NCBI GenBank assembly: GCA_020632375.1
Contig: JACKFR010000003.1
Coordinates: 1,546-65,545 of the forward strand
Direction: 5' to 3'
From: Candidatus Nomurabacteria bacterium
Lineage (GTDB): Bacteria; Patescibacteriota; Dojkabacteria; SC72; JAHDCA01
DNA length: 64,000 nt
Below, one piece after another: positions 1 through 64,000 of the stretch (positions within the stretch are counted from its first letter, which is position 1; the number at the start of each line of letters is the position of its first letter). A program made the position numbers and the translations under genes. The notes under the pieces are model-generated. The model saw nothing but the letters and a program-made list of their open reading frames with translations. It had not been told where the DNA came from and ran no database searches.

Positions 1-1
1 T

Positions 2-856
2 GATATCTCTGCAATAATCACTCAGCCTGATAAGCCAAAAGGTCGTGATCAAAAAGTCATAGAATCTGAAATAAAACTATATGCACAAGAGCATGATATC
101 CCTGTATTTTATACTCGAAACAAAGAAGAGCGGTATTCTGAAGCTTTAGATCTTTTTAAACCCGACCTAATTGTGTGTAAATCTTTTGGGGAAATAATTC
201 CAGGAGATTTTTTAGAAGCTCCGAAATTCAAGGCAATAAATATACACTTTTCTTTACTGCCGAAATATAGAGGGGCTGTCCCGATTCAAAAAGCGATCCT
301 TGATGGTGAAACAGAGACCGGTATTTCAATAGTGAAAATGGTTGCCGAGCTTGATGCAGGTCCAATTCTGGCTCAATTTAGAGAATCAATAAAGACTGAT
401 GATACAAATGAGACACTCAGAAAGAGGTTAGTTAAAAGATGTACAGATGTAATTGGTGATACTCTTGAAAAATGGATACAGGGTCAAATAAAGCCAGAAG
501 AACAAGACGACAAAAGTGCAACCTATTGTTGGAAAGCAGATATTTCTAAAGAAAAGGCCGAAATAAATTGGCAAGAAAAGAGTGCAGAAGAAATAGAAAG
601 GATGGTCAGAGCTTTTCTTCCATGGCCAGTTGCATGGACAGCTTTTAGAGAAAAAAGACTTAAAATATTTAAAGCCCAGCTTGTTGACAACAGCACTATG
701 CAAGTTAATCTAGCCCCAGGGCAATTTACATCACAGAGTGAACGACTCTTTATTGGTACAAACAGCTCTGATAAGCTTATCCAACCGATTGAGGTTCAAT
801 TAGAAGGAAAAACCGTGATGAGTGCATCAGAATTCATCCGAGGTCAAGAGTTTTAA
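2..856 (+). CDS. fmt: methionyl-tRNA formyltransferase, 5' end cut by window edge
   Basis: The frame is open from nt 2 (DISAIITQPDKPKGRDQKV...) and runs into listed ORF 173..856. TQPDKPKGR and INIHFSLLPKYRGAVPIQ are typical Fmt motifs, and a C-terminal domain is present. Confidence 0.9.
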   Translation, partial: DISAIITQPDKPKGRDQKVIESEIKLYAQEHDIPVFYTRNKEERYSEALDLFKPDLIVCKSFGEIIPGDFLEAPKFKAINIHFSLLPKYRGAVPIQKAILDGETETGISIVKMVAELDAGPILAQFRESIKTDDTNETLRKRLVKRCTDVIGDTLEKWIQGQIKPEEQDDKSATYCWKADISKEKAEINWQEKSAEEIERMVRAFLPWPVAWTAFREKRLKIFKAQLVDNSTMQVNLAPGQFTSQSERLFIGTNSSDKLIQPIEVQLEGKTVMSASEFIRGQEF

Positions 857-864
857 ACTTTTCA

Positions 865-1186
865 AAAGCAAGCATCTCATAAGCCGGATTCTGTTTAAAC
901 AGCCATCTATCTTTGCCCTGCCGCTCAAAGAGCGGATCGGTTGCTTCGGGTGGGGGTTACATTTCACAATCCCATTACTGATATTGCAGGTAGTCTCTTA
1001 CACTACCATTTCACCCTTACCGCACTGTTTATTCAACAATGAGGCGGTATCTTTCTGTTGCCCTTTTCTCCGAAAGATCACTCCCCCCCAGCTCTCGCTG
1101 GCACCCCTCTCGATATGTTCGAGAGACACTTGAAGTCCGGACTTTCCTCTAAGCATAGCTTAGCAGCTGTTTGAGATACTTGCGGC
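865..1186 (-). ncRNA. rnpB: RNase P RNA, bacterial type A, compact (~320 nt)
   Basis: The reverse complement contains AGAGGAAAGUCCGGACUUC, GGGGUGCCAGCGAGAGCUGGGGGGG, CGGUAAGGGUGAAAUGGUAGUGUAAGAGAC and ACAGAAUCCGGCUUAUGAG. Terminal P1 pairing is GCAAGUAUCUCA (1172..1183) with UGAGAUGCUUGC (868..879). Ends are approximate to +/-5 nt. Confidence 0.85.
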
Positions 1187-1268
1187 TACAATTATATCTT
1201 ATTTAAGCGTTGCGCTGAAGATTTAGTAGAAGTTCGCCCAAGACAGAAAATATGCTACGATAAAATGG

Positions 1269-2291
1269 ATGAAAAAGTTTGTGAATGCGAGTCGTTGGTT
1301 TTTGGGTATTGTAGTTTCATTGGTACTGCTTATCGTTGTATCAGTTGGCCTGGTACTAATACCGATCTCCCTTAATTTAAGCAGCTCTGACAAACTCCTC
1401 GAATGGATAAATGACAGTGGCATATACACATCTGCTACCGACATTGTTTTCGAAGAATTAAGTAAAGAGGCTGCACAGAGCCAAGATCTTGCAGACTTAC
1501 CGCTTCCTGAAGATGCTCTTAAAAAAGTTATTGGAGATGCCCTTACCCCTTCTTTTCTTGAAGAATCAACAAATAGCATGGTTCGCGGAGTCTATCTTTG
1601 GCTCAATGGAGAAACAGCTGTACCCCAATTCGAAATAAGCTTAACTGAAAGAGAAGGCCAGATTACACTTGCATTAAATCAAGCATTGAAAGAAAAGCTT
1701 AATGGACTTAAAGAATGCCCTACTAAATACATGCCAAGCTCTGGTTCTGATTTTAATCCTTTTGAAGCTGAGTGCCTTCCCCAAGGCATAGACATCGAAA
1801 GCGAGATTACAAAGATAACTGGTGAATTCCTAACCCAAGCGGATTTTATAAGTAAAGCACAAATAAGCGGTGATAGTCTACCTATAAGCCAAGATATACT
1901 AATAAACGGCCCAATTGCTTTCAAATGGTTTAAGCTTGTGCCCTTTATTATCTGCGGTTTGGTTGTATTGCTAGCAGGTATGATCGCTCTGTTAATTCCT
2001 GGAACAAGATCGGACTTCGCAGTAATTTCTTTTCCCTTAGGAATTGTCGGGTTAATCGGAGTTGTTATGTATATTGAAAAGTCATTACTTTCAAGGCAAC
2101 TCAAGATGACACTTCCTCTAGATTCAATGGCTGAAAGCAGCATCCAAATTAATAATGTTATTGAACGGCTTTTAAACAGCGTTACAAATGACGTCTTTCA
2201 GGTCATGCTGGTAATTAGCCTGTCTCTCATTGGAGTAGCAAGCACGATGATATTGACTCAGGTTCTTCTCAACCGGAGAAATTCTTCATAA
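1269..2291 (+). CDS. hypothetical membrane protein (N-terminal TM, several C-terminal TM helices)
   Basis: 340-aa ORF with hydrophobic stretches WFLGIVVSLVLLIVVSVGLVLI, FIICGLVVLLAGMIALLI and VISFPLGIVGLIGVVMYI. No family recognised. Confidence 0.55.
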   Translation: MKKFVNASRWFLGIVVSLVLLIVVSVGLVLIPISLNLSSSDKLLEWINDSGIYTSATDIVFEELSKEAAQSQDLADLPLPEDALKKVIGDALTPSFLEESTNSMVRGVYLWLNGETAVPQFEISLTEREGQITLALNQALKEKLNGLKECPTKYMPSSGSDFNPFEAECLPQGIDIESEITKITGEFLTQADFISKAQISGDSLPISQDILINGPIAFKWFKLVPFIICGLVVLLAGMIALLIPGTRSDFAVISFPLGIVGLIGVVMYIEKSLLSRQLKMTLPLDSMAESSIQINNVIERLLNSVTNDVFQVMLVISLSLIGVASTMILTQVLLNRRNSS

Positions 2292-2347
2292 AAACTTTGT
2301 AAAAATGAAATGTTGCGCTTTTAAAATAGAGATTATTAGATAATCTC

Positions 2348-3751
2348 TTGATTATGTTTTTTAGAGCGATAACATTTATTCCTAATTTACCCTTCGCCAA
2401 AAAAGTGTTTGTAGAGGCAACCGTCATGAAAGGTTTGCCTTTGACAAAGATCTATGGTGTGAGTCAGGGATCGTCAAGAGCATTAAAAGACAAGCTCTAT
2501 TCTGCGATGAAAATCAGCGGTTTTAAAATCCCGCAGCGAAAAATTACAGTGAATTTCTCTTCTGAGATCTCTAAAGGAGAAAATTTCCACGAACTCCCAA
2601 TTGCAATTGCCATACTCGCAGCATCCAAGCAAATCAAACTTAATGAAGAAGTTTTCGCTTTCGGAAAGCTGGGGCTAAATGGAGAGGTTAATAAATCAAA
2701 TGGAATCTATCTATTCTTAGAGGGAGTCTCAAAAACTAATAGAAACAATCCTGTCATAATTGCGAATACAAATCAAAATGAAGTAGAACTTGCATTCCCA
2801 AAGCTCCAAGTATCTACGATTAAAACGCTTTCTGAGTTGAGGAAGCTCCCAACAAAGAATAAAAACACCAAAGTGAAATACCTGCAAGAAGAGCCTATCA
2901 GCCAGATCTCTTTCTATGTACCTCAAAATATTCATAGAGCTCTTAAGATTGGAATGACAGGTAGGCACAGCATGCTGCTGCTTGGCCCTCCTGGCTGTGG
3001 CAAAACAACTCTTGCCCATGAATTAAGAGAATCTTTACCTCAGGCTAACAAAGAAGAGATTCTGCACATATCAAAAGCATCCAGTCTTCACTCAGATGAT
3101 ATTGTGAAAAATAAAAGGCCACTAACCGAACTTAATCTATCAAATTTTAAATCTATCAAAAACTTTTTTCCTAAGCAGATTGTTTTTTCTGCTGGGGGAG
3201 TATTGCTCATTGATGAGCTTTTCAGAATAAATAAGAGTTTATTATATTCGCTCATGCAGCCCCTTGAAAAGAATCGAACTAGTTTCGATGACGGAAGTAT
3301 TTTACCTGTAGATTTACAATTTATTGCAACGGCGAATCCATGCAGGTGCGGGTACAGCGGCATTGATGATAACCGATGTAAATGCACCGCATACCAGCTG
3401 GTTCAATATAAGCAAAATGTTTCAAAGGCTTTTCTTGACAGGATAGACTTGATTATAAAGCTGAATCCCTCACCAAATGGGAATACAAAAAAGCTTCAAA
3501 TAAGCGAGCTAATACCATTAGATTGGCGACTTGCAAGAAGTAGGACAACACATCAATACAATGTCAAAATGTCGATAAAAGCTCAACATTATCTAGAAGT
3601 CATGATTGATAAAAGGAGAATTTCAATCCGGGACAAAGTAAGAATTACCAATCTAGCTCAAACAATCTCATATATTGAGAAATCCCGAAAGATAAGATCT
3701 GACCATATCATTGAGGCATTTGCACTGCGTGAAAGCGGAAGAGATTTTTAA
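2348..3751 (+). CDS. comM: Mg-chelatase-like AAA+ ATPase, ComM/YifB family
   Basis: The N-terminal Lon-like part GLPLTKIYGV...ELPIAIAILAASKQI resembles the ComM N-domain. Walker A is LLLGPPGCGKTTLA, Walker B is VLLIDEL, and ATANPCRCGY is the Zn-ribbon-like insert. Exact start is uncertain. Confidence 0.8.
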   Translation: MIMFFRAITFIPNLPFAKKVFVEATVMKGLPLTKIYGVSQGSSRALKDKLYSAMKISGFKIPQRKITVNFSSEISKGENFHELPIAIAILAASKQIKLNEEVFAFGKLGLNGEVNKSNGIYLFLEGVSKTNRNNPVIIANTNQNEVELAFPKLQVSTIKTLSELRKLPTKNKNTKVKYLQEEPISQISFYVPQNIHRALKIGMTGRHSMLLLGPPGCGKTTLAHELRESLPQANKEEILHISKASSLHSDDIVKNKRPLTELNLSNFKSIKNFFPKQIVFSAGGVLLIDELFRINKSLLYSLMQPLEKNRTSFDDGSILPVDLQFIATANPCRCGYSGIDDNRCKCTAYQLVQYKQNVSKAFLDRIDLIIKLNPSPNGNTKKLQISELIPLDWRLARSRTTHQYNVKMSIKAQHYLEVMIDKRRISIRDKVRITNLAQTISYIEKSRKIRSDHIIEAFALRESGRDF

Positions 3752-4140
3752 CGTTTTGAAAACTGAGGCTTCTTTCTACTCTTTATATGGTCGTAAAGCT
3801 TTCTTTCCACCATTCTCGGATCCCGAGTAGCTAGATTATGCTTGCGAAGTACTGGTTTCTGTTCTGGATCCATTTTATATATAGCACGAGCAAGACCGAG
3901 CCTGATAGCACCTCTTTGACCGCTGGTACCGCCGCCACTAACTTTTGCAGTAAAGTAATATTCACCTTCAAGATTAGTGACCTTTAATGGCATAAGAAGA
4001 AGATTCAGATCCATCTTCTTAGAAAAATATTCTTCCAATGGAGTATCATTGACAACACTTGGTTTGTTGCCTTTGTATATTCTGACCCTTGCTGTTGACG
4101 TTTTTCGTCTTCCAATGCCTTCAAAGAATTTATCAGCCAC
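3748..4140 (-). CDS. rpsI: 30S ribosomal protein S9
   Basis: GGGTSGQRGAIRLGLARA and the C-terminal RKKPQFSKR are S9 signatures. Follows rplM with a 1-nt overlap. Confidence 0.95.
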   Translation of the reverse strand: MADKFFEGIGRRKTSTARVRIYKGNKPSVVNDTPLEEYFSKKMDLNLLLMPLKVTNLEGEYYFTAKVSGGGTSGQRGAIRLGLARAIYKMDPEQKPVLRKHNLATRDPRMVERKLYDHIKSRKKPQFSKR

Positions 4141-4586
4141 TAGTTTTTAGATAATAATTTATATTCAACTGGTTTCTGTGCGCTGTGGCCATGCTCTGAG
4201 CCCGTAAACAGGTAAAGACGCTGCATTCTTCCATCTCTGAGCTTATCTTTTGGAAGCATGTTTTTTACTGCAGTTTCAATAACAAAGCGAGAATCTTTTT
4301 TCATTTGTTTATCAAATCTAATAGTCTTGAGTCCACCTGGATATCCTGAGTGTCTGTAATAATGTTTTTTAACCTCTTTACCTCGGGTGAGCTTAATCTT
4401 ATCAGTATTTATAACAACTACATGATCTCCACAATCGAGATTCGGAACTCTCTGAACCTTATTCTTACCAAGAAGTAGTGAAGCGATCTGAGTTGCTGCA
4501 CGACCCAAAACCTGGTCTGAAATATCAACTACATACCATTTGCGAGTTATATTTTCTTTTTTCAACCAATCAGTTTTCTGATTCAT
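4140..4586 (-). CDS. rplM: 50S ribosomal protein L13
   Basis: RKWYVVDISDQVLGRAATQIASLLLGK is the typical L13 N-terminus. Confidence 0.95.
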   Translation of the reverse strand: MNQKTDWLKKENITRKWYVVDISDQVLGRAATQIASLLLGKNKVQRVPNLDCGDHVVVINTDKIKLTRGKEVKKHYYRHSGYPGGLKTIRFDKQMKKDSRFVIETAVKNMLPKDKLRDGRMQRLYLFTGSEHGHSAQKPVEYKLLSKN

Positions 4587-4604
4587 AGTAGTAACCTTAA
4601 AAAA

Positions 4605-5159
4605 CTAAAGACCCGATCTAACATTTGATCTACCCTTATTACCTCTAAAACCTTTGATAGATTTCCCAATTTTATTGGAAATTTTCTCTTCTTCTTCTCT
4701 TGCCTGAGCTTTTTCTAAATCATGATCATCTTTTGAAATAGCTGCTTTGCCTTTAACCTTAGTATCCTGTTTCTGAGAAGAAGACTTCTTAGATTTCTTT
4801 TTGGAAGCCTTTTCAAAAGACATCAGCGAAACTCTTGATACCTCTGCATTATCTCCATCGCGGAATCCCACTTTTCTTATCTGAACAGAGGCAGCAGACT
4901 TCTTAGAATAAGCAATTACAGCTTTCGCGATTCCATCTCCTCCAAAAATATTCATCATAGATCTGTACGTTACAAGGTCGTTTTTAGAGTCTCTCGCTTT
5001 AGAAATAACACTCTCAGCATTTGCTTTTAAGACTTTTGCTTTCTGAGAAGTCGTCTTAAGCTCGCCATGTTGAAAAAGAGATCTCAATTGGTTCATAACC
5101 AACGCTCTTCGATGACTCGCTTTCCTTCCTAATTTTTTTCGACCTAAAAGTTTCTGCAT
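4605..5159 (-). CDS. rplQ: 50S ribosomal protein L17 with ~65-aa Lys-rich C-terminal extension
   Basis: LGRKASHRRALVMNQLRSL is the L17 core. At 184 aa it is much longer than the usual ~120 aa, with tail KKKSKKSSSQKQDTKVKGK... Confidence 0.9.
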   Translation of the reverse strand: MQKLLGRKKLGRKASHRRALVMNQLRSLFQHGELKTTSQKAKVLKANAESVISKARDSKNDLVTYRSMMNIFGGDGIAKAVIAYSKKSAASVQIRKVGFRDGDNAEVSRVSLMSFEKASKKKSKKSSSQKQDTKVKGKAAISKDDHDLEKAQAREEEEKISNKIGKSIKGFRGNKGRSNVRSGL

Positions 5160-5164
5160 AATTA

Positions 5165-6124
5165 TTACGACATCAATTCAATACCGTACTGATTCAAAAG
5201 ATCCATAACTTCGATCAAACATTTATTACCAAATCCAGGCAGACCAAGCAATTGAGTCGCAGAAGCTCCTGCAAGATCCTCGACCGTTTCAAATCCACCT
5301 GAGAGAAGTGCTGATTTTGATCTCTTTGAGATAGGCAGATCATCTACCTTCCATGATTTCACTTCGTTGCCCGCAGAATCATTCGTTTCTTCAGTAACAA
5401 TCTCCTGAGAAGAAGAAGCCATTTCTTCAACCTCTTCAATAGGTACTCCAAGTGCCGCCATTACTCTACCAGCAAAGTCTTGCAATATGGAAGCACTACT
5501 AAGCATTGCATCTATTGGTTTTATGCTTCCATCTGTTTCAATATTAATAGTCACTGCATCAAGATCTGTTTCCTGACCTTTACGGGCGCTTGTAACATCA
5601 TAGCTAACAGCTAATACAGGGCAAAAATCTGCGTCAATAGGTATTCTTCCGACTTCGGATCTTTCAGACTCTTGTGCCTCTCTAAAACCGTGTCCACTTT
5701 CAACAACTATTTCCATGCTTAAAGTAGCAGTCTTTGATGTCAGAGTTGCAATATGTGTATCAGCATTAGAAATCTGTACAGAACCAGTAAGCTTTATATC
5801 TGACGCTTTAATATCTTTTGCGCCTTTGACCTCTAAAGTACAAACTTGAGGCTCATCACTATCACACTTAAACCGAATAGCTTTAAGATTTAATATAATC
5901 TCGAAGACATCTTCTTTTATACCTTCAATGGTCGAATACTCGTGATCGATACCTTTAATCTTAACGCTTGTTATAGCAGCACCCTTCAAGCTCGAAAGAA
6001 TTATTCTTCGCAGTGAATTAGCAAGAGTGTGGCCATAACCCCTTGGTAAAGGAGATATCTCATAAGATCCTCGACTACCTTCCTCGTTCTTAATTTTGAC
6101 TTTAAGGTCTTTAAACTGAATCAT
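5165..6124 (-). CDS. rpoA: DNA-directed RNA polymerase alpha subunit
   Basis: GYGHTLANSLRRIILSSL is the alpha N-domain motif. A C-terminal HhH-like domain (SKSALLSGGFETVEDL) is present, and the gene sits in the alpha-operon position. Confidence 0.95.
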   Translation of the reverse strand: MIQFKDLKVKIKNEEGSRGSYEISPLPRGYGHTLANSLRRIILSSLKGAAITSVKIKGIDHEYSTIEGIKEDVFEIILNLKAIRFKCDSDEPQVCTLEVKGAKDIKASDIKLTGSVQISNADTHIATLTSKTATLSMEIVVESGHGFREAQESERSEVGRIPIDADFCPVLAVSYDVTSARKGQETDLDAVTINIETDGSIKPIDAMLSSASILQDFAGRVMAALGVPIEEVEEMASSSQEIVTEETNDSAGNEVKSWKVDDLPISKRSKSALLSGGFETVEDLAGASATQLLGLPGFGNKCLIEVMDLLNQYGIELMS

Positions 6125-6145
6125 TCTATAAATTATTAAATAATT

Positions 6146-6763
6146 TTATCTTGAGTAGAACTCAATTATTAGGTTTTCTTGAATTCCTTCATCGATATCG
6201 TCACGACTTGGAAGATCCAAGACTTTACCACCAAGGTTTTCTGCTGCCAACCATGTTGGTGAGTCAAAAAATGGCTCAGCAGGCTTCAAATGCTTTTTTG
6301 TTTCTTTCAGTGCGATAATGTCTCCTATTTGAACATTATAAGAAGGGATATTAAGAACCTGATCATTAACTTTAACATGCTTATGAGTCACGTATTGTCT
6401 TGCAGCAGCACGAGAAGGAGCCAACCCAAGCATATAAACGACATTATCAAGTCGAGTTTCAAGAATTCTCAAGAATTCAAGACCGCGATCTGTTCCAGAA
6501 GTCTTTGAGACTCGGACAGCTTCTTTGTACATATTTTTAAGCTGTCTCTCACGTACTCCGTAAATTCTCTTCACTGCTTGCTTTTGTCTAAGTTGTAATC
6601 CGTAGTTAGAGAGCCTTGTTCTTCTGGCATTTCCATGTTGTCCAGGAGGGTATGGTTTTCTTGCAACAGCGTTCTTTTCAGAAAAAGAACGTGCACCCTT
6701 TAGAAAAAGATTTATCCCTTCTCTTCTACTTAGTTTACCTTTTGGACCAGTGTATCTTCCCAT
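6146..6763 (-). CDS. rpsD: 30S ribosomal protein S4
   Basis: MGRYTGPKGKLSRREG N-terminus and an S4 RNA-binding domain. Confidence 0.95.
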   Translation of the reverse strand: MGRYTGPKGKLSRREGINLFLKGARSFSEKNAVARKPYPPGQHGNARRTRLSNYGLQLRQKQAVKRIYGVRERQLKNMYKEAVRVSKTSGTDRGLEFLRILETRLDNVVYMLGLAPSRAAARQYVTHKHVKVNDQVLNIPSYNVQIGDIIALKETKKHLKPAEPFFDSPTWLAAENLGGKVLDLPSRDDIDEGIQENLIIEFYSR

Positions 6764-6782
6764 CTTAATAATTCAATTTAAA

Positions 6783-7166
6783 CTAGTTTCTAGGTGCTTT
6801 TCTCGGTCTACATCCATTGTGAGGCAGAGGCGTTCTATCTGCCAACAGTGTTATATTCAGACCAGCAGAATCAAGTCCTTTAACAGCTGCATTCCTACCT
6901 GACCCAGGGCCTGCAAGATAGACTTTAACTTCTCTAAGTCCGTATTTTTTTATAGCTTTCTGCGCTGCATCTATAGCTGCTTTAGTAGCTGCAAATGCAG
7001 TGCTTCGTTTTGATCCTGAAAATCCAACCACTCTAGGACTACCCTGTACTAACGTATTCCCTTCAGTATCACAAATTGTGATTATTGTGTTATTAAAGGA
7101 AGCTTGAATATATGCAACCCCTGCTTGTACTGTTTTTTTACTTTTCTTTTTTGTCGCTGCTGCCAC
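6783..7166 (-). CDS. rpsK: 30S ribosomal protein S11
   Basis: IQASFNNTIITICD and the C-terminal PHNGCRPRKAPR are S11 motifs. Confidence 0.95.
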   Translation of the reverse strand: MAAATKKKSKKTVQAGVAYIQASFNNTIITICDTEGNTLVQGSPRVVGFSGSKRSTAFAATKAAIDAAQKAIKKYGLREVKVYLAGPGSGRNAAVKGLDSAGLNITLLADRTPLPHNGCRPRKAPRN

Positions 7167-7185
7167 TTAAGCTGTATTCTCCAAA

Positions 7186-7572
7186 TTAAGTTTTTGTTAT
7201 CTTTGCTTTCAATCCCCCGACTGGTACACGACTCTTACCTTTTCTTGTTCTAGCATTTACTCTAGTTCTCTGTCCTCTTACAGGAAGCCCCGCTTTATGT
7301 CGAAGACCTCTGTATGATCTGATATCTTTTAATCTTTTTATATCTCTGAAAATTCTTTGACGCAGTTCACCTTCTATTTCGTACCCATCTTCAATAACCT
7401 TACGCAGATCGTTAAGTTCTGATTCAGTAAGATCTTTTGTAAGCATCTCGCCATCAACTCCTGCGCTTTTGACAATTTCAGCAGCAAGCGAATTACCAAT
7501 TCCGTGTATATATGTAACTGCAATCTTTACTTTTTTATTATCAGGAATCTCTACACCTGCGATTCTTGCCAT
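7186..7572 (-). CDS. rpsM: 30S ribosomal protein S13
   Basis: MARIAGVEIP N-terminus and YRGLRHKAGLPVRGQRT. Confidence 0.95.
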   Translation of the reverse strand: MARIAGVEIPDNKKVKIAVTYIHGIGNSLAAEIVKSAGVDGEMLTKDLTESELNDLRKVIEDGYEIEGELRQRIFRDIKRLKDIRSYRGLRHKAGLPVRGQRTRVNARTRKGKSRVPVGGLKAKITKT

Positions 7573-7588
7573 TAATCAGTTCAATAAA

Positions 7589-7705
7589 TTAACCTTGCCT
7601 TTGGTTATGGTTACGATAAACTCGACAATAAACATAAACACGCCCTTTTCTACGGACGATATAACAGTGGCGACATCTTTTCTTTACAGAAGATTTAACT
7701 TTCAT
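7589..7705 (-). CDS. rpmJ: 50S ribosomal protein L36 (not in the supplied ORF track)
   Basis: Hand translation of the reverse complement gives [38 protein letters not shown]. Cys11/Cys14/Cys27/His33 are spaced as in L36. The ATG overlaps the infA TGA (ATGA). Confidence 0.9.
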
Positions 7706-7938
7706 GCTTTTGTCCTATAAACTATCCGACCAAGCTTAGGATCATAAGGAGTAAGCTCCATTTTCACCATATCGCCTTTCATAATCCTTATATAATGCTT
7801 TCGCATTCTTCCAGACATATAACCAATAACTTCATGTGTGTTACCATCTACTTCTATCTCAATCAAGTATTTACTTTCAGGAAGGCACTCTTTCACCTTT
7901 CCTTCAACTTCTATTACTTTTTTGCTATCTGGAACCAT
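7702..7938 (-). CDS. infA: translation initiation factor IF-1
   Basis: [28 protein letters not shown] is the IF-1 S1-like motif. Confidence 0.95.
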
Positions 7939-8061
7939 TAAGCAAAAACCCTTTATATTACCTTAAATCTATACCCTACTAAGAATCCCTCGGATTATAG
8001 CAAAGAGGCCTTAGATATGCAATAAACTCTCTGATTTTGATGACAAATGGATCTTGTGAGC

Positions 8062-8808
8062 TTAGTCCCAGTTTGTCAGAATCTCAGGGGTCTCATCAAC
8101 AACTATCGTATGTTCGAAAAGTGCTGAGAGCATACCATCTTCAGTATAGGTTGTCCACCCATCTTCAGCCGATATACAAATCTCTGGACTTCCTTCATTA
8201 ACAATAGCCTCAATTGCCAAAGTCTGCCCTCTGTATAGAGTTTCTCCCCGACCTGGTCTGCCATAACCAGGAACATATGGATCTTCATGCAAATGATGTC
8301 CTATGCCATGCCCGACCATTTCTCTAACAACTGAATAGCCTGCCTTTTCAACAACTTTCTGCATTGCGGCGCCGATATCTCCGACCTTATTTCCTGGAAC
8401 TGCCTTACTTACACCTGCAAGTACTGCGTCTTTTGTTGCACTAATGAGCTTCTTTTCTCTTAACGTGATTTTACCGACAGGGAAAGTAAATGACATATCT
8501 GAATAAACGCCTCTGTATTTAATGCCAAAGTCTACACCAAGAATATCTCCTTTTGACAAAACTGTTGTATCGGGGATCCCGTGTACAACTATATCGTTTA
8601 AACTCGCACAGATTGATGCAGGGAAACCTTCATAACCCTTAAACGCTGGTAGAACATTCATATCGCGAGAGAGCTTTTCTGCAAGGTTATCTATCTCAAT
8701 TATTTTTACCCCTGGGGAGATAGCTTTACCTAACTCAGAAAATATCTTTGAGCATATCTTTCCGGCTTCTCGCATATCATTTATCTTTGCCTGGTCGTAA
8801 TTCTTCAT
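8062..8808 (-). CDS. map: type I methionine aminopeptidase
   Basis: VVHGIPD, DFGIKYRGVYSD, GHGIGHHLHEDP and ALFEHTIVV match the MetAP metal-ligand blocks. Confidence 0.95.
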   Translation of the reverse strand: MKNYDQAKINDMREAGKICSKIFSELGKAISPGVKIIEIDNLAEKLSRDMNVLPAFKGYEGFPASICASLNDIVVHGIPDTTVLSKGDILGVDFGIKYRGVYSDMSFTFPVGKITLREKKLISATKDAVLAGVSKAVPGNKVGDIGAAMQKVVEKAGYSVVREMVGHGIGHHLHEDPYVPGYGRPGRGETLYRGQTLAIEAIVNEGSPEICISAEDGWTTYTEDGMLSALFEHTIVVDETPEILTNWD

Positions 8809-8810
8809 GA

Positions 8811-9458
8811 TTACAAACCTAAAACCTTGACTACTTCATGATGAATTTCTTCAATTGACGGGGCAGCATCAATCTCAATAAGGATACCTCGTGATCTATA
8901 CTCACTGAGAATCGGCTCGATGCTTTCCCTGTAAAAAGACATCCTTTGCTTTATAGCATCAGGTTTGTCATCTGATCTCTGGATCAACTGAGTTCCATCT
9001 TTATCACAGATGCCTTTGATCTTTTCTTTCTTATACTTTTCGTGATAAGTAGTCCCATCTTTTGGGCAATACCATCTTAAAGAAAGCCTATCAATAGCGG
9101 CTTCCTCAGATAAAGCAAAATGAATGAAATGATCAAGTTTTCTGTCGAATTTAGCTAGAAGATCGTCAAAACGACTTATTTGGTCTACAGCGCGGACAGT
9201 TGAAACAAAGTACCAAGGTTTAGCAGGATCAAACTGTTTGCACCATTCTTCAAGAAGCTGATATGTCAGTTCTGTCGGGACTAAATTCCCCTTTCCCCAG
9301 TATTCATTGGCCTTTTTCCCAAGTTCTGTACCCTGCTCAAACATTCGACGAAACATATCACCAGTACCAATTCGTTCAAAATCTACAAGTTTTTCAAGTA
9401 GATCGAGTTGAGTATCTTTTCCAGAACCGGAAGGGCCATGAAAATGCAAAGTATTCAT
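8811..9458 (-). CDS. adk: adenylate kinase (divergent P-loop and NMP-binding region)
   Basis: P-loop GPSGSGKDTQ, IGTGDMFRRMFEQGTELGKKA, and lid YCPKDGTTYH...CDKDGTQLIQRSDD. Sits in the canonical secY-adk-map position. Confidence 0.85.
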   Translation of the reverse strand: MNTLHFHGPSGSGKDTQLDLLEKLVDFERIGTGDMFRRMFEQGTELGKKANEYWGKGNLVPTELTYQLLEEWCKQFDPAKPWYFVSTVRAVDQISRFDDLLAKFDRKLDHFIHFALSEEAAIDRLSLRWYCPKDGTTYHEKYKKEKIKGICDKDGTQLIQRSDDKPDAIKQRMSFYRESIEPILSEYRSRGILIEIDAAPSIEEIHHEVVKVLGL

Positions 9459-9460
9459 GT

Positions 9461-10726
9461 CTAAATGTACCTCTCGTAGCTCCTAATTACAACCATTGAG
9501 TCAATTTGCCTCTTCATATCTAATGCGACACCGACAAGAATCAATAAGCCGGTTCCTGACAATATTTGTGCAGGAAGGACATTTGTCGCAACAAGAACGC
9601 TTGGCAAGATTGCAAGGACACCAAGAAACACAGACCCTATAGCAGTAAGTCTAAAGGCAACATGTTTAAGATATTGTGCAGTTTGCTTACCGGGGCGTAT
9701 CCCTTGTATAAACGCTCCACGTTTGCCGAGATTTTCAGCAACATCATCTGGTTTGAAGACAACAGTAATATAAAAGAATGAAAATGCCACAACTAGAAGG
9801 AATGTACCTATGTTATGAACATTTGTATCATTCAGAAAAGTAATTATCTGGTTAGAAATATTTGTTACTTGAGAATTTATATCCCTAGTAGCAAGGAATT
9901 GAGCAATAAACTGTGGAAAAGAGAGTAAAGAGACGGCGAAAATAACAGGCAAGACTCCAAATTGAGTGACTTTTATCGGGACATAGTTATCTTGAGCACC
10001 TGCTGAATGAACTCGCCTAGAATAAGTTACTTTAACCCGTCTTTCACCTTCGGAGATAAATATAACAATTGCAATTATTACAACGAGAAGAAACACAAAC
10101 CATAAAAGCTGTAATGGGTCAGCGGTTCTTAAATTGTTTGATATTACATTTGGAATTCCGGCAACAATGCCTAAGAAAATGAGATAAGAAGAACCATTCC
10201 CAATTCCGCTTTCAGTAACCAGTTCACCAAACCACATCATAAGCATAGCTCCACCTGTCAGAGTGGATACCATTGCGACAAGAGTAATTCCTGAAAGCTG
10301 AGGCATTAAATTAAGGCCTCTCAGAGAAGAGTAGATCAAGAAAGACTGCATAATTGCGAGTGGAACTGTCAGATACCTGGTATACATGCTTATTAGCCTT
10401 CGACCCTGGCTACCTTCTTTCTGAAGTTCATCAAGTTTAGGAATTACTGTTCCAAGAAGTTGCAAAATAATCGACGCATTTATATATGGTGTTAATCCAA
10501 TAGCCACAACAGAGGCAGTTTCCAGCACTCCTCCTGAAATTTCTGAAACTGTCTGACCAAAGTTTGTTCCTCCGAAAAGGTTTTTAATAGCATCGAAAGG
10601 TATACCTACAACAGGAACTGCCGCCAAAACCCTAAAAACAACAAGTATTAGAAGTGAAAAATATATCCTATCACGGATTTCTTTAGATCTTAGTACTGAT
10701 AAAACAGCCTCCAATAGCTTCTTCAT
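9461..10726 (-). CDS. secY: preprotein translocase subunit SecY
   Basis: IGLTPYINASIILQLL, 10 hydrophobic segments, and spc-operon position. Confidence 0.95.
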   Translation of the reverse strand: MKKLLEAVLSVLRSKEIRDRIYFSLLILVVFRVLAAVPVVGIPFDAIKNLFGGTNFGQTVSEISGGVLETASVVAIGLTPYINASIILQLLGTVIPKLDELQKEGSQGRRLISMYTRYLTVPLAIMQSFLIYSSLRGLNLMPQLSGITLVAMVSTLTGGAMLMMWFGELVTESGIGNGSSYLIFLGIVAGIPNVISNNLRTADPLQLLWFVFLLVVIIAIVIFISEGERRVKVTYSRRVHSAGAQDNYVPIKVTQFGVLPVIFAVSLLSFPQFIAQFLATRDINSQVTNISNQIITFLNDTNVHNIGTFLLVVAFSFFYITVVFKPDDVAENLGKRGAFIQGIRPGKQTAQYLKHVAFRLTAIGSVFLGVLAILPSVLVATNVLPAQILSGTGLLILVGVALDMKRQIDSMVVIRSYERYI

Positions 10727-10746
10727 GTTGATTCCTTAAGCAACTA

Positions 10747-11187
10747 TTACTTTTTAATTTGCCCTTTTACAGTCAGAACCTTCTTTTCTGCACTCTCGGA
10801 AAGATGGATTCCCTGAACTATGAGTTTTTTCGTAAGCTCACCATAACCAAGAATTTTTACTGCAGTTGTTCTTTTTCGTATCAGGCCTTTTTCACGCAAA
10901 CTTTCAAGGGTAACTGTTTCTCCAGCTTTATAATATTTATCAAGGATAGAGACATTCATTGCTTGTGCCTTTACCTTTTGCGTTCTTTTGAAGCCACGAT
11001 ACTTAGGAACTTTTCTATAGAAAGGTACATTGCCTCCTTCAAACATTATCATTGATTTATGACCAGATCGGGACTTCTGTCCTTTTGTACCTCTCCCGAC
11101 TGTATGACCTCCTCTAGTGTAGTCACGGCCAATCCTGTTTTTAGGCATTTTTCTTTTTTTTCTTCTTGGTAGTTCGTGTAGTTTCAT
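10747..11187 (-). CDS. rplO: 50S ribosomal protein L15
   Basis: GGHTVGRGTKGQKSRSG matches the Gly-rich L15 N-domain. Confidence 0.9.
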   Translation of the reverse strand: MKLHELPRRKKRKMPKNRIGRDYTRGGHTVGRGTKGQKSRSGHKSMIMFEGGNVPFYRKVPKYRGFKRTQKVKAQAMNVSILDKYYKAGETVTLESLREKGLIRKRTTAVKILGYGELTKKLIVQGIHLSESAEKKVLTVKGQIKK

Positions 11188-11205
11188 TTCAATAACTATA
11201 AATCT

Positions 11206-11940
11206 TTATTCATTCTTACTTGGCTTGTCAGCTTCCTGAGTTTGCTTTACTTTATCAACCTTAGTTGCCTTCAGGGTTGGCGCTGGACTCTTTTTTACAT
11301 CGGTTTTAACCGATGACTTATGTGACTTAGCTGGCTTCCTGTTTTTTTTGTTATTCTTAGACTCTTTTGCATCTTTTTTCTGTTTACTCTTCTTCAGCCT
11401 TAGTTCGCGAGCTTTTCGCTCTTCATCCATTTGTGCTTTAAGAGAAATTCTATCCCGCATCTTGGACATTTGTTTCAAAACTCTTTCACTTTTCAGCTGT
11501 TTAAGAGCTTCAAATGTGCAGTATGCATTACCGATAAGATCTCCTGAGCCTAAAACTTTTCCATAGACATTTTCAATCCCGCATAACTCTAAAACAGTGC
11601 GAACAGAAGATCCGGCAATAACTCCAGTACCAGGCTTGGCAGGTCTGAGAAGGATCTTTGAAGCACCATTTTTATAATATAATTCATGAGGGATAGTGTC
11701 ACCAACCAGCGCAATTCTCTTCATTACTTTTTCAGCTTTTCTTGTAGCTTTCTCGATAGCGCTTCTTGTATCATCCCCTCGCCCTAATGCAACACCAACT
11801 GAGCCTTTTTTATCTCCGACAACAACCATTGCGCTAAACCTAAGCCTCTTACTTCCAGAAGTGACTTTTGCAACTCTTCTTATAGAGATCGCTTTTGAAT
11901 CATATCTCTTTTCTTTTCTTTCTCTCATTATTTCTGCCAT
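11206..11940 (-). CDS. rpsE: 30S ribosomal protein S5 with ~80-aa Lys-rich C-terminal extension
   Basis: RRVAKVTSGSKRLRFSAMVVVGDKKGSVGVALGRG is the S5 core. The tail KKSKQKKDAKESKNNKKNRKPAKSHK... is extra. Confidence 0.9.
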   Translation of the reverse strand: MAEIMRERKEKRYDSKAISIRRVAKVTSGSKRLRFSAMVVVGDKKGSVGVALGRGDDTRSAIEKATRKAEKVMKRIALVGDTIPHELYYKNGASKILLRPAKPGTGVIAGSSVRTVLELCGIENVYGKVLGSGDLIGNAYCTFEALKQLKSERVLKQMSKMRDRISLKAQMDEERKARELRLKKSKQKKDAKESKNNKKNRKPAKSHKSSVKTDVKKSPAPTLKATKVDKVKQTQEADKPSKNE

Positions 11941-11949
11941 TTTTATACA

Positions 11950-12279
11950 CTAAACTTTAATTCCAGACTCCCGAAGTCCCTCAACTGCGGACTTGATATT
12001 ACCATGATACTTATAACCGCTTCTATCAAAAACAACCTCTTCTACTTTAATCTTTTTAAGCTTCTTACCAATTTCTACACCGTTTTTCTTACTTTCTTCC
12101 AATCCTTTCTTGGATCGTTTAGAGAAAAGCACTTTATGGCTAATATCATCAGCAACTCCTAAATAAAGATACTTAGTGCTTCTAAAAGCAAAAACTCTAA
12201 GCTTCCCAGAAAATCTATTCTGTTTCTTTGCTATAGCTTTTTTACGCCTTATTCTTTTGTCTTTTTTTGTAGTTGCCAT
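11950..12279 (-). CDS. rplR: 50S ribosomal protein L18
   Basis: The C-terminal FDRSGYKYHGNIKSAVEGLRESGIKV is the L18 signature. Confidence 0.9.
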   Translation of the reverse strand: MATTKKDKRIRRKKAIAKKQNRFSGKLRVFAFRSTKYLYLGVADDISHKVLFSKRSKKGLEESKKNGVEIGKKLKKIKVEEVVFDRSGYKYHGNIKSAVEGLRESGIKV

Positions 12280-12297
12280 ATTCCTTATTTAGATAGA

Positions 12298-12843
12298 CTA
12301 TTTCGCACTTACAACAGCTTTCGGACTTTTTTGTCTTACATATTCGCCTTCATATCTAATCCCTTTACCTTTATAGGGTTCAGGTGGGCGAACTTTTCTT
12401 ATCTTTGCTGCAAACTCACCTACTTTCTGTTTATCGAAACCTGTTATGACGATTGTTGACTCATCCGGAACATCTGTTTTCAGACCTTCTGGTATATCAA
12501 ACTCAACTGGGTGATTCCAACCTAGTGATAAAGATAGTTTTAAACCATCCATCCTAGCTCTGAAACCGACGCCTACTATCTCTAACTTCTTTGTAAAACC
12601 TTCTTTTACCCCTTTGACTGCATTTGCAAGTATTGCACGATAAGTACCATGCAAAGACATAATCTCTTTTGTTTCTTTGTCCCTCGACAGAACTAACTGG
12701 TTCCCTTCAACTTTCGCTATAATTCCCGAGGGGAGAACAAAGCTAAGGTTCCCCATAGTGCCATTTACATCGACATTTTGTCCATTTATTTTTACAACAA
12801 CGCCTTCTTCAATTGTTATTGGTGTATTTCCAATTCTAGACAT
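12298..12843 (-). CDS. rplF: 50S ribosomal protein L6
   Basis: MSRIGNTPI N-terminus and PEPYKGKGIRYEGE. Confidence 0.95.
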   Translation of the reverse strand: MSRIGNTPITIEEGVVVKINGQNVDVNGTMGNLSFVLPSGIIAKVEGNQLVLSRDKETKEIMSLHGTYRAILANAVKGVKEGFTKKLEIVGVGFRARMDGLKLSLSLGWNHPVEFDIPEGLKTDVPDESTIVITGFDKQKVGEFAAKIRKVRPPEPYKGKGIRYEGEYVRQKSPKAVVSAK

Positions 12844-12844
12844 T

Positions 12845-13225
12845 TTACCAAATATTACAGATATATTCCCCTCCTAAACGCTTTGACTTAGCCATCGCTC
12901 CAGTCATTAGCCCTTGGGAAGTACTTATAATAGATATTCCACGCCCATTCAAGACAGGAAGAATCTCTTTTGTACTGACGTAAACTCTTTGACCAGGAGT
13001 ACTGACTTTTTCTACTTTATGAATTACAGGATTCTTATCATCATATGCGAGCTCAGCAACAGCTTTGCCATCTTCGATTGAAAACTCTTTAATAAAACCT
13101 TCTTGTTTAAGAATCTCTAGCACTGCAAGAACCATCTTAGAGGTCAGAAGATCAACTGTTTCATGATTTCTCTCTGAACTATTTTTTATCCTTGTTAGTG
13201 TGTCTGCGATTATATCGGTTACCAT
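12845..13225 (-). CDS. rpsH: 30S ribosomal protein S8
   Basis: DIIADTLTRIKN and the C-terminal GGEYICNIW. Confidence 0.95.
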   Translation of the reverse strand: MVTDIIADTLTRIKNSSERNHETVDLLTSKMVLAVLEILKQEGFIKEFSIEDGKAVAELAYDDKNPVIHKVEKVSTPGQRVYVSTKEILPVLNGRGISIISTSQGLMTGAMAKSKRLGGEYICNIW

Positions 13226-13246
13226 CTTTCTAAATACAAAATATAT

Positions 13247-13441
13247 TTACCAAACAGCTTTCTTTACTCCGGGAATTTCGCCTTCGGAAGCATGTTGCCT
13301 AAAACAAATTCTACACATTCCAAATTTTCGTATATATCCTCTTGACCGGCCGCAAATTTTGCAACGATTATACACTTTTGTTCGGTGCTTATTCGACCTT
13401 TTATATCTTTTTTCTTGTGCAATCTTAGATTTTTTTGCCAT
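13247..13441 (-). CDS. rpsN: 30S ribosomal protein S14, zinc-binding short (type Z) form
   Basis: [12 protein letters not shown]...[22 protein letters not shown]...GVKKAVW. The ATG at 13441 is preferred over the listed upstream start and overlaps the rplE 3' end. Confidence 0.9.
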
Positions 13442-13979
13442 CCTTCTTGAAAGGGAATCCAAATTTATCTAAAAACATCTTTGCCTGTTCATTATTTTTC
13501 GCAGTAGTAACAATCGTAATTTGCAAACCTCTAAGTTTTTGGACTTTATTCGGGTTTATTTCGGGAAAAACTGTATGCTCAGTAACCCCTAAAGTGTAAT
13601 TCCCACTGCCATCAAAAGCCCTCAATGATACACCTCTAAAGTCTCTTGTTCTTGGGAATACAACATTAACCAATTTATCAAAAAACTCCCACATTCTATC
13701 ACCTCTCAAAGTGGCAAAAACTCCTATATCCATGCCTTCCCGTACTTTAAAAGATGAGACAGACTTTTTTGCTCTTGCGACTACAGGTTTTTGACCTGTA
13801 ATATCAGTAATTATTTCGGATGCTTCTTCGATCGCTGCACTATTGTTTGTCGCATCACTAACACCAGTATTTACAACTATTTTTTCAAGTCTAGGAACTT
13901 CCATTATATTAGAAAACTCACCTTCTTGTAGAAGCTCTTTTCTAATCTTTGAATTGTATTCGTCTTTGAGTCTTGCCAT
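13425..13979 (-). CDS. rplE: 50S ribosomal protein L5
   Basis: [16 protein letters not shown] and [22 protein letters not shown]. Confidence 0.95.
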
Positions 13980-14395
13980 TACTTACTATTTTGTTTCTTA
14001 GATTTCTGCCTAGGTTTCTTATTCGTCTTAGCGTCAACTTTTTCCTTTTTCCCTAAGTTACTCTTGGGCTTTGCTTTACTACTCAAACTATCTAAAGCCT
14101 TCCCTGTTCTCTTTCCGACTCTAATCTTTGTTTTACCTTCAAGTTTCCATCCTACCCTGGTAGGCTTTTGACTCTCAGGATCAATAACCTGTACTTTAGA
14201 TGCAGGAAGAGGCTTAGATATTGTTAAAATCTCCGGAGCCCGATCGCTTCCGTTCCCTTTGCTATGCTTTTTGAACAGGTTTACCCCCTCTACAATAACG
14301 ACTTTTTTACTCCTAATCACTCGAAGAACCTTACCTACTTTACCAGCATCTTTTCCATACAAAACTTTAACTTTGTCGTCTTTTTTTATCTTCAT
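13979..14395 (-). CDS. rplX: 50S ribosomal protein L24 with Lys-rich C-terminal extension
   Basis: KOW motif KIKKDDKVKVLYGKDAGKVGKVLRV. Tail is SKAKPKSNLGKKEKVDAKTNKKPRQKSKKQNSK. Confidence 0.9.
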   Translation of the reverse strand: MKIKKDDKVKVLYGKDAGKVGKVLRVIRSKKVVIVEGVNLFKKHSKGNGSDRAPEILTISKPLPASKVQVIDPESQKPTRVGWKLEGKTKIRVGKRTGKALDSLSSKAKPKSNLGKKEKVDAKTNKKPRQKSKKQNSK

Positions 14396-14760
14396 AATAC
14401 TTCTACCGCCATCGATACTATTTTATCGTATTTTGCATCCTTTAATTCTCTAGCTACAGGACCAAATACTCTTGTGCCAAGAGGCAGTTTTTTTGTGTCT
14501 ATTAGCACACAAGCATTATCGTCAAAGCGTATATATGAGCCATCTACACGCCTTTTCTCTTTTTTTGTTCTAATTATGACAGCCTTATGGACTTGATGTG
14601 CCTTGATAGCAGAGTTTGGTATAGCTTCTTGAATTGAGACAGTAATGAGTTCACCAACTCTAGCCCATCTTCTTCTAGAAAACCCGGGAATTCCAACTAA
14701 TTTAGCAACTTTTCCCCCTGAATTGTCTGCAACCTTTAGTTTTGATCCAAGCTGTAACAT
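14392..14760 (-). CDS. rplN: 50S ribosomal protein L14
   Basis: MLQLGSKLKVADNSGGK N-terminus. Confidence 0.95.
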   Translation of the reverse strand: MLQLGSKLKVADNSGGKVAKLVGIPGFSRRRWARVGELITVSIQEAIPNSAIKAHQVHKAVIIRTKKEKRRVDGSYIRFDDNACVLIDTKKLPLGTRVFGPVARELKDAKYDKIVSMAVEVL

Positions 14761-14766
14761 ATATTT

Positions 14767-15033
14767 CTATTTTTCTTTATTAAATACTTGGGTAACCTTC
14801 CATCTTACATTCTTTGAGTAAGGTTTAGATTCTTCTATAAGCACTTCTGCATCTAAATCAATTTCATTATCGATATGGGCAAAATATACTTTTCTCCTCT
14901 CGACAATCTTTTTATATCTTGGGTGTGCGACTTGATTAACAACAAGAACTTTAACAGTCTTATTCATACTGTTGCCGATAACTACACCCTTAATAGATCT
15001 TCTTTTGCTTTTTTCAGGCAATTTATTTGCCAT
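14767..15033 (-). CDS. rpsQ: 30S ribosomal protein S17
   Basis: From MANKLPEKSKRRSIKGVVIGNSMNKTVKVLV... it aligns with the S17 N-terminus. The listed ORF's extra 20 N-terminal codons belong to the rpmC remnant. Confidence 0.9.
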   Translation of the reverse strand: MANKLPEKSKRRSIKGVVIGNSMNKTVKVLVVNQVAHPRYKKIVERRKVYFAHIDNEIDLDAEVLIEESKPYSKNVRWKVTQVFNKEK

Positions 15034-15114
15034 ACCTACCGATATTAAATTACGCTGACGGATTTTATCAATAATCCGAGTAAGATTCAACAACTATGGC
15101 TTGAAATTAGCCAT
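15034..15114 (-). pseudogene. rpmC: remnant of 50S ribosomal protein L29 gene (27 codons with in-frame TAG)
   Basis: Only 103 nt separate the rplP stop (15137) from the rpsQ ATG (15033). The minus strand reads AGGAG-6nt-ATG GCT AAT TTC AAG CCA TAG, then in frame LLNLTRIIDKIRQRNLISVG. That stretch resembles the L29 C-terminal helix (..IARIKTILRER..). Confidence 0.4.
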
Positions 15115-15136
15115 ATCTAGCTCCTACAACCAGAAT

Positions 15137-15550
15137 CTAAAGCTCAGATCTTTTAACAAACTTGGTTCGGACAGAAAGCTTATGCGCCGCCAATCTAAAT
15201 GCCTCTTGTGCAGTTTCTTCCGTAACACCACTGATTTCAAAAATCATGTTCCCTGGTTTAACAACTGCTACGAAACCCTCCGGTTCTCCCTTTCCAGCTT
15301 CCATCTTGGCATTCACAGGCTTTGAAGTATAAGACTTGTGAGGAAAAATTTTTATCCACACTTTACCCTTTCTCTTTATATGCCCTACGATTGCTCTACG
15401 TCCAGCTTCAATTTCGCGAGAATTAACCCAACCTCTTGTAGTGGCTTTCAAGCCATATTGACCAAAATCGACCTTATTATTAGCCCCTGCAACACCTGCC
15501 ATTTTGCCTCTAAATTCTTTTCGATGTTTTGTACGTTTCGGTTGTAACAT
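15137..15550 (-). CDS. rplP: 50S ribosomal protein L16
   Basis: [18 protein letters not shown]-terminus. Confidence 0.95.
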
Positions 15551-15555
15551 TATTT

Positions 15556-16209
15556 CTATTTCTGATCTGAATTAGTTTCGTTGCCAGGTTTATAAACCCA
15601 AACTTTTACCCCAAGAATACCAAGGTCTTTTGTAGTAGCTTTCTCAAATGCGTAATCGATATTCGCCTTCAGAGTGTGTAAAGGGACTGCTCCGTCATTA
15701 TGTTTTATAGTTCTCGCTTGTGCAACTCCGTTGATTCGTCCAGAGACCCATATCTTGACCCCTTTTGCGCCAGCACTTCTTGCCTTTGCAATGGCATTCT
15801 GAACAAGTAGCTTTGGTCTCATCCTTCTCTCGATCCCGCTAGCAATCTCAAGAGCGATAGCTCTAGCCGAAAGCTCAGGTCTTTTTACTTCGGTAATTTT
15901 TACATCAACTTCTATTTTGGTGCCAACAATTTTCTTAATCTTTTTAATAAGCTCTTCGATTCCAGAACCGCTACGGCCGATTGCGACACCTGGCTTGGCG
16001 ACAAATGCACTGACTGTGAGCTTACCTGCGGATCGGGAGATATCAACAAGATCTAAACCAGCTGACCTTAAAGCTTTTTTAACAAGCTCTCTAATCTTGA
16101 TATCTTGATGCAGGTTCTCTACATATGAATCAGACTCTCCAAACCATCTAGACTTCCAGTCTCTATTGATGCCGAGTCTCATTGAATTGGAATTTATCTT
16201 ATGTCCCAT
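15556..16209 (-). CDS. rpsC: 30S ribosomal protein S3
   Basis: [24 protein letters not shown]-terminus and a KH domain. Confidence 0.95.
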
Positions 16210-16210
16210 T

Positions 16211-16552
16211 TTATGCTTTCCTGCTTAGCTCTAAACTTAAATTTGCTCTTCTTTTCAATATTCGCGACGATCTACCCCTTGAGGCAAATCTACCTCTTTT
16301 GTATGTAGTTGCGACATCAACTTTAATTTCAGAAATAACAAGATCACCATTAGTCCAAGACTTGTTGTTCACAGCATTTGAAATTCCCGATTTAATTGCT
16401 TTTGAGACAAATCTGGCCCCTTTTTTATTTACGAGCGCAAGCATTTCAATGCTAGATTGAGCATCTTTACCTCTAACTAGATCTGCAACCAGCCTCAATT
16501 TTTGAGGAGATTGAGGGATATTATTTAATTTTACAATTATTTTATCTTCCAT
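16211..16552 (-). CDS. rplV: 50S ribosomal protein L22
   Basis: SPQKLRLVADLVRGK and position between rpsS and rpsC. Confidence 0.9.
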   Translation of the reverse strand: MEDKIIVKLNNIPQSPQKLRLVADLVRGKDAQSSIEMLALVNKKGARFVSKAIKSGISNAVNNKSWTNGDLVISEIKVDVATTYKRGRFASRGRSSRILKRRANLSLELSRKA

Positions 16553-16564
16553 AGTTCTTTATAG

Positions 16565-16870
16565 TTATTCAGCATAACGGCCAGTACTTCCATAAACCTT
16601 TGCAAGCTTACCTTTTTTAGCATGACCCCTAAATTTCCTCGTCATTGCAAACTCGCCCAAACGATGGCCGACCATCGACTCTTCAATAAGCACCGGTTCG
16701 TGGGTTTTACCATTATGGACCGCAATCGTCAAACCAACCATTTCAGGCGTAATTACAGATGCCCTGCTCCAGGTTTTAATTGGTGTTCTATCTCCGGAGG
16801 CAATAGCTTTCTGAACTTTTTTTAGCAATTTTTCACTTGTAAACGGTCCTTTTTTTATCGATCTAGACAT
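16565..16870 (-). CDS. rpsS: 30S ribosomal protein S19
   Basis: [10 protein letters not shown] and [16 protein letters not shown]. Confidence 0.95.
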
Positions 16871-16887
16871 CTGTACACACTTCTAAA

Positions 16888-17739
16888 TTATTTTTTAGCA
16901 AACTTTCTTTGTTTAGAACGTCTTCGCTTAATAATATACTTTTCAGTTCTCTTATTACTCCTTGTTCGAGTACCGACTCGGTTACCCCATTTATCTTTTG
17001 CAGGCCCTCCAATCACACCCTTACCTTCACCACCGCCATGAGGATGCTGCGCAGGATGCATTACCATTCCTCTCACTTCAGGTCTCAAACCTAAATTCCT
17101 CGCTCGACCTGCTTTACCGAGTTTAACATTCATCTTATCTTCATTTCCGACTTGTCCTATTGTCGCCATACAGTCTGCATGAATAAGTCTTATTTCACCT
17201 GAAGACATTTTCACTTGTGCGTACTTACCAGTAGAATCCAAGCCTTGTACAATCATAATCTGTCCGGCAGATCTTGCTAAGGCGGCTCCTTTGCCAGGGT
17301 TGATTTCTACGCAGTGAACCTCTGTACCAGAAGGGATATTCTTTAATTTCATAGAATTCCCGATGACAACATCTGTTTTTTCAGCAGAAACTACCTCTGA
17401 CCCGATTTCAAGGCCTTTTGGCGCGATTATATACCTTTTCTCACCATCTGCATATTGTAAAAGTGCTAGATGTGCAGATCTATTCGGATCAAAATGAAAG
17501 CTAAGTACTTTTGCAGGTACTTCAAATTTATCTCTCTTGAAGTCGATAAGCCTAGTTCTTCGCTTTTTACCACCGCCTCTATGACGAACGGTAATCTTTC
17601 CCTGGTTGTTTCTACCATTAATTTTCTTTTTAGACTGAGTCAACGTCTTTGGGCCTCTGCTTTTGGACAGCATGCTCCTATCCTCTAGCTTTGTTGCCCT
17701 CATTGTAGAAGTTGTAGGTCTAAATTTTCTTACTGCCAT
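16888..17739 (-). CDS. rplB: 50S ribosomal protein L2
   Basis: RHRGGGKKRR and HPHGGGEGKG motifs. Confidence 0.95.
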   Translation of the reverse strand: MAVRKFRPTTSTMRATKLEDRSMLSKSRGPKTLTQSKKKINGRNNQGKITVRHRGGGKKRRTRLIDFKRDKFEVPAKVLSFHFDPNRSAHLALLQYADGEKRYIIAPKGLEIGSEVVSAEKTDVVIGNSMKLKNIPSGTEVHCVEINPGKGAALARSAGQIMIVQGLDSTGKYAQVKMSSGEIRLIHADCMATIGQVGNEDKMNVKLGKAGRARNLGLRPEVRGMVMHPAQHPHGGGEGKGVIGGPAKDKWGNRVGTRTRSNKRTEKYIIKRRRSKQRKFAKK

Positions 17740-17741
17740 AC

Positions 17742-18029
17742 CTATAGATTAAAAAAATCATCAATTTTATCCCCTTGCTTCAATGTGACAATAGCCTTCC
17801 TACTATCTCCCGCACGAAAAGCTTTACCAATCTTCCAGTTAAACTTCATTTTTCCAGGTTGAGTAATAACATTTACATTTAGTACGGTTACTTTGTATTC
17901 CTTCTCAACCGCTTTCTTTATTTCAATTTTCGAAGCTTTCAGATCAACACTAAAGGTATATTGATTTTGCTCATTTGCGAGGTTGTAGCTTTTTTCGGAA
18001 ATTACTGGTTTTAAAAGGTTATTTTTCAT
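17742..18029 (-). CDS. rplW: 50S ribosomal protein L23
   Basis: Size, position between rplD and rplB, and KIEIKKAVEKEYKVTVLNVN. Confidence 0.9.
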   Translation of the reverse strand: MKNNLLKPVISEKSYNLANEQNQYTFSVDLKASKIEIKKAVEKEYKVTVLNVNVITQPGKMKFNWKIGKAFRAGDSRKAIVTLKQGDKIDDFFNL

Positions 18030-18621
18030 TTATCAGCCTACTTTCCAAATTACTTACAATACCAGAATCAATACAGATATCAGTATACGAAACTACGTTT
18101 AATGTGTTTAAACTTTTGGAATCAATCAAGTTCAAGCCATTAACATTACGCAATTTTGCGTAGACATCTTTATTATCTGTAACCCAAAGAACTCTCTTCT
18201 TGCTATCCCAGACCTTTCTGTCAAGATCTTTATCAGGGGCATCTACAAATTTAATCTTTCCTTCTCTTAATCGCTGAGAAAGAGCCATAGAGAGTGCTTT
18301 ATTCTTCATCTTTTTATTGAGTCTCTTTTTCCAGTTTTTCCCACTTGGTGGAAATGCGACACCACCACCAACCCAGAGAGGAGATCTGATTGACCCGTGT
18401 CTGGCTCGCCCAGTACCTTTTTGCCTCCAAGGTTTTCGTCCTCCACCTCGAACCATTGCTCGGGTTTTCGCATTTGAAGAGCCTGCTCTGAGATTGCTCC
18501 TATATACAAAGATTGCTTGAGCAACAAGGTCTGCATCATATGGAACAGACCAAACAACATCATTCAGATTAATTGATTTAGTACTTTCTTTCCCTGTTTT
18601 TGTTGTAAGCTTAATTTCCAT
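18019..18621 (-). CDS. rplD: 50S ribosomal protein L4
   Basis: RGGGRKPWRQKGTGRARHGSIRSPLWVGGG. Confidence 0.95.
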   Translation of the reverse strand: MEIKLTTKTGKESTKSINLNDVVWSVPYDADLVAQAIFVYRSNLRAGSSNAKTRAMVRGGGRKPWRQKGTGRARHGSIRSPLWVGGGVAFPPSGKNWKKRLNKKMKNKALSMALSQRLREGKIKFVDAPDKDLDRKVWDSKKRVLWVTDNKDVYAKLRNVNGLNLIDSKSLNTLNVVSYTDICIDSGIVSNLESRLINEK

Positions 18622-19210
18622 TTACTTTTTCTTTCACTTTAACAAGTACAACATCGCCTCTTGCTCCAGGAACACTCCCCGAAATAAGAAGATATCCATC
18701 TCTAATTTCAACAACCTTTTTATTTGCAACTGTTAAGTTCTGTCCACCCATCCTACCTGCCATCTTCTTTCCTTTCCATACTCTTCCGGGTGTAGTACCT
18801 GAGCCGATAGATCCTGGTGACCTATGTTTATCGGATTGACCGTGTGTCTTAGGACCACCCTTAAATCCCCATCTTTTTACTACTCCTGCAAATCCTTTAC
18901 CCTTACTTCTACCTTCTATATCAACTATTGTGCCTTCTTCCCAGTCAGATATGTCTATTTTGTCATTTACATCTAAATCACCCATTCCGGAGACCCAGAC
19001 TCTTACACGTGGAACATAGCCCAACTTAGAGTATTTACCGGAAAGAGCTTTGTTGGGAGAAGATTTAGGAGTGCGAATGCCAAGTTCGACCCCTTTCGCA
19101 TCTTTTCCCGAAACAACGCAATCCTGCACATCTAAGATCGTCACAGGGACAGCCTTTTCATCTCTAAAAACTCGTGTCATTCCTTTTTTGATTCCAAGTA
19201 CAGCTTTCAT
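18611..19210 (-). CDS. rplC: 50S ribosomal protein L3
   Basis: GKGFAGVVKRWGFKGGPKTHGQS. Confidence 0.95.
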   Translation of the reverse strand: MKAVLGIKKGMTRVFRDEKAVPVTILDVQDCVVSGKDAKGVELGIRTPKSSPNKALSGKYSKLGYVPRVRVWVSGMGDLDVNDKIDISDWEEGTIVDIEGRSKGKGFAGVVKRWGFKGGPKTHGQSDKHRSPGSIGSGTTPGRVWKGKKMAGRMGGQNLTVANKKVVEIRDGYLLISGSVPGARGDVVLVKVKEKVNGN

Positions 19211-19283
19211 CTAAGCTAAAAGCATTTTATATACATACACGTAGAAACTACGCACTGGATACGAAATACCCAATACGAGATCT

Positions 19284-19595
19284 CTACTTGATCTCAAAAC
19301 CTACTCCAGCGGGCATCTGGAGATGTTGTAAAGCTTCTATTGTCTTTGGAGTAGGGTCGATAATATCAATAAGGCGCAAATGGGTTTCAACTTTAAAGTG
19401 CTCCATAGAACTTTTGTATACATGCGGAGACCTGTTTACAGCAAAAACCTTTTTTCTTTTTCTTAGCGGGATTGGGCCAGAAACTCTAGCACCAGTACTT
19501 ATTGCAGCTTCAATTATGCTTTTCGCCGACTTATCAACTACAACAGCATCATATCCTCGAAGCTTTACTCTGATTTTTGCGCTATCCTTTGACAT
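19284..19595 (-). CDS. rpsJ: 30S ribosomal protein S10
   Basis: MSKDSAKIRVKLRGYD... The ATG at 19595 is preferred over the TTG at 19607. Confidence 0.9.
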   Translation of the reverse strand: MSKDSAKIRVKLRGYDAVVVDKSAKSIIEAAISTGARVSGPIPLRKRKKVFAVNRSPHVYKSSMEHFKVETHLRLIDIIDPTPKTIEALQHLQMPAGVGFEIK

Positions 19596-19658
19596 TATAA
19601 AGAGCAATATAACTTTAAATTATATGTTGGGGCGATTTCTCGCCCCAACATATATCGC

Positions 19659-20846
19659 TTACGCAACAATTTCGGTAACAACTCCATGACCAACTGTGCT
19701 ACCACCTTCTCTAATCGCAAATTTCATTCCTTTTTCAATTACAACTGGTGCAATTAGGGCAATATTGAGTTCGACGTTATCTCCTGGCATAACCATTTCA
19801 ACACCGTCTGGGAGTTTAACCTCACCAGTAACATCAGCCGTTCTTATATAGAACTGTGGTTTATAACCAGATACAAAAGCAGTCTTACGTCCTCCTTCAT
19901 CTGCACTTAATACGTAGACTTCAGCCTTAAATTCTGTATGAGTAGTAACTGACCCTGGCTCAGCTAAGATTTGCCCCCTTTCTACATCAGTTCTCTTCAA
20001 ACCTCTCAATAGAATTCCAGCGTTATCACCAGCTTCACCTTGATCCATAGATTTATTGAACATTTCAACACCAGTTACTGCAGTCTTCTGAACTTTTCGA
20101 CCCATGCCGAGAATCTCAACATCTGAACCAACTTTAATGGTACCTCTCTCAATTCGGCCTGTTACAACAGTACCACGACCTTCAATTGAGAACACATCTT
20201 CGATTGGCATCAAGAATGGCTGATCGATAGGTCTATCTGGAACTGGGATTGTCTCATCAACAACATCCATAAGCTTCTTAGCTTCTGCCAAACCAGATTC
20301 TTCGCCATTCTCTCCTGCTAAAGCATCAACTTCGACAATTGGCGCATTCTTATCATATCCATATTTTTCGAGAAGATCTTGAATATCGGCTTTAATGAGT
20401 TCTAAGATTTCTGCGTCAACCTGCCCAAACTTATTAATACATACAACAATGTGCTGCACACCAACTTGTTTTGCAAGAAGCAAATGCTCTTTTGTTTGAG
20501 GCATAGCACCATCTTTAGAAGAAACAACTAAGATTGCACCGTCCATTTGAGCTGCACCAGTAATCATGTTCTTGATGTAATCTTTATGACCTGGACAGTC
20601 AACAATTGCATAGTGTCTCTTTGCTGTACTGATCTCAACATGAGCAACAGAAATTGTAATACTCTTTGCTCTTGAGATTGGATCTTTATCAAGCTTATCA
20701 ATCATTGCATCAACCGCAGCCTTATCTACTGCAAATGCACGAAGAATTGCTCTTAGAAGAGTTGTTTTACCGTGGTCAACATGACCAAGTGTCCCGATGT
20801 TGACGTGAGGCAACGCTCTCACATATTTTTTGCTATCGTCTGCCAT
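19659..20846 (-). CDS. tuf: elongation factor Tu
   Basis: [18 protein letters not shown] and NKFGQVD G-motifs; full-length at 395 aa. Confidence 0.97.
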
Positions 20847-20874
20847 TTCTTAAGAGGTATAAATTTATCTATTT

Positions 20875-20930
20875 TTGTTATGTGTTTATACCAGATTTGG
20901 CGAAATCAAGCCAGGATAAACACATAACAA
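20875..20930. repeat. perfect 15-bp inverted repeat (TTGTTATGTGTTTAT / ATAAACACATAACAA) with 26-nt loop in the fusA-tuf spacer
   Basis: Arms read directly at 20875..20889 and 20916..20930. Lies in the 223-nt spacer, ending 29 nt upstream of the tuf ATG on the mRNA strand. Confidence 0.7.
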
Positions 20931-21069
20931 GGTAATGACGTGATGGATATTATCAGAAAAGCCTTCCGGTGGCAAGCGTTTTTAGCTTTGAATTTAGCCT
21001 TTTAAAGGCAGAAACAGGAAGGCAATATGTGTACTCAAATCGATTCTGGTTTTTGAACCTATTTTTGAT

Positions 21070-23163
21070 CTATTCGCTTCCAGCTATTTGCTCGGCAATA
21101 TTCTTAGGGACTTCTGCATAATGTGACATTTCCATAGTCGAGACACCTCGTCCACTGGTTATTGATCTGAGCTCTGTTGTATAGCCGAAAAGCTCTGCAA
21201 GAGGAACGTTCGCAGAGATAATGTGTAGGTTATTTTTAGTCTCTGTGCCTATAATCATGCCTCGCTTGCTATTTAAAGATCCGGTTATATCTCCAACATA
21301 CTGCTCAGGGACAGATACTTCGACACTCATCACTGGTTCTAAAAGCACAGGTTTAGCATTTCTCATACCCTCTTTAAATGCCATAGATCCAGCGACTTTG
21401 AAAGCTGCTTCTGAAGAGTCAACTTCATGGTATGAGCCATCGTAAACAGAAACTTTTACATCGACTACTGGATATCCAGCTACAACACCTGCTTTCATAG
21501 CCTCTTCAACCCCTTTCTGAATTGCAGGGATAAATTCTCTAGGGATTGAACCTCCTTTAATTTCATTTACAAACTCAAATCCGCTTCCAGACTCACCAGG
21601 CTCTAACCTTAACCAGCAATGACCATATTGACCTTTACCACCTGATTGTTTGATATATTTTCCTTCTTGTTCTCTCAATTCTTTAATTGTTTCTCGATAA
21701 GCAACTTGAGGCCTACCGACATTAACCTCAACACTAAACTCTCTTTTCATCCGGTCAACGATAACCTCAAGGTGAAGTTCACCCATTCCGGAGATGATTG
21801 TCTGGCCGGTTTCATGGTTAGAAGAAATTGTAAGAGTAGGATCCTCCTTTGAGAGCTTATTAAGAGCGATTGACATTTTTTCTTCATCAGACTTTGTTTT
21901 AGGCTCAATTGCTTGAGAAACAACTGGCTCAGCGAACTGAATTTGCTCAAGAATAACTTGATTAGACTCATCGCAAAGTGTATCACCAGTTCGGGGATCT
22001 TTTAGGCCTATTATTGCGCCGATATCACCTGCAGTAAGGGCTTTTACCTCTTCTCTTTCCTCTGCGTGCATTAAAACCAGTCGTCCAATTCTCTCTTTTT
22101 CACCTTTTGTAGAGTTATAAACATAAGAACCTGCGTCAACCCGACCTGAATAAATTCTGAAATATGCGAGATTCCCGACATGAGGATCGTTAACAATCTT
22201 AAAGACTAAACCTGAAAATGGATCGCTTTCATCTGGTTTTCGTTCGACTTCTCCTTCAGTCTTTGGGTTAATTCCTAAAACCGGAGGCAAATCAATAGGC
22301 GAAGCCAGGTATGCGATAATCGCATCTAATAATAATCGAGATGTAGATGTTCTTGAATCACCACCCATTACTGGGAAGATCGCTCTCGAGATAGTGCCTT
22401 TTCGGAGAGCTCCAATAAGCTCATCAACAGAAATATCCTCACCTGACAGATACTTCTCCATTAGAGTATCGTCTTGCTCAACAAGCTTCTCAACAAGAAT
22501 ACGTCTGTATTCGTCTGCTTTTTCTTTAAGATCTGCGGGTATCTCCTCAACATCAGAGACATCTTGGTCAACACTTTTATAAGTATAAGCTTTCATATCA
22601 AGAAGATTTATGATTCCTCTCAAAGCCTGTTCACGTCCAATCGGCAAAGTGATTGCTACTGCATTGGGAGTTAACCGTTCTTTTATTGAATTCATGGACA
22701 TTTCGAAATCACCACCGAGAAGGTTTAACTTATTGACAAAGCACATACGTGGAACACCATATTTATCTGCCTGCCTCCAAACAGTCTCACTCTGTGGCTC
22801 GACACCCATTTTACCGTCAAAAATAACAACAGCACTGTCCAAAACACGGAGAGATCTCTCTACCTCAGCTGTAAAATCGACATGGCCCGGTGTATCGATT
22901 ATATTGATCCGGTAATCTTCATCTTTATATTTCCAAAAACATGTTACAGCCGCAGATACAATAGTAATTCCTCTTTCCTTTTCTTGTTCCATATAGTCAG
23001 TAACAGTCTCTCCATCATGCACTTCACCAACTTTATGAATCTGGCCTGAATGATAAAGGAGCCTTTCTGTGGTAGTAGTCTTACCTGCATCTATGTGAGC
23101 AATAATACCTATATTACGGATTTTATGGAGTGGAAACTTAACATCATAAGAAATTCGAGCCAT
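21070..23163 (-). CDS. fusA: elongation factor G
   Basis: [24 protein letters not shown] and [10 protein letters not shown]; 697 aa. Confidence 0.97.
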
Positions 23164-23239
23164 GTTTTGTGAATCTAATTTAAAGTCGGATGGATTTTAT
23201 ACTCCCTGCAGAAAGATTGCAAGTAAAAGGATTCTTTTA

Positions 23240-24619
23240 TTATTCAGCGATCAAATCAAGCTGCCTCTTTGCTTCTGATGATACAGAACCATTTATATCG
23301 TACTCAATGCTCGATTCAAGTGCAGCTTTTGCTGCTTCATAATCCCCATTCTCAAGTAAAGACTCTCCTTTTAAAAGATATCCGTACGGCGAGAATTCAT
23401 CTCGCTCAAAAAGTTTCGTTTCGTAGATATGAGCTTTTCCTAAATTACTTTTGGATAGGTAGAAATCGCCTGCTTGATATAAAAATTTGTCATAATAGTC
23501 CCAGCCATCGGTAAGGGATTTTTCAATTTTATTCAGGTATTTTAGAGTATTTTCTTCCGAGCCATTTCCAAGATATAGCAAGAAATACTGATAGTCTGAA
23601 TCTATTGAATCTGTGGCAAAAACGCTCATTATATCTAGCCCTGTGTTATAGCGCGACTCAGATGACAGTGTTTCTATATATTCATATAAAATCTGAGCCC
23701 TGTCAGATGAATTAGAAAAAGACAATGCCCGACCATAATAGTCATCACTGTTAGTTGTTTCTCCTTTTTCATTATAGATACGAGCTAAATAAAGGTATAC
23801 GCCAGAATCAATTGCATTCAAGCTATCGGCTTTCTCAAGATATTTAAGTGCGTTTTCAGTATCGTCAATCTCCCAATATGCTCGACCGAGATAATAGTTC
23901 CCTTCCCAATAATTATTCATCTCTTTTTCTCTCGCAGACAAGAGTGCGACCACTAGATTAGGATAGCCATCATTAAGAAGGCTCTGAGATTCTTTTGCCA
24001 CATCGAAAAGTTTCGTTTTAGTTGTGATTCTAGAATATGAAGCCCATACTTTTGATGGATCACTCTCTGAGTCTGGATACCTATCAAAAACTTCTTTGGC
24101 TTTGTCCAAATCTCCAGTGTGCATGTATATATCTGCCAGGACGATCTCGTCATCTTCTGTCATTGCCGAATCAGATATCCCTTCGTAATTTTCAAGTGCT
24201 TTATCCCACTCTCGATTTGCGTAGTAGTATTGGCCTATTTGTTTATAAAGAGAGTTTAAATCTTCTTCTGATAGATGATACTGAGCAACAGTGATGTAAT
24301 CTCCGAGTTTATCTGGGAGGTTTTTATCCAGCAGAATAGTGATAATTCCCTGGTATGGCTTGATCTCTGAGGGCTTAATTTTTGCAGCTTCGTAGTAGTT
24401 TTCAAGAGCATCTGCGTATTCCTTTTTTGCCAAGTAGTCATCAGCAAGTGAAACCGATTTTTCATATACATTTGTGTCGGTTTCGCGCTTATGGATCACT
24501 GCCCATAAGGTAACTCCACCTATTATAAATACAACTATTCCGAGAATAAGTAATCTGGGTGTTTTTTTACTCAAGGCTGGCTTTTTTGCTCCAACTCCTT
24601 TTCCTATCGAATCATCCAT
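23240..24619 (-). CDS. membrane-anchored TPR-repeat protein
   Basis: N-terminal TM LLILGIVVFIIGGVTLWAVI, followed by repeated A..Y..A...P/Y helical-pair patterns (e.g. YADALENYYEAAKIKP, WDKALENYEG, NALKYLEKADSLNA). Confidence 0.65.
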   Translation of the reverse strand: MDDSIGKGVGAKKPALSKKTPRLLILGIVVFIIGGVTLWAVIHKRETDTNVYEKSVSLADDYLAKKEYADALENYYEAAKIKPSEIKPYQGIITILLDKNLPDKLGDYITVAQYHLSEEDLNSLYKQIGQYYYANREWDKALENYEGISDSAMTEDDEIVLADIYMHTGDLDKAKEVFDRYPDSESDPSKVWASYSRITTKTKLFDVAKESQSLLNDGYPNLVVALLSAREKEMNNYWEGNYYLGRAYWEIDDTENALKYLEKADSLNAIDSGVYLYLARIYNEKGETTNSDDYYGRALSFSNSSDRAQILYEYIETLSSESRYNTGLDIMSVFATDSIDSDYQYFLLYLGNGSEENTLKYLNKIEKSLTDGWDYYDKFLYQAGDFYLSKSNLGKAHIYETKLFERDEFSPYGYLLKGESLLENGDYEAAKAALESSIEYDINGSVSSEAKRQLDLIAE

Positions 24620-24855
24620 AGAAAGATTAATATATAAGCATATTTACTACATAATAGACTCAGACATGACGTACTGTCAAATATATGCTATCATGCTGGC
24701 GTTATACTTAATACTGCCTATATATAGAGGAAAAGGTATCATAGTGAAGTGTAGCTACAGGTTTCAAGTCGACTCTTAGGAACCTGTACAGAGGCAAGTA
24801 TCTTTATATTGGTTCTTAAGACAAAGCCTCCAAAATAAATTTTATACTCAATTTA

Positions 24856-25824
24856 ATGAGTAGACTGCTCTCTAGAAGCCTATTTACGAGAGCGACAAAA
24901 GTTTTCGTAATAGCAGCAGTTTTTTCCTTCTTGTTTAGCGTATTATTCAGAGCATTAAATAGCTCTTATGCTGTGTATGCATCTAATACAACTATAAAAA
25001 GTAACCTTATACTTTCAAATTTTATTAATCCCTACGAGTATAGGCGAACATCAATAGATACAAGCCAAGAACTACCAGCAGCTCAGTTAGTATCTGTTAT
25101 TACAAAAAACTCTTCTCAAACAGTATTTACACAGTACGGCAATGTGGCGGAAGTTCTCAATAGTCTCAAAATTAAATATTCAGATGAAGACATTGTAATA
25201 CCCGCTCTTGACGAAGAAATTGCTCATACGGGGAAAATAAGAGTTGTGTATGTTGATCGAAAGATGGATGAGGAAAGCAGCATGATCTCTTTTGACACAA
25301 AGGTTGTCGAAGACCCAAACCTCGAGTTAGGAAAAGAAAAGGTAGTTCAGCAAGGTGTACTTGGTGCATTCACTTCTCGTTATGAACTGACTTATAAAGA
25401 TGGCGAGCTTGTCGATAGAAAGCTTGTTGATAGTTTTGTAAGCGAACAGCCACAGTCGAAGATAATTGCAAAAGGGACAAAGATTATTAGAAAGAGGGTA
25501 ACACTTCCTGATGGGAGTCAATTTACCTATTGTGAAACAAAAAGTGTGAAGGTCACGGCATATGACCCGAGTTGCACTGGATGCAGTAATAGAACCGCAC
25601 TTGGCTACGAGCTCAAGAGAGGTGTCATAGCTGTAGACCCAAATGTTATACCTTTCCATACCGAAATGTATGTCCCTGGATACGGTGTAGGGGTAGCCTT
25701 AGATACTGGAGGTGTTATAAAAGGTGACTTTATTGATGTCGGGTACGCTTCTGCTCAAGAAAGAGGTCAAAACTGGGCAGGGACAAGACTTAATCACACA
25801 ATCTATCTTGCCTGCCCATCGTAA
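24856..25824 (+). CDS. cell-wall-associated DUF348-G5-3D domain protein (YabE/Rpf-like)
   Basis: N-terminal TM. The G5-like block is EDPNLELGKEKVVQQGVLGAFTSRYELTYKDGELVDRKLV...IIAKGTK. The C-terminal 3D-like block is VTAYDPSCTGCSNRTALGYELKRGVIAVDPNVIPFHTEMYVPGYGVGVALDTGGVIKG. Confidence 0.75.
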   Translation: MSRLLSRSLFTRATKVFVIAAVFSFLFSVLFRALNSSYAVYASNTTIKSNLILSNFINPYEYRRTSIDTSQELPAAQLVSVITKNSSQTVFTQYGNVAEVLNSLKIKYSDEDIVIPALDEEIAHTGKIRVVYVDRKMDEESSMISFDTKVVEDPNLELGKEKVVQQGVLGAFTSRYELTYKDGELVDRKLVDSFVSEQPQSKIIAKGTKIIRKRVTLPDGSQFTYCETKSVKVTAYDPSCTGCSNRTALGYELKRGVIAVDPNVIPFHTEMYVPGYGVGVALDTGGVIKGDFIDVGYASAQERGQNWAGTRLNHTIYLACPS

Positions 25825-25833
25825 AAAGCTTTG

Positions 25834-27843
25834 CTAAATATTCCAGCTGTAATAATCGCAGATTTCTTGTGGGATTTCACCTAGAAAACGTGATGGTATT
25901 TGATCAGAATAGCCCCCGATAGAACTCCGACTCTCAGTAAATGTAAGCCAGATTCTTTCTTTAGCTCTCGTGATTCCGACATAACAAAGTCGTCGTTCTT
26001 CTTCTAGTTCGGCGGGTTCGGTAAAAGATCTAGAGTGCGGCATTATTCCTTCTTCCATCCCGATCATAAAAACGCCTGGAAACTCGAGGCCTTTTGAAGA
26101 GTGAAGGGTCATAAGTGTTACGGCACCTTCATTGATGTCTTTTTTATTCCTCTCTTGCTCAGACTCAATTAGAGCTATATCCTGAAGGAAATTGTTAAGA
26201 GACTTTTCTGAATCTTTTTCAGCATATGATGCGGCAACATTACGGAGCTCTTGTACATTTTCTTTTTTCATTTCTGCGGCATCAGACCCATCGTCAATGA
26301 ATTCGATATATTTAATCTTTTGTAACAGAACATCAATCAGTTCCAAAACATTAAGTGCTTGAGACTGAACATATAGAGAACCAAAAAGTTCTACAAGGGC
26401 TCTAAATCGATTTATTTTTTCTAAATTATGTTCTACCTTTGTGACTTTCTCGGAATCGAAAACAAAATCTTCGATTGAAAGAGATTCATCAAGTAGAATA
26501 TGTGAAATAACAAGTACTTCTGCAACCGTACAACCGCATTCTTTAGAAAGCTTTACTAGTTCCGCAACCGATTTGGGCCCCATTTTGCGATTAGGCACGT
26601 TAATAATTCTATATAGACTAACATCGTCTCTGAGATTATTTAAAATTCTTAAATAGCTAAGCAAGTCTTTTACCTCTTTTCGGTCATAGAATCTAAAACC
26701 GCCTACAAGTTTATACGGAATACCCCGTTTCAACAGGGCTTCTTCAATTACACGTGACTGATAATTTGTACGATATAAAACTGCAAAATCGCTCAGACTC
26801 CAACCATCATTCCTAAGCGAGAGCATTTCATCAACAACATACTGAGCCTCATCTTTTTCGTCTCTTGCTTGATAAATTAAAACCGGTTCACCTTGCTCTC
26901 TGGAAGTCCAAAGAATTTTGTCGACCCGCTCGTTATTTCTCTTTATAACTGCGGTTGCAGCACTTATGACATTCTTGACTGAACGGTAATTCTGCTCCAA
27001 TTTTACAGTAGTTACATCATCGAAGTCTTTTTCGAAAGAAATAATATTTCGAATATCCGCACCTCTCCATTTATAAATGCTTTGATCATCATCACCAACT
27101 ACGCATATATTTTGGTGCTTTTGGGCAAGCATTTTTATCAGATTGTACTGAACTTTATTTGTATCCTGGTACTCATCAACCAAGATATGCTTAAACCTAT
27201 CCTGATACTTAGACAAAGCAGTATTACTTTCATCGAAGATTTTTACGACTTTGTATAATAGGTCTGAAAAATCTACCGCATTCAACTCTCCTAGCTGTGA
27301 CTGATACTCAGGGTATATTCGTGCGACAATGTCTTCAACATAGCCCGTGTTGTAAAGACTGTAGTCTTTAGGGCTTATCATATCGTTTTTTGCGCTGCCG
27401 ATCAGAGAGTAAATCATCTTAGGCTGAAACTGCTTTATATCAATATCTGCAGCGAGCATAAGTTCTTTAACCAGACTCACAGAGTCATCAGTATCATATA
27501 TACTGAAATTAGGATCGAGACCTGTCAACCGACCTTCTGATCTTAGAATAAGAGCGCAGATTGAATGGAATGTCCCGATTAAAGGCCGGGTAGAAAATTG
27601 CAATTTTAGTTCGTTAAATACTGCTTCAATCCGTTGCTGCATTTCTTCTGAAGCCTTTTTAGTAAATGTAACCGCTAAAATATCTGTAGGATCGACATTG
27701 TGCTTTGCGATGAGGTTTGCGATTCGATATGTAATCACACGGGTTTTCCCAGATCCTGCCCCAGCAAAGACAAGCAAAGGACCCAATGTGTGTTCTACAG
27801 CTTTCTTCTGTTCTGGATTAAGATTATCAAATAGGCTAGGCAT
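25834..27843 (-). CDS. uvrD: ATP-dependent DNA helicase, UvrD/PcrA family
   Basis: Walker A GAGSGKTRV, VDEYQDTN, VGDDDQSIYKWRGA, LEQNYRS, TLHSSKGLEF and YVGITRAKERI. Confidence 0.92.
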   Translation of the reverse strand: MPSLFDNLNPEQKKAVEHTLGPLLVFAGAGSGKTRVITYRIANLIAKHNVDPTDILAVTFTKKASEEMQQRIEAVFNELKLQFSTRPLIGTFHSICALILRSEGRLTGLDPNFSIYDTDDSVSLVKELMLAADIDIKQFQPKMIYSLIGSAKNDMISPKDYSLYNTGYVEDIVARIYPEYQSQLGELNAVDFSDLLYKVVKIFDESNTALSKYQDRFKHILVDEYQDTNKVQYNLIKMLAQKHQNICVVGDDDQSIYKWRGADIRNIISFEKDFDDVTTVKLEQNYRSVKNVISAATAVIKRNNERVDKILWTSREQGEPVLIYQARDEKDEAQYVVDEMLSLRNDGWSLSDFAVLYRTNYQSRVIEEALLKRGIPYKLVGGFRFYDRKEVKDLLSYLRILNNLRDDVSLYRIINVPNRKMGPKSVAELVKLSKECGCTVAEVLVISHILLDESLSIEDFVFDSEKVTKVEHNLEKINRFRALVELFGSLYVQSQALNVLELIDVLLQKIKYIEFIDDGSDAAEMKKENVQELRNVAASYAEKDSEKSLNNFLQDIALIESEQERNKKDINEGAVTLMTLHSSKGLEFPGVFMIGMEEGIMPHSRSFTEPAELEEERRLCYVGITRAKERIWLTFTESRSSIGGYSDQIPSRFLGEIPQEICDYYSWNI

Positions 27844-27913
27844 TTTTATATACTAAATGGAATCAAACGAGTCTAACCTATCGACCACTATGCTTCAAGC
27901 GATTTAACAAAAA

Positions 27914-29098
27914 TCACAACTCTTTAACATATTTTCCAAAGATCCAACCCTCTTTTGTATCGCTATATTTAATTTTATACCAACCATCTTTCTGTGCGGT
28001 TGTAATATAAATTTCACCAGAGGCAACTTCAGAAACCTGTTTCGTATTGTACCCTGGCTCACTACGAACATTTAAAGCACCAGTCTCAGTATCCAGGATT
28101 TTAACTAATTTCAAGTCTCCTTGCTCTATCTCAAACCCAACCGAGAATTGTGTATTAGAAAGCTCTTTTTTGCCTAAACGAGAGAAAATAAATGATTGAG
28201 TGTATTTCCCAGGGAGAAGAAGCGCTTGTAAATCAAATGTAATTGGAGTGCTTTCACCGGGAAGTATAGTCTTGCCTTCAATATGCAAAGGTGTATCAAA
28301 GCTATCCCATACCCCATTGACTGCAAATGAGCTATCCTTGCCGTTTTTTGTTTTCAGATAAATAAAATCATTAAAGGTGAACCAAGGGGTATCGCCCTCA
28401 TTCTTTATATTTAACTTTACATTTATTTTGTCGCCTACTTTTGCAGTTTTGTCATATTCGATCGAGTCTACCGAAGCCTTATAATCTAAGTGGTCTGTAT
28501 CTGAATACGAAATTGCACTAAGCAATGGGGTCATCTGAGTCTGTAGAACAGAGCCAGCTTTGCTATAAACCAGTTTTGAAGGTGCAGAATCTCCAGCGGA
28601 GGAGATTTCAAGGTCTACTACTTCTATAGAATCCCTGTTAATACCATACTTATACGACAGTGTCTGAACGAGCCCCAGCAAGCTTTGTTTCGATGGCAGA
28701 GGAAGGTCAGAGCCATTTGACAGATAACCAACCAAAACAACCCCTTCTGTTTCTGCTAACTCGGGGACTACGCCTTCCCAACCATCACGGCCCTGATAAA
28801 TATTTCCTTCTCGATCAATTACATAATTATAAGGAATATCATGAAACCCCAAACGAGTTATTGAGTAGTAGTAGAGCAGATCCATCCAGCTTGATGGATC
28901 TGAATCAATATCGGTTGCATCAGAACGAATTTGCGTAATCAAAATCTTTTCAGGAAAAGCATAAAGCTGTTGAGATTGGTCTGAAAGAGTTTGATCTAAG
29001 TTCTGTGCATCTCTAGAAAGTACAGTATATGCATAAGCAGGCAAAAACGACACTAAAACCAATATTGCAGTTGTTAGGAAGGTAAGAAATTTTTTCAA
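27914..29098 (-). CDS. secreted amidase_2/PGRP-like (apparently non-catalytic) protein with C-terminal SH3b domain
   Basis: Signal peptide ends PAYA. GFHDIPYNYVIDREGNIYQGRDGW is amidase_2-like. The positions expected for Zn-binding His residues read TQIRSD and VVDL. The C-terminal GALNVRSEPG...DGWYKIKY...EGWIFGKYV is SH3b-like. Confidence 0.6.
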   Translation of the reverse strand: MKKFLTFLTTAILVLVSFLPAYAYTVLSRDAQNLDQTLSDQSQQLYAFPEKILITQIRSDATDIDSDPSSWMDLLYYYSITRLGFHDIPYNYVIDREGNIYQGRDGWEGVVPELAETEGVVLVGYLSNGSDLPLPSKQSLLGLVQTLSYKYGINRDSIEVVDLEISSAGDSAPSKLVYSKAGSVLQTQMTPLLSAISYSDTDHLDYKASVDSIEYDKTAKVGDKINVKLNIKNEGDTPWFTFNDFIYLKTKNGKDSSFAVNGVWDSFDTPLHIEGKTILPGESTPITFDLQALLLPGKYTQSFIFSRLGKKELSNTQFSVGFEIEQGDLKLVKILDTETGALNVRSEPGYNTKQVSEVASGEIYITTAQKDGWYKIKYSDTKEGWIFGKYVKEL

Positions 29099-29163
29099 TC
29101 TATCAAATCTGTTCTAATAATATTAATCAAGTCTACCATTGTTTCGTATAGTTTCAAGCTGCT

Positions 29164-30225
29164 TTATTGTGCGGGTACATATACAACATCAGGATCTATC
29201 GCATTTGCATATATTACAATTGGGACTTTAAACTGAGAACCACCAAAAGTAATCTCGCCAGTACAATCGATTCTGTAAACTGGAGTGAGTTTTTTAAACC
29301 CGAGGCGATTAAATAAATAAACTACATTTACTGCATCGGCTGTACATGAAGTTGCTTCGGGAATTTCAAAATCCGGCGGCGGATCACCGTTGAAATCACC
29401 ATTTTCATCATACGGATTATAACCGAAATTAGTAATATCCAACCCGATAGGAAATCCTTGATTAAAATCTTTTGGATAATCTTTACGCAAAAGGTAGGAG
29501 CCTAAATCTGCAACAGGAACAAGAGCTGTTTCTATTGCACTTGAGCTATCAATTGTAAAAAGAGTAACGCTACCTTCTACTATGTCTCCGTCTTCCTGGA
29601 CAATAATATAATCAGAATATTTAGAAGATCCTGGCCTTTCAAGTGGAATATCATTAACTACCCTATTTGCTTCGACTCGGTATCCTTCAGAAACTGTGGT
29701 GATATTGAAATTGGTGAATTTAAAATCATTCTTGAAATACTCGTTTATAAACTCAGTAAAAAAATTAGGAAGAGTATCTCTTGTAACAAAAGAAGTCCCC
29801 AGTTTGCTTGGTGTCGCAGGATTCTCAAACCGGAAGAATACATCGTCAAAGATTCGGTTATATTCAACCAGATAGTAGTCTTCTGTAGGTGAATCTTTCC
29901 AATAAACTAGGTCTGTTCCAAGAGCTTCTTTTTGCAATAACCCTTTCCCGATTGAAGAAAGAAATTGTGCAATAACATCTGTTCGATCAATCTCTTCGAT
30001 ATCGTATACGGATAGTTTGTCTACAAGATCTTGAGGTTGATTATCAACAGGGATGTCTACAGATACCTGAATATCAGTGCCTAATGGCTGATCTACACTG
30101 CCCGGCTCAAGTTTTGGCTTCGGTTTAAGAAGAATATAAGCGATAATTCCAAGAACCGCAGTGACAATTATAACTGCGGCGATAATGAGGTTTTTTCTAT
30201 TTTGAAAATTTTCAGGCAGATTCAT
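29164..30225 (-). CDS. hypothetical N-terminally anchored extracytoplasmic protein
   Basis: Single TM LIIAAVIIVTAVLGIIAYILL. No family recognised. Starts 4 nt after the upstream gene's stop. Confidence 0.6.
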   Translation of the reverse strand: MNLPENFQNRKNLIIAAVIIVTAVLGIIAYILLKPKPKLEPGSVDQPLGTDIQVSVDIPVDNQPQDLVDKLSVYDIEEIDRTDVIAQFLSSIGKGLLQKEALGTDLVYWKDSPTEDYYLVEYNRIFDDVFFRFENPATPSKLGTSFVTRDTLPNFFTEFINEYFKNDFKFTNFNITTVSEGYRVEANRVVNDIPLERPGSSKYSDYIIVQEDGDIVEGSVTLFTIDSSSAIETALVPVADLGSYLLRKDYPKDFNQGFPIGLDITNFGYNPYDENGDFNGDPPPDFEIPEATSCTADAVNVVYLFNRLGFKKLTPVYRIDCTGEITFGGSQFKVPIVIYANAIDPDVVYVPAQ

Positions 30226-30229
30226 ATTT

Positions 30230-33200
30230 TTACCTCGGACAATGGATATTACAATTCAAGTCATTATACCAACTCTCGGAATTTGTCCATCCTCCTCCCG
30301 ATTTTGTATCTAAATGAAGATGAGCACCGCTCCAACACTTACTCGGTGGAAGTCCGCCCTGCATAGTTGCGACAACACTTCCTTGAGTAACTGGACCCAC
30401 AGAAGCAACTGGGCGAACATGGAACAATCTATAAGTATTTCCACTGGAATCTTGGAAGAGAACTTCCCCACCTCTTGATTTTCCAGGATCCCACTCACAA
30501 GTTACGTCTACGGCTGCATGCAAAACTCTACCGTCAGTAGGTGCAACCCATGTCCCCGAAGATACATCTACCGCAAATGTACCCATTTTTGCGTGTGAAA
30601 ATCTTCCAAATGGACCCTGCATACATCTTGCTCCAACTGTAATCGGACAAATTGCATCCTGAGGTGCACTTGCAATAATTGGCGAAGAAGAGCCATCTTC
30701 CAGATATCCGCCTCCACCCACAACAGGTGGTTGTCCTCTATGCGGATTTACACTATTAATTAATGAGAATCCCCATCCACCACACATAGTCAAGATAAAG
30801 AAAAGTAGCATTATACCTCCAAGCAAAGCATTTCCGCCGAGGACATAAAATGGCTTTGCAACTTTCCATAGAACTTTTACAACAACATCTGTAACTATCC
30901 AGACGAGGACAGTTCCTAATGGGCCTGCGACTGCAATTCCAAGGCCTTCAAGCGCAAGCCGCACACCAACTTCTATTAATTCAAGTAAACCAATACTTTT
31001 AGCCATAAACTGATTAACCTTTGCTCGCCAAACAGGATTTTTAGACAAGGCGCTAAGGCCAGACTCAATCATTTTGCGGAAACCAGCTGCAACACGATTG
31101 TCAGCAAGAAGCTTTTTCATAAGATTCGAATACACAGTTTGAGGAGCAGAAAAAACTTGATGGATTTTTGCAAAGCGATCAACTGTTCCTTGTCTTCTCA
31201 GCATCTTTTTAGCGACATCGTCAAAAGGAGTTCCTTGCAGAGCATCAAATATTTCAATGTAATTTTCTGCAAACTTTGTATAATCATCAGGGGTTTTGAA
31301 TCCTTTTAGTCCCTTGATCGGGTTGGCTTGTAAATATGTATCGAGAGCATTTCTATCAACAGTTTTAAAGAAACTTCGAAGCATAGCACGACGCCTCATC
31401 TCTGCCATATAAAGAAATGCTTCGCCATTCCACGCAAAGGTTTTTAACAAACTTCCTGGTGTTACATAGTAAACATTAGCAAGAGCCATCCAAGCAGGGT
31501 TTAATGGGCCGAGTCCCCGCATAAGACGATCATCACGGGGCATTACAAGAAAGCCGGCCGCAGATTTAATCTCAGGGTTACCACTTTTATCTTTTGAACG
31601 ATACTTTACAGCAACGCCGCCTGGTGCTGCAGGAGAGATAGGGCTTCCACCGAAATAAAGTGCACCAGTAAACAGACCGGACATAAAACTGCTTACTGTC
31701 ATATCCCCTCTAGATCTGTAGAGCAACGTCATATTCGCTGCAAGTAATCGCATGTTTGTGCCGGGAACCTGATGAAGGCCTCTGTTTTTAAGATGGTAAA
31801 GGTGCTCTAGGCGGAAGGTGTTTACTCTGGAAAAAGCCGAACCTTGATCTTGTCTTAATCTCTCTAATCTTCTAATTTCTGAATCAAGTTCAAGATTAGC
31901 AGCTTTTTGAATCATCTTTCGATCATCGGAGCGCGGCAAACCAGCACTAAAAGTAGGCCTCCAATAAATTTCATCACCCATCTTATTGAGATTCGCTCTG
32001 TACTCAGTATTTTTAGCTTCAACTTTTTCAAGCTCAGATTTGATTGTTTTTAAATCATTGACATAAGCAGTTCCCCAGCCCTTGGCATTCGCTTCTGCAA
32101 TTTTTGCATCTATTCGACTATAAGCACTTTTATAATCTATTGCCCCAAACGCCTGTGGGTTTCTGATCCGATTGAAAATATCTATAACATTAGCAGCTTT
32201 TGCATACTTTTTAGCGGCAGCCATATCTCCTCTTTGTTCTGCGAGTTGAGCCTTTAAGAACAGCTGCTCTTGATGAATAGACCTAAACCCAAAGCTGTTT
32301 AACATACCATCAACTGTATAGCTCCCTTTTCTGGATGCTGTAATTGTGTCTTCGAAGCTTTGCGCAATTTGCTGAGATTCGGTTGCAGTAAATCCCTTTG
32401 ATTGAAGCTCACTAATAATTTCACCTCTTTTTGCATTCACGTTCGGATAAGCAGTCATCTTCTGGTTAAAACGGGCTTGAAGGGCAGGTAGGATTGCTGT
32501 TTCTTCTGGTTTTAGTGGCTTTCCTTGAGCAGCTCTCTTTAATATGTCTGCTTCACCAGCTTCAAACTGATTCAGGATGAGATCTCTGTAGGAGCCTTGG
32601 CTAGAAAAAAAACCTGCGACATCAAACTTGCCGCCTTTTCCAATTGCCTTAGATATTGCACGACTCGCTTTTCTAATTGCTTTGGGGTCATTTGCAATCG
32701 CACCGTTTAACGATGCTGATAATGCTGCGTTACTTGCCACCATTTCAACAGCTTGGCTCTGATTCGAAGCAGAGATATCTTCCTTAGAAGACGTCATAAC
32801 CTTTATAACTTCACTCATCGGCAAACCAGAACGTTTAGCCCACGCTCCAGCAATTGCATTGTCAAGAATTCCGCCACCTCCACCGATGCGCGCCCATTTC
32901 CTCTCTTCTTCAGCCCCCTTAAAAACTTTCTCTACATAAGCATTAGGGTCTTGCATAAATTTAGTAAGCTCTTTACCTCTCACCCTAAAACGTCCTGCAG
33001 AATTATCAGATGCAGGATTCAAACGAGTATCGATGATGTCAGGGAAAATCTTGATAAGAGCTTCATCTCCAAGCGTAGCGTTTAAAGAATCTAGAAGAGG
33101 GCCCGTAAGATAATTAGACGGCGCTGCCGCAAGAGCTGCCATAGCAGCTGCAACATCGTCCGTTGGACTCAATCCAGTAGGCCTTACAGGCCTAAGAGGA

Positions 33201-33283
33201 CGGGAATCACTTTTTGCCTTCTCGAAAAGAAAGTCAAATATCGACGATAGGGCATCTTCATATTCTTTCTGTCTACCTGCCAT
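30230..33283 (-). CDS. giant membrane protein: ~740-aa signal-less helical N-domain, TM bundle, C-terminal M23/LAS-type peptidase
   Basis: No N-terminal signal. Hydrophobic block is GIAVAGPLGTVLVWIVTDVVV...LGGIMLLFFILTMCGGWGF. The C-terminus FSHAKMGTFAVDV...VAPTDGRVL...GAHLHLD fits the LAS-family H..D / HxH pattern. Confidence 0.6.
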   Translation of the reverse strand: MAGRQKEYEDALSSIFDFLFEKAKSDSRPLRPVRPTGLSPTDDVAAAMAALAAAPSNYLTGPLLDSLNATLGDEALIKIFPDIIDTRLNPASDNSAGRFRVRGKELTKFMQDPNAYVEKVFKGAEEERKWARIGGGGGILDNAIAGAWAKRSGLPMSEVIKVMTSSKEDISASNQSQAVEMVASNAALSASLNGAIANDPKAIRKASRAISKAIGKGGKFDVAGFFSSQGSYRDLILNQFEAGEADILKRAAQGKPLKPEETAILPALQARFNQKMTAYPNVNAKRGEIISELQSKGFTATESQQIAQSFEDTITASRKGSYTVDGMLNSFGFRSIHQEQLFLKAQLAEQRGDMAAAKKYAKAANVIDIFNRIRNPQAFGAIDYKSAYSRIDAKIAEANAKGWGTAYVNDLKTIKSELEKVEAKNTEYRANLNKMGDEIYWRPTFSAGLPRSDDRKMIQKAANLELDSEIRRLERLRQDQGSAFSRVNTFRLEHLYHLKNRGLHQVPGTNMRLLAANMTLLYRSRGDMTVSSFMSGLFTGALYFGGSPISPAAPGGVAVKYRSKDKSGNPEIKSAAGFLVMPRDDRLMRGLGPLNPAWMALANVYYVTPGSLLKTFAWNGEAFLYMAEMRRRAMLRSFFKTVDRNALDTYLQANPIKGLKGFKTPDDYTKFAENYIEIFDALQGTPFDDVAKKMLRRQGTVDRFAKIHQVFSAPQTVYSNLMKKLLADNRVAAGFRKMIESGLSALSKNPVWRAKVNQFMAKSIGLLELIEVGVRLALEGLGIAVAGPLGTVLVWIVTDVVVKVLWKVAKPFYVLGGNALLGGIMLLFFILTMCGGWGFSLINSVNPHRGQPPVVGGGGYLEDGSSSPIIASAPQDAICPITVGARCMQGPFGRFSHAKMGTFAVDVSSGTWVAPTDGRVLHAAVDVTCEWDPGKSRGGEVLFQDSSGNTYRLFHVRPVASVGPVTQGSVVATMQGGLPPSKCWSGAHLHLDTKSGGGWTNSESWYNDLNCNIHCPR

Positions 33284-33301
33284 CTTGATTTATGAACTTT
33301 A

Positions 33302-34762
33302 TTAAGCGAATGCCGAACCGAATATCGGTAGCTTACCAAATGCACCTTTCGCCGCACCTTTGAACGCCTCGGCAGAGCCTTTACCACCTGCAAGAGGTAT
33401 AAAGTCGTCCAACATTTTAGGAACTTCTGCTGCAACGTAAAACATATAAACAGTAATTGCTGCTTTTGCTATTCCTGCAACAATCCCCGATGCGGTAGCT
33501 GGTGCAGTTGCAAGATTCCCCCCGGCAAGACCTGTCGGAAAACCAAAAGTTACCGGACTATTAAAAATATACAGCCCCAGATTTACAAAAAAGAATGCAA
33601 GGGGAAAGGTCAAAACGTTTCTTACAATCCTCTTAAACCAGTCACCACTCATTTTTGACTGACCAGGAATTACTCCAATTGCAATAATCAGCGGCGCAAG
33701 GCCCGTATCGATAATTATCCCAATATAAGCTTTAAGAAGAGTAAACCAAACTTTAATTGATGCTGTTGCAACGATACCCACAACCAAAAGCGCAATCAAA
33801 AGCCCAAGAACGCCGACAATAGCGACACCTGCTGCTCCTGCGATCCCGGCACTAAGCATTAAACCACCAACAATACTCATAATCAAACCTGCTACGCCGG
33901 AAATACCAACTCCCTTAAACCAGTCTAGTCCAAGAATAGCTGCTTTAAAGATTGAAAACGGCCCATCAACGAGGATTCCACTTGCAGGGTTTGAAAGGCC
34001 GAGGATAGATGCTGCGACATTTACAAGCATCGCGCCAAGATTCATTACCAAACCTACTATTGCAAAGCTCATTGTGACAAGAATGAGGCCAAATACTACA
34101 CTTGGGATTGTATTAAGCACAGTGACAGCCATTTGTCCGCCAATCTTGTGGCGGAACATTATCATGAAGCCGGCTACAATTAAGGCCACGACGAAAAGGA
34201 TATACGCTATTACACTAGTCGACTGCCACAATGTATCTATGCCTACAGAGGTAAGATACGCATATCCATCCTGAGCGTACACTGAAGTGTCTGAAGTTTT
34301 ATTAGCACCCGGAACCCACTGTGCGTACATATGCTCATACACATTTTCTGTTGGTGGGTTATACAGCAAGGCTGTCATATTGGAATCTATAAGAGTAACA
34401 AGCCCAGTTTTTACTTGCGGGTTAATATCAGGATCATTCTGAAGTGCTTCGTAGTTACTATATGCCTCCGGCAAAACGGCTTGTAAAACTGCGTCCAAGC
34501 CACCGACTATTTGAGTAGTTGAAATATTTCCAGCATCAAGACCTGGGTCTCCGGTGAGCTTATCGCTTTTTTGGTTCTCTGCTTGAAAAGTCGCAGTGGG
34601 ATCAAGTGTCGCCGGAGGCAAAGTGTCTTCTTGTGCGTAAACGCTAAGCGAGTTAAAAGTAATAAACAAGACAAAAACATACAAGAAAAATCTCCTTAAA
34701 TTTTTCTTGTTCTTTATTATCTCCGAAACAGATTTCACTCCTTCATATGTAGTCAGTATCAT
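33302..34762 (-). CDS. Gly/Ala-rich polytopic membrane protein with VirB6/TrbL-like topology
   Basis: Signal/TM, then a ~150-aa extracytoplasmic segment, then at least 6 Gly-rich TM helices (e.g. GVAGLIMSIVGGLMLSAGIAGAAGVAIVGVLGLLIALLVVGIV). Family assignment is inference only. Confidence 0.45.
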   Translation of the reverse strand: MILTTYEGVKSVSEIIKNKKNLRRFFLYVFVLFITFNSLSVYAQEDTLPPATLDPTATFQAENQKSDKLTGDPGLDAGNISTTQIVGGLDAVLQAVLPEAYSNYEALQNDPDINPQVKTGLVTLIDSNMTALLYNPPTENVYEHMYAQWVPGANKTSDTSVYAQDGYAYLTSVGIDTLWQSTSVIAYILFVVALIVAGFMIMFRHKIGGQMAVTVLNTIPSVVFGLILVTMSFAIVGLVMNLGAMLVNVAASILGLSNPASGILVDGPFSIFKAAILGLDWFKGVGISGVAGLIMSIVGGLMLSAGIAGAAGVAIVGVLGLLIALLVVGIVATASIKVWFTLLKAYIGIIIDTGLAPLIIAIGVIPGQSKMSGDWFKRIVRNVLTFPLAFFFVNLGLYIFNSPVTFGFPTGLAGGNLATAPATASGIVAGIAKAAITVYMFYVAAEVPKMLDDFIPLAGGKGSAEAFKGAAKGAFGKLPIFGSAFA

Positions 34763-34785
34763 TTCTTCCGAATAGTTAAATTAAT

Positions 34786-36267
34786 TTATAAACAACCACC
34801 TGCATTCTGACAGTTTGCCTGATACACAACATTATTAAACCACTCGTCAAATGAGACTAATTGGTTCGGTCCGTTTTCTGCAGCATTTCTTTCATACTCA
34901 GCTTTATACACGGACATATCCCATAGGCAAGGTATATCTATAACTTTTGTATAGTTAACTCTTATCTGACAAGATGTTTTTACATAGAAAGGTGTCGCTC
35001 GAGGCTCAGAAGAGCTGTCTGGCAAACCACTAATCTTATGCTCATCATCTCCAGGTACATCATTAATATTCCTAATTGTATCAGAAAGCTTTATCCCACA
35101 CTGGCCATCTTTGCAATCATATGAAGATCCATTCAGGGCATCAATCTTTACACCAAAAATAGTCGTAGCCTGGCAATTAGGAGATGAGGGGTTTGTAGTA
35201 CATTCGGCTGCATTTTGTGCAGAGACTGTAATTGCTTTGGCAAAATCAGAAACACTTCTCTTGCTTAAGCAGCCAACATAGTGACTTGCTTGAATTTCCG
35301 GAACAGTTGTAAGATTTACCGAAGTCGCAGAACAGATATCTCCGCTATAATTTCTTGTATACGACACTGAGTTTGGTGAGTAAGTTGCACCTAAGTACCC
35401 ACCAGACCCTGCAGGAGTGTTACTCGCAGAGGTATTACAATTTTCATCTCGCTGCGGATCGCAGTCTATTTGGAAACTCACGGTATTCTTATCATTACAG
35501 CCCTCACCACCATCAACACATGCGTTGGGACGGTAGCTTGATTTAACATCTGAAGAGAATAGATTTTCAGCATCTTGTGCATCACCTGGCCCATAATAAC
35601 CCAACGGCGAAAGCCAGCTCTGACTATAATCAGGATTATCTTGAGCCTGAAGCTTTGACCCGAAAAGGTCTCCGATCGCTGGGTAAAAGTAGTACTCTAC
35701 GCTTGTATGTTTTGTAGAAGCAATTTCACGTCTGTCTTTAAAGTATTTTTCTGCTTCATTAAGGGTCCTTCCACCTAATGCAATTTTTTCACTCATGCCA
35801 TTTATAAGCCCCCCCGGATAAGTAACTTTCCACAACTCAAGAACAACATTATTTCGTATGGTAACGGATCCGTCCGCATTTTTACTCGCAGCAGAATTAA
35901 CACCAATACTATATTCAGCTGATCCGGTTACACACACTGGTTGAAGTTCATACCTACGTCCATCATTACACCCCGTAGGGCTGAAGTCTATCTGAGGAGA
36001 AGTCGGACTAACATTTGCTTGTAACACCTCTCCGCTTGAACTAGCTAACTCAGATACAGGTCGTGGATCCAATGCAATAAGATCTGAGGATGACGAGCGT
36101 ATAGAACTATTTGCAGATAGATCATTTGGCTGAGCAATAACAGTGGAGTCTTGTTTCAGATACCAAACACCGGCAACTAGCAGGCAGGCCAAAAAGAGAA
36201 AGGCCGTCGCTGCTACTTTATTTTTTATTTCGGGGCTGGTTTTGTAGAATCTAGAAGGTACTAACAT
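34786..36267 (-). CDS. N-anchored secreted protein with 16 extracytoplasmic Cys
   Basis: N-terminal TM AATAFLFLACLLVAGVWYL. Cys counted by hand, in pairs such as CVDGGEGC, CDPQRDENC, CKDGQC and CQNAGGC. Confidence 0.6.
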   Translation of the reverse strand: MLVPSRFYKTSPEIKNKVAATAFLFLACLLVAGVWYLKQDSTVIAQPNDLSANSSIRSSSSDLIALDPRPVSELASSSGEVLQANVSPTSPQIDFSPTGCNDGRRYELQPVCVTGSAEYSIGVNSAASKNADGSVTIRNNVVLELWKVTYPGGLINGMSEKIALGGRTLNEAEKYFKDRREIASTKHTSVEYYFYPAIGDLFGSKLQAQDNPDYSQSWLSPLGYYGPGDAQDAENLFSSDVKSSYRPNACVDGGEGCNDKNTVSFQIDCDPQRDENCNTSASNTPAGSGGYLGATYSPNSVSYTRNYSGDICSATSVNLTTVPEIQASHYVGCLSKRSVSDFAKAITVSAQNAAECTTNPSSPNCQATTIFGVKIDALNGSSYDCKDGQCGIKLSDTIRNINDVPGDDEHKISGLPDSSSEPRATPFYVKTSCQIRVNYTKVIDIPCLWDMSVYKAEYERNAAENGPNQLVSFDEWFNNVVYQANCQNAGGCL

Positions 36268-36354
36268 AAGAACGGCTTATCTAAAGATAACCGATTTTAC
36301 AATTAAATAGGTTCGGTGTATAGGGAGAAAACCTGCTCTAATGGCAATCTGCAG

Positions 36355-38388
36355 TTATATTGATGAAGCCATTCCTTTCTTCTCTCGATACTCGTTTTTC
36401 CGAACTAATCGTATGCCGATAAAAATTGCAATAATCCCTGCGCCAGTACCAATGAATAGACTCGATGAGTCCGCAGTTTTTGGTGTCGTAGAACCTGAAG
36501 GCAAGTATGTGTCTCCTACTGTGGGGCCACCTCCGCCGACTCCAACAGTCGCAATCTGTGAGCTAGAGATATTATAGTCGCTAAGCAAATTGACTCTTTG
36601 GTAATCACTTACATCTTCAGGAGGGGTGATTTCAATAGCAAGACTAAGGTTATCGAAATCAGTTGTTTTTTTAGTATCTGTAGTCGAATCTGCATAGGTG
36701 ACTGTTGACGCAGTCACTTCATCGTTATCACTGTATGAATAATATTCAGAACCGTCTCCTGGTCTTAGATCGCCGACACTTGCAATCCAAGCACCACTGG
36801 CATCAGGTACGACAGCGGCGTAACCAGATTTACCTTGCGAGCCGGAATTATCTTTATCTGCAAGCTGCAACATGACAACAGCATCTGTGTAATCGTCCAA
36901 TCCAGTTATATTCCCTGCAACCGTGACAAAAGGAGGAGGAGAATCAAGAGTCGCAAATGTCGTAAGAGTAAAAGGAGATCCAGAATTTTTGTAAATTTCA
37001 GACCCAGAGTAGACTTCATAGAAGTATGTCGTTTCTGGTGTCAGGTCATCAACTTCAATAATGTGACTATAGTACTTCCCTTTCTCAACAAGGCTATCGC
37101 GAATATCAATAGCTTCATCGTTTAAAGTTGTTTGGACTGTCCCGTATTTAACATATCCTTCAACAGGTGAATCAGAGAGCCAGACAACCGAAAACCCCGT
37201 ATCAGTATGGTTTGCAAGAGTCAATGAATCGGCTCCAGTAGTGACATCGGGTGTTGTTTTAGTTGTCTGAGCGCCTAAAACAAGGTTTTTCCAATTTATA
37301 TCCAACGTAATAAGGAATTCTCTTGATGCTGGATCGAATGTTGGAACCGCAGGCTCAGGAGTCTGGCTTGTCGTTCCGCTGGTCGTAGAACCGGTTGTGC
37401 CTGTGGTGGTACCTGATGTCCCACTAGTAGTACCAGATCCCGTTGTTGTACTGCCTGAAGTACCAGAACCAGTTGTCCCACTTGTCGTCCCAGATCCGGT
37501 CGTTCCGCTTCCAGTTGACCCGCTTCCGGAGGTACTGCCGGTTGTACCCATTGTCCCGCTTGTTCCTGATGTCCCGCCTGTTGTAGTACCAGGTGAACTG
37601 GCAATTACTTCAGTAATCTTCGATTGAGATGGAAGCTCAACAAAAGCCTGAATTCCTGTATCCACAGTTAAGTCAACCGACTCTTTTAACTCTCCGCTAT
37701 CATCAAAGACATCAGAGTAAGTGCCTGTTTCTACGGCTCCTTTATCATCGGCGCCTTGCACAATCACGGTAACTTCAGTATCCGATGAAACAGAGACAGA
37801 GCTGCTTCCATCGGTTGATTTAAGAGATGAAAGATCTACAATCCAGTTTCCTGTAGCACTAGGTACCGCGGAGACTGGGAGTGATTCTTCGGGTGAACTC
37901 ACAAAAACAAATATAATTGCATCATCTGCACTTAAGCCTTTTGCCTTGCCGTAAACAGGTTTGGGAACCGGAGTTTCGTCTGTAAGCGGTGCAGTATGAA
38001 ACTTAAAGTTTTTATTGCCTTCTGAAGTAAATTCTTCACCATCAGAAACGATCTTAAAAGTGTAGTCAGTATCGGGCTCAAGAGAGACCAACTCGACAAA
38101 ATGAGTTTTACGAGTATCTGCTCCTCTAGTGTCTATAACTGGGCTGCTGTCTTTTTTATCTTTGACCACGATTATACTGCCGTTTGTTTTTTTCCCAGTA
38201 ACCCAGGTTACGGTAAGAGAGTTTGTTGTAAGGTTGCTGATTGCGACTTCTTGCGGTGTTTTATCTTGCCCAGCACTGCTAAGCCACTGGGTTGCAAAAT
38301 ATATTGCAACGACAGTCACGGGGATCGCTATTACCAAAAGTATTGAGGTAACTAAGTACCTTCTTTTTTGTCTTGGGGTTATATACAT
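36355..38388 (-). CDS. surface protein with two FN3/PAP-N-like modules, S/T/G linker, N- and C-terminal TM anchors
   Basis: LTTNSLTVTWVTGKKTNG...THFVELVSLEPDTDYTFKI and TDTGFSVVWLSDSPVEGYVKYG...YYSHIIEVDDLTPETTYFYEV. The C-terminal LPSGSTTPKTADSSSLFIGTGAGIIAIFIGIRLVRKNEYREKK is a hydrophobic stretch plus basic tail. Confidence 0.65.
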   Translation of the reverse strand: MYITPRQKRRYLVTSILLVIAIPVTVVAIYFATQWLSSAGQDKTPQEVAISNLTTNSLTVTWVTGKKTNGSIIVVKDKKDSSPVIDTRGADTRKTHFVELVSLEPDTDYTFKIVSDGEEFTSEGNKNFKFHTAPLTDETPVPKPVYGKAKGLSADDAIIFVFVSSPEESLPVSAVPSATGNWIVDLSSLKSTDGSSSVSVSSDTEVTVIVQGADDKGAVETGTYSDVFDDSGELKESVDLTVDTGIQAFVELPSQSKITEVIASSPGTTTGGTSGTSGTMGTTGSTSGSGSTGSGTTGSGTTSGTTGSGTSGSTTTGSGTTSGTSGTTTGTTGSTTSGTTSQTPEPAVPTFDPASREFLITLDINWKNLVLGAQTTKTTPDVTTGADSLTLANHTDTGFSVVWLSDSPVEGYVKYGTVQTTLNDEAIDIRDSLVEKGKYYSHIIEVDDLTPETTYFYEVYSGSEIYKNSGSPFTLTTFATLDSPPPFVTVAGNITGLDDYTDAVVMLQLADKDNSGSQGKSGYAAVVPDASGAWIASVGDLRPGDGSEYYSYSDNDEVTASTVTYADSTTDTKKTTDFDNLSLAIEITPPEDVSDYQRVNLLSDYNISSSQIATVGVGGGGPTVGDTYLPSGSTTPKTADSSSLFIGTGAGIIAIFIGIRLVRKNEYREKKGMASSI
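37296..37627. repeat. low-complexity Gly/Ser/Thr-coding tract (imperfect short repeats)
   Basis: Encodes GTTTGGTSGTSGTMGTTGSTSGSGSTGSGTTGSGTTSGTTGSGTSGSTTTGSGTTSGTSGTTTGTTGSTTSGTTS. It generates spurious ORFs in other frames. Confidence 0.8.
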
Positions 38389-38484
38389 CCTTCGATTAGT
38401 GAATCATCTGTCAATTATACGGCTTTTCTATAATACAACAGGTTGATGGATGTGTATACTTGGGGGGAAAGCTAAACAGAATCA

Positions 38485-38509
38485 GACCCCGCTCTTTACG
38501 AGCAGGGTC
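38485..38509 (-). terminator. candidate stem-loop terminator downstream of the 211-aa ORF
   Basis: GACCCTGCTC-GTAAA-GAGCGGGGTC on the minus strand, followed by TGATTCTGTTT. The U-tract is weak. Confidence 0.35.
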
Positions 38510-38572
38510 CGAAAGACAAAATACACTTTCTTTCCCATAGACTACTATATTTGAAGACCAAGTACCTCTAAA

Positions 38573-39208
38573 CTAGTCTAGATCCTCAGATAAATATGAT
38601 CCCAAAGGAGAATACGTTCTACGCATGACGAACCCATAACCCTCCTCTATCACAAAACGATGTCTCGCTAATTGTTCAAGAGTACCCTCATCAGCATTCG
38701 AGATAACAAGTCTCTGAACTACAGATTGACCTGTACTTTCTGCAAGAGCATGAAGAACTTCACCCATAACACGCAAGGTTAAATCTCCTCTAAGAGATAA
38801 ACAGTCACCTTCTTCTGATGTAAAATCATCAATAGTATATGGAGTCTGGCCGGAATCCTCGCCATATTTTAAGACAAACCCTGCGGGTCCTGCAAGTAAT
38901 ACCCTCTTACTAGGATCACTCTGTTCCCAAGTAAACGAGACCGTAAAGGGTGAAAGAAACTGCTGTCTAACTGGCCATACATTAATTTTATCACCATATT
39001 CACGGACAGCGACGTCGATATCTGCAAAATTTTTAGGAGCCTCCTCAAACGGCTTACCCATGTTTGGTCTAAATTGCTGACAAGATGTTCCATTTCTTTT
39101 CGCAGACTCAATTGCATGTAGAAGAGAACCCCAACCACGCTGCTTTGCTTCGAGTACACGAACCTGATTCGGAGTGGCTGTGTCAAGACTACTGATTTGT
39201 AATTTCAT
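38573..39208 (-). CDS. hypothetical cytoplasmic protein (ORFan)
   Basis: 211-aa ORF with no TM or signal and no recognised motif. Flanked by non-coding spacers on both sides. Confidence 0.5.
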   Translation of the reverse strand: MKLQISSLDTATPNQVRVLEAKQRGWGSLLHAIESAKRNGTSCQQFRPNMGKPFEEAPKNFADIDVAVREYGDKINVWPVRQQFLSPFTVSFTWEQSDPSKRVLLAGPAGFVLKYGEDSGQTPYTIDDFTSEEGDCLSLRGDLTLRVMGEVLHALAESTGQSVVQRLVISNADEGTLEQLARHRFVIEEGYGFVMRRTYSPLGSYLSEDLD

Positions 39209-39331
39209 ATCGATACTATTAAAATTAATGTACGATTACACTACTATAGGATGTCCCCATCAATCCTCTTGCCATTTAGGCTCACAGAATAGATAATGTA
39301 CCGAGTAGCTGAATTTCATTAAATATTTCAA

Positions 39332-39928
39332 GTGCGCAAAAAGAAGCATAAAGAAACAATTCAAGAAGTCGAGATACGTCTCCCGAGTCTGTTGAGTGCA
39401 TACCTTACCCCTGTTGCGATAATTATAACCACGATTATTGTTTGTTTCGCGATCTTGCTCGCAACACGAGGAAGTAGCCTACTAATCGCCAGCGCTGATT
39501 CAAATGATTCAGTTGCAGGTGCACTAAGTTATGCCGGCAGAGGTAAAGCTCTCGGAGATTTCGAAACATTTACAGAGTATGACAACGAGCTATGTACCGA
39601 AGATGGCAAGCCGGTAGTATTTATGTTTTCGGCGACATGGTGTCCCCACTGTCAATGGGTAGGAGATACTTTTAATTCATGGGCAAAAGAGCAGAAAGAT
39701 GTAGTCGTTTACAGATACGAAGTAGACACAAATGAAAACGTTCTGACTGGTGAAAAAGGAATTCCTGAAGAGCATAAGAAAATTTACGACGAATTCAATC
39801 CCAATCAGACTATTCCGACTTTTGTATTTGGATGCAAATACGCCAGAGTTGGTAATGGATATGAGAATGAAAACGATCTGCAAAAAGAGGTAGACACCTT
39901 TAATGACGTTGTAAGCAAGATTCTATAG
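39332..39928 (+). CDS. membrane-anchored thioredoxin-fold thiol:disulfide oxidoreductase (CPHC active site)
   Basis: N-terminal TM LTPVAIIITTIIVCFAILLA. FMFSATWCPHCQW is a Trx-type WCxxC motif, and TIPTFVF is the cis-Pro loop. Confidence 0.75.
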   Translation: MRKKKHKETIQEVEIRLPSLLSAYLTPVAIIITTIIVCFAILLATRGSSLLIASADSNDSVAGALSYAGRGKALGDFETFTEYDNELCTEDGKPVVFMFSATWCPHCQWVGDTFNSWAKEQKDVVVYRYEVDTNENVLTGEKGIPEEHKKIYDEFNPNQTIPTFVFGCKYARVGNGYENENDLQKEVDTFNDVVSKIL

Positions 39929-39950
39929 TCAGCTTCAAAAGGAGACGTAG

Positions 39951-40268
39951 CTACTCTTCGTCTATACTGTTACTGTTTGTAAACCGGTCAACTATGCTTC
40001 CAAGCCGAAGTATTGGCTTTCGGACTATATTATTCACGTGATCTACAGTTGTAGCTACACCCTTGATCGTATTTTTTACATCTGCAACTGCCCCGGCGAT
40101 TTCATCAAGCAGAGAGTTTGCTGTTGCTACTGTTTTACGAGTCTCAGCTACTGTAGCTGTAGCTTCTTTTAAAAGCATTGCGAAGTAATAGAGAATCAAA
40201 CATAGCATCAGTGTCAATGCACTGACAATCACCATCCAGAATTCAGCCGGTATTGAGTTTGTGTCCAT
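39951..40268 (-). CDS. small N-anchored coiled-coil protein (DUF948-like, tentative)
   Basis: TM WMVIVSALTLMLCLILYYFAML followed by an Ala/Thr/Val-rich helical segment. Family call is from memory only. Confidence 0.4.
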   Translation of the reverse strand: MDTNSIPAEFWMVIVSALTLMLCLILYYFAMLLKEATATVAETRKTVATANSLLDEIAGAVADVKNTIKGVATTVDHVNNIVRKPILRLGSIVDRFTNSNSIDEE

Positions 40269-40311
40269 TCTAACCTTTTACTTTAAATTACTCATTTGTA
40301 ATGGAACCTGA

Positions 40312-43300
40312 TTATAAACCAGGCTCCCACTTACCTTGTCCCGAAATAACTCTAACAAAGTAAGCCGTTTTCTGAGTATTATCAAGCGGAAAATCAAACC
40401 CATAAACATCACTCGTGCCATCGTCATTAATTGTTTTTTGGAGACCTTCATATCGAGCCTTCTCAGTTGGCCACCGTGTTACATTATCTGCAGTTAAATC
40501 TATTTCTGTATATGAATTAATCGCATCGATGAAGCTTTCCGCAGTATACTCCTTCGCATTTGAACCATAGATGCCTACAAGATTCCATCCGGAATTAAAG
40601 TATATTGGAGCAAAATCGCCAACAGAGTCAAACTTGATCTCTTGCCCTCTGATTTCCACAGTCGTATTGGCGGATGCCTTGACTATATACCCAGTACCCG
40701 GAACGATCTGAAAATCGTTTGCATCATAATTATCTCCGTTAGAGCCAACGATCTGCCATCGCGAGTCATACTTTGCTATTGAGAGTACGTTGCCATCTGA
40801 TTGTGAATTTAATTCTAAAAGAAACTGTGATGCAGTATTAAACTTAGGCATAACTAGCGGAACGGCGATGAAATTATATCCTTTCTTTAGATCGTATTTT
40901 AATAATGACTCTGACCGAACAAGATTTAGCTCAGTTGGATCTTGAGTTAGAATAATATCCCCCTCATCATATACAAGACTGCCATTTACATCAATAAAGA
41001 GCTTCACAGGGGTGGATATATCATCTACTATTGCTTCGTATTCTTTACCTTTGAATGTCACCGTATAAACTCCTTCGTTTGGGATATAGTAAACACCTGC
41101 CGATGGGTCAAAAATCACCGTATTGCTCTTGAGTGGTGTCGCTTCATCAGCAGATACTTCTGTGATTAAATTCACTGTAGATTCCCCCATCACATCACTT
41201 CCGTCCCGAACACATCGGTAAGTTTGATATACATAACTTAAGGCTCCATTTTCATCGCACCCATATGAACCCGGGGTATCACACGCAGTTCCAATTTCAG
41301 CATTGGATAAAGAATTCGGGTCACATCCAGCCTCTCCGACAAAACAGGTCATCTCTCCAGTAGCATTACAGCTACCAAAATCGCCACATGCAGTTTCACA
41401 ATCTCCTGAAGTCTTATACGTTAACTCAAAAATTCTTAGATCATTTTTAGGAACACACACGTAATAATAAAATGCCGTTTGAAAGGTATTTTGATTAGAG
41501 TAACTTAAAAGGTTACAAGAACCACATGCAGGATCGCTACTTGTCCTTCCACCACATGTAGAATCATTTCCATACCCTTTCTGGCTCCACAAAGCGCCAT
41601 CAGGTAGTAACTCTTCATCAGAAAAACCCTCACTGTCAGAGCTTGTATCAACAGGTAATAAAGCAGGGCTAAGAGCAATAGCCCTGGTTCCGTCAATTTC
41701 AGGTTGAAGCGGATTGTCTTCTATTGCCGACTCGATTACCTGAGATTCCGGAGAAGGATAATTAGTACATGACCCCGTAGTACTACAGTACTGAGTAGAT
41801 GGGTTGCAAACATTAGTGCAAAGATTCCCGCAGGCATCGAAGCCACATTCTAGTAATCCGCCATCATCTTTACATCTCATTGAATCAGGTACGGTATTAC
41901 AGTTCCCGATTGCAATAGCTCCCGTGTCATCAACAGGTGTACCTATACTGCCACACATTTTAGGACTGGTGGAAGGAGGTATATCTGGGTCGGCAGTACA
42001 ATCACACCCCCATCCCCCATCGTTAGGATTTGGGCCGGTTATACATTTACCTAATCCACAATCTTTTCCTGTGCAGTCATTCTCAATCCCAGTATTTTCT
42101 TGTGAAGCAGAAACTGACATATCTGATCCAGGCGCAGGTTCACTTGGTAAGAAAGAGCTCTTTTCGTCTACACCACCGCAAGTGTCCACCTTACAAGGAT
42201 TTGTGCTTGTAATATTACAGTAATTTGTAATACAAAAGCCTGGCTGTAGCTGACCATTAACCATTTGATTTGTACAACTCCAGTAACTGCAGTCAGGGAG
42301 GTTATCCGCAGCATAAGCCTCAGATACTAAATTATTTCCACGAAGTGATGACCATAGAGTGTAAACAGAGGTGCTGATATCTTCAGAAAGCACTAAATCC
42401 CTCATTGGTGCATCTTGGGATGTTGAGTTCTCGAAAACTCCAACTGCACCACCGGCACCGGCTTCCACATACACATCTTGTACCATACCGTCGTGAACTC
42501 TATCTAAAGCAACTCCGTCTATATTGTAGATATTGGACTGATCAAGATACCAAGTCCCATTACTTGAGGTAACAGCGGAGTAAAACTGAGAGATTAAGCC
42601 ATCCCCGTAATCAAGCTGAATGTAAACAACCGCATCACCGGAGCCTTTACTATGGTCATTACTATCAAAGATCCTACCGTATGTAGGATTTGGAACGTCA
42701 ATAGAGTCCGGTTCTTCGAACGTTGTAAAACTATCAGAACCAAATTGAGCAGATTTTATTTTTTTAAAGAAAAATCCATCTCCAACCATAAAGTAGTAGC
42801 TCTTTTTAGACTCCAAACCGAGAAGAGTCACATGATGTACATAATATTTTTCCTTCCCAATAACTTTTACCTCGGTATTTATATCTGTAAAAGAAATCTC
42901 CCCTTGGTCATTCTCATAAACCTTTCTCCTATTCTCCTCTGCGAGAGAAAGTTCTGCAGTCTTTACATCACGATCATCATAAGCAATATTTGAACCTGTG
43001 GTTGAGATCATAACCGGTAAGGAAAACTTTTTTTCTCTGTATATAGCAACACCAGGAGATTTATCTTTAGTAACCCATGAAACTGTTGCAGAGTTACTTG
43101 TAATATTTGTTATCATAAGCTTCTCGGGTTTTACGGTAAACCAGCTGTATGTAAATGCCACAAGAACGCCCAATACTAAAAAAAATAATGCCAAAAGGAG
43201 GAACTTTTTAAGGTTTATACTTCCGAGATTTAGCTTAAACCTTTTAGGAGAAGTAGATTTAACAGAGGGTGACTCTGACCGTGAAGACGATGAGTCTTGG

Positions 43301-43332
43301 GATTTTTTTTTAACAATCTGTGAACCATCCAT
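40312..43332 (-). CDS. giant modular surface protein A: TM - FN3/PAP-N-like module - Cys-rich array - Ca-loop - conserved C-terminal module
   Basis: TM FLLLALFFLVLGVLVAF; ITSNSATVSWVTKDK...DDRDV...YYVHHVTLLGLESKKSYYFMVG; Cys-rich from about aa 347; IDVNGSLVYDEGD. The C-terminus GYNFIAVPL...GWNLVGIYGSNAKEYTAESFIDAIN...DVYGFDFP...KWEPGL is shared with B and C. Confidence 0.7.
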   Translation of the reverse strand: MDGSQIVKKKSQDSSSSRSESPSVKSTSPKRFKLNLGSINLKKFLLLALFFLVLGVLVAFTYSWFTVKPEKLMITNITSNSATVSWVTKDKSPGVAIYREKKFSLPVMISTTGSNIAYDDRDVKTAELSLAEENRRKVYENDQGEISFTDINTEVKVIGKEKYYVHHVTLLGLESKKSYYFMVGDGFFFKKIKSAQFGSDSFTTFEEPDSIDVPNPTYGRIFDSNDHSKGSGDAVVYIQLDYGDGLISQFYSAVTSSNGTWYLDQSNIYNIDGVALDRVHDGMVQDVYVEAGAGGAVGVFENSTSQDAPMRDLVLSEDISTSVYTLWSSLRGNNLVSEAYAADNLPDCSYWSCTNQMVNGQLQPGFCITNYCNITSTNPCKVDTCGGVDEKSSFLPSEPAPGSDMSVSASQENTGIENDCTGKDCGLGKCITGPNPNDGGWGCDCTADPDIPPSTSPKMCGSIGTPVDDTGAIAIGNCNTVPDSMRCKDDGGLLECGFDACGNLCTNVCNPSTQYCSTTGSCTNYPSPESQVIESAIEDNPLQPEIDGTRAIALSPALLPVDTSSDSEGFSDEELLPDGALWSQKGYGNDSTCGGRTSSDPACGSCNLLSYSNQNTFQTAFYYYVCVPKNDLRIFELTYKTSGDCETACGDFGSCNATGEMTCFVGEAGCDPNSLSNAEIGTACDTPGSYGCDENGALSYVYQTYRCVRDGSDVMGESTVNLITEVSADEATPLKSNTVIFDPSAGVYYIPNEGVYTVTFKGKEYEAIVDDISTPVKLFIDVNGSLVYDEGDIILTQDPTELNLVRSESLLKYDLKKGYNFIAVPLVMPKFNTASQFLLELNSQSDGNVLSIAKYDSRWQIVGSNGDNYDANDFQIVPGTGYIVKASANTTVEIRGQEIKFDSVGDFAPIYFNSGWNLVGIYGSNAKEYTAESFIDAINSYTEIDLTADNVTRWPTEKARYEGLQKTINDDGTSDVYGFDFPLDNTQKTAYFVRVISGQGKWEPGL

Positions 43333-43371
43333 TTAAGATTAAAACAAATTTATTTCTATAGCCTATATATC

Positions 43372-43401
43372 AATATAGTCAAATTCCCTAAATATTGTCA
43401 A
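43372..43401 (-). promoter_or_regulatory. candidate sigma70-like promoter for protein A gene
   Basis: The minus strand reads TTGACA-18nt-TATATT. The block AATTTGACAATATT is repeated as AATTTGACTATATT. Motif match only. Confidence 0.3.
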
Positions 43402-43411
43402 ATTCTTTCTC

Positions 43412-46400
43412 TTATTTTGCGGGTGTCCATAAACCACTACCATCGTCAACTTTCAAAAAGTATCCGCTAGTAACATTTATCGGAAAATCAAACCCATAAA
43501 CATCTGCGACACCATTATCTGAGGTTTCTTTTTGCAGTCCCTCATATTTTGCTTTGCTCGAATCCCATTCAGTCACATTAACAGCAGTAAATCCTTCTTG
43601 ACCATTTACAGAGTCAATCAAACTCTCAGCAGTATAAGCTTTTGATGTACCATGAACGGCCACTAGATTCCACCCTTGCATGAGCGATACCGGAACTGGT
43701 TCAATAATCCCTTTCCCAGAAAGAGTCACAACCAAATCTTGTTTAGATTTGAGAACATAACCACGTCCAGGAATTATCTGGAAGTCTTGGCTACCGTAAG
43801 TGTCTCCGTTACGATTCCCGATTACTTCCCATTTACCTGAGTCAAATCGTGCGATTGAATAAAAGGCATCACTGTAATCGGCATTAAGCGAAGTGAGGAG
43901 ATCACTTGCCATATTAGGCTCTGACGGATCTACAAAATCAAATGAGACCAAGTTAAATCCAGCAGATATTTCATAAGTTCTTGTTGTAGACTCTTTTGAA
44001 AGCTCAAGATCAACTACATCTGCGACATTAACATCGGTGCCCTCATCATATTCTCCGTTTCCATTCTCATCTATATAAAGTAGTGTTTCAGCATTTTTCT
44101 GTAAAACTTCAAAACAGTATTTTTCTCCATTATAAATCGTGCAATAAATACCTGAGTCTTCAAAAATCACTGTTTCACCAGATGGAGAAAATGAAAACTT
44201 ACTTGTTGAAGCACCTAAAACAGCTCGGCCAGAGTTTAGCGATGTCGTAGTAGGGCAACTCGTCCTTTGATTACCACGACATGTAAGACCAGTCGCACCA
44301 CTTGTTTCTTCACACGTATGCCCTTCTTTATCACAAACTGTCCCTATGTCCTGGCTTTCGAGATCCCAGCATCCACCTTCACTAATCTGTTTACACCACT
44401 CGCCATCGTTAAAAATTTCTTCTGTTCCGTAGGCGTCACACCAACATCCTGCACTGTTACCGCAACACTGCTGTCCTCTTGATATAGTGATCCGGCCTGG
44501 GGCTTCAAAAAGGCCTTGCTTGCAGACTTGACCAATCCTTTTGTCAACATAACTCCCATCACACTGACATTTAAGACCGGTCCCATCATCTTGGCAAATT
44601 TCACCTTGTGGCACTAGCTGTATCCAATGATAATCTCCCAGCCCATTTGCAAAAACTCTATCTGTACACAAGTAGTCTCTACCGTCATATTGAGCGACAA
44701 CCCCACGGCAATCATTGCAAACTTTCGCAGGATCTGCAGCACATGCACTTCCTCCCCATCCTTCAGTTGCTTCACTTGTTCCTTCAGGAAGAGTATTTTT
44801 CTTGGTACCATCAGGATTGACCTCATAGTGGTAGAAATTGTATCTGGAGTCCAGCTGACCGCTCCCAGGCGAGACACAAAGATACTTGCTGTCAACGACA
44901 TCGTGAGCACAAACAAGTTCCGAATAGCCTGGACAGGCTTGTCCTAAATTATCCGAAGTGCAAATCCCTTCTGCGTAATATGCAAGTAGCCTACCACTTA
45001 GACCGGTGACCCGAATCGTTCCGTCTGCTAATACCTGGGTGTCACCATTGCCAGATAATGGACCGCTTGTCCCAGATGTAGCGGCACCCGTTGTTCCACT
45101 GCTACCGTTGATCCCGGGATTAACAGTTACACCGGTGCCGGATCCGGAGGAAGTAGTCCCTCCAGTACTAGTTACGATCCCACAAGCACTCGAGGAGTCT
45201 TCCCCGCATCTATAATTCCCATCACTACATCCAAAGCAGCCTAAGCTTCCACCGCCATCACATCCGCCCCGATTAGGCCATCTACTACTTGCCGCTGATA
45301 ACGGACAGTAAGAGCCGGCATCGCATAAATCTCCAGTCGATTTTACTAAATTCTGCGAAATAATATTCCCACAGTCGGGGTCTTCATAAGATGAGCTAGA
45401 AGCAGGTGCCGATACCTCTTGAACCGACCCTCCCCCACCGACACCGCCGGACGAAGGACAGAGTGATGGATTGTCAGGCTCGTTACAATTATTTGTACTC
45501 ACAGCAACTTTACAAGCTTCACTTGCCCAATGTGACTGTGCACCACTCCCCCAAACTTGAACAAAACCCTCTTGGATATTTCCTCTGTTTTCACAGTGAG
45601 TTGCCCCGTTTGAACATGTTACACTCCACCTCCCATAACAAGGACTTGCATAGGCAACTGGGACTAATGATGAAGTTGAAGAAGAGCCTGACTCGCTGAC
45701 AACAATATCTTCAGCAGGAGAATCGACATTTCGAGAGACTTCCTTGTCTGCTGAGCCGTAGCTGGTAATAACTTCAATCGAGTCAATCATGCTCTCACTT
45801 GGTTCTGTATATTTGCTTAAAAATAACTCAGTCCCACCGATCACTCTTGCAGAACTTAGATCGATGTACCAAGAGCCATTGTCCCGGACGACTGCAGAAA
45901 GAGTTGTTGATTCGGCACTGATGCTATCATCTTTAAGAGAGACATAAACTAATGCATCGTTTTCATAAGTATCACTGCCTCCATTTACTATCTTCCCATA
46001 TGCAGGATCGATCTGGGGAAGAGTTGCTGCATCGGAGAGGGCATATGTCTCGAATGTACTCGCACCAGAGACTCCATTTTTAGATGCCCAAAGCAGAGAA
46101 CCGCTGCCGACATAAAATGAGTACTCTTTTGAAGGGTCTAGGTTTTTGACAGTAATGTGGTGTGTATAGTATTTACCTGTTTTTTCGACTTTTACATCTT
46201 CAGATAATATTTCTGAGGTGACTGTTCCGTTCGCTGAGGCTTCAGCCTGTACTTTCTCGGCAGCTTGCAATTCAGCAGCAGCAACATCTCTGTCGTCATA
46301 ACTTACATTGTCATTTTTAATCACGAAAGGAAGTATTAAATTCTTTCCCTCTTTCACATAAACAACCCCGTCTGTCTTAGACTTAGTAACCCATGATAAA

Positions 46401-46549
46401 GACGCTGAATTTGAAGTGATGTTTGTAACCCGAACTTCTTTGGGAGACAAGCGCATATAAACAAGGATCGCAATAACAGAGAGAAAGAGAACAATAAAAA
46501 AGAGAAGGCTGTATCTCAGCAGCTTCTGCTTTGAAAGAAGTATAGACAT
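43412..46549 (-). CDS. giant modular surface protein B (paralog of A)
   Basis: TM SLLFFIVLFLSVIAILVYM; ITSNSASLSWVTKSK...DDRDV...YYTHHITVKNLDPSKEYSFYVG; long Cys-rich region plus a G/S/T tract; IDENGNGEYDEGTD. The C-terminus is GFNLVSFDF...GWNLVAVHGTSKAYTAESLIDSVN...DVYGFDFP...LWTPAK. Confidence 0.7.
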   Translation of the reverse strand: MSILLSKQKLLRYSLLFFIVLFLSVIAILVYMRLSPKEVRVTNITSNSASLSWVTKSKTDGVVYVKEGKNLILPFVIKNDNVSYDDRDVAAAELQAAEKVQAEASANGTVTSEILSEDVKVEKTGKYYTHHITVKNLDPSKEYSFYVGSGSLLWASKNGVSGASTFETYALSDAATLPQIDPAYGKIVNGGSDTYENDALVYVSLKDDSISAESTTLSAVVRDNGSWYIDLSSARVIGGTELFLSKYTEPSESMIDSIEVITSYGSADKEVSRNVDSPAEDIVVSESGSSSTSSLVPVAYASPCYGRWSVTCSNGATHCENRGNIQEGFVQVWGSGAQSHWASEACKVAVSTNNCNEPDNPSLCPSSGGVGGGGSVQEVSAPASSSSYEDPDCGNIISQNLVKSTGDLCDAGSYCPLSAASSRWPNRGGCDGGGSLGCFGCSDGNYRCGEDSSSACGIVTSTGGTTSSGSGTGVTVNPGINGSSGTTGAATSGTSGPLSGNGDTQVLADGTIRVTGLSGRLLAYYAEGICTSDNLGQACPGYSELVCAHDVVDSKYLCVSPGSGQLDSRYNFYHYEVNPDGTKKNTLPEGTSEATEGWGGSACAADPAKVCNDCRGVVAQYDGRDYLCTDRVFANGLGDYHWIQLVPQGEICQDDGTGLKCQCDGSYVDKRIGQVCKQGLFEAPGRITISRGQQCCGNSAGCWCDAYGTEEIFNDGEWCKQISEGGCWDLESQDIGTVCDKEGHTCEETSGATGLTCRGNQRTSCPTTTSLNSGRAVLGASTSKFSFSPSGETVIFEDSGIYCTIYNGEKYCFEVLQKNAETLLYIDENGNGEYDEGTDVNVADVVDLELSKESTTRTYEISAGFNLVSFDFVDPSEPNMASDLLTSLNADYSDAFYSIARFDSGKWEVIGNRNGDTYGSQDFQIIPGRGYVLKSKQDLVVTLSGKGIIEPVPVSLMQGWNLVAVHGTSKAYTAESLIDSVNGQEGFTAVNVTEWDSSKAKYEGLQKETSDNGVADVYGFDFPINVTSGYFLKVDDGSGLWTPAK
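45040..45185. repeat. Gly/Ser/Thr low-complexity tract inside protein B gene
   Basis: Encodes TSTGGTTSSGSGTGVTVNPGINGSSGTTGAATSGTSGPLSGNG. Boundaries are approximate. Confidence 0.6.
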
Positions 46550-46694
46550 ATCAATGTATGATTAAGTAACAATAATATAATCTACTATACAATAGATTTA
46601 CACGCAAGGAAGCCCAAGGAACAGAACCTAAGCAAAAAACAACACTGTATCCATCAACTCAACAAACCAATAAGGCTCTTCATCAAAGCAAACC

Positions 46695-48545
46695 TTAGGA
46701 ACTCTCTTGTATCAACTTGTTTAATGTCGACATCCAATCAGCAATAGAACCGACTATAGGAGATACCGTACCCCCAATTGACGCTGCGGCATCTGGTGAA
46801 TTAACGAATAATGGAGACTGAGCTAACTTGTCGGGGTGGGCAGCAGCCCAAAGAACCTTCAAACTCCTGGCCGTAGCCGCAAGCCAAGCTCTACCTTCTG
46901 TAGTAACGAGCCATTGGTAATTCAAATTCTCATCAGGGAATCGAACACCCGAAGCAGAAGCTTCTCTAAAAACGGATGCCGCAGTTCTTAATCCATTGTC
47001 TACATAGCTAGAAAAGAGTCCCGGAATTCGAGTTGTTTTCGTAAGAAAATCAGTATTCAAATATGTTTGTAAATCGGCTCCCAAAGTAGAATCTTCTTGG
47101 TCTAACTGTTTTTGAATCTCTCGAAAAACAGTCAACAGGTCAGAATCTCCTTCTTCTGTGACTACAAGAGCCAAGCCCTCAACACCACTAGTCATCGAAT
47201 CACGAGCCATCGCAGAAGTTTCTGGGCTAAGATCTGCTAAACTGAGAATTGAAACAGCTCTGGCCGGATCAGCGACAAGACCAGTCGCTTCTTGAGCAAC
47301 GACAAGAGCGGTTGACATAACTTCAGATGTATATGTTCTCGGAACAATCCCACGATTTCCTCCCTTAGATCCATCGTCAATAAATTCATCCCACACATTG
47401 ACTGCGTCCAAGAGTGTTTTAAGCCTTCGGCGTCTAGTCACACCAGCTACGGTAGCAGCCTCAGATGAAGAATCAACCATCGCCTTGGAAAGAGCTGTGT
47501 CTAACTTCTCGCGAAGGCTGACAGGTTTTCCTTCTCTCGTTGGAATTTGAATATTACCAATTTTTAAAAAGGCAGGGTCTACTGAACGATGCGTCATTAC
47601 CATATTTAGCTTATCCTGTATAAGTGGCCACACTAATGTACCCATTTGTTCTTGCAGTGTATCTCTGCGCTGATGGTATACCCCTTCATCTAAAACGGAG
47701 CCACCAGGATTATAATCAACCATATGGCCATCAGTGGCAGCAACAGCTGCAGCAGCTGTGATAAGGCCAAACCACATCCCTCCATTGAGAATAGGCTCCT
47801 TCTCACAACCCAACTGAAAATACCCAACTGATTTAGTACGTCCGATCTTCCTTGTAAGGAGATCTGCAACCCGATCTGCAAAGTCTTGCCGCAAATAAAT
47901 CATACCTGTACTCCCACTCAATATATCTCCGGGATTCACACCAGAAGCAGAAAGAGTCGTTCCAAGAGAATCCAATTCATCCAAAAAACTAAGCTCCCGC
48001 AATGCCGTATGATCCTTAAAACCAGGGTTTCCGGGCCTATTGAAACTTTCGTATCCAGCAACTACAGGGTCTCCCCAACAACCTAATTCTCTCAGACGGT
48101 AATCTAACGCCACTGGCATATGTAAGAATGGATCAGTATTCATAAACCCCGTGACTAAATAGGGTATATTTTCGTCGGGCATTTTTGTCTCACGAATAAT
48201 TTGCTCGATATATGGACTTCGAGCCAAGGCTGCTTCAATTCTGGCCTCTCCTACGACTCTTCGAGCATCTTCATAGGTAGGCGCACTGCTCCATTCCCCG
48301 AGAAAGTCAGAAACTATTGGGACTGTGCTTGAAGGTACCATATCCGCATCTATATAGATCATATATGCATTTTTAAACTCAGGAGCTCTCCCGTATCGTT
48401 CTTCATAGTAAGTTGTAAATCGAGCAATAGGAATTCGCAAGGCCTCCGGTATCGAGCCGGAATCAAAGAGGTGTATACCCCCCACAGAGCTTTCCACGAT
48501 CATAGGTGGGGAATCAGTTGGGTCTGTTCTTGACGGCATTGTCAT
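46695..48545 (-). CDS. hypothetical 616-aa cytoplasmic protein (ORFan, Lys-poor, G+C-richer)
   Basis: Long uninterrupted ORF with no TM or signal. One Lys in the first 100 aa. A hand-counted 100-nt sample (47401..47500) has 51 G+C, against 39 in an r-protein sample (12301..12400). Confidence 0.6.
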   Translation of the reverse strand: MTMPSRTDPTDSPPMIVESSVGGIHLFDSGSIPEALRIPIARFTTYYEERYGRAPEFKNAYMIYIDADMVPSSTVPIVSDFLGEWSSAPTYEDARRVVGEARIEAALARSPYIEQIIRETKMPDENIPYLVTGFMNTDPFLHMPVALDYRLRELGCWGDPVVAGYESFNRPGNPGFKDHTALRELSFLDELDSLGTTLSASGVNPGDILSGSTGMIYLRQDFADRVADLLTRKIGRTKSVGYFQLGCEKEPILNGGMWFGLITAAAAVAATDGHMVDYNPGGSVLDEGVYHQRRDTLQEQMGTLVWPLIQDKLNMVMTHRSVDPAFLKIGNIQIPTREGKPVSLREKLDTALSKAMVDSSSEAATVAGVTRRRRLKTLLDAVNVWDEFIDDGSKGGNRGIVPRTYTSEVMSTALVVAQEATGLVADPARAVSILSLADLSPETSAMARDSMTSGVEGLALVVTEEGDSDLLTVFREIQKQLDQEDSTLGADLQTYLNTDFLTKTTRIPGLFSSYVDNGLRTAASVFREASASGVRFPDENLNYQWLVTTEGRAWLAATARSLKVLWAAAHPDKLAQSPLFVNSPDAAASIGGTVSPIVGSIADWMSTLNKLIQESS

Positions 48546-48593
48546 CTCAACGTCATTAATAAACTTAACTACACTCTGTCCAAAGTATCACAT

Positions 48594-48618
48594 CAAAAAG
48601 CTAAGGGCAAGCTCCCTT
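48594..48618 (-). terminator. weak candidate terminator after the 692-aa membrane protein gene
   Basis: The minus strand reads AAGGG-AGCTTG-CCCTT, then AGCTTTTTG. The stem is only 5 bp. Confidence 0.25.
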
Positions 48619-48622
48619 CTCC

Positions 48623-50701
48623 CTACTCACACCCGTAATCAGAATATATGCTTTCAAGGTTCGCAAACGGGTCTTGAGTATCAATACCCGCCGAAAACCT
48701 GTACCTACTCAAGGATAGATCTTTTCCGAGTGGCAGATACGAAGACGAGACGATCTTCCACTCTCCATTTTCAATCCTTACTCTTACCGAATCGGAAGTG
48801 CACTTAGTGTCAAGGTGTCCCGGAGTAAATCTGAATTCAATAGGGACATAAACTCCGTCCCAATATCCACTATTTTCAAAAAGGCTCTTAGTGTCTGAAA
48901 GAATACTGTCGGCATCAACAGTATAAGAATCCGAAACTGAGTACGAGGTGATTGTATATTTGTCGAGCCCAGTAAAGTCGACTGCGGTTGTACTATCCGA
49001 CCAGAATGTGTCGTAAGCTTTTTGATAGTCACCATCTAGTAAAGCATCTTCGTAATTCTCTAGAAAACTTACGAGAGAATCTTGCACTTTACTCTCAGAA
49101 GTACTCGCGCTGTCTGAGAGTTTCTCGACATTCCTCTTCAAGTAAGCATCCCATATATTCAATTTAAACCATGCCTCGTCTTTTGTTACTTCGACTGCAC
49201 GACTGTGAATTTTTGAACGGACAGCGTCTTTCAGAAGATCTGAAGTTGTGGGATCACTTTCGACTTTAAACCACACAGGTGAAGCTTCAGTCGAAAGATT
49301 TAACAGATAGACGACGTCTATTTTCCCGTTACCTTTGTATCTCCGATAATTTAGATTCGCAACAAAATTGTCTACAGGTAGTAACAGTCCTAATGCAAAG
49401 AATACAATAAACAGATATGAAATTGATTTGCTGATAAATCTCTGGCTGTTTTCTGCGATTAATGCGACAAGGAGTAGAGCGAGGAGAATCGCTATTACTG
49501 CAGTAAAAGCATGTCCCCATATCCGAACAACAGTAAATCCATACACAGATTCGACCAAGAATAACCTCATCTGTGAAGATATAGAAATTACTAGCGTAGA
49601 GAGTATTAAGGCAATAAAGTTTGTCCTGAACAGAAGCTTCTGAGATTGCGTAGTAGCTTTTACTTTAAGATCAAGGATTATGCCTATGAGATAAACAAGT
49701 CCCGACACGATAACAAGTTCAAGAAATCCTCTCCTTGCATACTCTGAATAAGTAAACTCTGCATTTGCACCGATGACATTATTATCCCCTGAAAAAAGAT
49801 ATGTTGACTGGACAACCACAAAAGTCAGAAACACGAGATTAAGGAAGAATAGAAAAGATGATGCGGTTACTACATTCCAACTTTTTTTAATAATGACTTC
49901 TTTCTTTTCAGATGATTTCCGCAACCATTTAGACAAAACAGATTTAGGATTCCAAAGAGAAAAATTATATATAGAGAAGTAGATACCTACAGCCAGGGCT
50001 ACGAAGAATTTTCCGACAAAGACGACAAAAGACTCAAAATCTGCAAACCATCTTCCGAAAGTTTTATTGATTAGGTCTCTCACGAGCTGTTGGAAAACGG
50101 CATCTGCAGAAGAAAGCAATAGTACGAAGGTAAGTATAAATGGAGATGCAACGAACAGACCAAGTAATACTCTCGCACCGTAATATCCGAATCTAGAATT
50201 TTTGATATAACTCGGTTTCAGATGACGGATATATGCAGCGAGATCGCCAAACCAAGACAGAAACAAAATAAATGGCCAAGTAACAAGCCGCCGGACTGAA
50301 AGTTCTAAAGACTTTTTTCCGGCATGTACAACAGATAGCGTTATTGAGTACGCAGTCGGCAAAGCAAAAACGGCAATTAGCAGCGCAAAAGAGTTCCGAA
50401 CCCAGAGAGATGATAAAGAAACAACACTCATCACTCCAAGAAGCATTCCCAGAAACCTTTTATTCTTAGCAAGTGCATCACGATTCCATAAGAAAACCGG
50501 TATAAGAGAATTTACAAAGACAGCTAGATAGAACAAAAAGTGAGATATTGCTGGGGAATCCCAGACAAAGAAGTATACAAATAACAAGCCTAAAACCATC
50601 GAAGAGGTGAGTGAATAGAAAGCGTATCTCACAAGTCCCGGGTCAAACTTACTTTCTTTATTCTTCGTATCTTTCTTTACTTGACGAGATTTAGTAGCCA
50701 T
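48623..50701 (-). CDS. polytopic membrane protein (at least 10 TM) with ~230-aa C-terminal soluble domain
   Basis: Many hydrophobic helices. FTYSEYARRGFLELV resembles a motif I associate with DUF4153/DUF4173 membrane proteins (unverified). The C-terminal part is hydrophilic with 2 Cys. Confidence 0.55.
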   Translation of the reverse strand: MATKSRQVKKDTKNKESKFDPGLVRYAFYSLTSSMVLGLLFVYFFVWDSPAISHFLFYLAVFVNSLIPVFLWNRDALAKNKRFLGMLLGVMSVVSLSSLWVRNSFALLIAVFALPTAYSITLSVVHAGKKSLELSVRRLVTWPFILFLSWFGDLAAYIRHLKPSYIKNSRFGYYGARVLLGLFVASPFILTFVLLLSSADAVFQQLVRDLINKTFGRWFADFESFVVFVGKFFVALAVGIYFSIYNFSLWNPKSVLSKWLRKSSEKKEVIIKKSWNVVTASSFLFFLNLVFLTFVVVQSTYLFSGDNNVIGANAEFTYSEYARRGFLELVIVSGLVYLIGIILDLKVKATTQSQKLLFRTNFIALILSTLVISISSQMRLFLVESVYGFTVVRIWGHAFTAVIAILLALLLVALIAENSQRFISKSISYLFIVFFALGLLLPVDNFVANLNYRRYKGNGKIDVVYLLNLSTEASPVWFKVESDPTTSDLLKDAVRSKIHSRAVEVTKDEAWFKLNIWDAYLKRNVEKLSDSASTSESKVQDSLVSFLENYEDALLDGDYQKAYDTFWSDSTTAVDFTGLDKYTITSYSVSDSYTVDADSILSDTKSLFENSGYWDGVYVPIEFRFTPGHLDTKCTSDSVRVRIENGEWKIVSSSYLPLGKDLSLSRYRFSAGIDTQDPFANLESIYSDYGCE

Positions 50702-50854
50702 TTAAATGATAAAAAAGTTATCCATATCTATAAACGGAGCAGTTCATAAAAAGAAACTCCCACTTAGATCATGATATTGTGATTTAAAGATTATTTCAAG
50801 AATGCAAATGCCTTTCTGCTTACATTTCACGCCAATTTAGGATATTATCTCATC

Positions 50855-51859
50855 ATGAAAAGAAACCGGTATAGCAGTAAAAAATCTAATGCTAAAAAGT
50901 TTTACACGAAAGAAAACATCTTTATATCTAGACTGGCAAGTATTCTTAATGTTTCAAAAAAAGATGTTAATAGAATGTTTAACGAGAGAGTTGTTTCAGC
51001 AATTAGACTCAACCCACTTGCTGGTCCAGTTGAAAATATAAAATCGAGGGTTGAATCAAAAGGCTTTACTCTCGAACCTGTTTCTTGGAGTAAAGATACA
51101 TATATCATCCGAGATAACGACAAATCAGAGCTTTCTAAAATTACAGAGTACAAATCAGGCCTCTTCTACATTCAGAGTCTTTCAAGCATGTTACCGGTTA
51201 TTGCTTTAGATCCAAAGCCTGGAGAAAGAATTTTAGATATGTGTGCGGCACCAGGAAGCAAGACTTCGATGATTGCCGCTTTGACGGGTGATAAAGCGGA
51301 TCTAGTTGCCAATGACCAAGATTTCCGAAGAATTGGGAAGCTAAGGAATATAATCTATCAGTTCCATATCAAGAATATTAAGGTCACTCAGACACCAGGT
51401 GAATCAATCGGAAGCAGGTTTTCTTCTCATTTTGACAAAGTTCTGCTTGATGCCCCCTGTAGTGGAGAAGGGCTGATATATTTGAGAAGCCCTAGACCTT
51501 TGAGATTTTGGAGTATCAAGAAGGTCAAAGCAATGAGTAAGCTTCAAAAAAAACTAATCGAATCAGCATACTTATGTCTTAAGCCAGGAGGAACTCTTGT
51601 TTATTCAACCTGTACTCTTGAACCTGATGAAAACGAGGCTGTACTGACCCACCTTATTGAGCGGCACACAGAAGCAAAAATCGAAGAGATCAGTGTAGTG
51701 AAAGGCGATTCATTTGAAGAGTACAAACAACTTGTCACGCCGGGAATCAAACATTGGAGTGGAAACGACTACTCAGAACAAGTAACAAAAGCAGTCCGAG
51801 TGATTCCAAGCAGCCTAATGCCAGCTTTCTTTATTGCAAAAATAAGGAAACCAGAGTAA
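50855..51859 (+). CDS. RNA cytosine-C5 methyltransferase, RsmB/RsmF (NOL1/NOP2/Sun) family
   Basis: SAM-binding ILDMCAAPGSKT, and catalytic DAPCSGEG and LVYSTCTLEPDENE motifs. Confidence 0.85.
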   Translation: MKRNRYSSKKSNAKKFYTKENIFISRLASILNVSKKDVNRMFNERVVSAIRLNPLAGPVENIKSRVESKGFTLEPVSWSKDTYIIRDNDKSELSKITEYKSGLFYIQSLSSMLPVIALDPKPGERILDMCAAPGSKTSMIAALTGDKADLVANDQDFRRIGKLRNIIYQFHIKNIKVTQTPGESIGSRFSSHFDKVLLDAPCSGEGLIYLRSPRPLRFWSIKKVKAMSKLQKKLIESAYLCLKPGGTLVYSTCTLEPDENEAVLTHLIERHTEAKIEEISVVKGDSFEEYKQLVTPGIKHWSGNDYSEQVTKAVRVIPSSLMPAFFIAKIRKPE

Positions 51860-51895
51860 GGAGTAAAACTTGACACTTAAATATACAGCGCCTAA

Positions 51896-53041
51896 TTGTT
51901 CGAAAAGCGAATGAATACAAAACTGCCTACCAAACATAAAAAATCTTCAAGAGGACTGGTTATCAATCCAGGTGCAGATAGAGACATCATGCTTTCAGTC
52001 ATTATGTTCGGATTTTCTGTAGCTTTTACAAGAGAGCTGCTGCTTATCACTAACTATCCGCAGCTAAGCAATCAGATTCTTCACATAGCTCATTCGGTAT
52101 GGGGAGGTCTACTTTTGCTAATATCAACTTATCTTCTACTCATTTTTGCAAATAAGTGGATTAAGATTCTGAGTGCAATGATTAGCGGTGTTGGTGCCGG
52201 GCTTTTTATTGATGAAATTGGGAAATTCATTACACATACAAACGACTACTTCTTCCCTCCTGCTGCACCGATTATCTATTCAATTTTTCTCTTAATTATA
52301 ATTCTGTTCTTACTACTTAAAAAATCAAGGCAAAAAAGTCCGCGGGCTAGTTTATACAGAGTTCTTATCAATATTCGTGAGCTTTTAGATGATGATCTAG
52401 ATCCGCTTGAAAGAATAGGCTTGCTGGCGGAACTTGAAAATGCCTCAAAGTCAAAAGAGCAACATATAAGCCTGCTTGCGAAACAGCTTTCTAAATATCT
52501 TAGATGTGAACAGCTCCAACTTGCCCCCCACAAAGCAAGTCTGCAGACAAAAATAAACCGCTGGCTACTATCAGTAGGTAGAACTATAGGGAGAAAACGA
52601 CATCTTAAGATTATTATTTGGGCGATTACTCCGATTTCAACTTTTACTGTTTTGCTTGGCGTAATCCTTGTCTGGGCTTGGCTATCACCTGCAAACGCAA
52701 ATGAAATCTTGTCTCATATCCTCCTTACAAGCGTCGATCTTACAAATTTTAGCCCTGTATGGCTCAATCTAAGGCTAACTCTGCAGCTGACAATAGGAAC
52801 ACTATACCTCATATCTCTAATATTTTTCCTAACTGGATATGAAAAAATGGGAACCAAGACAGCTATTACTGCTACACTTTTGTCTCTAACAGTGCTAGAT
52901 CTTTTATACTTTTACTTGAATCAATTCGGCGCTATGGCTGGAGTAGCTGCAAATTTAGTAGCTCTACTGCTGCTTTTTACTTACCAAAAATGGTATTTAA
53001 GGCCAATAAAACTTACCTATAACCCTAAGTCTATTCTTTAG
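51896..53041 (+). CDS. hypothetical polytopic membrane protein
   Basis: 381-aa ORF with multiple hydrophobic helices. No family recognised. Its 3' end overlaps the pnp 3' end by 11 nt (convergent). Confidence 0.5.
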   Translation: MFEKRMNTKLPTKHKKSSRGLVINPGADRDIMLSVIMFGFSVAFTRELLLITNYPQLSNQILHIAHSVWGGLLLLISTYLLLIFANKWIKILSAMISGVGAGLFIDEIGKFITHTNDYFFPPAAPIIYSIFLLIIILFLLLKKSRQKSPRASLYRVLINIRELLDDDLDPLERIGLLAELENASKSKEQHISLLAKQLSKYLRCEQLQLAPHKASLQTKINRWLLSVGRTIGRKRHLKIIIWAITPISTFTVLLGVILVWAWLSPANANEILSHILLTSVDLTNFSPVWLNLRLTLQLTIGTLYLISLIFFLTGYEKMGTKTAITATLLSLTVLDLLYFYLNQFGAMAGVAANLVALLLLFTYQKWYLRPIKLTYNPKSIL

Positions 53042-55151
53042 CTTGTTCTGTAGCATCTTTTTTCACGGCCTTCATGCTGAGTTTCAGTTTCCCCTCATCA
53101 TCGATACTGAGAAGTTTAACCATCACGGTATCGCCTTCTTTAACAAAGTTTCTAACGTCTTTGACATACTCATCTGACATCTCTGAAACGTGGACGAGAC
53201 CGCTTACGTTTTTAGCTATATCCACAAACGCCCCAAAATCCATTATTTTGACAACTTTACCTTCATAGACTTTTCCTACTTCAGGAATAAACACTGCGTC
53301 ATCAACCATCTTTAAAGCTTTTTGGAGAACTTCTTCGTCTTGAGCAAAGATGTGGACTGTTCCGTCTTGTTCAACATTCAATTCAGCTCCACCAGAATCT
53401 TCAGTAATGCCTTTAATAACCTTTCCACCAGGACCAATGAGGTCTGCGATTTTATCCACTGGAATATGGATAACTTTGACCTTAGGAGCCTTGTCTGAAA
53501 CTGCTGGACGAGGTTGAGCAATAACTTTCTTCATCTCTTGAAGTAACGTCATTCGAGCTGCTTTTGCTTTCTCTAGAGCACCTTTTACAATCTCCATCGG
53601 TAAACCAGGCGTTTTGGTATCCATTTGAATTGCTGTTATCCCTTCTTCAGTTCCGGCAACTTTGAAATCCATAAATCCGTAAAAATCTTCGCCTTCACCC
53701 ATGTCTGTAAGCAGTTTATATTCTGAGTGGTCTTCGTTATAAATCAAGCCTATCGCTATACCTGCTACGTGTTTCTTTAAAGGCACTCCTGCGGCCATCA
53801 TAGACATAGTTGGCGCGGTCGAAGAAGCCATCGAGCTAGACCCGTGTTCTTCCATTATCTCCGAAGTACAGATTATCGTGTATGGAAATTCTTCTTCAGA
53901 TGGAAGCACTGGATAAAATGCTTTTTCAGCTAAAGCGCTGTGACCGATAGCTCTTCTACTTGGCATATAATGAACCCTGCCAATTGGATTACTGTAAACG
54001 TAAGGCGAATCTACATAGTGATGCATAAACCGCCTTTCTTCACTGCCGGTCATATCATCAATCATCTGCTGGTGCCTTAACGACCCTAAAGTGGTTACTG
54101 ATAAAACTTGAGTCATTCCTCTTGTAAACAGTGAAGATCCATGTGTCATGGGTAAGACATCAAGCTCGTAATCTCTTTCTCGAATTTCGTCTAGGCTACG
54201 TTTGCCAATACGTTTATCTTCCTCCATAACCTGCTTTCTCACATACTTTTTAACAACATTCCACCAGGCTTCACCAATAACTCTTTTGGAGTATCGTCCT
54301 TCAAAAGCTGTAGCGAGTTCGTCATTAACAAAATTGTCTTTTTCAAAGTTTGATAGATCCAAATACTCTTGAACTCTCTCACCGAATTTGTGAGTAAGTT
54401 CTTCAACAAGAGTTTCCGGCATAGCGAAGGAAGTATAATCGTAAGATTTTGTGCCGACTTTTTCAGCAAATGTCTTAATCGCCTCCAGCCAGTCTTTCAT
54501 AGCATCGAGACCGAATTGCATACTCTCATAAACTACTTCTTCAGAAAAATCTGCTATTGCACCGTCTATATTAACAACGGTTTCACCATCTCCGCCTAAA
54601 ACTAGATTCATCTTAACTAGTCCATCCATAGAATCATCTCTACTTACAGCTTTATTGAGAACAACGGACTTACCATTTTCGTCAAGCCCAACTCTCACAA
54701 GAGAGGTCGGTTCATTTGCCGGAGCACCCGATATCATTAACGCTGCAGAGACGGCATTGGTAGCCACAATCAGAGGGTCTTGATCTTCATTGTAAGACAA
54801 CACTTTAACTATAACTTGCACCTCGTTTCTATAGTCTTCGGGAAACCGTGGTCGGAATGTGCGGTCAATAATTCGTGCGTTTAAAATAGCATCAGGACTG
54901 GGAAACCCATCTCGCTTTCTGAATCTAGATCCTGAGATCCTTCCTGCAGCGTACATACTTTCAAGATACTCTACTGTGAGCGGGAAGAACTCAGCTTCAG
55001 ATTGAGCTTGTCCAACGTTTACAGTTGCAAGAACTACGGTATCACCCATTTGAGCAAGGACTGCAGATTGGGATTTCCGTGCAACTTTTCCAGAAGAAAA
55101 AGAGCATTTAACTCCGTTTATTTCAAATTGGTGCTTTACTTCTTTAAACAT
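53031..55151 (-). CDS. pnp: polyribonucleotide nucleotidyltransferase (PNPase)
   Basis: Two RNase PH-like domains, KH (IGPGGKVIKGITE) and S1 (GKVVKIMDFGAFVDI...GLVHVSE); 706 aa. Confidence 0.95.
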   Translation of the reverse strand: MFKEVKHQFEINGVKCSFSSGKVARKSQSAVLAQMGDTVVLATVNVGQAQSEAEFFPLTVEYLESMYAAGRISGSRFRKRDGFPSPDAILNARIIDRTFRPRFPEDYRNEVQVIVKVLSYNEDQDPLIVATNAVSAALMISGAPANEPTSLVRVGLDENGKSVVLNKAVSRDDSMDGLVKMNLVLGGDGETVVNIDGAIADFSEEVVYESMQFGLDAMKDWLEAIKTFAEKVGTKSYDYTSFAMPETLVEELTHKFGERVQEYLDLSNFEKDNFVNDELATAFEGRYSKRVIGEAWWNVVKKYVRKQVMEEDKRIGKRSLDEIRERDYELDVLPMTHGSSLFTRGMTQVLSVTTLGSLRHQQMIDDMTGSEERRFMHHYVDSPYVYSNPIGRVHYMPSRRAIGHSALAEKAFYPVLPSEEEFPYTIICTSEIMEEHGSSSMASSTAPTMSMMAAGVPLKKHVAGIAIGLIYNEDHSEYKLLTDMGEGEDFYGFMDFKVAGTEEGITAIQMDTKTPGLPMEIVKGALEKAKAARMTLLQEMKKVIAQPRPAVSDKAPKVKVIHIPVDKIADLIGPGGKVIKGITEDSGGAELNVEQDGTVHIFAQDEEVLQKALKMVDDAVFIPEVGKVYEGKVVKIMDFGAFVDIAKNVSGLVHVSEMSDEYVKDVRNFVKEGDTVMVKLLSIDDEGKLKLSMKAVKKDATEQAKE

Positions 55152-55175
55152 AAATATATAAATGATTTTAAATAA

Positions 55176-55211
55176 CCTCTTCGAGGCTTAAATACTTACA
55201 ATTAAGTATTT
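55176..55211 (-). promoter_or_regulatory. two stem-loops in the rpsO-pnp spacer (candidate attenuator or processing site)
   Basis: Perfect 9-bp inverted repeat AAATACTTA-caat-TAAGTATTT (55190..55211) and CCTC-ttc-GAGG (55176..55186). On the mRNA strand the second is followed by a T-rich run. Confidence 0.35.
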
Positions 55212-55231
55212 GGTGAAGTTATTTGGGGAGG

Positions 55232-55495
55232 CTAAAGTCCCAGACTTTTCGCAAGTTTATTATATCTTTCTTCGTCTACTCTCTTCAAGTAATCGATTAA
55301 TCTTCTTCTTTTACCTACCATTTTAAGCAGACCTACCCGAGAATGATTATCTTTTTTATGAGATTTAAGATGTTCGGTGAGTTTCTGGATGCCTGCCGTT
55401 AACAAAGCAATCTGAACTTCAGGCGAGCCAGTGTCACCTTCTGATTGCGCATATTTGTCTATAATTTTCTTTTTTTCTTCTTGCGTAAGAGACAT
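55232..55495 (-). CDS. rpsO: 30S ribosomal protein S15
   Basis: [14 protein letters not shown] and [28 protein letters not shown]. Confidence 0.95.
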
Positions 55496-55621
55496 AGGTG
55501 TATAAACATAACATAAAGATATTAATACAACAACAAAACCATAGTTTCTGCTAACTAAACATGTCTTGTCTTATGCACTTTAGACCTGCCCTTTTTACTA
55601 TAATCAAGGGATTTTGTCAAG

Positions 55622-56770
55622 CTATGCATCACTAGATTTGAAATTTGTCGACTTCCCGGTTATCTCGAGACCGTACATATCCTGAAGCACAAGGAAGAAT
55701 CTTTCCTCAAAATCTTTAAACGGCATGTCTTCAATTCTGAATTCTGCGCGGTGCTTATTTCCATCACCATTAAAAACTTTTGCAATCTCACCTGCGTCAA
55801 ATTTTGCAGGATTATTAGATTCAACAATTACCTTCATAACATCTTTTCCAACTTCATAAGCAGCAAAACAGAGGTCAAAATCTTTAGAAATATTAAAAGT
55901 TATTCGCCCAGAAGTATCAACATTCCCCTCTTTTATTCTACTGAATTGTATCTCTTGATTGCTTACAGCGGCCCAACTTACCCTTGATTTCTTATCAACT
56001 TTAACTTTATGCATTAATTTAATCTGTAAATCGAAGTTTGCATAATCTTTACTAAAAAATCTCTGATTAATTACATCTTGAATATCGACACCTGATAATG
56101 CAAGGCTAAGCAATCCGTTAAGAGCGGCTTCATCCCAAACTCCTTCTTTTAAGTCGATTTGAGAAAGGGCGAGATTGGAATAAATCTGATTCACAGCTTT
56201 AATAGAATCTGCACCAAAAATGCGATATGTACCTGCCAGCAAATTCTCATTCTTTTCAAGCATTATAAAAACGTCTCCGAGTTGTTTATGACCGATAGCT
56301 AGTGTCCTTTTCTTAAAGGTTTCGAGATTCTTGTCGTATAATGACTTCAAGTCTTTAAGACTTCTTAAACCAAGAAGAACAATCAGGTCATAATTATTTC
56401 CTTGTACAGAGTATTCAATATTGTCGAAATCAAACTTTCCTGAAGAAGGTGTTATGAAAAACTTGAGCTTACCTGTATTTTCATCAGAATCATAAGCGAT
56501 TCTGTCGATTCCAGCCTTGCCATAATCAATTGCAACAACATAGCTTGATGGCTTGATCTCTGAAGAGTATTTGACCCCATGGGTCTTGAAAAGCTCTTTT
56601 AGATGCTTGTCTAAAGAAGAGTCTTCAAGGATAATATCTGCATCTTTTTTGAGTGCTTTCAAGATTTTTGCGACAAGAATAACACCACTTACGTCGTCAA
56701 CGGTTGATGGGCTAGCGCATACTAGTATTTTTGAGCTTTTTTGAAGCTCAGTGTTTAATGATTTCTTCAT
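55622..56770 (-). CDS. DHH/DHHA1-like (NrnA/CnpB-like) protein with degenerate catalytic motifs
   Basis: Layout and position (between infB and rpsO, as nrnA/cnpB sits in some bacteria) fit NrnA. However, the expected H..PD.D reads CASPSTVDD, and DHH reads IGHKQ. Confidence 0.45.
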   Translation of the reverse strand: MKKSLNTELQKSSKILVCASPSTVDDVSGVILVAKILKALKKDADIILEDSSLDKHLKELFKTHGVKYSSEIKPSSYVVAIDYGKAGIDRIAYDSDENTGKLKFFITPSSGKFDFDNIEYSVQGNNYDLIVLLGLRSLKDLKSLYDKNLETFKKRTLAIGHKQLGDVFIMLEKNENLLAGTYRIFGADSIKAVNQIYSNLALSQIDLKEGVWDEAALNGLLSLALSGVDIQDVINQRFFSKDYANFDLQIKLMHKVKVDKKSRVSWAAVSNQEIQFSRIKEGNVDTSGRITFNISKDFDLCFAAYEVGKDVMKVIVESNNPAKFDAGEIAKVFNGDGNKHRAEFRIEDMPFKDFEERFFLVLQDMYGLEITGKSTNFKSSDA

Positions 56771-56879
56771 GGCTAATAGATATCCTATATAGTTTTATTA
56801 TACACTATACGTATAGGTCACTACAATTGGGCTTGGATTCTTATAAAAAGATGGTACTTTTAGCGATGACCCAGGCCGA

Positions 56880-57398
56880 TTGAATCGCATAGTTGCGGGT
56901 CTTTACGATTCTTCTCATGATGGTCGTTATGCGCATCCAAATACCACTTCTTGTAATAACGTAACCAAAGCGGCTGTGAAATCTCTCCCTGAAGGTGCCC
57001 TTAGGACTGTGGAAACTGATGCAGGACTTTTTTTAAGCAGCATAGCCTCACTTTATGGCAGTTATCCCGTCAGCTACGTATTCACTCCAGCGGGGGTCTT
57101 TGAAATCGCATTCCCATCTAATAAAAGCCCATCAGACATTGACCAGATCGGAATTAATTGGCAGGGTTTCGTAAGTGCTCTGTCCACGAGTCTTAGCGGA
57201 TGGTCTGGGGATAGAGCGGCACCTCATATGGATATTCCCTTCGATGACGGCACTGTCTCTAAAGACTGCCTTGTGACGGTCCTACCTATCAATCGAGAAA
57301 CAATGAGAATAATCGATGGACAATGTAAAAAAGCACTTGAAAGAAGGGCTCCTGCTATTAATGAAGAAGCAGCTATGGAGCTCTTTAAATTTGATTAA
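56880..57398 (+). CDS. hypothetical protein (ORFan, TTG start uncertain, G+C-richer)
   Basis: 172-codon open frame on the strand opposite to its neighbours. A hand-counted sample (57141..57240) has 51 G+C. There is no ATG in the open frame upstream. Confidence 0.45.
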   Translation: MNRIVAGLYDSSHDGRYAHPNTTSCNNVTKAAVKSLPEGALRTVETDAGLFLSSIASLYGSYPVSYVFTPAGVFEIAFPSNKSPSDIDQIGINWQGFVSALSTSLSGWSGDRAAPHMDIPFDDGTVSKDCLVTVLPINRETMRIIDGQCKKALERRAPAINEEAAMELFKFD

Positions 57399-57409
57399 TC
57401 TATCAAGCC

Positions 57410-59014
57410 CTAAAGCTTCGTTACCTTAAAGCAGTGAAGAAAATCGCCTTCTTGTACTATATCCGGAGTAGGTTCAACGATTGCGCCGAATTCGGTACCT
57501 TTAAGAGCTTCATTAATCTGGCGTTTATTTTCACGTAGAGAAGTTATTCTGCCCTCAGCAATAATATCGTCGTCTCTGACTATATAGCATTTCTCACCTC
57601 TTTTAATTTTTCCATCTGCGACACGCCCGCCTAAAACTTTCGATCCGTCACTTAGAACAAAAATTTGCATCAGCTTTGCTGAACCGAGATCTTCTTCTGC
57701 TTCTTCAGGTGCAGCAAGAGCAGTAAGAGCATCATTAACTTCATCGATTAGCTTGTAAATTATGTCATAAGTCCTTACAAGAACACGTTTGCGGTCCATA
57801 TCTGATTTCGCAGTTGGGTCGACTTCAACTTCAAAGCCGAGGATTATTGCCTTAGTCACAGCTGCAGACTCTATGTCTTTATGAGTAATATTGCCTACTT
57901 CGGTAGAAATGAAGTTGACTTTAAAGCCATCGACTTCTAATTTTTCAAGTGAGGATTTTATCGCCTCAAGTGCACCTTCAGAAGAGGCTTTTAAGATAAC
58001 GTTCAAATTGCCACCTTCCAAATCTTCTTTTGAACCAGACCCGAAGATTGCTGACAATAGAGCTGCATTTTGATCTTCTTCAGAATCTTCAGCTGTTTCT
58101 TTTTCGACTGCATCTTCTACTGGAATTTCTTTTTTCGCAGCATTCTCTGGAAGCAATATCTCTTCTACTAGTTTAAGATTTTTACTCTCAAGAGATATTA
58201 TTTCAGTGCCTAAAGGAGCCATCCCTGAGATCCCAAGAACTTCACCACCAGTACCACTTACGAACGGCTCATTAATATTCATAGAATCAGAAATAAGCCC
58301 TTTGATCCTATCTAATACTACTTTGTTGCCGCTAACATAGGCAACCCAATCACCAATCGACATCTCGCCCTGAGTCATAACAATACTTGTCAGAAAGCCT
58401 TTTGAGTTATCTTTAACTGATTCAAGTACATATGCACGTCCTTTAACTCCGTTAGCCAACTTTCCGTGATCGACCAGGCCTTCAACTTCTGCGGTAGCTG
58501 AAATCGTTTCAAGAAGAGTATCAATTCCTTTGCCAGTTTTTGCAGAGACTTCTACTACTGGAATCTTTCCACCCATTCCTTCAACAGAAATCCCTGCAGC
58601 TGCAAGGTCTCTTTTAACTTTTGGAATGTCGATATTTGGCAAATCTATCTTATTTATAACAACAATTGGCTTTGCCTCAGCTGCGTTAATAATCTCAATA
58701 GATTCTTTTGTTTGAGGTTTAATTCCATCATCAGCAGCGACAACCAGTAGGACTATGTCTGCGATGCTACCACCTCTTGATCTCATTAAGTCAAATGACT
58801 CATGCCCAGGAGTATCTACAAAAGTGATTTCAGGGATAAGATCTTTTTTATCGGCAAGCTGAACTGAAAATACTGAAACTCCCTGTGTTATACCTCCTGC
58901 TTCTTTAGACTGGACATTTGTATTTCTGATCCTGTCTAAAATGCTAGTTTTACCATGATCTACATGGCCGAGAATTGTTACTATTGGTGTCCTATCTTCT
59001 TTTTTAGAAGGCAT
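57410..59014 (-). CDS. infB: translation initiation factor IF-2 (short form, starts at G domain)
   Basis: [26 protein letters not shown] and NKIDLP; 534 aa with no long N-terminal region. Confidence 0.93.
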   Translation of the reverse strand: MPSKKEDRTPIVTILGHVDHGKTSILDRIRNTNVQSKEAGGITQGVSVFSVQLADKKDLIPEITFVDTPGHESFDLMRSRGGSIADIVLLVVAADDGIKPQTKESIEIINAAEAKPIVVINKIDLPNIDIPKVKRDLAAAGISVEGMGGKIPVVEVSAKTGKGIDTLLETISATAEVEGLVDHGKLANGVKGRAYVLESVKDNSKGFLTSIVMTQGEMSIGDWVAYVSGNKVVLDRIKGLISDSMNINEPFVSGTGGEVLGISGMAPLGTEIISLESKNLKLVEEILLPENAAKKEIPVEDAVEKETAEDSEEDQNAALLSAIFGSGSKEDLEGGNLNVILKASSEGALEAIKSSLEKLEVDGFKVNFISTEVGNITHKDIESAAVTKAIILGFEVEVDPTAKSDMDRKRVLVRTYDIIYKLIDEVNDALTALAAPEEAEEDLGSAKLMQIFVLSDGSKVLGGRVADGKIKRGEKCYIVRDDDIIAEGRITSLRENKRQINEALKGTEFGAIVEPTPDIVQEGDFLHCFKVTKL

Positions 59015-59020
59015 ACCTAA

Positions 59021-59380
59021 TTATTCAAATTTAACTTTATTACCTTTTACCCTGATTGTTATATTCTTCTGCTCGCCCCTCAGAGCTCTTTTCTCTAAAT
59101 ATTTTTCAAATTCTTCAATCAGAAGGCTTTTTGTATTATTGTCTATTTTGACTTTTAAAGAGTTTTCCAATATCCCTTTATCAAGAGCATCAACCAAAAC
59201 AGTTCTATCAAGACTCAAATTTGCACCTCTTCCACGGATCTTTCCTGTTTGATCGATAACTACTCTTCCAACATCTGGGTCAAAAACAAGCCTGGCAAGC
59301 TCATTCTTTGACTTCTTTTCTCTTGTTACGATACATGTCCTCATCGGCACATGTCTGGTTACTTTTCTAGATGTGGCCAT
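59021..59380 (-). CDS. ylxR: YlxR/RnpM (DUF448) family RNA-binding protein
   Basis: PMRTCIVTREKKSKNELARLV matches the YlxR RxCxxCR-like N-terminus. Located between nusA and infB. Confidence 0.8.
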   Translation of the reverse strand: MATSRKVTRHVPMRTCIVTREKKSKNELARLVFDPDVGRVVIDQTGKIRGRGANLSLDRTVLVDALDKGILENSLKVKIDNNTKSLLIEEFEKYLEKRALRGEQKNITIRVKGNKVKFE

Positions 59381-59413
59381 ATTTATACTAAATTTTAGAC
59401 TAGATTTTAAGGT

Positions 59414-60673
59414 CTAGCTATTTGAGCTCAAAGCTTCTCTTATTTTCTCGGCAGTTACTTTCCCAATACCATCTAGTTCTATGAGCTGCTCCAGTGTCAT
59501 GTTGGAGGCATCTTCTTCAGAGATCCCAGCTTTTTTGAGCTTATTAGCAAGTGTTGTCGAAAGTTTAGCGTCTGTCGCGGCTACCTCATTTTCTTGCTCA
59601 TCACTCGAACTATCAGAGTCGTCTTCTGGTTGTGCCTGTGCTTGAGGACCATTCGGCCCCTGGATATCTATACGCAAACTGGTCAGCTTTGCAGCAAGCC
59701 TTGCATTTTGCCCTTCGCGACCGATAGCAAGAGAAAGTTGATCCTCTTCGACTTTAACAACTGCGATGTCTCCTTCGATATCGACCGATATAACCTGGGC
59801 TGGACTTAAAGCCTTTTCTACGAACTCTTCAAGATCTTCCCTCCATTCAATGATATCAATTTTTTCTTCACCTAGTTCAGACATAACATTTGCGATTCTC
59901 GCACCTCGCTGTCCAACACATGCGCCTATTGGGTCAACACCTTCTTGATGCGACACAACAGCCATTTTACTTCTCAAACCTGCTTCGCGTGCACATGCTT
60001 TTACCTCAACGACACCTGATTCGATTTCTGGAACTTCCATTCTAAAAAGTGCTTCTAGAAACTCTGGACAACTTCGCGAGACAATGAGAGTCTTTCCTCT
60101 CGGAGTATCTTCAATACCTTTCAGGTAAACCTTGTACCTATCACCAATTCTGTAGAACTCATTATGTACCTGCTCGATTTGCGGCATTACAGCCATTGCT
60201 TTCCCAATTTCAAAAATTGCACTTCCACCCTGCATTCGATGCATCATAGCGGTAAAGACTTCGCCGATTTTATCACTGAACTCTTCTAAAATAGCCTCTT
60301 TCTCTGCTTCACGAATCTTTTGCATAATAACTTGCTTTGCTGTCTGCGAAGCGATTCGCCCGAAATCCTCGATTTGTTGTTCTATCTCGATAGTATCACC
60401 AACTTCTAAGCCTTCCTGGATGTTTTGGGCTTCTTTTAAAGAAATCTGAATATCTTCGTCAGTAACTTTATCGACTACAACTTTTTTAACAATAATCCTG
60501 AACGCACCGTTCTCTGCGTCGAGCTCGACATCAATATCTGCATTATCTGCATACTCTTTACGATACGCTGCGGCGACAGCTGCTTCTAACGCTTCAAGAA
60601 TTTTTTCTTGGTCGAGTCCTCTTTCCGCTGCAAGTTGATTTATCGCTGCAAGCATCTCTGATACCATTGCCAT
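59414..60673 (-). CDS. nusA: transcription termination/antitermination factor NusA
   Basis: S1 and two KH domains (GACVGQRGARIANVMSELGEEKIDI; AIGREGQNARLAAKLT) and a C-terminal HhH-like segment. Confidence 0.95.
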   Translation of the reverse strand: MAMVSEMLAAINQLAAERGLDQEKILEALEAAVAAAYRKEYADNADIDVELDAENGAFRIIVKKVVVDKVTDEDIQISLKEAQNIQEGLEVGDTIEIEQQIEDFGRIASQTAKQVIMQKIREAEKEAILEEFSDKIGEVFTAMMHRMQGGSAIFEIGKAMAVMPQIEQVHNEFYRIGDRYKVYLKGIEDTPRGKTLIVSRSCPEFLEALFRMEVPEIESGVVEVKACAREAGLRSKMAVVSHQEGVDPIGACVGQRGARIANVMSELGEEKIDIIEWREDLEEFVEKALSPAQVISVDIEGDIAVVKVEEDQLSLAIGREGQNARLAAKLTSLRIDIQGPNGPQAQAQPEDDSDSSSDEQENEVAATDAKLSTTLANKLKKAGISEEDASNMTLEQLIELDGIGKVTAEKIREALSSNS

Positions 60674-60711
60674 TTAGGTGTTATTACAAAATTTATAAAC
60701 TCAGGAATTTA

Positions 60712-60742
60712 TAAAAAAAAAGGTGAGTTTACTAACCCACCT
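60712..60742 (-). terminator. Rho-independent terminator after giant protein C gene
   Basis: The minus strand reads AAGGTGGGTT-AGTA-AACTCACCTT, a 10-bp stem with one G.U pair, running into TTTTTTTAT. Confidence 0.8.
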
Positions 60743-60774
60743 TCCCCTTATAACTTCGAGGTAATTCTATCACA

Positions 60775-63700
60775 CTACTTTGACGGAGTCCAATACCCAA
60801 TACCTTTTTCGATATATACAAATATACCACTATCAGAGGAGATATCCACATTGGATCCAAAACTTTGCCCTTTATTGTTTGTCGCATAAGTAGTAAATTT
60901 GCCTTTTTCAGGATCCCATACCGCAACTGAGGTTGCGCTTAAGCCCGAAACTTCATTAATAGCTTTAAGAAGTTCTTGGGTCGTATAAGATTTATCTGAT
61001 CCTTTGATAGCAATGAGATTCCAGCCCTGTTTCAAGTACGCCTGTACTGGAGCTTTATAAGGATCTCCGCGCATCTGAAGCTTAACTGCTTTATTGGCGA
61101 CAATATATAATGCATCACCAGGTGCAATATTAAAGCTGTCTGAATAAGCCTGATTTCCACGAATGTTATATGTATTCCATCCTGGCTGAGAACCGACATT
61201 CTTATAGGTGGCAATTGCGGTTGCCGAGCCGCCTTGAGCAAAAATCTCATCTGCAAGTTCGACCGCACGATCGAAATCTTCTGTATAAAGCGGCATTGAT
61301 AAAATATTTAGACCTGGTTTAAGTTCAAGTTCCATAACATCTCCAACTTTTGTAACTTTGATATCAGCAGAACTAGGAGTATATATGTCACCACTGTCAT
61401 ATTCCCCATTCCCATTGATATCTTGATAAACAGGAATATATGCAGGAGAGTCGGAGAAATTAGATACAGTGCTCTCGTTGAATAGAAAGTCCTCAGAGCT
61501 AATTCTATATTCTCCCCTTTCCGGGAGAAGAAGTGTATTCTCAGACGAGCCGGTAATTTGGGACCCAAGAACGTCTTTGCTAATTGCATGTCCAAACCTT
61601 TGTCCAGAACAATTACCAACGGAATCACCATATTCATTTGTGTGACAAGGGATATTATTGAAATCTCCATCCCAAGTAGGGTCACAGAAAAATGCCATAC
61701 AGTAAGCACCGAGATCTCCATCCATTGCAGGAATCTGAGCACACTTAACAGCTTTATCACTACATAAACCCGATGTATCTCCGTTATTTGTGAGTACACA
61801 CAAACCTTCAAAATATGCCGTAGGAGATCCACACAACAGTTCCGCTATATTCTCATTTGAGGGGAAACTATACCAACATGCATTGCTTGCGGCTAGATTC
61901 CCTTTTATATCAATCTCACGACATTGCGGTTCGCTATCATTTCCTCCATTAAACTCTCCAGTTTCTTTCTCCCCACTGTCTTCTGTCGCAGACCTTGCCG
62001 CATCTCCAATTGCAAGTACTCCATTTAAATACAACCTGGCATCATCCCAATATACATCAGAATTCCTATAAGGATACTGATTGTTTGTTGCAATAAACAC
62101 TGTTACGAGTTGAGAGTCAGTTTTAAGTTCAACTGAAAAATCAATAAATGATGCTCCATCACCTGGCCCGACGTTTGGAAGAAGCTTCCAGTCAGTCCAT
62201 TTGACAGTTGGAGCATTGTATAAACGCCCTCCTTCAGGATCTATTCCAATGCGCCCCTTAAAAGTATTAATTATCGGAGGATCATTCTCTTCTCGTGGAC
62301 CGTCTGACCACGAAGAGCCTTTAACCTCAAATTTTATTTTATTTGAACCTCCCTGACCAAGGTCTATCTGCTGGTATAGACCTGCATGCTGTGTACCAAA
62401 TGAAGTAAACCATTGGGCAGAAGCACTCCCTTGTGTTATACGATTACCAAATCCGCTTGACTGTTTATACTCGGGGCGGCGGCAATACTCCGCCGTGTTG
62501 CTACAAGCGTATTCTCCACAGCTTCCAGAGCCACAACCATTCTGATACCAGACATGCCAGAATTTAGGCACATGTAGTTCTGAAGCTCCGTCAGCTACAA
62601 ATTCTCCCTCGAAATTACCTCCAAGCAAACCGCCCTTGGCAACTTCGTATGTCTGGTATCCAGTGCCTGTGCAGATGTTTCCAAGACAGGGATCTGTCCC
62701 TGTAAGCCCAGTCGCCCCGCCCGAACTACCGCCACTAGAAGCATTCACCCCATTTATTCCAATCGGTCCTGAATACGGCTTGCCGGCAGCCGTAGGTTTG
62801 TAACCACTCAATTCAACCTGCACATCAACTGCGCCTTCTTGAGGAATTGTGAAACTACCAACTCCACAACCCGATAACAGACTCATAATCAGATTATGAT
62901 CGTTCCATAAAGCTTGATGGTAGGCAAATGCGCCATCTTTATTTGCTCCAAGACTGTCAAACAAAAGTACGCCGACAATACTCTGATTCGAGTCTAATTG
63001 GGAGATTGTATTGGCTAAAACAGACCAATCATGAGAAGGACCACTGGGTCCATAATTTCCAAGCTCTGTCACAAAAACCCGCCGGCCAAGATTTCTAGAA
63101 GATAGGAATTCGGCAAAAGAATTCACGTCTTCTACAACATTGTTATCGCCTCTTTCATATAGATAATCATTTACGGCCCATGCCCAGATGCCTTCAGCGG
63201 CAGAAGAGAAACCTGAATCTTGAAGCATCAGGTCAATATAACTTTGTGCTGAGTATATAGGATGGGGATTAGGATCGTCACAATCGCTGCATCCTGGCCA
63301 TTGTCCATCTGCATTGCGATAAAGATCTAAATTAGGACCTAATAGCTTTATTCCTATATCATCTGGATTTTGAGAAAGAAGGCCAGCTTCGGAAACCTTT
63401 TTGACTACTTGGGCGATAAAATTTGCTTCTTGGGTAGGATCGCGATACTCGGCATTGTTTGGCTCATTGTGACCAGCGTGAATAAAAAGGCCATGCTGAG
63501 GAAGCTGCCCAGAGTTTTTTAGTTCGTTGTAAACGCTTATGACTGCATCAGCGTAAGAGTTTCCATCTTCAATTCCGCAATTATTCTTATAGCAAATCCT
63601 TAGAATAAGATCCAGACCGAGATTTCGAGCGTTTACAACGCTTTTCTTATATTCTGAAATTTGATTAGCATCTACTGCTAATGCCTCTCCCCATCTCATC

Positions 63701-64000
63701 TTCAGGCCAACAGCTTCTTGCATCTTATCTGTCGGGATTTGGTAGTTAATTGCGAAATTTTCACCGATTTTTGTACAGAGATTTGCAGTCGAAGTCATTG
63801 CGGGAATATTTACAACTCCCGTCTTACCTTCAGTATAATTGGGATCACTTGTTCCAGAACCGGTATCTTTTCCTTCAGGATTAGAAATTATGACAGTTGG
63901 GAAATAGTCAGTTGTGTTTTTACACTGATCATTATCTTTATTGTAAGCCTCTACCGTATACTTGCTACCATCTTTAAGTTCTAACTTGGCGAAGTCTACA
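60775..64000 (-). CDS. giant modular surface protein C, 5' end beyond window: GH-A/GH5-like domain - CBM-like jelly roll - Cys-rich - Ca-loop - conserved C-terminal module
   Basis: The frame stays open upstream of the listed ATG (63798) to nt 63999 (VDFAKLELKDGSKYTVEAYNKDNDQC...), so the true start is outside the window. IHAGHNEPN and VFVTELGNYG resemble the clan GH-A acid/base and nucleophile motifs. WFTSFGTQHAGLYQQIDL...GRIGIDPEGG...VYWDDARLYL is CBM4/9-like. Also DINGNGEYDSGD, and the C-terminus GLNILSMPL...GWNLIAIKGSDKSYTTQELLKAIN...YWTPSK. Confidence 0.7.
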   Translation of the reverse strand, partial: VDFAKLELKDGSKYTVEAYNKDNDQCKNTTDYFPTVIISNPEGKDTGSGTSDPNYTEGKTGVVNIPAMTSTANLCTKIGENFAINYQIPTDKMQEAVGLKMRWGEALAVDANQISEYKKSVVNARNLGLDLILRICYKNNCGIEDGNSYADAVISVYNELKNSGQLPQHGLFIHAGHNEPNNAEYRDPTQEANFIAQVVKKVSEAGLLSQNPDDIGIKLLGPNLDLYRNADGQWPGCSDCDDPNPHPIYSAQSYIDLMLQDSGFSSAAEGIWAWAVNDYLYERGDNNVVEDVNSFAEFLSSRNLGRRVFVTELGNYGPSGPSHDWSVLANTISQLDSNQSIVGVLLFDSLGANKDGAFAYHQALWNDHNLIMSLLSGCGVGSFTIPQEGAVDVQVELSGYKPTAAGKPYSGPIGINGVNASSGGSSGGATGLTGTDPCLGNICTGTGYQTYEVAKGGLLGGNFEGEFVADGASELHVPKFWHVWYQNGCGSGSCGEYACSNTAEYCRRPEYKQSSGFGNRITQGSASAQWFTSFGTQHAGLYQQIDLGQGGSNKIKFEVKGSSWSDGPREENDPPIINTFKGRIGIDPEGGRLYNAPTVKWTDWKLLPNVGPGDGASFIDFSVELKTDSQLVTVFIATNNQYPYRNSDVYWDDARLYLNGVLAIGDAARSATEDSGEKETGEFNGGNDSEPQCREIDIKGNLAASNACWYSFPSNENIAELLCGSPTAYFEGLCVLTNNGDTSGLCSDKAVKCAQIPAMDGDLGAYCMAFFCDPTWDGDFNNIPCHTNEYGDSVGNCSGQRFGHAISKDVLGSQITGSSENTLLLPERGEYRISSEDFLFNESTVSNFSDSPAYIPVYQDINGNGEYDSGDIYTPSSADIKVTKVGDVMELELKPGLNILSMPLYTEDFDRAVELADEIFAQGGSATAIATYKNVGSQPGWNTYNIRGNQAYSDSFNIAPGDALYIVANKAVKLQMRGDPYKAPVQAYLKQGWNLIAIKGSDKSYTTQELLKAINEVSGLSATSVAVWDPEKGKFTTYATNNKGQSFGSNVDISSDSGIFVYIEKGIGYWTPSK

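Follow-up and report, generated by a model that had tools for sequence, protein, structure and literature searches.

The ribosomal protein uL29 lies together with uL23 at the tunnel exit of the ribosome, beside the docking site of trigger factor and SRP. Within the S10-spc-alpha clusters, the E. coli spc promoter sits between rpsQ and rplN. The losses of ribosomal proteins on record for CPR bacteria comprise uL30 (everywhere), bL9, uL1 and, in some Peregrinibacteria, uL29 (Tsurumaki et al. 2022, PMC9297842), a record that also corrects the initial annotation of the present locus, which had taken loss of L29 to be unreported for CPR. In the available text of that paper, uL29 loss is named for some Peregrinibacteria only, and Dojkabacteria appear for bL9 only. 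Outside CPR, the available text of Galperin et al. 2021 (10.1101/2021.01.31.429008) names rpmC, the gene of uL29, among the losses of insect and protist endosymbionts, as the only ribosomal protein gene that 'Ca. Uzinura' and 'Ca. Walczuchella' lack and as lacking from 'Ca. Fokinia' too, and lists L29 among the frequently lost surface ribosomal proteins.

The locus described here is the rplP-rpsQ junction of a 64-kb window (the whole stretch of DNA that was analysed). As in the CPR losses treated in the available text of PMC9297842, a small protein of the large subunit surface is gone from its slot in the S10-spc cluster, the genomes are small and the loss is clade-wide, but compared with what is described there it has recurred inside a single class (at least three to four times), L29-positive members survive and a relic of the gene can be recognised. 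The likeness to the endosymbionts is that L29 is the first or only ribosomal protein lost, which fits a dispensable, surface-located protein, whereas the phylum and the lifestyle are others, and the available text of 10.1101/2021.01.31.429008 describes no regulatory relic that was kept.

The putative promoter found in the remnant can be compared with two known types. Like the internal promoters of S10-spc-alpha clusters, it would be a sigma-70 promoter that restarts transcription part-way inside a long ribosomal protein cluster, but it lies one gene earlier than the E. coli spc promoter, upstream of rpsQ, and ancestrally inside the coding sequence of rpmC. With the extended -10 (TGn) sigma-70 promoters it shares TTGnnn, TGnTAnAAT, a spacer of 17 nt and G+C-rich sequence ahead of the predicted start, whereas the sigma-70 activity of the Dojkabacteria site is predicted from its sequence. 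The literature searched gave no published internal promoter between rpmC and rpsQ, and no published report of L29 loss or of a promoter relic in Dojkabacteria. Loss of L29 is a known kind of event; what the present data strongly suggest in addition is that the remnant may be explained as an ancestral promoter, embedded in coding sequence, that outlived the gene.

The rplP-rpsQ junction

The gene map shows on the minus strand of the window a fusA-tuf-S10-spc-alpha ribosomal supercluster of typical build, in which L23, S3, L16, S17 and L14 were all confirmed by Pfam. The gene rplP (uL16, 137 aa; 15137-15550, minus strand; PF00252, E=1.7e-43) ends with the stop TAG at 15139-15137, and rpsQ (uS17, 88 aa; 14767-15033, minus strand; PF00366, E=5e-18) starts with the ATG at 15033. 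This start is in agreement with the N-termini of homologues, with the S17 Pfam domain, which begins 16 residues on, and with the gene calls, since 88 aa are called in three assemblies. The gap of 103 nt between the rplP end and the S17 start, as claimed in the initial annotation, is thus borne out by sequence, Pfam and homologues.

The 103-nt spacer (15034-15136, minus strand) is, by synteny with the L29-containing junctions of relatives, an in-situ relic of rpmC. Its sequence reads exactly as had been annotated. A Shine-Dalgarno-like AGGAG (15121-15125, minus strand) stands 6 nt 5' of the ATG of a six-codon ORF (ATG GCT AAT TTC AAG CCA TAG, encoding MANFKP; 15094-15114, minus strand, with ATG at 15114-15112 and TAG at 15096-15094), which is followed by twenty open codons, LLNLTRIIDKIRQRNLISVG (15034-15093, minus strand), in frame with and abutting the rpsQ ATG. 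From the ORF and an in-register alignment, these twenty codons correspond in position and frame to about codons 43-62 (SLNIKRNIARMLTVL) of L29 in the L29-positive Dojkabacteria.

An uninterrupted L29 ORF of about 60-75 codons was not found between rplP and rpsQ, where there are six codons, a TAG and twenty codons; the intact L29 genes of relatives have 63-75 codons. Six-frame translations of the 64-kb window, searched with an L29 HMM built from 33 L29s encoded at related junctions, contained no L29 (best E=1.6, at an unrelated place). The same HMM did not recognise the twenty codons as L29, and neither the 20-mer nor the part of the 108-aa ORF outside S17 had a Pfam match at E<=10. The homology between the remnant and L29 is visible by DNA register and synteny alone: position, strand and frame are shared, and 20 of 29 nt across the promoter stretch match the relative L006 (hand count on the alignment). 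The proposed resemblance of the twenty codons to the C-terminal helix of L29 hence stands for DNA-level homology, register and synteny, and fails at the protein level, where neither Pfam nor the HMM gives a signal. An internal deletion of about 40 codons, also proposed there, is a fair estimate (roughly 37-40 codons) provided that the 5' Shine-Dalgarno sequence and ATG are a relic too.

The window's L14 is encoded residue for residue in three other data sets, the NCBI MAG GCA_020429345.1, ENA ERZ28655594 and Logan SRR12358676. The three contigs belong to the same species and share 99.5-99.7% identity with the window, from which each differs by 10-22 substitutions over 3.4-5.5 kb; this shows that they are independent assemblies of other strains. 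Across the junction, 141 nt are 100% identical in all three, and each has the 103-nt gap. Since three independent assemblies share the junction, the deletion is not an assembly artefact, and misassembly, which had been named beforehand as fatal to the reading of a lost gene, is excluded. An assembly or sequencing error that hides an intact rpmC has for it only the general possibility of such errors in metagenome assemblies; set against the identical junctions in contigs with 10-22 differences elsewhere, and against dozens of related genomes from unrelated studies that have no L29 at the same place, it is extremely improbable. That rpmC is dead as a gene at its canonical locus is practically certain.

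We also consider it highly probable that uL29 is absent from the organism. To our knowledge, paralogues of rpmC are not a known feature of bacteria. The alternative, that uL29 is kept and encoded by an intact rpmC moved to another place in the genome, draws on the extent of the search, which covered 64 kb of the genome, and on the fragmentary state of the related MAGs. The gene's own 3' relic at the ancestral position, however, indicates deletion in place and not transposition, no L29 was found within the 64-kb window, and E. coli can do without L29, which several reduced genomes have lost (available text of 10.1101/2021.01.31.429008), so that we give such a move a low probability.

Some further features of the window were recorded with the gene map. 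Only 18 nt (11188-11205) separate rpsE (S5) and rplO (L15), and there is no rpmD (uL30) between them; the missing rpmD is an expected CPR hallmark and thus supports the taxonomic placement. The 129-nt 'spacer' between infA and rpsM (7573-7701, minus strand) encodes a 38-residue L36. For rpsN (S14, short Cys-containing form; 13247-13462, minus strand) the start is ambiguous, the longest ORF starting with TTG, having 71 aa and overlapping rplE by 38 nt; in calls elsewhere (L130, 3655-3849, and L131) the gene has 64 aa in one assembly, and in another there is no S14 call between L5 and S8. The sole Rfam family at gathering score in the window is the bacterial RNase P RNA class A at 865-1182 (minus strand; 157.5 bits, E=7e-49), and a 103-aa plus-strand ORF that overlaps it (822-1133) is probably spurious.

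Distribution of uL29 among Dojkabacteria

Relatives were collected with L16 as the query from JGI/ENA metagenomes and from a set of genomes with one representative of each GTDB species, and 129 loci were obtained. An exact look-up of the window's L16 gave no match. The nearest relatives are Dojkabacteria (WS6) with at most 72% L16 identity, from which the window's lineage appears poorly sampled, and the genome and metagenome scans contained no closer relatives, above about 72% L16 identity, that still bear L29.

Comparison of the junction across relatives, as had been suggested in the initial annotation, gave 56 Dojkabacteria-like junctions, 43 of them distinct. L29 is missing from 36 of the 43, as it is from the window, and is intact (63-75 aa) in the other 7. 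The gap between rplP and rpsQ is 183-252 nt in the L29-positive relatives and 44-71 nt in those without L29, compared with 103 nt in the window; in L003 there are ~70 nt and then an N-terminal extension of S17. The slot is empty in many independent genomes of coherent clades, and by these comparisons the loss of L29 is evidently not a private accident of the window's genome. The ribosomes of most sampled Dojkabacteria are, judged from their gene content, most likely built without uL29.

The S17 proteins of clade A (defined below) have a Lys/Val-rich N-terminal extension of ~15-35 residues (in L003 at 3379-3711, MKAKKVTTVKEKKVVKAKAVKKPVVKK; also in L005, L006, L008 and L010), which is missing in the window and in clade B.

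A neighbour-joining (NJ) tree was made from 11 concatenated ribosomal proteins (1,611 columns, 100 bootstraps). In this tree the window branches off first within the group, the other taxa being monophyletic at 94%, but the method is plain NJ and long-branch attraction could account for the basal place. Clade B (100%) is wholly L29-less. Clade A (100%) consists of the L29-positive genomes and two separately placed L29-less taxa, L014 and L003 (nodes 100% and 84%). In both, the relic has 3' sequence of the clade-A type (GACTGTTT; …GCTGACTGTTT…) and not of the clade-B type (…ACAAGCCGTT…). The tree placement together with these clade-A-type relics suggests that L29 was present in the common ancestor and was lost independently at least three, probably four times. 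By the same reasoning there would be at least three to four independent losses within Dojkabacteria with the putative promoter kept each time, and the window's loss appears as one of these, with a deletion boundary of its own.

The promoter-like element in the remnant

The twenty codons of the window contain a sigma-70-like arrangement, TTGAAT-17-TGATAAAAT, at 15090-15062 on the minus strand. The -35 hexamer TTGAAT (15085-15090, minus strand), recognised by pattern match and comparison, covers former Leu-Asn codons of L29, and the extended -10, TGATAAAAT (15062-15070, minus strand), with TG at 15070-15069 and the -10 hexamer TAAAAT at 15067-15062, stands 17 nt from it. The -10 ends 29 nt upstream of the rpsQ ATG on the same strand. 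From the promoter geometry, transcription is predicted to start at A/G (15056/15055, minus strand), 6-7 nt past the -10, so that the transcript would have about 22 nt of leader ahead of the rpsQ ATG; the predicted start is preceded by the G+C-rich CCGTC, and a GCCGTT block is conserved in relatives. The element of the window shares the L29 codon frame; its -35 reads L-N and its -10 I-D-K-I.

The pattern TTGnnn-N14-TGn-TAnnnT, with its 17-nt spacer, occurs at exactly one site per junction in all 56 Dojkabacteria-like junctions, compared with only 2 of 34 non-Dojkabacteria junctions (L046 and L047, which are mutually related and have it in a different register). The form shared among Dojkabacteria combines a -35 TTGnnn with an extended -10 TGnTAnAAT at a spacing of 17 nt and lies within the codons of the L29 C-terminal helix. 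In L29-positive genomes the reading AGC TTG AAT ATA AAG AGA AAT ATT GCT AGA ATG CTC ACT GTT TTA = S L N I K R N I A R M L T V L places the Leu-Asn/Lys codons at the -35 and ATT-GCT-AGA-ATG at the extended -10, TGCTAGAAT. In those without L29, the rplP stop is followed by 0-4 nt, CTTGAG, 14 variable nt, TGGTAGAAT and then ACAAGCCGTT. When the 36 L29-less junctions are aligned, the invariant columns are nearly all TTG, TG and TA.AAT, plus one T downstream, and both the spacer and the downstream leader vary. The remnant of the window coincides base for base with this conserved putative sigma-70 extended -10 promoter upstream of rpsQ.

Single consensus promoter matches in this A+T-rich DNA are at chance level (20 found, 16.4 expected), a single match is uninformative, and the case for a promoter comes wholly from conservation across genomes. 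In the L29-positive ones, the conserved protein motif IARxLT accounts for some of the likeness at the DNA level. The codons under the element, however, never vary in the seven L29-positive genomes (Leu44 TTG, Ile50 ATT, Ala51 GCT and Arg52 AGA), against a background, from 11 ribosomal protein genes of the same genomes, of 78 codon-invariant columns out of 666 amino-acid-invariant degenerate ones (11.7%). By residue, the background invariance is 3/38 for Leu, 5/36 for Ile, 3/52 for Ala and 20/64 for Arg; the joint P of the four frozen codons is about 2e-4, and no codon-invariant column of the background has TTG or GCT. The remainder of L29 is background-like, with 1 of 9 columns codon-invariant. 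In the L29-less lineages coding constraint is gone, and bases that stay invariant there through deep divergences while their neighbours drift point to a promoter under selection. The independent deletions all spared the element.

These observations bear on the simplest alternative, a plain decaying pseudogene whose likeness to a promoter comes from A+T-rich DNA and from the A+T-biased codons of I-A-R-M. ATT-GCT-AGA-ATG is indeed a natural A+T-rich spelling of IARM, and the lack of regional enrichment of consensus matches (20 against 16.4) is in line with such a pseudogene, but decay would have to leave TTG, TG, TA.AAT and the 17-nt spacing invariant in 36 non-coding junctions in which spacer and leader are randomised, to let the deletions of at least three to four lineages, the window excepted, end 0-4 nt from the -35, and to go together with frozen synonymous sites in the L29-positive genomes that include the otherwise never frozen TTG and GCT. 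We regard it as unlikely. On the comparative evidence the relic is quite probably a functional promoter, and the surviving piece of rpmC would almost certainly have been retained for the promoter that it provides to the ribosomal genes downstream.

The reading that we prefer, and hold to be probable, is that rpmC was deleted in place and that the survivor would be kept as the rpsQ promoter, made of ancestral dual-use codons of the L29 C-terminal helix. In the common ancestor, these codons (…L-N/K-I-K-R-N-I-A-R-M…) would have doubled as a sigma-70 promoter with -35 TTGAAt, a 17-nt spacer and the extended -10 TGcTAGAAT, from which transcription would begin shortly before rpsQ and supply the section rpsQ-rplN-rplX-rplE… of the cluster. 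At each loss of rpmC the deletion would have taken everything down to the -35 hexamer and spared the promoter, and the roughly 60 nt left from the rpmC 3' end would be a retained signal rather than a slowly decaying pseudogene. The window has an extra 44 nt upstream of the -35 (AGGAG, ATG, five codons and TAG), which are probably a functionless leftover, and its lineage would be a less trimmed intermediate.

Sites of similar type are found elsewhere in the window. The stringent extended -10 pattern has 2 matches in 64 kb, with 0.34 expected, the second one lying in the map-infA spacer. This site (7994-8022, minus strand; TTGCAT-N14-TGC-TATAAT) is on the coding strand of the 123-nt spacer, 56 nt upstream of infA, and is likely a promoter for infA-rpmJ-rpsM-rpsK-rpsD-rpoA-rplQ. 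With the relaxed pattern, 7 of 13 sites fall in intergenic DNA, which makes up 5.2% of the window (0.7 expected, a 10-fold excess), and all seven face a gene on their own strand, tuf among them, at a distance of 10-101 nt. By this distribution the organism appears to use the extended -10 promoter type. Sigma-70-like sites were also seen in the spacers upstream of tuf (20947-20975, minus strand; TTGCCA…TGATAATAT) and of fusA (23194-23222, minus strand; TTGCAA…TAAAAT). Taken with the rpsQ and infA sites, this suggests that the 20-kb cluster may be transcribed from at least four promoters.

In L046 (about 4640) and L047 (about 4767), of another Patescibacteria lineage, TTGACT-N14-TGT-TAAGAT/TAATAT was found on the plus strand at the 3' end of an intact L29. 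The codon register is another one, with the -35 on the L-T codons of IAQxLT, and in L047 unusually long spacers of about 196 and 178 nt flank L29. A promoter directly upstream of rpsQ may be more widespread in CPR.

Other possible functions of the remnant and its meaning

The 5' part of the remnant is particular to the window, as AGGAG-N6-ATG with five codons had no counterpart in any relative aligned. The ORF encoding MANFKP also forms a hairpin of 6-7 bp (ATGGCT-aatttca-AGCCAT), and is probably non-functional debris. The AGGAG at 15121-15125 is a stronger Shine-Dalgarno sequence than any before the 31 real genes of the cluster (20 nt upstream compared), most of which have no obvious one. In outgroups the rpmC start has a separate Shine-Dalgarno sequence and ATG after rplP, while in L29-positive Dojkabacteria it overlaps the rplP stop as TAATG. 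The AGGAG-ATG piece may go back to the former translation start of rpmC; alternatively, the AGGAG could match by chance or serve a tiny upstream ORF.

The open frame of the twenty codons into rpsQ raises the question whether the remnant is translated, either as an S17 that starts from the TTG at 15093 and carries a 20-residue L29-helix extension, or through read-through of the TAG as a mini-L29/S17 fusion. N-terminal extensions of S17 are known in some relatives (L003, L005-L010), and an AGGAG does stand upstream of the ATG; the extensions of the relatives are, however, Lys-rich and unrelated, the TTG at 15093 has no Shine-Dalgarno sequence and lies upstream of the predicted transcription start, and the S17 Pfam domain, the homologue N-termini and the three 88-aa gene calls all fit the ATG at 15033. 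Among the other L29-less lineages, stop codons in the frame of L29 close the relic. TAG serves regularly as a stop codon in this cluster, where it ends 11 of the 31 genes, rplP, rpsC and rpsQ included, and reassignment or read-through of TAG was for this reason rejected. Translation of the remnant in either form is very unlikely.

A ribosomal protein leader or other structured RNA was also considered and rejected. Rfam gave no match for the junction at gathering and permissive thresholds, RNAalifold on the junction alignment returned 0 pairs and no consensus structure, and folding energies of the junctions were no better than those of shuffles (mean z-score -0.55, with 3 of 27 below -2). An inverted repeat, GGCTTG…CAAGCC, brackets the putative promoter in L29-less junctions, with GGCTTG overlapping the -35 and CAAGCC just past the -10, and leads to a related alternative, namely that the conserved block acts, instead of or in addition to a promoter, as an RNA structure within read-through transcripts or as an inverted repeat of operator type. 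The helix (columns 6-11/39-44 of alignment A1) pairs in 82% of cells compared with 76% in shuffles (0/500), 8 cells are changed on both sides, and the window can form equivalent stems, GUUGA/UCAGC and CGGAUU/AAUCCG, at about 15091-15053 (minus strand). The signal is nevertheless weak: the two-sided changes come from four divergent sequences only, one of the pairs fails to form in 13 of the 31 sequences, and the columns that never vary belong to the promoter and not to the helix. Together with the negative RNAalifold, Rfam and folding results, this makes an RNA or operator function improbable.

Overall, it is reasonably likely that the 3' end of rpmC was a dual-use sequence whose promoter role outlived the gene at least three to four times, leaving most of the class without uL29 at the tunnel exit, and that the window is an incompletely trimmed case. 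The repeated loss of uL29 across a bacterial class provides a natural experiment on the simplified ribosomes of CPR bacteria. For annotators and completeness estimators, rpmC is not to be expected in Dojkabacteria. We know of almost no promoters mapped in CPR bacteria, and the set of sequences with and without the gene is well suited for testing promoter recognition in this group. A regulatory signal inside a coding sequence would here decide which part of a dying gene outlasts genome streamlining; where an embedded signal sets the surviving part in this way, short conserved "pseudogene" fragments in reduced genomes may often be regulatory.

Follow-up and report, generated by a model that had tools for sequence, protein, structure and literature searches.

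A surface-anchored thioredoxin of CPR bacteria and DPANN archaea as a probable general oxidative foldase

The stand-alone surface thioredoxin (Trx) described here belongs to a CPR/DPANN family and is probably a general oxidative foldase, with its Cys-rich neighbors as likely users that do not hold it exclusively. The gene lies in the 64-kb stretch of DNA that was analyzed (the window). Its predicted product is a single-domain thiol:disulfide oxidoreductase of the thioredoxin fold, anchored in type II orientation with the N-terminus inside and the catalytic domain outside, and it has a W-C-P-H-C active site of the PDI/DsbA type. As a general foldase on the outer membrane face, the enzyme would make disulfides in newly emerging Sec-exported proteins, rearrange them, or do both. 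Heavy, non-exclusive users would be the giant surface proteins A and B and probably a protein with 16 extracytoplasmic Cys, and the component that re-oxidizes the enzyme would be encoded outside the window. We infer the direction of electron flow, the clients and the partner; the direction proposed (oxidase, isomerase or reductase) is read from the motif and the gene context.

The gene and its product

The Trx ORF begins with a GTG start codon and has a 198 aa product. An NCBI protein, the 'thioredoxin family protein' of Candidatus Nomurabacteria bacterium, has the same sequence as this product (100% identity), and homologs number hundreds, so the ORF is a real gene and not a chance reading frame. 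Genes on either side are on the opposite strand and the Trx gene is apparently monocistronic. The sigma-70-like hexamer pair upstream of the start is a positional candidate only, because such sites are no more numerous in the region than in shuffles.

Table 1. Features of the Trx gene and its neighborhood.
Feature	Position	Strand	Basis
Trx gene, 198-aa membrane-anchored thioredoxin-fold oxidoreductase	39332..39928	+	ORF, Pfam, AF2, NCBI match
Predicted single N-terminal TM helix, about aa 20-45	39389..39466	+	AF2 and sequence
Cys88 codon, first Cys of the covarying extra pair	39593..39595	+	Alignment
Active site W103-C104-P105-H106-C107	39638..39652	+	Sequence, alignment
Family-specific acidic insert, aa 132-145, D-T-N-E-N-V-L-T-G-E-K-G-I-P	39725..39766	+	Alignment, AF2
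cis-Pro loop T160-I161-P162-T163-F164	39809..39823	+	Sequence, alignment
Cys168 codon, partner of Cys88	39833..39835	+	Alignment
Sigma-70-like hexamer pair TTGCCA-17-GATAAT, 10/12	39269..39297	+	35 bp 5' of Trx start
Secreted or membrane-anchored 493-aa protein	34786..36267	-	ORF, Cys count
FN3 surface protein, 0 Cys	36355..38388	-	Pfam
211-aa ORF between the FN3 and Trx genes	38573..39208	-	ORF
Small DUF948/YtxH-like protein with one TM, gene convergent with Trx	39951..40268	-	Pfam
Giant surface protein A, 1006 aa, 32 Cys	40312..43332	-	ORF, Pfam, Cys count
Giant surface protein B, 1045 aa, 38 Cys, paralog of A	43412..46549	-	ORF, Pfam, Cys count

The original prediction of one N-terminal TM helix followed by a Trx fold with WCPHCQW and a cis-Pro TIPTF (aa 160-164) in a 198-aa protein was borne out by the ORF, Pfam and AF2. 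In the AF2 model, which has a mean pLDDT of 89, the TM helix at residues 19-46 precedes a Trx fold at residues 73-197. Since the N-terminus before the helix is basic (MRKKKHK), the predicted topology is N-in/C-out with the catalytic domain outside. WCPHCQW occupies aa 103-109 (nt 39638-39658), and W103, C104, H106 and C107 are invariant in a 51-sequence alignment (A1). In the cis-Pro loop I161, P162 and T163 show no variation across the family alignment. The acidic insert is placed between beta3 and alpha3 and has invariant residues at D132, E141 and P145.

The Trx domain has an extra pair of cysteines. C88 and C168 are found together in 78/80 aligned sequences, while the other two sequences have neither; read by eye, both are apparently replaced in fusions to giant proteins. 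Covariation and the Trx topology suggest that C88-C168 is a structural disulfide that stabilizes the domain. The pair fits a bond that could form only outside the cytoplasm, which argues for an extracytoplasmic location.

Classification of the Trx protein

Pfam Thioredoxin (PF00085) matches the protein at 33.7 bits (cutoff 23.5), and the AF2 model has the superfamily layout, with the CxxC directly before helix 105-119 and I161-P162 before strand 163-166. The Pfam match, together with an NCBI name that says only 'thioredoxin family protein', would suit an ordinary cytoplasmic thioredoxin whose start was mis-called and whose TM helix is an artifact. That reading is effectively refuted. The score for the thioredoxin equivalog TIGR01068 is 27.9 bits vs a cutoff of 96.8, the motif is WCPHC instead of the WCGPC of classical thioredoxins, and a hydrophobic N-terminal anchor or lipobox is conserved family-wide. 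The covarying extra Cys pair indicates an oxidizing compartment, and the fusion partners in the family are extracytoplasmic modules.

WCPHC is an oxidizing active site of the CPHC type, and the basic N-terminus and TM anchor predict an extracytoplasmic location. The protein is nonetheless not of the DsbA/MdbA type, because the DsbA-type alpha-helical cap (about 65-80 aa, beta3 to alpha2) is absent from the AF2 model. The stretch from beta3 to the cis-Pro strand contains a single helix (146-155) and a loop of 15 aa, and 55 aa separate the CxxC from the cis-Pro. In Pfam neither DSBA (PF01323) nor Thioredoxin_4 (PF13462) matches at E<=0.01. DsbA structures matched by Foldseek had an rmsd of 6-8 Å in alignments that use the TM helix. 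When the family profile was compared with sequences of solved structures, PDI-family proteins were best (TXNDC5, yeast PDI; E 2e-8) and thioredoxins were next (2e-6). The score for TIGR01126 pdi_dom is 21.4 bits vs a cutoff of 107.2.

Several features recall extracytoplasmic reductases of the TlpA/ResA/CcmG/Etrx type. An enzyme of this type would receive electrons via a CcdA/DsbD-like membrane protein, and would keep exported Cys reduced (e.g. lipobox or sortase Cys, metal sites) or supply a surface repair enzyme. AhpC-TSA (19.9 vs 26) and the NCBIfam DsbE models (16.5-20.3 bits vs 123-359) match weakly and below their cutoffs, Etrx1 and TlpA are among the generic Trx-fold Foldseek matches, and the N-terminal beta-hairpin and central insert resemble this reductive class, which counts against a foldase. 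Reducing thioredoxins have Ile in front of the cis-Pro, DsbA has Val and DsbC/PDI has Thr; here the residue is Ile161, which counts against an oxidase or isomerase. We nevertheless consider a reductase unlikely. The near-invariant C-[PG]-H-C of the family is an oxidase/PDI motif and not that of the reductive TlpA class, although rare members carry CEPC, CPRC or CAQC. The fusions, gene contexts and candidate partners that bear on this choice are described below.

A WCxHC thioredoxin family of CPR bacteria and DPANN archaea

The protein belongs to a distinct, sharply defined, previously unnamed and uncharacterized family, most of whose members come from CPR/Patescibacteria and DPANN archaea. Among 1.84 billion representatives, matches at E<=1e-30 to the A1 profile, which includes the window protein, amount to at least 248 clusters at 50% identity. 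At 80 GTDB loci the lineage was Patescibacteria or DPANN in almost every case. The core signature of A1 comprises C88, G-K-P 92-94, W-C-x-H-C 103-107, D132, E141, P145, N156, I-P-T 161-163, G-C 167-168, Y170 and R172, together with a TM or lipid anchor at the N-terminus. The window protein carries all invariant A1 columns and is 45-72% identical to members labeled Dojkabacteria and Patescibacteria. Within the almost invariant W-C-x-H-C, CPHC is dominant and some members have CGHC, the PDI motif. Members are anchored by a TM helix or, in 18/90, by a possible lipobox. Three 314-aa homologs (P0048, P0106, P0116) were considered as VKOR-Trx fusions and rejected; their additional region is a soluble extracellular domain at the N-terminus.

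Literature searches on disulfide systems of DPANN or Dojkabacteria turned up no work on this family in particular. The general link had been thought not obviously described, but two papers precede it. Méheust et al. 2019 (PMC6744442) described a CPR-enriched membrane thiol-disulfide oxidoreductase with an adjacent VKOR, the 'MdbA-like' fam000318, with a membrane anchor and a CxxC. Anantharaman et al. 2016 (PMC4736985) noted Cys-rich extracellular proteins and a disulfide-bond protein in one CPR lineage.

Four known systems were compared with the family. MdbA/DsbA of Actinomyces oris and Corynebacterium diphtheriae, which is re-oxidized by VKOR, and fam000318 by its description, have the same N-terminal anchor, outward Trx-fold domain, CPHC site and proposed task, which is to fold surface proteins oxidatively in a monoderm-type envelope; VKOR, a candidate partner here too, is found near archaeal members of the WCxHC family. 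Unlike MdbA/DsbA, the window protein lacks the cap and a match to the DSBA or Thioredoxin_4 models. The a-type domains of eukaryotic PDI, ERp57 and TXNDC5/ERp46 are plain capless Trx folds that are fused to or associated with other foldase modules, and their APWCGHCK resembles the family's [ST]-W-C-[GP]-H-C-x-W, with an exact WCGHC in some members. In contrast to PDI, the WCxHC proteins are prokaryotic, membrane- or lipid-anchored and single-domain with no b/b' substrate-binding domains, and the acidic insert and the putative extra disulfide are specific to them. TlpA, ResA, CcmG (DsbE) and pneumococcal Etrx share an anchored single extracellular Trx domain with the hairpin and central insert, but differ in the CxxC dipeptide, which is P-H or G-H in the WCxHC family, in scores that fall far below cutoffs, and in context, since genes for cytochrome c maturation, Sco/CoxB or Msr do not accompany the family. 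Finally, PrsA/SurA parvulin foldases have the same cellular location and presumably the same client pool. About 1/4 to 1/3 of family representatives are PrsA/SurA-like with a C-terminal Trx domain, whereas the window protein is a stand-alone form with no PPIase or SurA_N module.

Fusions to foldases and Cys-rich proteins

Fusions support a general role in oxidative folding, as oxidase or isomerase. In about 1/3 of family representatives the Trx domain is joined to an extracytoplasmic foldase, namely SurA_N/parvulin, FKBP or a true DsbA domain. SurA_N was found in 39/122 representatives, a PrsA/SurA-like parvulin PPIase in 31/122 and FKBP in 5/122. In three proteins (P0154, P0182, P0192) the polypeptide that carries the Trx domain also includes a genuine DsbA-like domain with a CPYC of its own, which makes the two distinct modules. 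This fusion counts against the foldase reading and argues that the Trx domain does more than duplicate a DsbA-type oxidase. Other partners are Cys-rich, including Kazal (P0151) and Dickkopf-like (P0202) modules and giant proteins with 34-88 Cys (P0161, P0164, P0179, P0171); 13/147 representatives have at least 12 Cys. Fusions to foldases and Cys-rich clients weigh against a reductase.

Genomic context

The original prediction proposed a dedicated oxidase or isomerase for the Cys-rich proteins encoded nearby, and its account of the neighborhood held. The genes for A and B, said to encode dozens of Cys each, are both convergent to the Trx gene and encode 32 and 38. Protein A consists of a TM segment, an FN3/PAP_N domain, a Cys-rich middle (aa 348-707) and a C-terminal domain shared with B, in which the Cys-rich stretch is aa 304-812. 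The gene at 34786..36267, placed within 3.1 kb, ends 3065 bp upstream of the Trx gene, and its product contains 17 Cys, of which 16 are extracytoplasmic and one belongs to the signal/TM segment.

The constant neighbors in the wider clade of the window are a Cys-free FN3 protein and the small DUF948/YtxH-like protein. The FN3 gene is a conserved, divergently transcribed upstream neighbor across the clade, and the DUF948/YtxH-like gene is kept beside the Trx gene in the 9 loci of this clade. The spot occupied by the 211-aa ORF is variable, with an integrase-containing insert in L001 and nothing in L003/L004. In L011 the ortholog of the FN3 protein has 32 Cys.

A dedicated enzyme would have co-evolved with A, B and the 16-Cys protein and would be specific to them. 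Co-conservation was found in part of the clade. L001, L003 and L004 share the gene order of Trx, small TM gene and Cys-rich giants, with Trx identities of 50-72%, but L005, L006 and L012-L014, where Trx is 45-47% identical to the window protein over the full length, keep the Trx, FN3 and DUF948-like genes with no Cys-rich giant within 10 kb. Independent adjacency to Cys-rich genes, seen in L011, Woesearchaeota (L033/L043/L081/L083), WWE3 (L037) and Aenigmarchaeota (L049), speaks for dedication, as do the giants fused to Trx; the general foldases, which are the commonest fusion partners, speak against it. So do the apparently monocistronic Trx gene, opposite in strand to the giants, and the family as a whole, in which ~85% of 88 loci lack a secreted Cys-rich ORF within 10 kb and the contexts are mostly housekeeping. 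The commonest contexts are gatC-gatA-Trx, an order found in 24 loci, and Lgt and Lit, which flank the gene in Woesearchaeota. Lgt and Lit would also suit a reductase.

Counts of genes by rank from the Trx gene show the proximity: 15/445 are secreted Cys-rich ORFs at ranks 1-3 vs 3/667 at ranks 4-12 (OR 7.7, p=3e-4). With the loci collapsed to 45 lineages, a Cys-rich ORF is <=3 genes from Trx in 8 and further away in 3, which is of modest significance (binomial p about 0.03, calculated by hand from the collapsed counts). The closeness in the window is suggestive, not exclusive. Proteins A and B are best described as probable clients and not exclusive partners, and the 16-Cys protein as a possible client.

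The oxidase or isomerase part of the original prediction is favored by the type of active site, by the foldase and Cys-rich fusions and by Cys-rich enrichment in several independent lineages including archaea. The word dedicated does not fit a broad family with housekeeping contexts and five sister loci without giants, and we regard a dedicated enzyme as decidedly unlikely. Relatives of the gene are mostly beside unrelated genes, which had been named as a sign against the prediction, but they are never beside cytochrome c maturation genes, also named, and co-occurrence with Cys-rich genes recurs. A role of this Trx in cytochrome c maturation was rejected. No ccm/ccs or msr gene adjoins Trx in the annotated loci or in the recurrent neighbor clusters of the 88 loci, which also weighs against a reductase.

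Candidate redox partners

The window was expected to hold no DsbB or VKOR, and Pfam and NCBIfam scans of its sizeable non-ribosomal ORFs agreed, with no match to VKOR, DsbB or DsbD_TM on any scanned ORF. The scanned proteins include the multi-TM products of 1269..2291, 33302..34762, 48623..50701 (DUF4153) and 51896..53041, none of which matched a partner. CcdA and ccm/ccs/sco genes were not found in the window. A narrow VKOR HMM, made from just three archaeal sequences, likewise had no match in the six-frame translation of the window. No VKOR, DsbB or MauE candidate was identified in the window or in ~45 CPR loci examined, which counts against the foldase reading.

In four Woesearchaeota loci (L033, L043, L090, L081) a VKOR gene lies 7-8 kb from Trx. 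VKOR PF07884 scored 75 bits in L033 and 65 bits in L090, and the L081 match came from the local HMM. By analogy and by proximity in these archaeal relatives, VKOR is the leading candidate for re-oxidizing the enzyme, and its presence argues against a reductase. A reductase could point to L044, where a Trx-DsbD_TM-like gene is directly upstream, but this match is the sole case in 88 loci and is below cutoff (20.7 bits vs 27.1).

Significance

Quinone synthesis is often missing in CPR bacteria. We offer, as a rather doubtful extension of the general foldase proposal, that the window protein is the stand-alone form of a 'prokaryotic PDI', a CPR/DPANN-wide, capless, surface-tethered WCxHC module repeatedly recruited beside or fused to PrsA, FKBP and DsbA foldases and Cys-rich giant adhesins. 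The module may have passed between episymbiotic bacteria and archaea, and in quinone-poor lineages, this one included, it might do without DsbB or VKOR and use another oxidant or act purely as an isomerase.

For the window itself the outcome is more modest, a sensibly annotated housekeeping-type foldase gene. CPR bacteria and DPANN archaea live on the surface of host cells and devote much of their resources to huge surface proteins, many of them Cys-rich. How such giants fold outside minimal cells is poorly understood, and the WCxHC family, common to both domains of ultra-small symbionts and distinct from DsbA/MdbA, is a concrete candidate for the disulfide catalyst. The natural fusions PrsA-Trx, FKBP-DsbA-Trx and Trx-adhesin point to the proteins with which it may work.

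The thioredoxin-fold protein of the window

The ORF for the membrane-anchored thioredoxin-fold protein (hereafter Trx) was found where the original prediction had placed it, and it contains the WCPHCQW and TIPTF motifs. An NCBI entry named 'thioredoxin family protein [Candidatus Nomurabacteria bacterium]' matches the protein at 100% identity; the nearest relatives carry Dojkabacteria or Patescibacteria labels, which makes the organism a CPR bacterium. The Pfam Thioredoxin model matched with 33.7 bits (gathering score 23.5), while Thioredoxin_2, Thioredoxin_7 and AhpC-TSA gave sub-cutoff scores in the Pfam scan.

An AlphaFold2 model (51 homologues as input; mean pLDDT 89) has a single long helix, residues 19-46, as membrane anchor, then a disordered linker and a canonical thioredoxin topology. 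The N-terminal half of the domain comprises a hairpin (73-83), a strand (93-100), a helix that begins with the CxxC (105-119) and a strand (125-130). The C-terminal half comprises a 15-residue insert, a helix (146-155), the cis-Pro strand (163-166), a strand (170-173) and a helix (183-197). Because the N-terminus, MRKKKHK, is strongly basic, the catalytic domain is predicted to face outward by the positive-inside rule.

Coordinates of Trx, its neighbours and features of related loci
Feature	Position	Strand	Description
Trx gene	39332..39928	+	GTG start, 198 aa
WCPHCQW	aa 103-109 of Trx		active site
TIPTF	aa 160-164 of Trx		cis-Pro loop
105-aa single-TM protein	39951..40268	-	downstream of Trx, convergent
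Protein A	40312..43332	-	32 Cys; downstream, convergent to Trx
Protein B	43412..46549	-	38 Cys; downstream, convergent to Trx
493-aa protein	34786..36267	-	upstream of Trx; 17 Cys, 16 beyond signal/anchor segment
Three-gene block	30230..36267	-	1017-aa, 486-aa and 493-aa proteins
FN3 surface protein	36355..38388	-	Cys-free
211-aa ORF	38573..39208	-	in FN3-Trx spacer
Third giant protein	60775..63798	-	1007 aa, 22 Cys; 14 kb away
FN3-Trx spacer of locus L001	5494..9693		~5 called genes
FN3 orthologue of locus L011	2765..4912	-	32 Cys
WWE3 locus L037	261..5618	+	two Cys-rich genes, two Trx paralogues

A capless family in CPR bacteria and DPANN archaea

Assignment to a DsbA/MdbA type was rejected, as only 55 residues with one helix separate the CxxC from the cis-Pro. 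DsbA/MdbA proteins have a helical cap in this interval whereas the Trx family is capless. Neither DSBA nor Thioredoxin_4 matched in the Pfam scan. HMM scores eliminated a thioredoxin equivalog (TIGR01068, 27.9 vs a cutoff of 96.8), a PDI domain (TIGR01126, 21 vs 107) and DsbE (16-20 bits vs cutoffs of 123-359). Foldseek against PDB returned generic Trx-fold matches only, with the best superposition on spinach Trx m (3.0 Å, 113 columns). When the family profile was compared with sequences of solved structures, the PDI family came out on top (TXNDC5, yeast PDI; E ~2e-8), followed by thioredoxins (~2e-6), a lead driven by the shared WC[GP]HC-x-[WL] context. Overall, Trx belongs to a family of its own within the thioredoxin superfamily and has a PDI/DsbA-type active site.

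The homologues group tightly together. The invariant residues in an alignment of 51 sequences, including the window protein, are C88, G92-K93-P94, W103, C104, H106, C107, D132, E141, P145, N156, I161-P162-T163, G167-C168, Y170, R172, E178, L183 and E186. WCPHC is by far the commonest CxxC, with minor variants WC[G/S/A/L]HC; three members deviate (TCPRC, KCEPC, DCAQC). Members are anchored by a TM helix or, in 18/90 cases (mostly archaeal), by a possible lipobox. When 1.84 billion cluster representatives were searched with the profile, 248 clusters scored E<=1e-30 and 429 reached E<=1e-10, beyond which the matches fall off into generic thioredoxins (1257 clusters at E<=1e-3). GTDB contigs were searched using one genome per species. 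Nearly all of the best 80 loci belong to Patescibacteria (Dojkabacteria, Buchananbacteria, WWE3, Beckwithbacteria, Saccharibacteria, Parcubacteria) or DPANN-type archaea (Woese-, Aenigm-, Pace-, Micr- and Nanoarchaeota, Diapherotrites, Iainarchaeum, Altiarchaeota). Some records bear labels such as 'uncultured Gammaproteobacteria' or 'Methanosarcinales'.

C88 and C168 are both present in 78/80 aligned sequences; the other two (L049, L089) lack both, and by eye both were apparently lost in the giant-protein fusion subfamily. C88 lies five residues ahead of the central strand and C168 in the β4-β5 turn, at the same sheet end. Since the pair covaries and sits at one end of the sheet, the natural reading is a structural C88-C168 disulfide, which would imply an oxidising, extracytoplasmic location. 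We felt that a reductive, TlpA/Etrx-like enzyme was unlikely.

Domain fusions

Fusions are the strongest guide to the function of the family. Among 122 representatives scanned against Pfam, a SurA_N-like chaperone domain was identified in 39 and a parvulin PPIase in 31, giving a PrsA/SurA-like architecture (TM, SurA_N, parvulin, Trx), and FKBP PPIase was found in 5/122. In three proteins (P0154, P0182, P0192) the CPHC Trx domain is preceded by a genuine DsbA-like domain that has a CPYC of its own; P0192 has the order FKBP-DsbA-Trx. The presence of both in one polypeptide suggests that the Trx and DsbA domains are not redundant, which leans toward an isomerase/PDI-like or relay role over a simple DsbA substitute. 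Disulfide-rich modules are fused in P0151 (Kazal) and P0202 (Dickkopf-like), and giant surface proteins in P0161 (1172 aa, 88 Cys), P0164 (55 Cys), P0179 (34 Cys) and P0171 (41 Cys); P0156 (3538 aa) and P0184 (2813 aa) are apparently repeat-rich giants with few Cys. At least 12 Cys are present in 13/147 representatives. These repeated fusions to extracytoplasmic foldases and Cys-rich clients assign the Trx domain a part in folding proteins at the cell surface.

A rhodanese domain follows Trx in several giant fusions and was confirmed by Pfam in P0161, P0164, P0179 and P0212, where the order is signal, Trx, rhodanese, TM segments and giant extracellular region. By eye, P0156 and P0184 resemble this subfamily.

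Gene neighbourhood in the window

The neighbours were as originally described, with Cys-rich A and B convergent to Trx and the 16-Cys protein upstream. All Cys of A and B are confined to a variable middle, predicted to be extracellular. The third giant shares with A and B a C-terminal domain of ~300 aa (26-27% identity), so the genome encodes a paralogous surface-protein family with variable Cys-rich middles. The FN3 protein has the N-terminal TM+FN3/PAP_N module of A and B. Its end, '...TYLPSGSTTPK...', a hydrophobic stretch and then 'RLVRKNEYREKK', resembles a sortase-type (LPXTG-like) cell-wall sorting signal.

The three-gene block encodes a 1017-aa protein whose C-terminal HxH motif is suggestive of an M23 peptidase (no Pfam match), a Cys-free 10-TM membrane protein and the 493-aa protein, whose 16 Cys are extracytoplasmic. 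It is present in L001, L003 and L004, is missing from the sister loci L005 and L006, and could have been inserted as an envelope or secretion module. The FN3-Trx spacer is an insertion spot of variable content: one ORF in the window, ~5 called genes in L001 (among them an rve-type integrase and that ORF's homologue), and none in L003 and L004.

Pfam and NCBIfam scans of the sizeable non-ribosomal ORFs of the window, with a six-frame search by a VKOR HMM of three archaeal sequences, gave no VKOR, DsbB, MauE or DsbD candidate as redox partner; the original prediction had noted the same for VKOR and DsbB. VKOR lies 7-8 kb from Trx in four Woesearchaeota loci; it was confirmed by Pfam in L033 (75 bits) and L090 (65 bits), and a local HMM also matches L043 and L081. 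In L033 and L043 it is ~7 kb downstream. A Trx-DsbD_TM-like gene, with a sub-cutoff score, is directly upstream of Trx in one Nanoarchaeota locus.

Association with Cys-rich secreted proteins

Cys-rich secreted ORFs were defined as >=300 aa with >=10 Cys, >=2% Cys and an N-terminal hydrophobic segment. They account for 15/445 genes at ranks 1-3 from Trx and 3/667 at ranks 4-12 (odds ratio 7.7, Fisher p=3e-4). With Trx domains collapsed at 70% identity, 8/45 lineages have such an ORF within three genes and 3/45 further off, where genes are 1.5 times more numerous (hand-computed binomial p ~0.03). The association is more than chance.

Independent cases were found in several lineages. In four Woesearchaeota loci (L033, L043, L081, L083) the gene divergent from Trx at 110-310 bp encodes a signal-peptide protein of 24-55 Cys, a conserved arrangement in which Lit follows. 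WWE3 L037 encodes two secreted Cys-rich proteins (548 aa, 27 Cys, papain-like by eye; 599 aa, 26 Cys) directly upstream of tandem Trx paralogues of 405 and 201 aa on the same strand. Aenigmarchaeota L049 is a further case. In L011 the Cys-free FN3 protein of the window has an orthologue that gained four tandem CxPxCxGxxCGxxGCGGxCGxC repeats (32 Cys). Similar modules fill Cys-rich neighbours in Woesearchaeota, which suggests a mobile Cys-rich cassette common to CPR and DPANN.

Gene context in relatives

L001/L002 (72% Trx identity), L003 and L004 (50%) share the gene order of the window: FN3 gene <- / -> Trx / <- small TM gene <- 1-2 giant Cys-rich genes (20-52 Cys) <- DUF4153. This synteny favours a Trx dedicated to the adjacent Cys-rich exoproteins, as originally proposed. 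The next-outer relatives, L005, L006 (45-47%) and L012-L014, argue against it: they retain Trx, the divergent Cys-free FN3 protein and a convergent small DUF948-like protein, but lack both a Cys-rich giant within 10 kb and the upstream 1017-aa/10-TM/16-Cys block. Their backbone is EF-G, TPR, G5/3D, UvrD, SH3, FN3, Trx. A dedicated role appears quite improbable.

Among more distant relatives, 24 Patescibacteria loci read ligA-gatC-gatA-Trx; a few genes before this run come pilin genes and a prepilin peptidase. In nine loci of the gatC-gatA-Trx clade (L008, L009, L021, L026, L031, L035, L061, L062, L073) the order of the type IV pilin and prepilin peptidase genes, 5-8 kb upstream, is conserved. 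Woesearchaeota Trx is flanked by Lgt in 12 loci and by the lipoprotein transacylase Lit in 14, Lgt occurring at loci other than the four above; the presence of such bacterial-type lipoprotein maturation genes beside a lipobox-bearing Trx in archaea merits attention. Cytochrome c maturation genes were absent from every Trx locus examined. Given stable neighbours (FN3, gatCA, Lgt/Lit) without constant giants, Trx looks like a housekeeping-type envelope gene, stable within lineages, beside which Cys-rich giants come and go.

Relation to published work

The original prediction held the link to be not obviously described. The general idea of a CPR disulfide catalyst for exported proteins is already published. 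Méheust et al. (bioRxiv 10.1101/335083; Nat Commun 2019, PMC6744442) described a CPR-enriched, membrane-anchored, MdbA-like thiol-disulfide oxidoreductase family, with VKOR adjacent in 88/750 genomes having both, and proposed a role in pilin folding. The pilin genes upstream of gatC-gatA-Trx are compatible with that idea, with ligA and gatCA intervening. Anantharaman et al. 2016 (PMC4736985) reported a CPR lineage with Cys-rich extracellular proteins and a disulfide-bond protein, and a 2026 preprint added MauE as another DsbB-like oxidase while stressing remaining gaps. No description of this particular capless family, its occurrence across CPR and DPANN, its fusions or the Cys-rich-gene enrichment was found in the literature searched.

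The original observation holds up, and its interpretation is supported in part. Trx is probably a general surface-tethered, PDI-like oxidoreductase that would serve exported proteins as oxidase/isomerase, the neighbouring giants being major, non-exclusive clients. The gene of the window is in itself unsurprising; the family merits naming and testing.
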